DNA of 32,905 nucleotides from Paracoccus haematequi (GTDB lineage: Bacteria; Pseudomonadota; Alphaproteobacteria; Rhodobacterales; Rhodobacteraceae). The notes beneath the pieces were generated by a model that was given only the letters and a program-made list of their open reading frames with translations, did no database searches and was not told the origin of the DNA. Shown here in pieces: positions 1-32,905 of the stretch. Each line of letters begins with the position of its first letter. The first letter of the stretch is position 1. The stretch covers positions 1 through 32,905 of the forward strand of contig CALRPK020000001.1 of assembly GCA_943370015.1 (NCBI GenBank), written 5' to 3'. The translations under genes and the position numbers were made by a program.

Positions 1-2
1 CG

Positions 3-149
3 CTGCTGGATCGCGTCTGGGGGCGCGACATCTATGTCGACACCCGCACCGTCGACGTCCACGTCGGCCGCCTGCGCAAAACGCTTTGCGCCTTCGGACA
101 CGAAGACCCCATCCGCACCGTCCGAGGTTCGGGATACGCGCTGGGGTGA
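3..149 (+). CDS. phoB: Phosphate regulon response regulator PhoB, C-terminal fragment (host gene, truncated by window edge)
   Basis: Frame 3 reads LLDRVWGRDIYVDTRTVDVHVGRLRKTLCAFGHEDPIRTVRGSGYALG*, an OmpR/PhoB winged-helix C-terminus; TGA at 147-149. Confidence 0.9.
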   Translation: MLDRVWGRDIYVDTRTVDVHVGRLRKTLCAFGHEDPIRTVRGSGYALG

Positions 150-184
150 CGTCCGCCTGAATTGCCCAATCTTCCTTGTGCCCG

Positions 185-224
185 TCTTCTCTGCGCAAAT
201 ATCCCGGGGGGTGCGGGGGGCTGG
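185..224. repeat. Truncated host REP-like GC-rich intergenic element
   Basis: tcttctctgcgcaaatatcccggggggtgcggggggctgg resembles, from recollection, dispersed Rhodobacteraceae intergenic repeats ending in a cggggggctggccccccg hairpin. Only the left arm is present before the phage end. Confidence 0.45.
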
Positions 225-229
225 TGGAC

Positions 230-273
230 CGGACCAAATTTTTTGCGATTGCGGACCACATTATTTGAGATTG
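230..273 (+). repeat. Tandem 22-bp putative transposase-binding sites at prophage end (R1/R2-like)
   Basis: cggaccaaattttttgcgattg (230-251) and cggaccacattatttgagattg (252-273), 19/22 identical, starting 5 bp inside a terminal TG. Confidence 0.8.
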
Positions 274-274
274 G

Positions 275-1243
275 TCACCCCGGCAACTCGGCCTCGATAC
301 TTGTTGTGAAGCCGCCGCTTGCGAGGGTGTGCTTCACCGATTTGACTGACCACAGACCATCGACGGTGGCGCGGATGCCTGCGACGAGAATACGGCCTTC
401 AGCGACGATGGTTGGATCGCCGATGAGGGTCAGGGAGAGGGTGTTGTTGCCGCGCGTGCTCTCATCCAGCTTCGCCTTGGCGGCGGTCTCCGCTTCGGCT
501 TTGGTGGCATGCAGGTGCCGGAGCTTCTTAATGGGGCTTCCGGTTCCTGCCTTCACGATCTCGCGCTTCCCGGTCTTGAGGTTGTGCCAGTACGCTTCGA
601 CGGTTTTCCACTCATCGCGGTTGGAACGGGTGGCGCTGTAGGTGAGGACTGCCCCCGGATCGATGGGTCGCGGGAGCATGGACAGGCCGGAAACGGTCAG
701 GCCCTTTCCGCGTGCCATCATGATCAGAGAGCCGCTTTTCACGGTGGCCATCGCGTCGTGATCTTTGCCGATCCGGTTGAGGAACGCGATGTCGCTTTCG
801 TCTGTCTGATCCAGATGCTCGTACTTGATGGCCTTCAGAGGCTTTGCCACCTTGGGTTGTAGATCATGCTCGCCCGCAATGGTTTCGACGATGTCCCCGA
901 GGGTCTTCTTGTCCCACGATCTGGACTTCTGTTCCTTCAGGGTGCCGCCGAAGTTCGCGGCCTTGCCGCGAAGGGTGACGGTCCGAGGCCAGCCGTTGGC
1001 GGTCCATTCATCGAAGGTGAAGACGCCCATGGGCATCTGGATGGTTTCCTTGAAGCCCATCATGACGATCAGGGGCGCACCCGGCGGCGGTTTGGTGATT
1101 GCGCCGTCGCGATCATCCAGCACGATTTCCACGGCGTCTGACTTTGACCCGGCCTCGTCGGAAACGGTCAGCGACAATAGCCTGTCCCGGATCGCGGCGG
1201 TGATATCGATGCCAGCGGCGAGGACGGTGAAGGCAGGGGTCAT
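275..1243 (-). CDS. Phage late control / baseplate hub protein, P2 gpD-like
   Basis: RLLSLTVSDEAGSKSDAVEIVLDDRDG and LDQTDESDIAFLNRI motifs; last gene of the tail operon. Confidence 0.9.
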   Translation of the reverse strand: MTPAFTVLAAGIDITAAIRDRLLSLTVSDEAGSKSDAVEIVLDDRDGAITKPPPGAPLIVMMGFKETIQMPMGVFTFDEWTANGWPRTVTLRGKAANFGGTLKEQKSRSWDKKTLGDIVETIAGEHDLQPKVAKPLKAIKYEHLDQTDESDIAFLNRIGKDHDAMATVKSGSLIMMARGKGLTVSGLSMLPRPIDPGAVLTYSATRSNRDEWKTVEAYWHNLKTGKREIVKAGTGSPIKKLRHLHATKAEAETAAKAKLDESTRGNNTLSLTLIGDPTIVAEGRILVAGIRATVDGLWSVKSVKHTLASGGFTTSIEAELPG

Positions 1244-1244
1244 G

Positions 1245-1451
1245 TCAATCCCAGAGGCGGATGGTGGGCGTCACAGGCGATGCAGCGGGCAAATCGGGGA
1301 ACGTGATCAGCACACCGGAAGAAAGGATCGGACCGCGCCGTGCCAGTCCGGGGTTTGCATTCAAGACATGTTCCGTCGCGCCGTCGCGCGCCCCGTAGTG
1401 GGTGCGGCACAGGGCGTCCAGAACATCGCCGTCTTTGGTTCGATAGATCAT
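1245..1451 (-). CDS. Tail protein X (LysM-like), P2 gpX-like
   Basis: MIYRTKDGDVLDALCRTHYG...VLNANPGLA...IRLWD; ATG at 1451 overlaps the gpU stop. Confidence 0.9.
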   Translation of the reverse strand: MIYRTKDGDVLDALCRTHYGARDGATEHVLNANPGLARRGPILSSGVLITFPDLPAASPVTPTIRLWD

Positions 1452-1900
1452 GCGAGGCGCGCCAGCTGCGAGAGGACAGAGACGGCAGCGCCAAGACGGG
1501 ACAGCTTGCTCTTGTCGGGACCGTATTCGACCAGGGTGAGTGTGAAGGAGATCGAACGGGGTGCGCCGTCGGAATAGAGTTCGCGGCTCGTCTCTTCGAT
1601 CTGAGTGATGCACCAGTCGCCCCAGACATTGCCGCGCCCATCGACCATGAGCAGCGGCTTGCCGCGTCCCGCGCCTTCGCGCAGACGATCCATCTGGTCA
1701 AAACCACCGTTGAAGTGGGGCAGGATTTCCCCGGAGAGCGTGACCTCGCCCGAACCGGGGCCAAGGAACTGTTGCGCGGGCCTGCGTCCGATGCGCTCTT
1801 GCGCGGCCCAGCGGTAGCTGGAGACCCGCTTGAGTTCGTCATAGGCGGCGGTCCGCAAGTGGAAGGCGAAGTCGCCCAAGAGCATTAGGACGTTAGTCAT
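1448..1900 (-). CDS. Tail protein, P2 gpU-like
   Basis: LMLLGDFAF...YRWAAQERIGRRPAQQFLGPG...ISFTLTL. Confidence 0.9.
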   Translation of the reverse strand: MTNVLMLLGDFAFHLRTAAYDELKRVSSYRWAAQERIGRRPAQQFLGPGSGEVTLSGEILPHFNGGFDQMDRLREGAGRGKPLLMVDGRGNVWGDWCITQIEETSRELYSDGAPRSISFTLTLVEYGPDKSKLSRLGAAVSVLSQLARLA

Positions 1901-4040
1901 GCAGCGCCCTCCTCATGTCCACGGCGGCGCGTTTTGTCTCTTCCGCCAGCACGCGCTTGATCATCGCCTCGATCTCTGCGGGCGAGCCGTGTCCCGGGCC
2001 TGCGGTCAGGGAGATCGAGTAAGACGGGCTGAAGCTTTGCGCCCGCGCGCCAAGTCCGGCCGGAATGGCAGCAAGACCCAAACCGGAGGAGCGCCCGGTC
2101 ACGCTTGCCGAAAGTCTGGCCATGTCGCGGAGGGCGCGGTTGTGGGCAATGAAGCCGCCTCGGTTTTCGTAGCGAAGCTCTGGACCGTTTTCTCCGACGA
2201 TGATCGGACCGGCTCCGAATGCGCCGCCAGAGGCAAATTGGGGGATTGCCGCGCCGGAGGCATCGGTCGCGGGCATGTCGCCCGGTCCGGCATCACCGCC
2301 GGTCAGTCCTAGCCCTGCCAGAGCCGAGGCCCCGCTGTCCTTGACCCAGCGCAGGCCATCAATGACCGGAGATATGACGCCCGCCAGCCACTCGAACTTT
2401 GCGCCGATCCAATCCAGCACGGCGGCAAGACCATCCTTCAACAGGTTCCATCCCGCGACGATGGCATCCGTCATGCCAAGCTTGTCTGTCACGGGCTTGA
2501 TCGCGCTCGTCCAAACCAATTCGAGGGCCGAACCGATGGCCGTGAAGACGGCAGCAAGAGCCGTCTTCACGGCCTCCCACATTTGCCGCAGACCGGTGAG
2601 CGCGCGCGACATGTCGCCCGTGAATATTCCGGCGACGAAGTTGGCGAAGCCTTCGAAGTACCCTTTAACGGCCTGCCAAAGCGAGGCGTAGTAGGTCGTC
2701 AGGATGTCCCAAGCTGCCTTAATGGGAGCCGGGGTGATCTGGTCCACCACGGCCTTGAGCCAAGCCCATCCGCGCTGGAAGGCTCCCGCCACGCTGGCCC
2801 AGAGATTGGCAAACCATGCGCTGACTGCATCCCAGTTGCTGTAGATCAAATAGGCCGCGACGGCGATGGCAGTGATGATTGCGAGGATCGGGTTGGCCAT
2901 CAGCGTCAAGGATACGACGCGGACGGCCTTGGCCACGAAGGTTATGGCGTTGCCGAGACCGAACATCTTCTGGATCGCGGCACCGCCCGCGATGATCTGG
3001 AAGAAGTTCTCCCAGCCGCCGACCGCCGTCGCGCCCGCCTCCAGCCACGGGTAGACGGCCTTCCAAGTGGCAATGACGCCCTTGCCGAAACTCCAGAGCG
3101 ACTCGATGGCCCAAAGGATGTTGGTCGCAAGCGTGTCCGCGTATTGCTGCAAACGGCCATCCGCTGCCATCTGGTTCAGGAGCGTCAGGAAGTCTTGGAG
3201 CTTCGCCTTCAGGCTATCGAAAACACCCGCGTCCATGACCATCACCTGAAACCGTGTCCAGGTGTCCTTGATGTTCGAGATGATCCCGCCCCAAGTCTTT
3301 GACATGCCTTCCGAGGCTCCGGCGTTCTTCTCGCCGAGAGCCTCTACCAACAACGAGATTTCTTCGCGCCCGAGCTTGCCTTTCGTGGCCAAGTCTTGGA
3401 CTTCCGCCGCACTCTTGCCCATCTTTGCGGCCAGCAAGTCCCAGACCGGCACCCCGCGCTCCAGCATCTGAAGCGCTTCTTCGGATTGCAGCTTGCCCTT
3501 TGACCACGACTGGCCAAGGGCCATCACGAGGCCGTCGAGCTGCTCCGCGCCACCGCCAGTCGCGGCCATGGTATCGACCATCGCCTGAAGCGAGCCGTTC
3601 ATGGGGTCCACACCGAAGGCCTTCAGCTTGGCATAAGCTTCGACGGTCTGGTTCATCTCCAAGGGCGTGCGGGTTGCGAAGTCCGAGATCCACGACATCG
3701 CCTTTTCTGCCCCGGCGCTGGACCCTTCGAGGCTGGTCAGCTGGACCTTGAAGCGTTCCATTTCCGCCGCCGGTCCGACGAAGGACATCGCCAAGCCTGC
3801 CATAGACAGATTGTAAGACGCCAGAACACCCCCGTAGCCCGCCAGAACGGCCATGCCGCCCTTGGCCTTGGCCGCAACGTTGGCGAGGCCATTTGCTACC
3901 CCCTTGCTGGTGTGGCTGACCCTGTCCATTGCGGCCTGCATCCGTCCGACGGACGCCCCGACTTGTCCGGATACCGCGCGCAGCGGCGCGGTGATCCGGT
4001 CTGTCAGTTTCACAAGGACGGAGAGGTCTATCGTGCTCAC
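1893..4040 (-). CDS. Tail tape measure protein
   Basis: 715 aa, Ala/Gly-rich; tape-measure N-terminal domain (ISDFATRTP...KGKLQSEE...ERGVP); Trp-periodic repeats; C-terminal FASGG...VGENGPE. Confidence 0.92.
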   Translation of the reverse strand: MSTIDLSVLVKLTDRITAPLRAVSGQVGASVGRMQAAMDRVSHTSKGVANGLANVAAKAKGGMAVLAGYGGVLASYNLSMAGLAMSFVGPAAEMERFKVQLTSLEGSSAGAEKAMSWISDFATRTPLEMNQTVEAYAKLKAFGVDPMNGSLQAMVDTMAATGGGAEQLDGLVMALGQSWSKGKLQSEEALQMLERGVPVWDLLAAKMGKSAAEVQDLATKGKLGREEISLLVEALGEKNAGASEGMSKTWGGIISNIKDTWTRFQVMVMDAGVFDSLKAKLQDFLTLLNQMAADGRLQQYADTLATNILWAIESLWSFGKGVIATWKAVYPWLEAGATAVGGWENFFQIIAGGAAIQKMFGLGNAITFVAKAVRVVSLTLMANPILAIITAIAVAAYLIYSNWDAVSAWFANLWASVAGAFQRGWAWLKAVVDQITPAPIKAAWDILTTYYASLWQAVKGYFEGFANFVAGIFTGDMSRALTGLRQMWEAVKTALAAVFTAIGSALELVWTSAIKPVTDKLGMTDAIVAGWNLLKDGLAAVLDWIGAKFEWLAGVISPVIDGLRWVKDSGASALAGLGLTGGDAGPGDMPATDASGAAIPQFASGGAFGAGPIIVGENGPELRYENRGGFIAHNRALRDMARLSASVTGRSSGLGLAAIPAGLGARAQSFSPSYSISLTAGPGHGSPAEIEAMIKRVLAEETKRAAVDMRRALHD

Positions 4041-4206
4041 TGGGCGTTCTCGGCTTTCAGGAGGGTCACACCGTCATGGTAGAAGGCCATCAACTCTACC
4101 ACGTCCATCTCTGCGGCCTCGGACGGCTGCCAATGGAAAGCGCGCGACATGAACAGGATCACGCCGCGCAGGTAGTCCGGGCTTACGTCGCCGAGTTCGG
4201 CAAAAA
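4037..4206 (-). CDS. gpE' extension of the tail chaperone, reached by -1 frameshift
   Basis: The -1 frame after TTTTTTG reads FAELGDVSPDYLRGVILFMSRAFHWQPSEAAEMDVVELMAFYHDGVTLLKAENAQ*, with the P2 GpE'-like FHWxPSE motif; its TGA overlaps the tape measure GTG. Confidence 0.85.
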
Positions 4207-4437
4207 ACGTGCAAGCACCTCACCCAGTCCGGCGAAGTCTTCCGCGTCCAGTTCCTGCACCACCTTGGGGGGAACTTCGGCCAGATCGGCGATCATTGCC
4301 GCCATCTGTTCGACCTCGTCCTTGCACTTGCGCGCCTTGATCAGGTCGCGCGTCTTCGGACGGCGCAGCGCGAGTTCGGTGTAGTCCTGCCCGTCCACGG
4401 TGACCGGATGCTTCAAGGTGTAGTTTTCACGTGCCAT
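4183..4437 (-). CDS. Tail assembly chaperone (P2 gpE / Mu gp41-like)
   Basis: YTLKHPV...LALRRPKTRD...LDAEDF; lies between tube and tape measure. Confidence 0.88.
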   Translation of the reverse strand: MARENYTLKHPVTVDGQDYTELALRRPKTRDLIKARKCKDEVEQMAAMIADLAEVPPKVVQELDAEDFAGLGEVLARFLPNSAT

Positions 4438-4449
4438 GTGCGCGGCTCC

Positions 4450-4953
4450 TTATCGACCGATGTTGCGGCGGTGCTGGGCCAGCTGGTCCACGCCCCGCAC
4501 CTTGAAGATCATGTTGACGGGATCGGCCTCGATCAGCTCAACGCCGTCATGCTCGCGCTTGTAGTAATCAAGTGCGATGTCGATGCTCATCGGGGCTTCG
4601 TCACCCTCTTTCCATTCGCCCTCGTCCAGCGTCTCGATGAAACCGCGCATCTTGATAACATGCGCATGGGTGGTCCCGTCGCGGTCTTGGGTCGATGCGC
4701 GCACCGTGAAGGGGATCGTGACCCCTTCGGCGATGGAGAAAAGCGACAGGATTTGCGGATCAAGGCCCGCGAACTTGATCTTCGCGGTCAGTTCCTTGTG
4801 CCGCGCCATGCGCACCTTGATGGCACCCGACATGCCGCCCGCGCTGAACTCGCGCGTGATGGTCTCGATTTTCGGGACTTCGACCGAGGTGGCCTGTCCC
4901 GCGTAGCCGCGCCCGTCCACGAAGACGTGCGCGTACTGAAGCAGTTCCTTCAT
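4450..4953 (-). CDS. Major tail tube protein (P2 FII-like)
   Basis: FVDGRGYAG...VPKI...AGGMSG...DYYK...GVDQLA. Confidence 0.92.
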   Translation of the reverse strand: MKELLQYAHVFVDGRGYAGQATSVEVPKIETITREFSAGGMSGAIKVRMARHKELTAKIKFAGLDPQILSLFSIAEGVTIPFTVRASTQDRDGTTHAHVIKMRGFIETLDEGEWKEGDEAPMSIDIALDYYKREHDGVELIEADPVNMIFKVRGVDQLAQHRRNIGR

Positions 4954-4965
4954 GGTTGCCCCCCT

Positions 4966-6135
4966 TTAGGCAGCGACCGGCAGAACCTCGGAGAGGTAGC
5001 CGTTGTTGATGATGGATCGGAAGGTGATGTGTTCGGCGGTGGCCGGATCGGACCAGTCGAAATCGAAGGTCACCTTGCCCGCCTCCAGTTCGGTGGGCGT
5101 GTTCAGGCCCGGCGGTGCCCAGCACTTGAAGCCCACCAGAGCGCCCCGCGCCATCAGAGAGCGGCCATAGGCGTTGACGCCTTCGGTGACCTCTTCGACA
5201 TAGGTGCGGTCAATGTTGCGGTCCACCGCCCAGAGGTGGTTGATCTGGATGCTTTCGCAGATCATGTCGGCGATCCGGCGGCGCTTCAGGAAAGCCATCT
5301 TCGGATCGTTCGAGCAGGACCGGTTGCCCCAGAGGCGGAAGCCCTCGTGCTGGATGATCGTCGCCACCTCGTTCTCGTTGAGGTAATTTGCCCGCGAGGT
5401 GGCATCGCCGATGGAGAAGTCAACGGCGCGGGCCGTGCCGACGATGCCCTCAATCAACCGGTTCGACGGCGAATGCCAGTAGCCCCGCTCCGCGTCGGAT
5501 TTCGCGATCAACCCGGCAACGCGGGCCGAGGCGGGTTCCACCACTTCTGTTCCGGTGGCCGTGTCAAAGACACGTACCCACGGATCAACGATGAAGACGC
5601 GGTCGGAACCGAAGTTGTTGCGGTAGGCGATGGCGGCGGCGTCGGTGGTGTTGGGGCCATCCGCGATGATGACAGCGCGCAGCTTCGTGGCGACGGACAC
5701 CAGTTCCGTGACGACGGCCTGCATCTGTGTGAAGCCGGGCGCAATCAGGATGCGCGGCGTCACACCCAAGGTGGACTGGGCAGCAAGGAAGGCCTTGAGG
5801 CCGAGATACTGGCCGCCCGCCGAAACCCCGCCGATGACATTGGCCATCTCGGTTGCGGCGGCGGCGTCGGCGGCGACGCGGATCACGACGATCATCGCGC
5901 CCGCCTGATCAAAGATGCCATCGACCGCACGCGGCAAAGTGCCTTCGGTTCCGAGTTTGGCCGCTTCGATCTGGTTCCCGGCGATCAGGACGGGCGTGTT
6001 GAGCGGAAAGGCCCAGGCATCCGCAGCGGGTGCCGTCCCGATCAACCCGATCACCGAAGACCGGACGGTTTGGATCGGACGGGTGCCCGTCGTCAGTTCA
6101 ACGATTTCGATGCCATGCAGATACTGGTCCGGCAT
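4966..6135 (-). CDS. Tail sheath protein (P2 FI-like)
   Basis: YLHGIEIVE...VIGLIGTAP...PRILIAPGF...YWHSPSN...GFRLWGNRS. Confidence 0.95.
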   Translation of the reverse strand: MPDQYLHGIEIVELTTGTRPIQTVRSSVIGLIGTAPAADAWAFPLNTPVLIAGNQIEAAKLGTEGTLPRAVDGIFDQAGAMIVVIRVAADAAAATEMANVIGGVSAGGQYLGLKAFLAAQSTLGVTPRILIAPGFTQMQAVVTELVSVATKLRAVIIADGPNTTDAAAIAYRNNFGSDRVFIVDPWVRVFDTATGTEVVEPASARVAGLIAKSDAERGYWHSPSNRLIEGIVGTARAVDFSIGDATSRANYLNENEVATIIQHEGFRLWGNRSCSNDPKMAFLKRRRIADMICESIQINHLWAVDRNIDRTYVEEVTEGVNAYGRSLMARGALVGFKCWAPPGLNTPTELEAGKVTFDFDWSDPATAEHITFRSIINNGYLSEVLPVAA

Positions 6136-6137
6136 GT

Positions 6138-6716
6138 TCAAGGCTCCTCAGATTTGGGATTGGTGTCATTCTGGTCGGACCATCCGAAGACGGCATCCCC
6201 GAGTGCTTCGGCGGCAGCCTCATCAAGTCCTTCGACTTTGGCTCGATAGGCGAGCAGGGCGAGGAAGAGCGGGGCTTGGCGGGCCACGTGCGTGGCAGAG
6301 GCCCAATCGATCTGCGCTTCGACCGGATCGACAGGCAGGCCTTCCAGCGCCGCCGCGAATGTCTTCGGCCAGTCACCACGCGCAGCGGCAACGGCGTCTG
6401 AACCGGGCAGGATGGACAACCGGACAAGCGCTTTCAGGAACTCGGCGCGGCTGGCGGTGGCAGTTTCGCGCCAGACGGACTTGATGTCCCGATCCGGCGT
6501 GGTGTCAGCGGGCAGGACGACGGCAATCTCGTCAGGTACCAGTGCCCACCTGCCCTCTGACCAGATTGCAACCTGTCCTTTCTTGGCTGAAGGCGGCGGC
6601 TCTTCAACGCAGCCAGCGGGCATGAGCCAGACACCGGGTTCAAGCGGGCTTTCATCAGCCGGAATAGGCCCCAGATATCGTCCGGCTTGATCGGTCTGGT
6701 AAACGGTCTTCGACAT
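6138..6716 (-). CDS. Tail fibre assembly protein
   Basis: VYQTD..G.YLG...ADESPLEPGVWLMPAGC...PP Tfa-like N-terminus; directly after the fibre gene. Confidence 0.8.
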   Translation of the reverse strand: MSKTVYQTDQAGRYLGPIPADESPLEPGVWLMPAGCVEEPPPSAKKGQVAIWSEGRWALVPDEIAVVLPADTTPDRDIKSVWRETATASRAEFLKALVRLSILPGSDAVAAARGDWPKTFAAALEGLPVDPVEAQIDWASATHVARQAPLFLALLAYRAKVEGLDEAAAEALGDAVFGWSDQNDTNPKSEEP

Positions 6717-6727
6717 GGACGAACTCC

Positions 6728-7708
6728 TCAGAACTTGATGCAGGCCAGCAAGGCGATGTTCTTGGGCCGCGCTTCCGTGCCGCCGGATGCGTCGGTCGTA
6801 AAGCTGTGGTTGTGATCGCCTGCCGCTCCGGTCGCGGTGACAATCGGATGCGCGTTGTTGGTCGCATCGGCGACTTGCGAGTAAATTCCACCCGGATAAC
6901 TGGCCCCGCTGCCATGAACGTGACTGCCCGCAACAGAGGTCGTACCAGTGTGCTGGTGCGATTGGTTCTGGCTGTCCTGAAACGTCCCCAGTCCGCGTCC
7001 CGTATCAACACCGCGCCCATCATCCCAAGCGCGCGGGAACATCCCGCGCATGTCGGGGAGGTTGAAGGTTGTGGAACCGTCGCCAAGCCCATAGGTGCCG
7101 CCGATGGCCGTCCAAAGGGCGGCATAGGTCGTGCGCGAAACCGCCGCGCCATTGGCCTTGAGATAGCCTGCCGGAGCCGTCGGTCCCGCGTGCAAGATCA
7201 CCGTTCCGGCGGGGACTACGCCAGTTGCGGTCTGTTGGGCGATTGCCTGCTTGACGCGCAGCGGCGTCATTGCGGTTGCGTTGTCCGTTCCCGTCTCGGC
7301 CTGCGCTTGGGTTGCAACGGGCACGGTCAGGACGCGGTCCGCCGACAGATCACCACCGCCGGTCACCAGACCACCGCCGGTGATCGCGCGGGTTGAGGGA
7401 GCGCGTCCCGTCGCAAGGTCAAAAGCCGCCTTTACCGCGCTGGGTGTGGCAGCCTCGGTGACGCTGGTGCTGTTGGTGGCGGCGTTCAGCTTGACGACGC
7501 CCGCCACCGCCTGCGACGCGGCAACCACCTGCCCAAGCAGTTGGTCTACCCGAGTCTTCAGCCATCTGTCCCGTTTCGCGAGATGCAAGTGCGGGATGTT
7601 GTCCATCCCTGCTCCCGTCGCCTCGTTCGGCGCACCGCCTACGACGGGATCGGTCTGTTCGAGCTGGTAGACGTCAACCCATTCGTCGGTGTCGTTCAGT
7701 GTGGCCAT
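6728..7708 (-). CDS. Tail fibre protein with tail-collar domain (gpH-like)
   Basis: VYQLEQTDPVVGG N-terminus; GVVKL...AATPSAVKAA repeat; collar PAGYLKANGAAVSRTTYAALW...FNLPDMRG; C-terminal EARPKNIALLACIKF. Confidence 0.9.
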   Translation of the reverse strand: MATLNDTDEWVDVYQLEQTDPVVGGAPNEATGAGMDNIPHLHLAKRDRWLKTRVDQLLGQVVAASQAVAGVVKLNAATNSTSVTEAATPSAVKAAFDLATGRAPSTRAITGGGLVTGGGDLSADRVLTVPVATQAQAETGTDNATAMTPLRVKQAIAQQTATGVVPAGTVILHAGPTAPAGYLKANGAAVSRTTYAALWTAIGGTYGLGDGSTTFNLPDMRGMFPRAWDDGRGVDTGRGLGTFQDSQNQSHQHTGTTSVAGSHVHGSGASYPGGIYSQVADATNNAHPIVTATGAAGDHNHSFTTDASGGTEARPKNIALLACIKF

Positions 7709-8271
7709 CAGGCGATACCTCGCGTGTAGGACCCGTTTCGAGGCAGGGTCGCGTTGTAGAGAAAGAGGGCTTCTTGGAAGTCGAGCGCCTTCAGGTGGCA
7801 GCGGGCTGGCGCAACCGCAGAGAGGATGCGGCGGACCCGCTCGGCTTGTTCAACGGAAACGGGCCGGGCGAGAATGACCCGATACTCGGCCCAGTGGTTC
7901 TGTGAGGCCCGATTGCGGCTGCCATTGCGCGGCATGGTGCCGTTGTAGGTCTGGAGGCCAGAGCGTTCGACCACGGTTGCATCGCCGTATCCGGCCTTTG
8001 CCAGCGCCCGTTTGACCGCCCCCACCGTACCCTTGTGCCGGTGCACCCAGACAGAGGCGGCGATGACCGCGCGCTTGGTGCCTTCCGGCCACGCATTGTC
8101 CCATTCGTCAACCGACAGGGACCATGCAAGCCACGGCAGGAAGGCGGTCGGACAGGTTTCCGGGTTCCACATCAGATCAATCGGCGCATCGACAGCGCTG
8201 ATCCGAGCGCCGGTCAGGTCAAGGGCGCGCTCAAGGTCCGTTGAATTCGGGGGCAGAAGGCTTGCGGTCAT
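7708..8271 (-). CDS. Baseplate/tail protein I (P2 gpI-like)
   Basis: SLLPPNSTDLE...CP..FLPWLAWSLSVDEW...HRHKGT; ATG at 8271. Confidence 0.92.
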   Translation of the reverse strand: MTASLLPPNSTDLERALDLTGARISAVDAPIDLMWNPETCPTAFLPWLAWSLSVDEWDNAWPEGTKRAVIAASVWVHRHKGTVGAVKRALAKAGYGDATVVERSGLQTYNGTMPRNGSRNRASQNHWAEYRVILARPVSVEQAERVRRILSAVAPARCHLKALDFQEALFLYNATLPRNGSYTRGIA

Positions 8272-9167
8272 GTCGCGCTGCCCATGGTGATGGTGGACGC
8301 CGTGCACCAAGCCGCTTCGCCGCTCGCAATGACCACGTCGGTTGCCGGTTCCGTGAGGATCACCATGTCAACGCCCGGACGATGCAGTGCCGCGAAGATC
8401 GCAGATCGGCGGATGGACTGCCCGACACCACGTTGATCGACCAGATACCGATCCAACGCGGCCTGTGCCTCTGCCAGCACAACCGCCGGGTCCGGCCCGT
8501 CCTGGACGGTGAGAACGGCGGAGATCGTGAAGGGGATGATGACGGCGGATTGCACCACGACGGTGTCACACAAGGGGCGCACGTTTTCGGCATTAAGCGC
8601 ATCGGAAACCGTGGCAATCAGCGCAGGCGAGGCCAAGCCATTTCCAGTGGCGGCAAGAACCGACACGCGCACGGTGCCGGGCGTGGGGCTGTCAATCTCG
8701 ACATCGGCCACCTCAGCAGAGGCGGTGCGCGCATGGTATTCGTAGCTCGCGCGGGAACCTGCGGTCGAATAGCCGTCAAGCGCAAGCTGGGTACGCATCC
8801 GCAGGGCCGCGTCCGTTTCCATCACTGCCGCAACGGGCGGCGTGGCTTCCGGATCGGCGGCCACGACCGTCAGCCGCTGGACACCGAAGAGTGCCGACAG
8901 GTTGTCAAGATCGCTGCCGGTTGCCGTCGCAAGATGGACCGCGCGGACCTTGTCGTTGTCTCCGGCCCTGACCAGCAATTCCCGATAGGCCCAAGCTTGC
9001 AGGAGCTTCACCACCGGTTCGCTTTCATAGGCCAGAACGGGTTCGATGTCTGGCATGAGTTGGACCAGCTGCGTCTTCAATGCCTCAAAGATGACTTCGA
9101 AGGAGAGCGGTTCGATTGCGGCCGGAAGCGGGAGAGCGGCGAGGTTGATCGGGGTGAAGCGGCTCAT
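8268..9167 (-). CDS. Baseplate protein J
   Basis: INLAALPLP..IE.LSFE...ESEP..KLL...AYRE...STAGS...YEYHA. Confidence 0.93.
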   Translation of the reverse strand: MSRFTPINLAALPLPAAIEPLSFEVIFEALKTQLVQLMPDIEPVLAYESEPVVKLLQAWAYRELLVRAGDNDKVRAVHLATATGSDLDNLSALFGVQRLTVVAADPEATPPVAAVMETDAALRMRTQLALDGYSTAGSRASYEYHARTASAEVADVEIDSPTPGTVRVSVLAATGNGLASPALIATVSDALNAENVRPLCDTVVVQSAVIIPFTISAVLTVQDGPDPAVVLAEAQAALDRYLVDQRGVGQSIRRSAIFAALHRPGVDMVILTEPATDVVIASGEAAWCTASTITMGSAT

Positions 9168-9520
9168 AGGCGCACCTCGTCCACGCTGATCACGCTTCCG
9201 TCGGGCAGGTACTCGGCCTCAATGGTCAGAACCACTTTGCCCGCCCCGTCGGACTGCGACACCTCATCAGCCACCACGCGCAGAACGCGCAGCCTTGGTT
9301 CCCACTGGCGCAACGCGAGGACCGTCGCGGCGGAAAGGCGCGCGAGGGTCAGGCCGGTAAGGTTTTGGTCGACCAGGGAGAAGAGGTCCGAGCCGTAGTC
9401 GCGCCGCATGACGCGGCTGCCACGCGGCGTGGTCAGGATGTCGCGCACCGATTGGCGCAAATGGTCCAGACCATCAAGCTTCGTGCCGCCAAGTCGGCTC
9501 ATGCCGAGAACGCCGGTCAT
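9164..9520 (-). CDS. Baseplate wedge protein W (gp25-like)
   Basis: DHLRQSVRDILTTPRGSRVMRRDYGS...WEPR. Confidence 0.93.
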   Translation of the reverse strand: MTGVLGMSRLGGTKLDGLDHLRQSVRDILTTPRGSRVMRRDYGSDLFSLVDQNLTGLTLARLSAATVLALRQWEPRLRVLRVVADEVSQSDGAGKVVLTIEAEYLPDGSVISVDEVRL

Positions 9521-10050
9521 TGCGGCACCCCCGTGGCGGACCCGATGCTTTCGGGATGGATGTGGCCCGTCAGGCTGATCCCGGAGGCCACCACATCGCC
9601 CGAGGCGGTCAAGCTGCCTTCAAGAGTGACATCGCCGGTGATCGTCAGACCACCGGGGGCACTGATCACAACGCGGCCCCCGGCAAGGTCCAGCGTGAAG
9701 GTGTTGGCGTCACGGTCATATTCGATCACCGCGCCATTGGCATAGACGGTGCGATGCAGCCCGGCGCGGTCACCGGGGGCAGGTCCGTCCTCGGAATAGA
9801 GCGCGTGCGAGATCGCCGCCGCCCCGAGATTGCCGGAGGGCGCGACCACGACGACCTGTTCGCCCACCTCAAGCGGCGTCCAGGTGCGGTTTCCGCCCGC
9901 CCGCGCGGCGGGCATGGGCAGATCGGCGGTCACGTTTTCACCGATACGGACCCGCGCCGTCGCCTTGGCATAGTCCACCGCTTCGACGCGCCCGATGTTG
10001 ATCAGGTTCGCGATCTGGCGGTTGAGTTCTGTGATGTCGGCCCCGCTCAT
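9517..10050 (-). CDS. Baseplate spike protein V
   Basis: NLINIGRV...ARVRIG...GEQV...; C-terminal HxH iron-binding motif (GHIH). Confidence 0.92.
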   Translation of the reverse strand: MSGADITELNRQIANLINIGRVEAVDYAKATARVRIGENVTADLPMPAARAGGNRTWTPLEVGEQVVVVAPSGNLGAAAISHALYSEDGPAPGDRAGLHRTVYANGAVIEYDRDANTFTLDLAGGRVVISAPGGLTITGDVTLEGSLTASGDVVASGISLTGHIHPESIGSATGVPQ

Positions 10051-10517
10051 TGCGGAACCCCTTGGAACGGCGCGGGCGCGATGACCGTGCTCGGGACGAC
10101 ACCCGGCCCGATGAACCGGAGCACTTCGCCCGACAGGGTGAACGTCAGGGCTTGGACCAGAACAGCCTCGCGCGCCAGCACACGGAACTCGTCCAGGACA
10201 ACGCGCGCCGTTTCCGTGATCCGACCCACCGCAACCGTTTCGCGCTTCAGGAACACGGGGCTGCCAATCAGGTCCGCAAGCAGTTCCTGCGACAGGTCCA
10301 TGTTGGTCAGATCATCGGTGCGCAGATCCACCCGCACCTTGCCTTCGACCGAATAGAGGCGCTCAAAGCCGTCTGCGATCCCGCCCGCGACGGTGAACTT
10401 CGCACTTTCGATCAGGACGACAACCCCGGTGCGGTCCCACAAGGTTGCCGACGCCGTGGGCATCAGGGCCGCGATGCGCGAGTTGATTTCGGCGTCGATG
10501 CGGTCGCGAAGGCGCAT
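10047..10517 (-). CDS. Hypothetical virion protein (tail completion/terminator by position)
   Basis: MRLRDRIDAEINSRIAAL...; fills the gap between connector and gpV, with its stop coupled to the gpV start. Confidence 0.55.
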   Translation of the reverse strand: MRLRDRIDAEINSRIAALMPTASATLWDRTGVVVLIESAKFTVAGGIADGFERLYSVEGKVRVDLRTDDLTNMDLSQELLADLIGSPVFLKRETVAVGRITETARVVLDEFRVLAREAVLVQALTFTLSGEVLRFIGPGVVPSTVIAPAPFQGVPQ

Positions 10518-10528
10518 GCAGATGTCTC

Positions 10529-10933
10529 TCAGATCGCGTAAAGGGTGAATGTCGTGGTGTTGACCACCGCGTCGGTGTCCGCAGAGGCCGTGCGGGGCAG
10601 AATGGACAGCAGGCGCTCGAAGCGCGCCATGAGACGTGTCTCGCGTGAGGCGACGTCTTCCGGCGTCAGGAAACGGAACTCCACGGTTCCTTCCAGCCGC
10701 CCCACCTTCGCTGCTCCGTCCAGAGCGAAGGTGTTGAGCCAAGGCAGAGCGGTTGCCAGCGCGCGGACCGTCAAGGCTTCATCCCACACCGGCTCGAAGC
10801 CAGCGGGAGCGTCAGGAAAGCCCGACCGCCTGCGCAGGTCTTCCGCTGCCAGATCGAGGTGCGCAGCAATCAGGCTGTCTGGCACTTCCGAAGGCAGGTT
10901 GGCATAGGCGCGCAGGCGGTCGGTCGGGGTCAT
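10529..10933 (-). CDS. Putative head completion / head-tail connector protein
   Basis: 134 aa, MTPTDRLRAYANLP...HLDLAAEDL; directly follows the capsid gene. Confidence 0.6.
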   Translation of the reverse strand: MTPTDRLRAYANLPSEVPDSLIAAHLDLAAEDLRRRSGFPDAPAGFEPVWDEALTVRALATALPWLNTFALDGAAKVGRLEGTVEFRFLTPEDVASRETRLMARFERLLSILPRTASADTDAVVNTTTFTLYAI

Positions 10934-10940
10934 GGTGTGC

Positions 10941-11882
10941 TCACCGTCTGGCTGCGATGACGCAGTATTCCTTCACGGCGATCTCGTAATCGACCGCCAT
11001 GTCGAAGGTGAATTCCAGCGCCCGCTTGCGCTGGTGGTAGGCCTTGTCGCGCTTCACATCGGTGTGGATGCCGTGGACGAGGTTCTTCAGCGGGGTGAAC
11101 ATCACCTTGCCGCGCGGCATGTCGCCCACCGCTTCGATGGGACGGCCTTCGAAGCGACGGATCGCGCTATCGGCGATGAGGGCCGATCCGGTCACCGGGC
11201 CAACGATCTCGCGGAAATAGTCATCCGCGTCGGCACTGTTCATGATCAACACGCTGTCACGCAGGGCGCGCGGGTCGGCTGCCGACGTCACCTGCGTCAA
11301 CGCAACCTTCCAACCATCCGTCGTCGGATCGATATCCACCTTCTTTGTCGCCGGGGCATCGGTCGCGATTTGCAGCCAGCCCTTGTTCAGGCGGACGAAC
11401 TTCTCTTCGCGGTTCGCACCGGTGTTGTCGTCGCTGACGCCGTTGAAGCCCAGATCGACCAGGTCGCGGGAAACGGCCAGCGTGTAGGAAGCTTCCAGCA
11501 TGGACAGGATTTCCGGGTTGTCCTTGTGGTTGCGCAAGGTGTCCAACGTCACCGACGGGAACAGCTGCACCGGAAGTGCGGTCAGCACACAGCCGTAGTT
11601 GCCCGCCGATGCGAATTGATCCTGATCCGGATCGACACCCTGCGGCACACGCACCATCTGGCGGCGGGCCATGTCCAGCGCAGAAACCTCTTGCTTCAGC
11701 GAGGTCATCATTTCCGTGGTGACCTTCGACAGGAAATCCGTCGCGAACACCATCTGGATCAGGCGGGTGGCGGCTTTGGGTTGAAGGGTGCCACCCACCG
11801 CCAGGTCGGCGGGGGTAATCAGCCCCTTTGCCAGGGCGACGATGTCATCCATCACCTCGCCCGATTTCAGCGTGATCTTCAC
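10941..11882 (-). CDS. Major capsid protein, P2 family
   Basis: GGTLQP..ATRLI...FLSKVT...DLVDLGFNG...NKGWLQ...FTPLKNL; the GFNG and NKGWLQ motifs are typical of P2-family capsids. Confidence 0.85.
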   Translation of the reverse strand: MKITLKSGEVMDDIVALAKGLITPADLAVGGTLQPKAATRLIQMVFATDFLSKVTTEMMTSLKQEVSALDMARRQMVRVPQGVDPDQDQFASAGNYGCVLTALPVQLFPSVTLDTLRNHKDNPEILSMLEASYTLAVSRDLVDLGFNGVSDDNTGANREEKFVRLNKGWLQIATDAPATKKVDIDPTTDGWKVALTQVTSAADPRALRDSVLIMNSADADDYFREIVGPVTGSALIADSAIRRFEGRPIEAVGDMPRGKVMFTPLKNLVHGIHTDVKRDKAYHQRKRALEFTFDMAVDYEIAVKEYCVIAARR

Positions 11883-12805
11883 AGGAAGCTCTCCTCGTTT
11901 TGTTTGTTGCCGCCGCCGACTTCCGTCGCGCCCTTTGCGGTCTTGATCGCCAGCTTGTCTTCTAGCGCCGCGACTGCCGTTTTCAGGGCAGCGATTTCCT
12001 CGCTGGACGCGGGGGCGGACGTGGGCGGGGCAGACTTGGCCACGCCTTGCGGGTCAACCGGCGGGGCGGTCTGGGTGGGTGGTGTCTGGGTCTGGCCGCT
12101 CTGCGCCTCGCCACTCTGCGTCTGGCCGGTGCCGAGGCCCGCCGCCTTCAGCGCGACGGTCAGCGCCGGGGTGAGTTCGTCCTTCAGCGTGGCGCGGACG
12201 ATCTCTTTGACCTTGGCTTCGTCCATGTCGGGTTCCTTCTGGTTTGGGTCTTTTGTGTCTTGGGACTTCGCGAACAGACCTTTGAGCCACGCGGCAAAAC
12301 CCGCGCCGTCCTTTTCGGTCCATTGGGTGGCTGGGGGCGCGGGGGTCGCCTGATCGACGCGGGCGATGCCTGCCAGCGAAATGCCGGTCAGCGCGCCAGA
12401 TTTCAGGTCTGCCCAGACGTCCGGATCGCCGATCTGGATGCCGACAGCCCAAGCGCCCTCAGGTTCTTCGGGAAACATCGGGTCGCCCGCCCGCAGCAGC
12501 CAGCTTTCGGCGACATAGTGGGTTTCCGGCGCGAAGCTGTGTTCACGGTCCACATTCTTGGCGCGGCCTTCACGCATGAACTCATAGGCCGCGCGACGGA
12601 TGGTGGCGCTGTCAGCCGTGTCACCATGGCTGTCCACCTCGTCCGGCGCGTAGACGATACCGTAAGCCATCATCCGTTCGTCATCTGCCTTGACGATGCG
12701 GATCGTCTGGGCGCGCCCGTCGGACTTGAGCGTCAACCCTTTGCCGGTCGCAGGGGTGCGGACAAGCGAGATGAACGATACGGAAAGTTGGGTCAGCCGG
12801 GACAA
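11879..12805 (-). CDS. XkdF-like prohead serine protease / scaffold
   Basis: FISLV..PA...YGIVYAPDEVDSHGD...ESW...GAW...LTGISLAG, followed by a low-complexity scaffold-like tail; likely TTG start at 12805 after AAGGTGG. Confidence 0.85.
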   Translation of the reverse strand: MSRLTQLSVSFISLVRTPATGKGLTLKSDGRAQTIRIVKADDERMMAYGIVYAPDEVDSHGDTADSATIRRAAYEFMREGRAKNVDREHSFAPETHYVAESWLLRAGDPMFPEEPEGAWAVGIQIGDPDVWADLKSGALTGISLAGIARVDQATPAPPATQWTEKDGAGFAAWLKGLFAKSQDTKDPNQKEPDMDEAKVKEIVRATLKDELTPALTVALKAAGLGTGQTQSGEAQSGQTQTPPTQTAPPVDPQGVAKSAPPTSAPASSEEIAALKTAVAALEDKLAIKTAKGATEVGGGNKQNEESFL

Positions 12806-12977
12806 CGGTTCCACCTTGGTTGCGGGCAGCGATTTTGGGCAGCACTTGGTGTGCTGAAACCCTCTTGCCACGGGGTGTCCGGTCGGGCCAGATAGCGGGG
12901 TTGGTGGCTCTCCGTATCTGGAATTTCAAAGGCTTAGTGCAATTTCGAGACCGGCTCCTGTCCTGTAATGACAGGGC
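12806..12977. promoter_or_regulatory. Divergent late promoter region with three inverted repeats
   Basis: Intergenic between divergent protease and portal genes; IRs cagcac/gtgctg (12840-12856), ccagata/tatctgg (12888-12921) and cctgtc/gacagg (12957-12975). Confidence 0.6.
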
Positions 12978-14267
12978 ATGACCAGACCCGATGATAACCC
13001 CGCCGAACTGACCGAAACCGCCTCCGGCTATTCCGAGGTGCTGCGCTTCAATGTCGGCGCGATGCTCGATATGCGGGACGCGACCGGGGTCGATGGCGAA
13101 TACGTCTGGCCCCATCCGCCGCTCCATCTGGCAGCGCTGGCACGGGCATCGGCGGAACATGGTCGCGCGATCACCCTGAAGGCCGAAGGGGCCTTTGGGC
13201 GGGGCGTGATCGGGACCGGTGCGGACGACCTGGACAAGGTGTGTGATGGCGGTGCAGTCGAACTGTTCACCGGTCTCGGGATCGACCTTGAAACCTACGG
13301 CAACGCCTTCATCCAGATCGTCAGCGGATCGGGCGGGCGGATCGCGCAGCTGCGCCGTCTGCCCGCCATTACCATGTCGCGCTATCGGGCGGGCTTCCTC
13401 CAACGCATTCCCTTGCCCTCTGGTGACCGACGCGTCGTGACCTTCGGGCCGGACGAAATCCTGCACCTGCGTGACCACAGTGTCACGGGACGCCAGTACG
13501 GCGAGCCGTCGTGGATCGGCGCGGAAGGGATGCTGCAACTGACGCAGGCGGCGGTCCAGTTCAACGCGGCCTTCTTCACCAATGGCGCGATGCCCGAATA
13601 TGCCGTGGTCTTTGAAGGATCGACGCCCAGCGAAGCGCAGCGCAATGACGTTCGCAACTTCTTCCTGCGCGAATACGCGGGCGTCGGGAACGCGCACCGC
13701 ACCATGGTCCTGCATGTCAACGAAGGCACCAAGGTCACCTTTGAACGCCTGACCGCCGAAATGAAGGATGGTGACTTCCTGAAGCTTCTGGATGCGGCAC
13801 GTGACCGGATCGTGACAGCGCATGGCGTGCCGCCGCGCATGCTGGGCATCATGTCCGCAGGGCAGCTTGGCGGCGGCGGCGAAATCACCGGGCAGATGTT
13901 CCTTTTCGAACTTCTGACGCTCGCCCCGCGCCGGGATCGAATGATGGGCCGTATCAAGCCGATCCTGACAAGGCTTGGTCTGACGGCGGTGCCCCCGGAG
14001 GAAGCCGACGGCGGGCCGGGACGCGTGGCGTTCCGCCCCTTGGACCTGACCCCTCCCGACCAGGACATCCCGCCGCTGGCCGAATTGGTCAACGCAGGCA
14101 TCCTGACGGCGGAAGAGGCCTACGCTGTCCTGCCCCTCTCCGCACGTCCGGAACAAGGGCGCAAGTCGCCTGCACCGCAACCGGGTCAACAGTCTGGCCA
14201 AACAACTCCCACCCAGAAGTCGGGCGGCGGTTTGGATGCGCTTGCCGCCCTTTTGGCGCGGATTTGA
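12978..14267 (+). CDS. Portal protein (PBSX / P2 gpQ-like)
   Basis: DLETYGNAFIQ...EILHLR...YGEP...FFTNGAMP...KDGDFL...AHGVPP.MLGI. Confidence 0.9.
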   Translation: MTRPDDNPAELTETASGYSEVLRFNVGAMLDMRDATGVDGEYVWPHPPLHLAALARASAEHGRAITLKAEGAFGRGVIGTGADDLDKVCDGGAVELFTGLGIDLETYGNAFIQIVSGSGGRIAQLRRLPAITMSRYRAGFLQRIPLPSGDRRVVTFGPDEILHLRDHSVTGRQYGEPSWIGAEGMLQLTQAAVQFNAAFFTNGAMPEYAVVFEGSTPSEAQRNDVRNFFLREYAGVGNAHRTMVLHVNEGTKVTFERLTAEMKDGDFLKLLDAARDRIVTAHGVPPRMLGIMSAGQLGGGGEITGQMFLFELLTLAPRRDRMMGRIKPILTRLGLTAVPPEEADGGPGRVAFRPLDLTPPDQDIPPLAELVNAGILTAEEAYAVLPLSARPEQGRKSPAPQPGQQSGQTTPTQKSGGGLDALAALLARI

Positions 14268-14275
14268 GGGGCGGC

Positions 14276-16009
14276 ATGGTCAGAAAAACACCCACCCCGA
14301 AAAACGGCCCAGAAACGGCCTCTGCGTCCGTAGCCACCCTAGCTCCGCAAAATGGGCGAACCCCCTCTGAAACGTTGCGCTACGGCGTCTCCGAGGCCAT
14401 TGGCAAGCCTGACGCGCGGAGGGGCCGTCCGTCCACCTTCGGAGAAGCCGAGCGCAACGCGGCATTCCTTGCCTACGTCGCGGGCGACAGCACAACGGAA
14501 ATCGCGGCTCGTATCGGGTGCAGCGCGCGGACGGTGCGCGACTGGGTGCGCGACGGCGGGTGGAAACGCCAGCTCCAATCCCAGCGCGAAACCGTCCAGG
14601 GGCTTGAGGCGCAAATCCTGCGCCTATCGCGCAAGACCGACCTGACGACGGCACAGGCGCAGCGCTTAGCGATGCTGACCAAGTCGCTGGACCGACTGAA
14701 GAAATCGGTTCCCGCCCCGAAACCGCGCCCCATCGTCCAGAACGCCGTCAGCGCCGAGGTGTTGGCCCGTGTGCTGGACCCTTCCTATGGCCTTTACGCC
14801 TATCAGATCGATTTCCTGCAATCTGAGGATCGCTTCCGGATCGTGCTGAAGGCGCGGCAGATCGGCTTTTCCTATGTCGTGGGCTTGGCCGTCCTTTTGG
14901 GGGCGCTGGCGGGCCGTCCGCAGATCGTGGTGTCCGCGTCGGAACGTCAGGCCCAGATCATCCTGAACTATGCCCGGCTGCATGCAGGGCGTCTGGATAT
15001 CCTGATAGAGGGCGACAAAAAGGACGAACTGACGGTCGCAGGCACGCGGATCATTGCGGTCAGCACCAACTTCCGCACCGCGCAGGGCTGGCCGGGGGAT
15101 GTCTGGTTCGACGAATTCGCATGGGTTCGTCAGCAGAAGCTGCTCTTCGCGGCTCTTGTCCCGTCCATCACCGCTATGGATGGTCGCGTCACCATTTTCT
15201 CGACACCCTTCACGCCGGGGTCGTTGTTTTGGGAGATCGCCACCAACCACAGGGGGCGTTACAACCAATGGCGGCGCTGGACGATCACGCTTCAGGACGC
15301 GATTGACCAGGGCATGCCGCTGGAAGGTGGCATTGATGTGCTGCGCGACCTGTTCGACAGCGAAAGCTGGGCGATGTTCTATCAGTGCCAATGGGCCGAG
15401 GATGGCACTGCGCTGCTCTCTTGGTCGTTGCTGCATGAACTGACGCATGAGGCCATCGATCCGGCCCGCTTTGGGCGACTTCATGGCGGCGTCGATGTGG
15501 GTCGCATCAACGACCGCACGGCCATTGCCCTGATTGGTCAGGAAGTGCGCGACGGCGCGTGGCAAGATCGCTTCGCCCTTGTCCATCACGAAAGCCACAA
15601 GGGCGTGACCTTTGACGGTCAGCGCCAAGCCATCCTCGACGTTGATGGCCGCTATCACATCGACCACTGGGGCATCGACCGTACCGGCATCGGCATGCAG
15701 TTGGCGGAAGAGCTTTGTGCAAAGTGGCCGGAGCGGTTCGAAGGCGTGTGGTTCAGCGCACAGCGCAAATCGCGGCTGGCCTTGAACCTTCTGAAACTGG
15801 CCGAAGAAAAGCGCCTGATCCTGCCCAACGATCCGGACGTGCTGGCCCAACTTCACGCCGTCAAAAAGCAGGTCAGCGGCCAGACCATCAAATACGACGC
15901 CGACAGGACCGAGGACGGCCACGGCGACATGTTCTGGGCTGTTGCCATCGCAGCAGAGGGGCGCGCCGGCGGCGCGACGGGCGGCGGTGTGGGGGTGTGG
16001 GTGTTCTGA
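14276..16009 (+). CDS. Terminase large subunit with N-terminal HTH (P2 gpP-like)
   Basis: HTH (TTEIAARIGCSARTVRDW); Walker A LKARQIGFS; Walker B VWFDEFAW; nuclease GVDVGR...D and HGDMFWA. Confidence 0.93.
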   Translation: MVRKTPTPKNGPETASASVATLAPQNGRTPSETLRYGVSEAIGKPDARRGRPSTFGEAERNAAFLAYVAGDSTTEIAARIGCSARTVRDWVRDGGWKRQLQSQRETVQGLEAQILRLSRKTDLTTAQAQRLAMLTKSLDRLKKSVPAPKPRPIVQNAVSAEVLARVLDPSYGLYAYQIDFLQSEDRFRIVLKARQIGFSYVVGLAVLLGALAGRPQIVVSASERQAQIILNYARLHAGRLDILIEGDKKDELTVAGTRIIAVSTNFRTAQGWPGDVWFDEFAWVRQQKLLFAALVPSITAMDGRVTIFSTPFTPGSLFWEIATNHRGRYNQWRRWTITLQDAIDQGMPLEGGIDVLRDLFDSESWAMFYQCQWAEDGTALLSWSLLHELTHEAIDPARFGRLHGGVDVGRINDRTAIALIGQEVRDGAWQDRFALVHHESHKGVTFDGQRQAILDVDGRYHIDHWGIDRTGIGMQLAEELCAKWPERFEGVWFSAQRKSRLALNLLKLAEEKRLILPNDPDVLAQLHAVKKQVSGQTIKYDADRTEDGHGDMFWAVAIAAEGRAGGATGGGVGVWVF

Positions 16010-16431
16010 TGCTGGATGTTCAGATGATCAGCCGTCAGGTTGCCGAACGCATCCGCGATCACGCCACCGATCCGGGCTTTGTGCCCGTGCAGTCGGGCGA
16101 GCTTCGCAAGGCGCATGTGGTCATGGATTACGGCAGCACCGATGCCATCCTGACCGCGAACACGCCCTATGCCCGCGCCGTCCATGACGGACGTCCCGCG
16201 ATCACGATCCGACCCAAGTCGCGCAAGGCGATCCTTTGGGGCGGTGCGGCGCATCCGGTGCGCGCTGTCCGACAGCCTGCGCGCGCGGGAAACCCATGGC
16301 TGCAACGCGCGGTGCAGGCGCTTCAGGCCGAAGGTCTGGACTTCCTCGCCCCGCAGTTCGGTCCCGACGTCGCCCGCGAACTGACCGCTTCCCTGCGCGC
16401 GCAGGGTCTCACAGTCAACTCAACCTCTTGA
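16009..16431 (+). CDS. Virion morphogenesis protein (HK97 gp10 / Mu gpG-like)
   Basis: PVQSGELRK...NTPYARAVHDG...IRPK..KA...P...NPWL; ATG overlaps the terminase TGA. Confidence 0.75.
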   Translation: MLDVQMISRQVAERIRDHATDPGFVPVQSGELRKAHVVMDYGSTDAILTANTPYARAVHDGRPAITIRPKSRKAILWGGAAHPVRAVRQPARAGNPWLQRAVQALQAEGLDFLAPQFGPDVARELTASLRAQGLTVNSTS

Positions 16432-16444
16432 AACGGAGAACCTC

Positions 16445-16978
16445 ATGGCAAAGAAGCTGCCCATCACTGACGCCTTCGCCCTTGCCGTCTCCTTCGTTCT
16501 CGCGAAGGAGATCGAAGGGGGTTACGTCAACGATCCCCGCGACCCCGGTGGTGAGACCAACTTCGGGATTTCGAAGCGGTCCTACCCGAACCTCGACATC
16601 CGGGGCCTCACCAAAGATGATGCCATCGCGATCTACCGCCGCGACTACTGGGACGCGGTGCAGGGCGATGCGCTTCCTCCGGTGATTGCCGTGGCGGTCT
16701 TTGATGCTGCCGTTAACCAAGGACGCAGCCCCGCAATCACCCTTCTGCAACGCGCTGCCGGGGTCACGGCGGATGGACGTCTCGGCCCGCTCACGCTTGC
16801 CGCCGTGCAGGCGGCCGATCCGGACGAGCTCCTGTTTGAGTATCTCGGTTGGCGTGCCCGTCGCTACCACGGCACCGCCAACGCGGATGTCTACATCAGG
16901 GGCTGGATGATCCGGCTGTTCCGCCTGCTCGCCTTTGCCCTTAGCGCGTTCGATGCAGACGGAAAGGTGGCGGCGTGA
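16445..16978 (+). CDS. Endolysin, glycoside hydrolase family 108 with peptidoglycan-binding domain
   Basis: EGGYVNDPRDPGGETNFGI...YW...FDAAVNQG...DGRLGP.T. Confidence 0.93.
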   Translation: MAKKLPITDAFALAVSFVLAKEIEGGYVNDPRDPGGETNFGISKRSYPNLDIRGLTKDDAIAIYRRDYWDAVQGDALPPVIAVAVFDAAVNQGRSPAITLLQRAAGVTADGRLGPLTLAAVQAADPDELLFEYLGWRARRYHGTANADVYIRGWMIRLFRLLAFALSAFDADGKVAA

Positions 16979-17193
16979 TGCGATATTTCCTTCCCAAATC
17001 GCTCACGTGGTGGGCAGGCGCGGGCCTCGTCCTCACTGGCCTCGTGCGTGGCCTCGGCGCAGCCTTTGACCTTGGTCCGGTGGGGGCCGTCATTGATGCC
17101 TGGTCGGGCGCTTTGCCGCCATCGGTGCTGATCCTGCAAGGCGCGGGTCTCATCGGTCTGCGCGGGGCGATGAAGGCGGTGGGCAATGTCTGA
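16975..17193 (+). CDS. Putative holin
   Basis: 72 aa, hydrophobic; KSLTWW...GLIGLR motif; follows the endolysin. Confidence 0.7.
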   Translation: MMRYFLPKSLTWWAGAGLVLTGLVRGLGAAFDLGPVGAVIDAWSGALPPSVLILQGAGLIGLRGAMKAVGNV

Positions 17194-17455
17194 CCTGGTC
17201 GCGGTTCTTGTCTTGATCGGGGGCGGCGTTGCCGCCCTTGCACTCACCCTTTTGCGCGCCCGTCGAAGGGGTGCCGCCGAAGCCACTGCGAAACTCCGAG
17301 ATGAAGAGGTGCGTCATGCCCATGAGATCGCCGAAACCGTCGCCAATGCCCGTGCCGAGCGCAAGGCGCAGGATACCCGCCGCAGTGATGGTGCTGGCAC
17401 TGGCCCTGACCGGATGCGCAAAGACCCCTACCGCGACCGGGGCTGGCGCGATTGA
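17186..17455 (+). CDS. Putative inner-membrane spanin (Rz-like)
   Basis: Single N-terminal TM helix followed by a charged helical region; overlapped by a lipoprotein ORF. Confidence 0.7.
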   Translation: MSDLVAVLVLIGGGVAALALTLLRARRRGAAEATAKLRDEEVRHAHEIAETVANARAERKAQDTRRSDGAGTGPDRMRKDPYRDRGWRD

Positions 17456-17594
17456 GGCCACCCTCTGCCGTGTCTGGGGGGAAGGACTTCCCACGCGCAG
17501 CCGGGCCGATACGGCACAGACCCAAGACGAGATCGGCGCCGCCTATGCCGATTTTGCCGCCGCCTGCCCTGACCACCACAACCTTATCCCCTGA
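17346..17594 (+). CDS. Putative outer-membrane spanin lipoprotein (Rz1-like)
   Basis: MPVPSARRRIPAAVMVLALALTG-C signal peptide with LTGC lipobox; +1 frame overlap with the i-spanin. Confidence 0.72.
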   Translation: MPVPSARRRIPAAVMVLALALTGCAKTPTATGAGAIEATLCRVWGEGLPTRSRADTAQTQDEIGAAYADFAAACPDHHNLIP

Positions 17595-17622
17595 CTGGGG
17601 CAACCGATCGGAAGGACGGACC

Positions 17623-17826
17623 ATGCAATTTGAACTCAAAGACCTGATCGCATGGGCCACCCTTCTAGTCGGAGCCTTGGCGCAGTTCTTCCACCTGAAG
17701 GGCCGGATCATGGTGCTGGAAAGCCGTCAGGACGACTTCAAGGAAACCATCAAAGAGAACTTCGACAAGCTGGGCCGTCAGTTGGAGCAGATCGACTCGA
17801 AGCTCGACAAGAAAGCGGACAAGTAA
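17623..17826 (+). CDS. Small membrane-anchored coiled-coil protein (lysis region)
   Basis: MQFELKDLIAWATLLVGALAQFF...QIDSKLDKKADK; RBS AAGGA; stop overlaps the next ATG. Confidence 0.75.
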   Translation: MQFELKDLIAWATLLVGALAQFFHLKGRIMVLESRQDDFKETIKENFDKLGRQLEQIDSKLDKKADK

Positions 17827-19978
17827 TGCCAACCTGTCACATTACCGGTTCTGTTCTCGATATTGGGCTTGATGTCGGACAGGCTGCATTCCTCTGTGTC
17901 ACCCCGGTATCCCCGCACCTTCGCCGCGAAAACGGGGCCACGCTCGTCCTTCCCTCTGAAAGACGCATTCCCGTCAACGCCGATGGCAGCGTCGCATTCA
18001 ACATCGTGCCCGGTCCGTACTGGATAATTGGCCGCACCGCTTCGGGCATGCCGATCGGGTTGCGATGTGCGGTTGTCGTTCCGAATGAGGCGATGGCAGG
18101 CTTGGGCACGCTGGTGGACCTTCCCTTGCCCCCCACGCTTGACGCCGCAATGCAAGCCGTGCTGGACGCCCGCGCTTGGGCGGAAGGAACCTTGCCTGGC
18201 GGGCCGGGTACCAAGTCATCCCGCGAATACGCCGAAAGCATTCCCCTGATAGAAGGCCCTCCGGGGCCGTCTGCCTATGCCGTGGCCTTGGCAAACGGTT
18301 TTGCCGGAACGGAAGAAGAATGGCTCGCGTCGCTCATCGGGCCGCCCGGATCATCGGACTGGTCAGACATCGAGAACCTGCCAAGCGCGTTTCCGCCCGA
18401 GGCACATGATCATGTCATCGCAGACATTGCAGGTCTCGTCGATGAACTGGCGGGCAAGCAACCTGCTGGCACCTACGCATCCGGCGCACAGGGCGCGCTT
18501 GCAGACACGGCATTGCAGCCGGGGGCGATCATCCCATGGGGCGACCTCTCCGGCGTCCCGATGGACTTCCCCGCCGCTCAGCACGTGCATCCCATCGCGG
18601 ACATCACGGGCCTCGCCGCAACTCTGGACGGAAAAGCGGACGCAGGGCACCTCCATGTCATCGCCCATGTGACCGGATTACAGGCCGCGCTCGATGGCAA
18701 GCAGCCTGCGGGGTCTTACGCCCCCTTGGTGCATACTCACCCCATCAGCGACGTAACCGGCCTCCAAGCCGCACTGGACGGCAAGGCTCCTGCCGTCCAC
18801 ACCCACACCGCCGCGCAGATCAGCGACAGCACGGCGGCGGGGAGGACGCTTCTGACGGCGGCGGACGCGGCGGCGCAACGACTGGCTCTTTCGGTCGAAA
18901 GCTCTGCCCAGCTTGACACCCGCGACGCGGCAAACCGAAACCGCGCGAACCACACGGGGACGCAAGCCATCGCGACCGTGACTGGATTGCAGGCCGCACT
19001 GGACGGCAAGGCCCCGACGGCGGCGGGTATCCCCGCTGGCGGCGCAGTTGGCCAAGTTCTGGTCAAGACAGGTGCGCCCGACTATGCCGCCGCATGGCAA
19101 GCCTTGGCCCGCGATGCCGCGCCGAACGTGCAGGAATTCACCACACCCGGCACCACGGCATGGATCAAACCGACCGGACCGAATGGCGAGACGCCGCGGC
19201 TGATCCATGTGGTGCTGTATGGCGGCGGCGGCGGTGGCGCGTCAGGCGCGGTGCGCGCCGATAGCACCACAACCGTCGTCGGCGGCTCCGGCGGCGGATG
19301 CGGCGGTCGCAGCGAGTTCTTCATCGATCCATCATCGCTTGGCCTGACTGTGAGCGTAATCGTGGGGGCCGGTGGCGCGGGAGGGGCTGCGCGGGCCGGG
19401 GCGGGGGCAGTCAATGCCGGTTCAAATGGTGGCGCATCTGCCTTTGGCTCAATGACCATCCAAAGTGGTCGCGGTGGCACCGCAGGCGGCGGCGGCACGG
19501 GCGGCATGTCGCTCGCGGAAGCTACATTTGGCGGCACCATCCTCACGGGCGACGGTCGGGCCGGGGCAACATCGGCAGGCAACCTCAATGGCAACTCTGG
19601 GGGCATGAGGCCAGGGGCGGGGCGGGCGGATTGGGCGCACTTGCCAACAGCACAGCATCCGGCGGCTTCGGCGGTGGCCGGGGTGGCTTCCTTCTGAGTG
19701 GCAGCACAAACCCAAACGATGGGGGCGGTGGCGCAGCTGCCAACGTCGCATCGGGGACGGCAGCGCCGACGGCTTCGGCATCGGCGTTCCCTTCGATTTA
19801 CGGCGGCGATGGGGGCGGATCGGGCGGCATGACAGCCGCAGGCGTCGGCCTCGGGGGCGGCAACGGCGGCTTTCCCGGTGGTGGCGGTGGTGGCGGCGGC
19901 GGGGCAACGGCCCCCAACCTCAGCGGCAAAGGCGGCGATGGCGGCAACGGCTACGTCCGCGTGACCACATTCTTCTGA
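17826..19978 (+). pseudogene. Second fibre protein (HxH repeats, glycine-rich C-terminal domain), split by a 1-nt frameshift near 19599-19622
   Basis: ORF 17826-19697 loses its Gly-rich character after GGMRPGAG, while ORF 19298-19978 continues GGAGGLGALAN...GGNGYVRVTTFF. Confidence 0.78.
18403..19015 (+). repeat. Coding repeats HxH(x)IxDVTGLQAALDGK
   Basis: About five degenerate copies in the second fibre, e.g. HVHPIADITGLAATLDGK and HTHPISDVTGLQAALDGK. Confidence 0.75.
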
Positions 19979-19990
19979 CGGAGCGACGCC

Positions 19991-20428
19991 ATGCAAATCC
20001 TGCTCAATCCAGACGGTACCCCGCCCGAACACATCACCCCAGACCTCAGGGCTGATCTGGAAGCGCAAGGGGCCGTCTTCGTCCATCCCACGGCGCGCCC
20101 CGAATTCGCCTGCGCCGAAGGCGCACCCGAGGCCCGCGACGGTGCATGGTGGCAGACTTGGCAGGCCATCCCGCCCGAACCGACCGAGCCACCTGACCCC
20201 AAGTTGGTGGGCATCGAATTCGAAGGCGTGATGTGCAGCGCGACCAGTCAGGATCAGTCCGGACTGATGGCCGTCCTCATGGCGATCCAGATCCAAGGCG
20301 CACGTTTCCCCGGCACCCGTTTCGAGTTCGAGAACGGCAATGTTCTGATCATCCACCTCGGCAACTATCAGGCCTTCATGGGGCGATGGATGCCGTTCCG
20401 GCAATCCTTCTTCGCGGTCACGCCATGA
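19991..20428 (+). CDS. Putative fibre chaperone / hypothetical protein
   Basis: RBS GGAG; WWQTW and GIEFEGVMCSAT..DQ motifs; directly after the fibre gene. Confidence 0.6.
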   Translation: MQILLNPDGTPPEHITPDLRADLEAQGAVFVHPTARPEFACAEGAPEARDGAWWQTWQAIPPEPTEPPDPKLVGIEFEGVMCSATSQDQSGLMAVLMAIQIQGARFPGTRFEFENGNVLIIHLGNYQAFMGRWMPFRQSFFAVTP

Positions 20429-20886
20429 CGGTCTACCTCGCCTCCTATCGGGGCGGCGCGCGCGGCCTGTCACGCATCGTCGGGGCCGTCATCCGTTGGG
20501 TCACCCGTTCGGAGTGGTCGCATTGCGAGATCGCCATCGGCAATCCGCTGGAAGGCCCGGCAATCTGCGTCTCGGCCTCCGGTATGGACGGCGGTGTGCG
20601 CGCCAAAGAGATGCAGCTCGATCCGTCGCGCTGGACCGTCACGCCGCTGCCCCATGTAAGGGTCAATCAGGTGTACACGGCCATCAATGCCTTTGCCGGG
20701 GCACCATACGACTGGGCCGGGGTTGCCCGCTTCGCCTTGCCTTGGGCCGTGAGGTCCGAGCACCCCAACCGGTGGTTCTGTTCCGAATTCTGCGCCCATG
20801 TCATCGGGCTGGAGGAGCCGTGGCGCTTCTCCCCCGCCGACCTGAAGATTGTCGCCTCGAAGATTGAGGAGGCCGGTGGGGTCTGA
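20425..20886 (+). CDS. Permuted papain-like (NlpC/P60, YiiX-like) enzyme
   Basis: IRWVTRSEWSHCE...DGGVR...G.PYDW.G...WFCSE...SPADL, with His before Cys. Confidence 0.78.
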   Translation: MTVYLASYRGGARGLSRIVGAVIRWVTRSEWSHCEIAIGNPLEGPAICVSASGMDGGVRAKEMQLDPSRWTVTPLPHVRVNQVYTAINAFAGAPYDWAGVARFALPWAVRSEHPNRWFCSEFCAHVIGLEEPWRFSPADLKIVASKIEEAGGV

Positions 20887-20998
20887 CCTCCCACCGACAC
20901 GGGGTAACGCTTGCAGGCAACCCCCGCCGACCAAGGGACAATTATGGCCGCTCCTCCCCTCGCGAGGGAGCGGACAGTTAGGAACGATTCGGGAACAA

Positions 20999-21808
20999 AT
21001 GTCAAAACCTGACTACACGCCTGTTGCGCCAATCTCTCCGGTAGCCCCTTGGCTGGGTGGAAAGCGCAACCTCGCAAAGCGCATCTGTGCGTTGATCGAC
21101 GCCATGCCCTGTACCACCTATGTGGAACCCTTCGTCGGCATGGGAGGGATTTTCCTGCGCCGCACAACCCGCCCGAAATGCGAGGTCATCAACGACAAAG
21201 GGCGCGACATCGCAAACCTCTTCCGCATCCTCCAGCGCCACTACCCGCAGTTTCTGGAAGTGCTGCGCTTCCAACTGACGACGCGCGCGGAATTCAACCG
21301 TCTGGTCGATACCAACCCCGACACGCTCACCGACCTCGAAAGGGCCGCGCGCTTCCTGTTCCTCCAAAGAACAGCCTTCGGCGGCAAGGTGAGCGGGCGC
21401 AACTTCGGCGTCGCGCGGAACCGACCAGCACGGTTCAACCTGACCACCTTGGAGCCAATGCTCGAAGACCTGCATGCCCGCCTGTCCGGCGTCACCATCG
21501 AATGCCTGGACTGGGCGAACCTCATCCCGCGCTATGACGGGGCTGACACGCTGTTCTACCTCGATCCGCCTTACTGGGGCTGCGAAACCGACTACGGCAA
21601 GGCCATGTTCAGCCGCGACGACTTCGCCCGTCTGGCGGAGGTGCTGGCAGGCATCAAAGGCCGGTTCATCTTGTCGCTGAACGATGCGCCCGAGGTGCGC
21701 GCTACCTTCGCGGCGTTCAACATCGCCTCCGTAGCCACGACCTACAGCGTCGGCGGCGGCAGTGAGGCGCGCGCAGAGGTGCTGATTTCCAACATGGACC
21801 TGCCCTGA
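20999..21808 (+). CDS. DNA adenine methyltransferase (D12/Dam family)
   Basis: PWLGGK, YVEPFVGMG, VIND and FYLDPPY motifs; ATG at 20999. Confidence 0.93.
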   Translation: MSKPDYTPVAPISPVAPWLGGKRNLAKRICALIDAMPCTTYVEPFVGMGGIFLRRTTRPKCEVINDKGRDIANLFRILQRHYPQFLEVLRFQLTTRAEFNRLVDTNPDTLTDLERAARFLFLQRTAFGGKVSGRNFGVARNRPARFNLTTLEPMLEDLHARLSGVTIECLDWANLIPRYDGADTLFYLDPPYWGCETDYGKAMFSRDDFARLAEVLAGIKGRFILSLNDAPEVRATFAAFNIASVATTYSVGGGSEARAEVLISNMDLP

Positions 21809-21810
21809 AC

Positions 21811-21844
21811 GAAAAAGGGCCACCAGAACGGTGGCCCTTTCCCC
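21811..21844. terminator. Bidirectional rho-independent terminator
   Basis: aaagggccacc-agaac-ggtggcccttt, an 11-bp perfect stem with an A-run on the left, between convergent genes. Confidence 0.85.
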
Positions 21845-21862
21845 CAGTTGGATGCCGGATCG

Positions 21863-22333
21863 TCAGATCAGCAAGCTGTATCCCTGCGACACGATCACGA
21901 AGGCGATGGACACCAGCGCTAGCCCGAATGCCACCATCACCAACCGTGAGTTCTGTTTCATCTGCCGGTCGTTGAACCGCGAATGCTTGTCGTTGAACCC
22001 ACCCAGTTGGGTCTTGACCTGATCGATATCCACGCCTGACGCGATGTCTTCGGCCAAGTCCTCAAACAGTGCCCCCGGAACGTAGAAGTCTTGCGGGCGC
22101 GCGGCCAGCCCTGCCAAGAAGGCCGCAATAGCCAGACCAGCGGCACCGATCAGCAAAGTGCCGTCAACTGTGTCACCTTGCGCCAGCGCGGTCAGGATCG
22201 ACGCTGCCGCGATCAACATGCCTGCAACGCCAATGGCCCGCTGATCGGCTGCGATTGCTGCCTCGAATTGCGCCTGAAGGCGAAGCTCAACCAGCCGGTA
22301 TGCCTCATCAATCACTGTGCTATCTTTCGTCAT
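21863..22333 (-). CDS. Three-TM membrane protein (moron; Pycsar-effector-like topology)
   Basis: ADQRA + TM1, TM2 ending ..ARP, acidic loop, then N...K + C-terminal TM3. Confidence 0.7.
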   Translation of the reverse strand: MTKDSTVIDEAYRLVELRLQAQFEAAIAADQRAIGVAGMLIAAASILTALAQGDTVDGTLLIGAAGLAIAAFLAGLAARPQDFYVPGALFEDLAEDIASGVDIDQVKTQLGGFNDKHSRFNDRQMKQNSRLVMVAFGLALVSIAFVIVSQGYSLLI

Positions 22334-22361
22334 CGACTCACCCTTGTACGGAGTTACCTTG

Positions 22362-22520
22362 ATGGCGCGTGAACCAGAGCCGATTGAACGTGGCCCCAGC
22401 CCCGGCGGGGATCACCCCAGACCGACGCCGACTATACCGCCCATTCCGCGCGGTCGGGCGCGCGCCGTGCGCGAACCCCAACCGGTGCGCAAGGGCGAAG
22501 ACCCGCCGCCGCTCACGTGA
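22362..22520 (+). CDS. Small proline-rich hypothetical peptide
   Basis: GGAG RBS about 8 nt upstream; MAREPEPIERGPSPGGDHPRPTPTIPPIPRG...; fills the gap between two minus-strand genes. Confidence 0.45.
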   Translation: MAREPEPIERGPSPGGDHPRPTPTIPPIPRGRARAVREPQPVRKGEDPPPLT

Positions 22521-22899
22521 CGGCCACGGTATCCGCCGCCTCATCCAGCGGCCACCACCACCAGTGCGACGGCGGGATTTCGGGCACCTTGCCCGCATCG
22601 TCCACCACAAAGCCAGCCAGTTCGCTGGCCTTGTCGGCGCGGTAGTGAAGCGGTGCGAAATCGGCGTTGAAGGTGGCAGGCCGCGCCCGCCAATAGGCAT
22701 CGACCTTTTGAAGCTCGGCGCGCTGATCGGCATCCAGATCGGCGCGCACGAATTCATAGGCGGACCGCAGGTGCAGGCACTCATCCCGGTCCATGTCAAA
22801 GTCGGGATCGCCAATCGTGTCGTAACACCCCAGCATGCCGACCAACAGGCTTTCGCCCCGCAGATCAGGGGCGGTCATGCCATTCACCATGTAAGCCAT
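22513..22899 (-). CDS. Putative immunity protein for the MuF C-terminal domain
   Basis: 128 aa, acidic, ending PPSHWWWWPL; start overlaps the 3' end of muF; RBS GAGGTG. Confidence 0.6.
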   Translation of the reverse strand: MAYMVNGMTAPDLRGESLLVGMLGCYDTIGDPDFDMDRDECLHLRSAYEFVRADLDADQRAELQKVDAYWRARPATFNADFAPLHYRADKASELAGFVVDDAGKVPEIPPSHWWWWPLDEAADTVAVT

Positions 22900-24251
22900 T
22901 TCATGACACCTCGTCCCGGCTGTTTCTTTGCGGCGACCTCATCGGTCTGGTTCTCGATCTTGCGCCGGAAGTGATGGCTGACGATCTTGTTTTCCTCAAG
23001 ATCGACCGCCGTGACGACGAAGCCATCCTCAATAGCGCCGGTCGATCGTGTCCGTTGTCGTTCCTTGGCAAACACCGCTTGTAACTTGCCCCGGCGCACG
23101 GACAGGTAAACGTCCCGACCGCCTGACCGGATCAGATCGACCGCCGATTGATTGTAATCCGCCTGCGATGCAACCCCAATGGCAACTTTGTGCTTACCGA
23201 AATGACCGCGCGCGACCTTATCGCTGGGCCAGTTCGCGGACTTTGCCTGCGCGACAACCTTGCCGACCTCGCTGCGCGACAGCGCTTCCCGGTCCAGTGC
23301 CGCCCGCCGCCACCGGCCCACATCCCCCGGCGCGTCCCCGAAATAGGCCACCGTGATCGTGCGACAGTTACCATGGTGATAGGGCGGCATGCCGATGCCT
23401 TGCAGGTCGCGCGTTGGCGTCTGGCTCAGGTCTTGATCATCACCGTGGAACGGCCAAGCGGCAAAGGCTGCGACCCGGTTGCCCCGGCTGGAGGCCTCCA
23501 TCCACGTCTCGGCCTGCGACCGCAGGCTTTCGACCGTCAGCACCCGCCCATGCAGATGGCGGCACACCGTGGTGGTCCGATCATCCAGCAACGCCTTGAT
23601 CTTCACCTGACGGATGCCTGACTTCTCATAGCCCGAAACCCGGCCGATTTCGCGGGTGCGGGTGGCCAAACTGTTCGCCACCGACCGCCAGTGATGCAGG
23701 CTGTTTTCCGACACGCCCGCAAAGTCTTCGGCCAGCCGCCGCGCAAGGCTTTCGCGCGTCAGGCCGGTGGTGAAGTATTCGGTCAGCAGGCCCTTGATCT
23801 TGTCGCGGGGGCCGGTGTCCCACAGATCGCCAACCCAGAACTGGTTGACGCGGGACAGCACCTCAAGCGCATCCTGATCGGCGCGCATGAAGGACAGGTT
23901 TGCGCCAACTGCGGTGCCCACCTCGGCCAGTCCAAGGCGATAGAGGCTGTCCGACAAGTTCACCACCGGCTCACGCATCGTGGCGGCAAGGGCTTCTGCC
24001 CCCACCTCACGTTCCAGCGCGCGCAGGATCGTTTCGCCATCGGCAGCGGTGAACTTGCCGTCACCCAGATCCCGCAACCGGTCCAATGCGACTGCAATGC
24101 CCCGCCGCGTCGCCTCCGTAAAGGCCCCGGTCAGGGCCTTCTGCAATTGTTCAACCAAGGCCTCAAAGCCCTTGGCATCCCGGATGATCACCCCGCGCGC
24201 GATCCGCGTCATGACCGCCGCGCGCAGGGCCTCTTCGGCCAGTTCAATCAT
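22884..24251 (-). CDS. MuF (Mu gpF / SPP1 gp7) head morphogenesis protein with C-terminal toxin-like extension
   Basis: ALLDDRTTTVCRHLHG and PPYHHGNCRT MuF motifs, then about 155 extra aa with HFGKH...SQADY...A; ATG at 24251 coupled to the upstream stop. Confidence 0.82.
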   Translation of the reverse strand: MIELAEEALRAAVMTRIARGVIIRDAKGFEALVEQLQKALTGAFTEATRRGIAVALDRLRDLGDGKFTAADGETILRALEREVGAEALAATMREPVVNLSDSLYRLGLAEVGTAVGANLSFMRADQDALEVLSRVNQFWVGDLWDTGPRDKIKGLLTEYFTTGLTRESLARRLAEDFAGVSENSLHHWRSVANSLATRTREIGRVSGYEKSGIRQVKIKALLDDRTTTVCRHLHGRVLTVESLRSQAETWMEASSRGNRVAAFAAWPFHGDDQDLSQTPTRDLQGIGMPPYHHGNCRTITVAYFGDAPGDVGRWRRAALDREALSRSEVGKVVAQAKSANWPSDKVARGHFGKHKVAIGVASQADYNQSAVDLIRSGGRDVYLSVRRGKLQAVFAKERQRTRSTGAIEDGFVVTAVDLEENKIVSHHFRRKIENQTDEVAAKKQPGRGVMKWLTW

Positions 24252-25038
24252 GCTGCACCGCCAAGGAAGCCCACTTCGGCAGATCGGACAGCCGCACCGG
24301 GAGTTCGTCAGGTATTTCCCCCGCTTCCCAACCATCCCTTCCGCGATGGCTGATCTGCATGGCCTCATCGCGAGAATATACACCTGCGGATCGAAGATCA
24401 TTCGTGTATCCAGCCGATCCCGGACGCCACCAGCAACCATGTTCATGGCTCCAGATTACATATCCTTCGTCCCGCTCGGATTTCAAATGCTCCCGCGCCT
24501 CCCCCTCTTTCGGGTCCGGCCAATTCCGCGCCATGTTCTCGGCCAACTTCACGCGGATAGCATTCGCCAAGGCCTCGTCGCTGATCCCGGCACGGCGCTG
24601 CATGTCCCAAAGCAGCATCCAGCAATCTGCATGCTCGATGACATCGTGGGGCGCTTCAGCCACCTCCAGCGCCTCTTTTGCCAGATGCTTGGCAGGGCCG
24701 ATGGCTGATACCGCTCCGAACTGTGCTTGCGACCAAGCCGCATGCGCGGCACGCAATCCGTCCAACCGGAACAGGGCCGTCACCTGCGACATCGCGGTGT
24801 CATAGCCTTGGTTGCAGCCGACGATGAAGGCACGCTCGCCGGTCAGCTTTTCGATGACGTCCGCCGCTTCCTCCATCAGGGACTGCCAAGGACTATCCGT
24901 CTTCACGCGCAGACGCTCAACCAGATGGCCGAACTCTGCCACGCATTGCACAGGGCGCAGAACGGCCTCTTCCAGCGCGCTCTTCAGCTCGTCTTTCGTG
25001 GAACTGAACGTGTAGCTCGCCACCAGCTTCTTTGACAT
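24244..25038 (-). CDS. DUF550 (MazG-like dATP/dGTP pyrophosphohydrolase) domain fusion protein
   Basis: HAAWSQAQFG..SAIGPAKHLAKEALE...EHAD...LLWD..RRAGI...KL..N.AR.WP; extra C-terminal WWRPGSAGYT.DL..AGVY module. Confidence 0.8.
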   Translation of the reverse strand: MSKKLVASYTFSSTKDELKSALEEAVLRPVQCVAEFGHLVERLRVKTDSPWQSLMEEAADVIEKLTGERAFIVGCNQGYDTAMSQVTALFRLDGLRAAHAAWSQAQFGAVSAIGPAKHLAKEALEVAEAPHDVIEHADCWMLLWDMQRRAGISDEALANAIRVKLAENMARNWPDPKEGEAREHLKSERDEGYVIWSHEHGCWWRPGSAGYTNDLRSAGVYSRDEAMQISHRGRDGWEAGEIPDELPVRLSDLPKWASLAVQHD

Positions 25039-25060
25039 CTTCGCCCTCTTTCCCATTGCT

Positions 25061-25324
25061 TCAGGTCTTTCCCTTTTTCCGGCGCATCCGGCGGATGCAG
25101 CGGTTCATGATCAGCGTCCGTTCGCCGACCATCTCGTCCAGGCTGCGCCTGCGCCGCGTGATCCGCAGATGCAGCACGGCCAAGCGGCGCAATTCGTCTT
25201 CGCTGGCATGGGCCAACCACGCCGCCCGCAGGCCGAAGGGTTCGATGACGGGACCGCCGTTGTGGCCTATCCCGCGCCGTGCAGCGCGACCCACTGCACA
25301 GCCCTTTGCGCCATTGCCCTTCAA
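25061..25324 (-). CDS. Hypothetical basic phage protein
   Basis: GIGHNGGP motif; TTG start overlapping the upstream stop. Confidence 0.6.
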   Translation of the reverse strand: MKGNGAKGCAVGRAARRGIGHNGGPVIEPFGLRAAWLAHASEDELRRLAVLHLRITRRRRSLDEMVGERTLIMNRCIRRMRRKKGKT

Positions 25325-25530
25325 ACCTTTGTTTCCTTGCTATTTTCTGCAAAAAGGTCGTTCTGTGCTATTTTCTTTCCGGCCTTGGCGCGCACCTGGT
25401 GATCATCCTTTTCTTCCCAAGTGCGCCAGCGATGGTCACAGATCGGGCAGCGGCGATACCGCTGCACCGTGGTGCCGTAATCGTTGGTGCCGTTGACCCG
25501 GCCGCGACCGCCACAGTTAGGACACTGCAT
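25321..25530 (-). CDS. Zinc-ribbon regulator (Ogr/Delta- or NrdR-N-like)
   Basis: MQCPNCG...RYRRCPICDHRWRTWE; immediately after gemA. Confidence 0.72.
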   Translation of the reverse strand: MQCPNCGGRGRVNGTNDYGTTVQRYRRCPICDHRWRTWEEKDDHQVRAKAGKKIAQNDLFAENSKETKV

Positions 25531-25996
25531 CCTGCCCCCCTTCGGCGCGCTTGCTTTCCAGCCACTTCCGCAGCCCGGTGATCACGGCGCTCGCCTGTTC
25601 GCGGGTGATGAAGCGGGCGCTGGTGACTTTGGCGGTGCGCTGGACAAAGCCTTGCAGCCGCGCATCTTCCAGCCCGTCCTTCCAGCCCATCTGACGCGCG
25701 AGGGACGCGATATGCGCCCATTGCTCGGATGTGGGCCTGCCTTCGCTGCGCCCGCCCTGACCACGTTCCGTGATCAGCCCGTCGCGGCGCAGACGCTTGA
25801 TCAGGTCGATGCGCTGATCCATCGACAAGGCCGATGCCGACCGGCACCCGGTCAGACGATGCAGCCAGTCTTCATAATCTGCGCGGCCCGTGCCGGTCTT
25901 CGACACATCGCCGAACAGCGATTTCGCTGCGACATGGATCAACGCCAGATCGGCGTTGCGCTTTTGGGTTCCGGCGGGGCTGGGACGGCTGGCCAT
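25517..25996 (-). CDS. gemA: GemA / Mu gp16-like protein (DUF1018)
   Basis: LALIHVAAKSL...Y..WL..LTG..SAS.L...L.GFVQR...ASAVITGLRKW. Confidence 0.8.
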   Translation of the reverse strand: MASRPSPAGTQKRNADLALIHVAAKSLFGDVSKTGTGRADYEDWLHRLTGCRSASALSMDQRIDLIKRLRRDGLITERGQGGRSEGRPTSEQWAHIASLARQMGWKDGLEDARLQGFVQRTAKVTSARFITREQASAVITGLRKWLESKRAEGGQDAVS

Positions 25997-25998
25997 GA

Positions 25999-26268
25999 TC
26001 ACGCCCCCAGATACCCGGCGCGCGACAGCGGCTCGGGCAACGCAAGATGCAGGTGATAGGCTTCGACCAGATGCTGTTCGCGCGCCTCTTGCGGCAACGA
26101 GGACAGCGCGATCTCCAACCCGTCCACGCTTTCGCGCCAGATCACCCGGCGTTCCTTCCAGAAGGTGCGGATGCCGCGCTTTGCCTCCAACACAATGCGG
26201 CGCAGGTGCTTTTCCGACAGCCTGCACAGCCGCGCCCCGTCTGACAGGGCCCACCACTCGACGGTCAT
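25999..26268 (-). CDS. Stand-alone Mu-type winged-HTH DNA-binding protein
   Basis: EWWALSDGARLCRLSEKHLRR...W...RE...GLEIALSSLPQEAR parallels the transposase N-terminus. Confidence 0.62.
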   Translation of the reverse strand: MTVEWWALSDGARLCRLSEKHLRRIVLEAKRGIRTFWKERRVIWRESVDGLEIALSSLPQEAREQHLVEAYHLHLALPEPLSRAGYLGA

Positions 26269-26561
26269 TGCCCCACCGCCTGCGCCTGAAGCTGCGCCGT
26301 CAGGTCTGCGACCACGCGTTCCAGACGCTTGACCCTGGCCCTTTCCCTTTCAAGATCGTCCTTCAGCTCTTCGATCTCGTCCTCAAGATCGGTCACGTCC
26401 TCTTCGGTGGCCCATTCCCGCCCGAAATCTTCGTGATCGTCCGGCCAATACATCCCGGCCACTTCGCGTTCCACGAACGGCTTGGCAAAGGCAATATGAC
26501 CGACGATCTCGCCGTTCTGCATCAACTCGCCTGTGGTCCTGATTTCCAATTCCGCCATCAC
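26265..26561 (-). CDS. Hypothetical acidic coiled-coil protein
   Basis: Heptad-rich C-terminus; stop overlaps the next start. Confidence 0.7.
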   Translation of the reverse strand: MMAELEIRTTGELMQNGEIVGHIAFAKPFVEREVAGMYWPDDHEDFGREWATEEDVTDLEDEIEELKDDLERERARVKRLERVVADLTAQLQAQAVGQ

Positions 26562-26603
26562 AATGCCCTCTGAATGACGTGGTGCCGATTTACCGATTGA
26601 CTG

Positions 26604-26628
26604 GCCCCGCCACCCGTGGCGGCGGGGC
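26604..26628. other. GC-rich hairpin after the DUF3164 gene
   Basis: gccccgcc-N9-ggcggggc, an 8-bp perfect stem with no U-tract. Confidence 0.5.
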
Positions 26629-26636
26629 GCTTGCTG

Positions 26637-27260
26637 TCAGAGTTTCGCGAAATCCAGCGTGACCGCGCCGCCGTGGCTGTTCAGCGCGCGGTCATAGAAC
26701 CGCACATAGGTGCTGGTGCCCTCTGGCTGCACCGCGTCCGCGATGGCGTCCATCGCGCGCCGCCAGCGCGCATCCGGTTCGCCCTGATCGTTCTTCATGA
26801 CCAGACGCCGCAGGCCCAATACGCGGCCCGTGTCGATCCGCCCCGCCTTGTTCACCTGAAACGCGTCTTCGACCAGCGTGCGAATGTTGTCATTGGCACC
26901 CTTCGACCACTCCTCAATGCATTCATCGATAAGCGCCTTTGCCGCCTGCAATTCGGTGCCAAAGCTGATCTGTTCAGCCACTTGCACCGACACTTCGAAT
27001 TGCCCGTCAAACGACTTGAACGAAAAGTTCCCCTTCTTTCCGCCGACAGACGCGCCATAGCGTTCGAAGATCAGCCCCTTCGCGGCCATCATCTCATCCA
27101 ATGCCGTGCGCTTGAACGCGGCCATCACGTCCTGGACCGCCTTGGCCGATGCGACCAGACGGCGGGCCACCTCGTCCTTCATCTGGTCGGCCTCGCTGAT
27201 ATTGGCCAGACGCACTCGGTTGCCCTTGGCGTCAGTCCAGAATTCTTCGTCTCTTTCCAT
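26637..27260 (-). CDS. DUF3164 family protein (Mu-like early region)
   Basis: WTDAKG...GGKKGN.SF.SFDG...FG.ELQAAKALIDEC...AFQV.K.G...VLGLRR...W.RAMDAI...YVRFY. Confidence 0.88.
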   Translation of the reverse strand: MERDEEFWTDAKGNRVRLANISEADQMKDEVARRLVASAKAVQDVMAAFKRTALDEMMAAKGLIFERYGASVGGKKGNFSFKSFDGQFEVSVQVAEQISFGTELQAAKALIDECIEEWSKGANDNIRTLVEDAFQVNKAGRIDTGRVLGLRRLVMKNDQGEPDARWRRAMDAIADAVQPEGTSTYVRFYDRALNSHGGAVTLDFAKL

Positions 27261-27273
27261 CTCTCGCTCCTTT

Positions 27274-27471
27274 TCAAAGTTGGGAAATCACGTCCGGCGC
27301 AGGGGCCGGGGGTGGGGGCGCGGGCAGCGCCGCATCCTCCAAGAACACGTCGGCAATGAAGGCCAAGGCGACGATCTCTTCGGCGGTCACCATCGACCAA
27401 CCGCGCGCACTGGCCTTCACCTTGGCCTTGGCTTGCGCGGCCAGAACCACCATCCGGGACAGGTCAGACAT
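27274..27471 (-). CDS. Hypothetical protein
   Basis: MSDLSRMVVLA...VTAEEIVALA; RBS GGAGG; overlaps the upstream stop. Confidence 0.65.
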   Translation of the reverse strand: MSDLSRMVVLAAQAKAKVKASARGWSMVTAEEIVALAFIADVFLEDAALPAPPPPAPAPDVISQL

Positions 27472-27784
27472 GTGCCGCCCTCCGGTTGCGATAGCTGAAG
27501 GACGCGGGGACGCCCTCGGCGCTGACAGCGCGGCGGCAGGCCTGGCACATCCGGTTATGCGCACCCAAAGACAGGAACTGCCCCTGACAGCACAGGCAGC
27601 GGCGCAGCTTGACGCCTGCATCGTTCAGCGCCGGAAGGTGATCGGCCAACCAATCCTCGGCCTTCTTGCGCGTCCGAAAGCTGGACGGGCAGTCGATCCG
27701 CGCCGGGATCGACGTCACCTCGAAATCCCCGCTCATCACGCGCAGGACGAGGCGTTTGTATTCATCAGGAAGGGGCCTTTGCAT
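27464..27784 (-). CDS. Zinc-finger hypothetical protein
   Basis: RRCLCC...FLS.G.HNRMC..C motif. Confidence 0.7.
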   Translation of the reverse strand: MQRPLPDEYKRLVLRVMSGDFEVTSIPARIDCPSSFRTRKKAEDWLADHLPALNDAGVKLRRCLCCQGQFLSLGAHNRMCQACRRAVSAEGVPASFSYRNRRAAHV

Positions 27785-27786
27785 GA

Positions 27787-28560
27787 TCACGCCCCCGCCA
27801 TCCAAGCGGCGGCGGTCTGCACCACGGCCTCATCCAGCTTTTCGATGCCTTCGGCCCGCATCAGACGGTCACAAGCGTCGCCCAGTTCCAGTGCCGTGCG
27901 CCAGACGCCGCCAGTCAACCGGCGGAACAGCGCGGCGGTCTTGCGGCTGACCTTGCCAAAGCGGGGTTGGATGCAATAGGCGACCAACTCATCGTCACTG
28001 GCCATCGGCCCCAGCACGATCCGCTTGGCCCCGATCCTCTGGCGGAACTGCGCCAGATAGGTGCCAACACCAGCGGTCGAAATCGTCCGCGCCAGAATGT
28101 CGGTCCCGACGATCACAAGCCCACATTGCGCCAGATCGGACAGGCTGCGCAGCTTCTCCAACTGCGCCCACCGCAGATGGTTGGCCTCATCCACGATGAT
28201 CAGCCGCCCCGGCAAGGCGGTCAGCATGCGACCAAACAGCGTGTTGCCCGTGCCGGTCAGGTCAATGTTGATCCCGCGCGCCACAGCAGATTTGGCGATC
28301 AACAGCATCAGGTCTTTGTCGCTGATCCGCGTCCAGCATTCGATCCGGATCGCCCCCATCTCATCGGCCAGCCACGTGGTCAGCCGCGACTTGCCCGTGC
28401 CCGGTTGCCCGGTGATCTGCCCGATCCGGCAATGGTCCCGCGCGGTCAACACCGTGCGGCACATCTCCAGCGCCTGATCCGCCGCCACGGTGCGGACAAA
28501 GGCGATATCGCCCGCACCCGCGACCACATCCAAAGGCGATGCCTCATCGATCTCTGTCAT
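27787..28560 (-). CDS. Transposition AAA+ ATPase (MuB-like)
   Basis: Walker A GQPGTGKS and Walker B LIIVDEANHL; coupled to the transposase stop. Confidence 0.92.
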   Translation of the reverse strand: MTEIDEASPLDVVAGAGDIAFVRTVAADQALEMCRTVLTARDHCRIGQITGQPGTGKSRLTTWLADEMGAIRIECWTRISDKDLMLLIAKSAVARGINIDLTGTGNTLFGRMLTALPGRLIIVDEANHLRWAQLEKLRSLSDLAQCGLVIVGTDILARTISTAGVGTYLAQFRQRIGAKRIVLGPMASDDELVAYCIQPRFGKVSRKTAALFRRLTGGVWRTALELGDACDRLMRAEGIEKLDEAVVQTAAAWMAGA

Positions 28561-30821
28561 TCCTCGTCATCCTCATAAGCAACCGCTGCCAAAGCGGCAT
28601 TCGGGCCAACCTTGAACTGGGTGATCTCGCGGCGCGGGGTCTGGGCGTTGCCCGAAAGGCGGTCGCGCGCCTCCGCGTCGGCCTTGGACATGCGCGACAA
28701 CATGTCGGTGTTCACCAGCGTGCCCACCGGTGCGTCTGGCGTGTCCAGAAGGTGGCTGTTGTGGCGCTCTGTCTCTGCCACAAGGTCAAGCAGCGCGCAG
28801 TGCTTCCGCATCTCTGCGACCTCGCGCAGCACATACTTGCGCCTCCGCCCAAGCTCCTCGGCCCCAGCGCGTTCCAACACGCCATAGGCCCGTTCCACGG
28901 TCGCCTCGCAAAGGAAGGTTTCGCCGTCGAACACGAACACCACATCCGGCTTCCACGCCGGGATACGGACGGTGACCGGGCTGTGCCGCAATTCCAACGC
29001 CTCGTGGTAGTAATGCACCGTGTCGCCATGCCTGTTCTTGATGCGGAAGCGGCCTGCACTCGGGGTCCGTGTGACCTCTTCCGAAAAGGCCAGACGCAAC
29101 ACGGCTGGATCACCAAGCACCGTCTTGCCCCAGCCGCCCGCGATGAAATCTGCCAACGCCTCGTTGGGGCTGCGCCCGCCAAGTTTCCCGTCCTGAGCGC
29201 GCTTGTGGTAGAATTGAAGCATCGTGCTGGCATCGCGCAGAAAGTCCTCTGCCGTGCCCTCGAAAGGCTTCGCTGGACGCCCCTTTGCGTGGGTCTTCTT
29301 CCGCATCCGGTCACCGGATGTCCAACCGGAGATCACCGCGAACTGCACACGTTCCAGATTGCCGAAAGTGCCTTCGATCCCCGGTTTACCCTTCGCGTTA
29401 TAGGCCAGTGATCGAACCACAGCCTCGCGCGCACTTCGCACCCGCGCGTCAACCTCGCCGTTCTCGCCAAGCTGGTGCAGCGCAAAGGCACCACTCGTCA
29501 GCTTCGACAAATGCGTGAAGCCGTTGACCATCGCGGCCCAGCCGTATTCAGACCCGTTGTCCAGATACAGCAGACGCGGCAGACCCCAGTCCGTCACCAT
29601 GGCCTCAAAGGCCATCGCGACATGCTCACGCTTAACGCCTTCACCCGGCTCAAGGATGACAAAGGTCATATGGATTTCATTGGTGGCGATGTCGAACCAA
29701 CTGATCGCCCGCGCATAGACCTCCGTCCCGTCGCGCCGGTTCATCAACACGTCCACCGGGTGGACGTCGCCCACCACGATGTCGCGCGGCAGGTAGCCGG
29801 AATAGTCGCGCCGGATGTGCGGCATGAACTCGTCCTGCCACCGCGCATTATCCTTGTCCTTGACCGCCAAAAGGCCGAACCGCCGCTCCTCTTCCACCCG
29901 GCGGGTGTTGACGAAGCACACTTCCAGCTTCGATCCGGCCCCCGAATTGCCGGTGATGCGCCCCTGCGGCAGCCGGTCAAAGGCCTTCACACCAAGCGCC
30001 GCACTCAACTCGACCAGCCATGACGTGGCCTTCTCGGACACCGCATACTTGCCACGCTCACCGCTGGCCCACAGATTGCGGATGTGCGCCTGAAGCTGAT
30101 CGGCAATCCGTGCGTGATCCGCCTGGGGGATGCGCCCCTCAAAGAAGCTGTCCCACGTCCGCGTCACGGTGACGTCGCGCGTGCCCTTGCGGGCGTTTTC
30201 CTTGGGCATAAGACCTGCCAGACCGGCCTGCTTGGCCTCATAGGCCTGCACCCACCGGCAGATCGTCGCGCGGCTGACAAGCCCGCGCCGACCATTCGGC
30301 AACAGCCGCTCAAGTGCAGCCAGTTCCTGCACTTTGACTTCGCGCGCCTTCGACCGCTTGGGCAACGCCAGCACGGGCCGGATCACATCATGCCGCCAGC
30401 GGGCGACGTCCAAACGGGCATCGTGCCGCTTGTCCAGCACCAGTGCCGCCGGGGTGACCACCGCCAGCGCCGTGGCCTCGGGCCGCGCATTCACGTCCAC
30501 GCCCCGCGCCAGATACCACGCCTCGCGCAGATCGGCGGGCAGGCTGTCCACATGGACTTGCAGCACCTTGCCGCCCTGTCCGACATGGGATGCCACCTCA
30601 CGCACGATCAGGTCACAGCCCCGCCAGCGGCGGGCATCAACGGCACGGCGGGCAACCCGATCCGCGATCCCCGCAAGGGATGCCAGACCCGCCGTCGAGA
30701 GCCATTTTTCGTCGGTCCTTAGGGGGTCCTTAGTCAGGTCCTTAGTCGGGCAGTTCGCCTCGACTAAGGACCCTGCAAAGCCCCCCTCAACCACCTCGAA
30801 TTTCCGCGCTACCGAACCCAT
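28557..30821 (-). CDS. DDE transposase (MuA-like)
   Basis: 754 aa; N-terminal Mu-type HTH (HVDSLP), second HTH (SRATICRW), catalytic GDVHPVD / YLDNGSEY / KPGIEGTF. Confidence 0.93.
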   Translation of the reverse strand: MGSVARKFEVVEGGFAGSLVEANCPTKDLTKDPLRTDEKWLSTAGLASLAGIADRVARRAVDARRWRGCDLIVREVASHVGQGGKVLQVHVDSLPADLREAWYLARGVDVNARPEATALAVVTPAALVLDKRHDARLDVARWRHDVIRPVLALPKRSKAREVKVQELAALERLLPNGRRGLVSRATICRWVQAYEAKQAGLAGLMPKENARKGTRDVTVTRTWDSFFEGRIPQADHARIADQLQAHIRNLWASGERGKYAVSEKATSWLVELSAALGVKAFDRLPQGRITGNSGAGSKLEVCFVNTRRVEEERRFGLLAVKDKDNARWQDEFMPHIRRDYSGYLPRDIVVGDVHPVDVLMNRRDGTEVYARAISWFDIATNEIHMTFVILEPGEGVKREHVAMAFEAMVTDWGLPRLLYLDNGSEYGWAAMVNGFTHLSKLTSGAFALHQLGENGEVDARVRSAREAVVRSLAYNAKGKPGIEGTFGNLERVQFAVISGWTSGDRMRKKTHAKGRPAKPFEGTAEDFLRDASTMLQFYHKRAQDGKLGGRSPNEALADFIAGGWGKTVLGDPAVLRLAFSEEVTRTPSAGRFRIKNRHGDTVHYYHEALELRHSPVTVRIPAWKPDVVFVFDGETFLCEATVERAYGVLERAGAEELGRRRKYVLREVAEMRKHCALLDLVAETERHNSHLLDTPDAPVGTLVNTDMLSRMSKADAEARDRLSGNAQTPRREITQFKVGPNAALAAVAYEDDEE
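30714..30772. repeat. Four-copy GGTCCTTAG(TC) cluster in the 5' end of the transposase gene
   Basis: Direct copies at 30714, 30725 and 30737; inverted copy cgactaaggacc at 30761-30772. Confidence 0.8.
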
Positions 30822-30845
30822 CGCCTGCCCGTTCCTGATCTTGCG

Positions 30846-31082
30846 TCAGTGCGTCTGGGTCGCGGCTGCAAACAGCCGCACCCCGTGTTGCTTCACCTGT
30901 TCGGAAATGAACCCCATCAACCCGCACAGGGCCGGGGTCTTGATCTCGGACACCAAGGCCAAGGCGAACATCGCCCGCTCTCTGTCCGTCAGCACCGCAA
31001 GCGCCCGCCGCGCCGCCTCCCGCGCCGCATCATCCGCCCCGGCGGGGCGCAAATGACTGGAAACCAAAGGAGAATGGCCCAT
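30846..31082 (-). CDS. Hypothetical protein
   Basis: 78 aa ORF with GGAGGG RBS, in the early operon. Confidence 0.55.
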   Translation of the reverse strand: MGHSPLVSSHLRPAGADDAAREAARRALAVLTDRERAMFALALVSEIKTPALCGLMGFISEQVKQHGVRLFAAATQTH

Positions 31083-31139
31083 CAGTGCGTCCCTCCCACT
31101 TTCGTGCTAGGGTTGCGCGACTCAGTTGGAGAGATACGA

Positions 31140-31436
31140 GTGACACCCGAAGACTTCGATAGACAAATGAAAGCCTTGACCCAACTCGCGGAAGCCGCCG
31201 CTGCAAAGGCCATCAACTCTACAGCGATGGCCATGATGGCTGTGCAGGTCCAGTTCATCTCAATGCTCACCCGCAAGGGCGTGTTGGACGCGAAGGACAT
31301 CGACGGCTTCGTGAAGTCTATTGAGGCGATGTCAGCAGTCATGGCGACCACCAGCCCCGAAACGGGAAAGGAATTTGCCGACATTGCGCTTCAGCTTCGC
31401 CACTACCTGTTCAAATCGACCGATAAGGCGAATTGA
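31140..31436 (+). CDS. Antisense moron, helical hypothetical protein
   Basis: GGAGAG RBS, GTG start; MTPEDFDRQMKAL...LTRKGVLD...; opposite to the early operon. Confidence 0.65.
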   Translation: MTPEDFDRQMKALTQLAEAAAAKAINSTAMAMMAVQVQFISMLTRKGVLDAKDIDGFVKSIEAMSAVMATTSPETGKEFADIALQLRHYLFKSTDKAN

Positions 31437-31541
31437 GTAACGCTGATCGAAGGCCTCGATCACATTTCGCGCGGCACGGTCGATTGCGGTCTGATGCAGC
31501 GCCTCACGCTCGGCGGCGTGTTTCAGGAACTCCTCCATCAC
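31332..31541 (-). CDS. Hypothetical protein (3' part overlaps the antisense gene)
   Basis: GGAGGT RBS; start overlaps the upstream stop. Confidence 0.45.
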   Translation of the reverse strand: MMEEFLKHAAEREALHQTAIDRAARNVIEAFDQRYSIRLIGRFEQVVAKLKRNVGKFLSRFGAGGRHDC

Positions 31542-31741
31542 AGCACCTCCCCGGCCTGCGGGGCGGCGGGCATCGTCTCGCCCTTCAGCCCGCCAACCAT
31601 CCCGTCAAGGATGCCCGCCATCCGATACAACTCGGAAATCGCGGTCGCCCGCCCTTCGGCGTTGCCGCTTTCGATCAGGGCGACCATGACCGGCACCATC
31701 CCGGTCCATGTCGGTGTCAGGTCGATGCGCTCGCCCATCAT
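31538..31741 (-). CDS. Hypothetical protein
   Basis: ERIDLTPTWTG...ELYRMA..LD; coupled to the ner stop. Confidence 0.65.
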   Translation of the reverse strand: MMGERIDLTPTWTGMVPVMVALIESGNAEGRATAISELYRMAGILDGMVGGLKGETMPAAPQAGEVL

Positions 31742-32016
31742 GCCACCTGTTGCAGCTTGGCGGCTTCGGCCAGCATCCGGCGGCGATAGGCCTCAGTGAC
31801 CACCTCCCGGCCCGCATCCGCGATCATCCGGTCGATGATCTCCCGACCCCGATTGCCGCCCGAAAAGCCATAGGTTGCCGCCTTTGCCGACGAAGCCCGG
31901 ACCCCATTGGTCCGGCACCATTCGGCAAACGTGGTCCCGCGCGCCCGCAAAGACCCCACAAGCACCTCGTGTAGGACTTTCCCCGGCTGGACCACGACTT
32001 TTGAGATTGATGACAT
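31738..32016 (-). CDS. Ner/Cro-like early regulator
   Basis: LRARGTTFAEWCRTNGV...A HTH; divergent from the repressor and first gene of the early operon. Confidence 0.78.
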   Translation of the reverse strand: MSSISKVVVQPGKVLHEVLVGSLRARGTTFAEWCRTNGVRASSAKAATYGFSGGNRGREIIDRMIADAGREVVTEAYRRRMLAEAAKLQQVA

Positions 32017-32110
32017 CTAACGCCCCATGTGTTAGCCCACAGGTCTTGCCTGTGTGGATATACATACACACGATTGTAGGGCTTTGCAACCGAGAGACAC
32101 ACAAATGCAG
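32017..32110. promoter_or_regulatory. Lysis-lysogeny switch region with candidate operators
   Basis: Lower-GC spacer; IR cacagg-N5-cctgtg (32038-32054); IR tgtgt-N10-acaca (32051-32070); direct repeat acacacgattgtag / acacacaaatgcag (32066, 32097). Confidence 0.65.
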
Positions 32111-32776
32111 TGTTCAGATCGAATTCGGTGGGTCATTTCTGACAAGTCTATGACAATTAAAGAGTTTTCTGACGCCATTCATACGAGCAAGCGAACGGTT
32201 GAGAGCTACTTGCAGCTTGATCGCGCGCCTGGACCCGATTTTCTAACGGCGATGGCCACACACCTGGGTGTATCAGCGACATGGATACTCGCCGGGTTAG
32301 GCGATCCATATGTTGAAAGCCGCACAAATGTAGTGGAGGGGGTGCCGGAAGTTGTCCACATCCAGCGCTATGACGTCGGTGCGGCGGCTGGCGCTGGATC
32401 GTTGGTTGAAGCAGAACGGGGTACCGGCTTCTACGCCTTCAACCGAAAGTGGCTGGACAGGCGCGGCCTGTCACCCGCCAACCTAGCCGTCATCTCCGTG
32501 CGCGGCGACAGCATGGAGCCAGACCTTTGCGACAATGACTTAATTTTATTGGACCGCGCCCAGACGTCGCCCCGCGACGGCGACATCTACGTACTGCGCT
32601 ACTCCGGGCATCTCTTCGTAAAACGCGTTCAGTTAATGCCCGGAAACCGCGTGAAGCTGTGCAGTAGCAATCCTCTTTACGACCCAATCACCGTCGCGAA
32701 TGGACGCACTTCAGACGCAACCACCGAAGACCTCACCTTCATCGGTCGGGTCGTCGCGTCAATGCATGAATGGTGA
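32105..32776 (+). CDS. Prophage repressor, XRE HTH + S24 peptidase (CI/LexA-like)
   Basis: N-terminal HTH; AAAGAG cleavage site; VRGDSM catalytic Ser; FVKR catalytic Lys. Confidence 0.92.
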   Translation: MQCSDRIRWVISDKSMTIKEFSDAIHTSKRTVESYLQLDRAPGPDFLTAMATHLGVSATWILAGLGDPYVESRTNVVEGVPEVVHIQRYDVGAAAGAGSLVEAERGTGFYAFNRKWLDRRGLSPANLAVISVRGDSMEPDLCDNDLILLDRAQTSPRDGDIYVLRYSGHLFVKRVQLMPGNRVKLCSSNPLYDPITVANGRTSDATTEDLTFIGRVVASMHEW

Positions 32777-32815
32777 TTGCTTCCCGTATCGGCACAACGC
32801 GGCAGAGATCGGCGG

Positions 32816-32837
32816 CAATCTCATTTCACTTGCTCCG
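32816..32837 (-). repeat. Inverted copy of the end motif (L2/L3-like site)
   Basis: caatctcatttcacttgctccg matches the reverse complement of 252-273 (caatctcaaataatgtggtccg) at 16/22. Confidence 0.7.
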
Positions 32838-32905
32838 CCCTCAGCGCGGCAAGCACAACACCACGCCCGCGCAAAACCCCTTATTTTCAACGACCGCCAA
32901 AAAAC

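What the first reader, a model, noticed from the sequence alone, without database searches (positions are those of the whole stretch)
22513..24251. MuF polymorphic toxin and candidate immunity gene relocated into the early operon
Seen: a MuF domain (DDRT..C, PPYHHGNCR) followed by an extension of about 155 aa, basic and containing HFGKH-x8-DY-x3-A and a terminal IVSHH strand, overlapped by a small acidic gene ending PPSHWWWW. Known: MuF proteins with C-terminal toxin domains and downstream immunity genes form a phage polymorphic toxin family, normally encoded next to the portal. HFxKH..Y..A resembles BECR-fold RNase/tRNase toxins. Unusual here: the pair is about 8 kb from the portal, on the opposite strand, and translationally coupled to the end of the early operon. 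Inference: a virion-delivered or early-expressed RNase for host shut-off or for killing non-lysogen competitors.
Basis: partly seen in the sequence, partly recalled or inferred. Interest (0 to 1): 0.8.

Follow-up and report, generated by a model that had tools for sequence, protein, structure and literature searches.

The report
Phage head-protein toxin with antidote gene
A transposable prophage carries a head-protein (MuF) gene whose tail is predicted to be an RNA-cutting toxin, overlapped by a small gene predicted to plug its active site; this is a new toxin-antidote family of a known kind, and its position far from the other head genes is the normal layout of this whole prophage group rather than a one-off move.

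Summary
The genes are real: a 455-aa MuF protein (22884-24251, minus) with a basic 154-aa extension, overlapped by 16 nt by an acidic 128-aa gene. The extension models confidently (pLDDT 91.6); its ten best structural matches are all BECR-type ribonuclease toxins, led by a CdiA toxin and colicin D (Z 7.4, 7.1: middling), and it keeps the helix His plus terminal-strand Ser/Thr of that group. The small gene follows the extension in 38 of 38 related loci and has no real match in the other 50; the predicted complex scores 0.88 against 0.00 for controls, with an acidic loop over the putative active site. Relatives carry short, metallopeptidase-like or other tails, so the locus is polymorphic. 'Relocated' is overstated: 39 of 88 related loci share the layout, toxin or not; it marks a Mu-like prophage group with a P2-type late region, probably from inversion of the portal-terminase block. 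Early transcription, toxicity and virion loading are untested. Distant relatives fuse toxin and an antidote-like tail in one frame with an internal ribosome-binding site. Three look-ups found no earlier scan record of it. Verdict: new toxin/immunity families within the known MuF polymorphic toxin kind.

The parts
22884..24251 (-). muF toxin gene, 455 aa
23349..24251 (-). MuF (phage head morphogenesis) domain, residues 1-301; also found alone as ~305-aa proteins in relatives
22887..23348 (-). C-terminal extension, residues 302-455: predicted colicin D-like BECR ribonuclease; candidate catalytic residues H350, K353, H354, S425, H427
22513..22899 (-). candidate immunity gene, 128 aa, acidic, all-helical, no library family; acidic loop D33-E40 predicted over the toxin active site
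22897..22912 (-). Shine-Dalgarno-like site and start codon of the immunity gene inside the end of muF; explains the conserved G-x-x-K-W at the toxin's C-terminus
24244..25056 (-). dATP/dGTP pyrophosphohydrolase gene (accessory; its stop overlaps the muF start by 8 nt)
25321..25530 (-). zinc-ribbon gene (NrdR-N/Ogr-like, weak) that stays linked upstream of muF across layouts
25517..25996 (-). GemA-like gene
27787..30821 (-). MuA transposase (28557-30821) and MuB (27787-28560)
12978..16009 (+). portal and terminase large subunit, transcribed toward muF from the opposite side
12918..12940 (-). conserved motif in the divergent portal/protease gap (candidate late-promoter element); no second copy upstream of muF

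Best explanation
[quoted passage not shown] Shown: the two genes, their overlap, their strict co-occurrence, the variable C-terminus and the family-wide layout. Predicted: the fold, the His/Ser active site and the complex. Inferred: (1) in the producer the immunity protein, started from its own ribosome-binding site inside muF, keeps the toxin silent; (2) MuF binds the portal and is packaged, as SPP1 gp7 is, shedding the antidote; (3) after injection the domain cuts tRNA or another translation RNA; (4) because the pair lies at the end of the transposition/GemA transcription unit, a cell that lets the phage genome be expressed would make antidote soon, and a lysogen may already hold it, whereas an unprotected cell is slowed or killed. 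The odd position is best read as a fixed trait of the prophage group, likely from an old inversion of the portal-terminase-lysis block rather than a move of muF.
For: Fold: AlphaFold2 pLDDT 91.6, two helices then four strands; ten top VIA matches among 48,161 chains are all RNase toxins (8ey4 CdiA Z 7.4, rmsd 2.8, 83 aligned; colicin D 5znm Z 7.1, rmsd 3.1, 87 aligned; 1tfk 6.2; 3ao9 6.1), first unrelated row Z 4.2. Residues: H354 in 123 of 127 and Ser/Thr at 425 in 122 of 122 aligned rows (135 rows in the set), the His-in-helix plus C-terminal Thr/Ser pattern given for colicin D-like BECR RNases (PMC5512222 passage; PMC9990079 passage). Partner: 38 of 88 loci have this extension and all 38 have the small gene; among the other 50 only L028 gives a 16-position weak match (E 0.004). 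Complex: 0.88 vs best control 0.00 (mark reached by 116 of 157 solved and 2 of 215 mismatched pairs; runs agree in at least 98% of contacts, partner pLDDT at least 90); D37 contacts H350, K353, H354, S425, H427. Polymorphism: short, metallopeptidase-like, LRAT-like and other tails on the same MuF; 12 changes of tail class on a 65-row quick tree; in 20 alphaproteobacterial-clade rows N-terminal identity 0.66 vs extension 0.42, rank correlation 0.13. Short MuFs persist in the same slot (12 of 39 same-layout loci), so the head function is apparently kept there. Packaging of MuF proteins: PMC5576092.
Against: Best Z is under 8, which the tool says may reflect a common arrangement; Foldseek found nothing at E<=0.001 in PDB or BFVD and no Pfam toxin family matches. 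The complex was folded with my own alignments, so the calibration holds only roughly. 3 of 57 close homologues have Lys at H354 and 12 of 57 lack H350. Immunity identity tracks the MuF domain at least as well as the toxin domain (partial correlation toxin-immunity 0.20, p 0.07, n 30; 0.31, p 0.02, n 20; MuF-immunity 0.75 and 0.35; kin not independent), so co-swapping of the cassette is only weakly shown. No cultured phage carries a close MuF (1 weak hit in 50,697 records), so there is no virion or transcript evidence. The same pair sits behind terL in Synergistota, so the early position is not required for it.
Confidence: 0.55

Rival explanations
1. The pair is an intracellular toxin-antitoxin module that acts in the lysogen or induced cell (prophage stabilisation, or abortive defence against other phages whose heads recruit or cleave MuF) and the toxin is never delivered.
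For: Tight coupling with an internal ribosome-binding site; position next to GemA, and the Mu gem region is reported to be active in lysogens (PMC3820752 passage); in-frame toxin-antidote fusions in distant relatives.
Against: The toxin is found only on MuF carriers among the 30 longer proteins and interchanges with metallopeptidase-like tails typical of virion-delivered effectors; no PADLOC match; short MuFs are kept in the same slot.
Confidence: 0.2
2. The RNase serves the phage's own infection (host shut-off, cutting defence RNAs, or biasing lysis versus lysogeny), with the partner acting as a timer, rather than being a weapon against competitors.
For: Proposed for MuF-fused phage BECR domains (PMC5512222 passage) and for low-toxicity MuFs (PMC5576092); rapid divergence of the domain fits an arms race with host targets.
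Against: The nearest structures are antibacterial tRNases with immunity proteins; a dedicated active-site inhibitor is universal here.
Confidence: 0.17
3. The extension is a decayed or non-catalytic RNA/DNA-binding domain and the small protein a chaperone or assembly factor.
For: Phage Mu's own MuF is said to carry an inactive BECR domain (PMC5512222 passage); some relatives vary at either His; middling Z.
Against: This copy has all candidate catalytic residues; Ser/Thr425 is invariant; the partner is predicted on exactly those residues and is lost whenever the extension is lost.
Confidence: 0.08

Closest known systems
MuF polymorphic toxins of temperate phages (Jamet et al. 2017, PMC5576092; Apk2 examples PMC12226406; Bxa PMC11699363)
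   Same: N-terminal MuF, variable C-terminal toxin, short and long forms, small downstream ORF under 150 aa, temperate phage.
   Different: Proteobacterial, contractile-tailed, transposable host phage (described toxins are mostly in Firmicutes; 86% of phage MuFs in Siphoviridae); not beside portal/terminase (85-87% of muf genes are); toxin and immunity match no Pfam family; in-frame toxin-antidote fusions in relatives.
Colicin-like BECR RNases: colicin D (5ZNM, 1TFK), CdiA-CT of E. coli O32:H37 (8EY4), NC101 (5I4Q), Kp342 (6CP9)
   Same: Helix-helix-four-strand core, His on the first helix, Ser/Thr on the last strand, basic surface, inhibitor predicted on the active site.
   Different: 4-13% identity; two extra N-terminal helices; two His on the helix and an S-H-H strand; immunity protein has no structural match at Z>=5; substrate unknown.
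Phage BECR (PBECR) and BECR-Tox3/DUF6883 domains fused to MuF (Iyer et al. 2017, PMC5512222; bioRxiv 10.64898/2026.08.28.747851)
   Same: MuF-fused BECR domain with His plus Ser/Thr; BECR-Tox3 also has a downstream immunity gene.
   Different: No member of my alignments matches PBECR, Ntox50, DUF6883 or DUF4926 in Pfam at E<=1; the preprint's own new profiles could not be tested.
Phage Mu genome layout (recalled) and P2-type divergent portal/terminase versus capsid operons (recalled)
   Same: cI divergent from MuA-MuB-GemA; TG end with tandem repeats; P2-like capsid, baseplate, sheath, tube, gpD.
   Different: muF follows a zinc-ribbon gene at the end of the transposition-side unit and faces the portal-terminase-lysis operon head-on.

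Membership tests
MuF polymorphic toxins | N-terminal MuF-superfamily domain | tested here: met
   PHROG 115 E 1.6e-12; PF04233 and TIGR01641 below cut-off for this protein but above it for relatives P0081, P0194
MuF polymorphic toxins | Variable C-terminal extension, with short forms and other toxin domains on the same N-terminus | tested here: met
MuF polymorphic toxins | Small ORF (<150 aa) directly downstream, tied to the extension | tested here: met
   38 of 38 loci with the extension; no real match in 50 without
MuF polymorphic toxins | Encoded by a temperate phage or prophage | tested here: met
   cI, MuA, MuB, full head and tail set, host gene at the end
MuF polymorphic toxins | Usual (85-87%, not obligatory) position next to portal or terminase | tested here: not met
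   8.2 kb away, opposite strand; family-wide
MuF polymorphic toxins | Toxicity neutralised by the partner; presence in virions | not testable with these tools
   only a predicted complex
Colicin-like BECR RNases | pre-alpha + alpha-beta1-4 topology superposable on colicin D | tested here: met
   DSSP H43-57, H62-74, four strands; Z 7.1-7.4, rmsd about 3, 83-87 aligned, under the tool's Z 8 caution line
Colicin-like BECR RNases | His on the first helix and Ser/Thr on the terminal strand | tested here: met
   H354 123 of 127, S/T425 122 of 122; equivalence to colicin D residues is by position in the fold, not by a residue-level superposition
Colicin-like BECR RNases | RNA (tRNA) cleavage | not testable with these tools
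   no assay
Named Pfam BECR families (PBECR1-5, Ntox50, DUF6883, Colicin_D) | Profile match | tested here: not met
   0 of 33 members match at E<=1; Atlas neighbours Ntox50, LPD3, DUF6883 score only 0.76-0.79 (lead only)
BECR-Tox1 to Tox5 (2026 preprint) | Match to the preprint's profiles | not testable with these tools
   profiles are in supplements or an external site; main-text passages only

The most novel reading that the evidence does not exclude
This prophage group turns its head toxin into a checkpoint on infection: the virion injects the RNase, and the antidote sits in the early/GemA unit, so cells that let the genome be expressed (or lysogens) are rescued while cells that destroy the incoming DNA by restriction or CRISPR are poisoned; the in-frame toxin-antidote fusions of Cloacimonadota relatives would be self-inhibited pro-toxins armed by proteolysis in the head.
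Probability: 0.15. Interest if true: 0.78.

Novelty: new variant of a known kind. Interest (0 to 1): 0.45.

Why it matters
Whether MuF toxins are packaged and what they do for the phage is still open in the papers read here. This family offers a natural comparison in one genomic slot (toxin plus antidote, short MuF, metallopeptidase tail, fused form), with members in cultured strains (e.g. Paracoccus sp. p1-h21, Ectothiorhodospira mobilis DSM 237, Tibeticola sediminis DSM 101684 with toxin; Sulfitobacter delicatus DSM 16477 without). It assigns a likely function to one of the proteobacterial MuF extensions of unknown domain, and defines an immunity family with no library or structural match.

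Tried and rejected
Single-protein locus searches found nothing; the alignment searches did. Sequence searches of PDB with the extension, the partner and full-length profiles gave no hit of meaning. Foldseek PDB and BFVD: none at E<=0.001. Partner fold: no chain at Z>=5 of 48,161, which does not show a new fold. Atlas: leads under 0.9 only, run on homologues. No PADLOC hit for 8 proteins. Sigma-70 and terminator scan of 20500-26500: 0 and 0. The gap after the immunity gene folds no better than shuffles (z -0.96). No P2-Ogr-type TGT-N12-ACA site (recalled motif) near the late gap or muF (60). No flanking inverted repeat for a currently invertible portal block among the 25 longest of 861 pairs shown. 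No RNA holder listed. No orphan immunity match in 60 related genomes: the one hit has muF beside it. No second MuF in the own, 58%-complete assembly. The 520-aa longer start was rejected. The C-terminal G-x-x-K-W, although the most invariant motif, was rejected as catalytic: its Trp codon is letters 2-4 of the partner's start in 29 of 35 loci listed. The careful tree did not finish; only the quick tree was used and the direction of the inversion was not tested. Literature searches that found nothing: O32:H37 CdiA, colicin D His611 Ser677, transposable prophage/Roseobacter/P2-like/MuF (97), MuF toxin-immunity fusion; most subscription papers are not in the library.

Full report
Context. The window is contig C1 of a 2.5-Mb, 58%-complete assembly and is almost entirely one prophage. 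PHROG and Pfam scans of 58 chosen ORFs give cI (32054+), MuA, MuB, DUF3164, GemA, a zinc ribbon, a dATP/dGTP pyrophosphohydrolase, muF and the small gene on the minus strand; portal, terminase, neck, endolysin, fibre and Dam methylase on the plus strand; and protease, capsid, baseplate, sheath, tube, tape measure and gpD on the minus strand. It is thus a Mu-type transposable prophage with a P2-type divergent late region (layouts of Mu and P2 recalled). The closest full-length MuF relatives with names are Rhodobacterales.

Observation. The MuF assignment rests on PHROG 115 (E 1.6e-12) and on relatives, since this protein is under the Pfam and NCBIfam cut-offs.

The extension. No Pfam family matches any of 33 aligned extensions in a meaningful way and PDB sequence searches are empty. 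The AlphaFold2 model from that alignment has pLDDT 91.6, with two leading helices, then helix-helix and a four-stranded sheet. Against 48,161 chains the ten best rows are all RNase toxins: CdiA-CT O32:H37 (Z 7.4, rmsd 2.8, 83 aligned), colicin D (7.1, 3.1, 87; 6.2), a sequence-specific ribonuclease domain 3ao9 (6.1), a Salmonella toxin-antitoxin toxin (6.0), three more CdiA toxins, BrnT and MqsR; the first unrelated row has Z 4.2. The tool warns that Z under 8 can be a common arrangement, and Foldseek found nothing significant; the weight lies in the uniform class of the top rows plus the residues. In 135 rows aligned to the profile, H354 is kept in 123 of 127, H350 in 110 of 126, K/R at 353 in 113 of 127 and Ser/Thr at 425 in 122 of 122. 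[quoted passage not shown] A profile search of 1.84 billion representatives gave 85 hits: mostly MuF fusions and fragments, with a weak tail of short stand-alone proteins and one Rhs-like carrier.

The partner. It has 33 homologues in one search, no family, a confident helical model (pLDDT 92.4) and no fold match. In 88 loci collected with the full-length alignment (45 genome, 43 viral; at least four prophages occur in both sets), 38 carry the extension and all 38 carry the partner; of the other 50 only L028 has a 16-position match to the tryptophan motif, in a different small gene behind a different tail (tblastn gave 37 of 37 and 0 of 51). The complex scored 0.88 against a best control of 0.00 (116 of 157 solved and 2 of 215 mismatched pairs reach the mark; runs agree in at least 98% of contacts; partner pLDDT at least 90; own alignments, so calibration is rough). 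Partner residues 33-40, an acidic loop, touch H350, K353, H354, S425, H427 and R429, the active-site occlusion described for BECR CdiA/CdiI pairs (PMC9086364, passages). The only invariant residue of the extension, the C-terminal Trp, is a DNA footprint: its codon lies inside the partner's start, behind a purine-rich site, in 29 of 35 loci listed and in the window.

Polymorphism. The same MuF occurs as a ~305-aa short form, with HExxH metallopeptidase-like tails (L023, L031), an LRAT-like tail (L068) and unassigned tails each followed by its own small gene (L028, L065, L085). On a quick tree of 65 of the 89 N-terminal domains (duplicates, fragments and rows without the motif left out) the tail class changes 12 times; a short-form Roseobacter group is nested among toxin-bearing rows. 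Extensions diverge much faster than the MuF domain and nearly independently of it in the alphaproteobacterial clade (0.42 vs 0.66; rho 0.13). Against a clean cassette model, immunity identity follows the MuF domain as much as the toxin.

Position. Of 88 loci, 39 have muF facing an oppositely oriented terL (22 with this toxin, 12 short, 5 other tails), 8 more have muF behind Mu early genes with no packaging gene adjacent, 11 have an opposed portal, 9 have terL directly upstream, 5 have muF then portal, 1 has the textbook portal then muF, and 15 are uninformative. The layout spans Alpha-, Beta- and Gammaproteobacteria. The zinc-ribbon gene precedes muF in 61 of 88 loci by a loose, uncontrolled pattern, including terL-linked ones, so zinc ribbon-muF behaves as a unit that stayed while the packaging genes changed orientation. 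Flipping the portal-to-Dam block of the window would put the portal start just behind the pair, as in L081-L084; this inversion is an inference and its direction was not tested. A motif conserved in the divergent portal/protease gap (19 sites) occurs once in the window and has no strong copy upstream of muF in relatives, which fits transcription from the GemA side. Jamet et al. report 85-87% of muf genes near portal or terminase, MuF toxins mainly in Firmicutes, many proteobacterial extensions of unknown domain, and 1-2 copies of SPP1 gp7 per capsid (PMC5576092, parts 1-3 of 6); low copy need makes a position outside the strong late operons tolerable (inference). Mu's gem region is reported active in lysogens (PMC3820752, passages; PMC9769972, passages), which would supply antidote to lysogens (inference).

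Fusions. Twelve of the 85 profile hits continue past the toxin into a 105-147-residue tail. A profile of these tails ranks members of the partner family directly below themselves, and profile-profile comparison gives E 8e-4 but only 24% probability (reversed control E 0.12), so homology is likely, not certain. Three of the named clusters are Cloacimonadota. In L091, L092, L093 and L095 there is no stop between MuF and tail, and an AAGGAG site precedes an in-frame ATG at the tail's start; L091 also shows MuA-MuB-muF facing the portal. One search found no paper with this phrase.

Verdict. A real MuF toxin-immunity pair with new toxin and immunity families, in a group-wide non-canonical layout. 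Experimentally studied MuF toxins with immunity exist (PMC12226406, part 1 of 4; PMC11699363, abstract and outline), so the kind is known. Toxicity, substrate, timing and packaging are inferred. Supplements of the 2026 preprint were not seen and may already hold this family. Three look-ups of earlier scan findings returned nothing on it.

Noticed in passing
L091:5620-6987, L092, L093:945-2456, L095; proteins P0146, P0149, P0152, P0153, P0161, P0163, P0164, P0166, P0171, P0172, P0181, P0186: MuF-toxin genes fused in frame to an immunity-like tail, with a strong internal ribosome-binding site and ATG at the tail's start; several from Cloacimonadota.
   Followed up: partly
L101:7239-7562: A stand-alone copy of the immunity-like tail with no toxin match in the 10-kb locus: a possible orphan immunity gene.
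   Followed up: no
window 225-278: Prophage end starting with TG, with tandem ~22-nt repeats (a third copy at 31989-32014), just after a host PhoB/OmpR-like gene end (name recalled from its sequence); in run X1 (possibly the source) the same end at 225 is joined to a different flank, suggesting more than one insertion site.
   Followed up: partly
window 12918-12940 and equivalent gaps in relatives: Conserved 23-nt motif and a second conserved stretch between divergent portal and protease genes: candidate late-activator site; the zinc-ribbon gene 25321-25530 is a candidate activator.
   Followed up: partly
window 21812-21840: G+C hairpin with an A-run on one side between the convergent Dam and 156-aa membrane genes: by eye a terminator for the muF-side transcript; the consensus scan did not call it.
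   Followed up: no
window 26562-26636: The only sizeable gap upstream of the coupled gene chain holds a G+C hairpin without a U-run; possible pause, processing site or internal promoter region.
   Followed up: no
L028, L065, L073: A different tail followed by a different ~95-aa gene that also ends in a W-W-W motif: a second toxin-immunity family in the same slot.
   Followed up: no
L004, L024, L034: Interrupted or truncated muF copies that keep an immunity gene or its pieces.
   Followed up: no
window 1-32905 and relatives: The prophage group itself (Mu transposition genes with a P2-type divergent late region) has no close cultured phage: portal hits are at most 32% identical in the rows shown, none covering 80%.
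   Followed up: partly
window 17652-19697 and 6728-7708: Two tail-fibre-like genes in different operons and on opposite strands.
   Followed up: no
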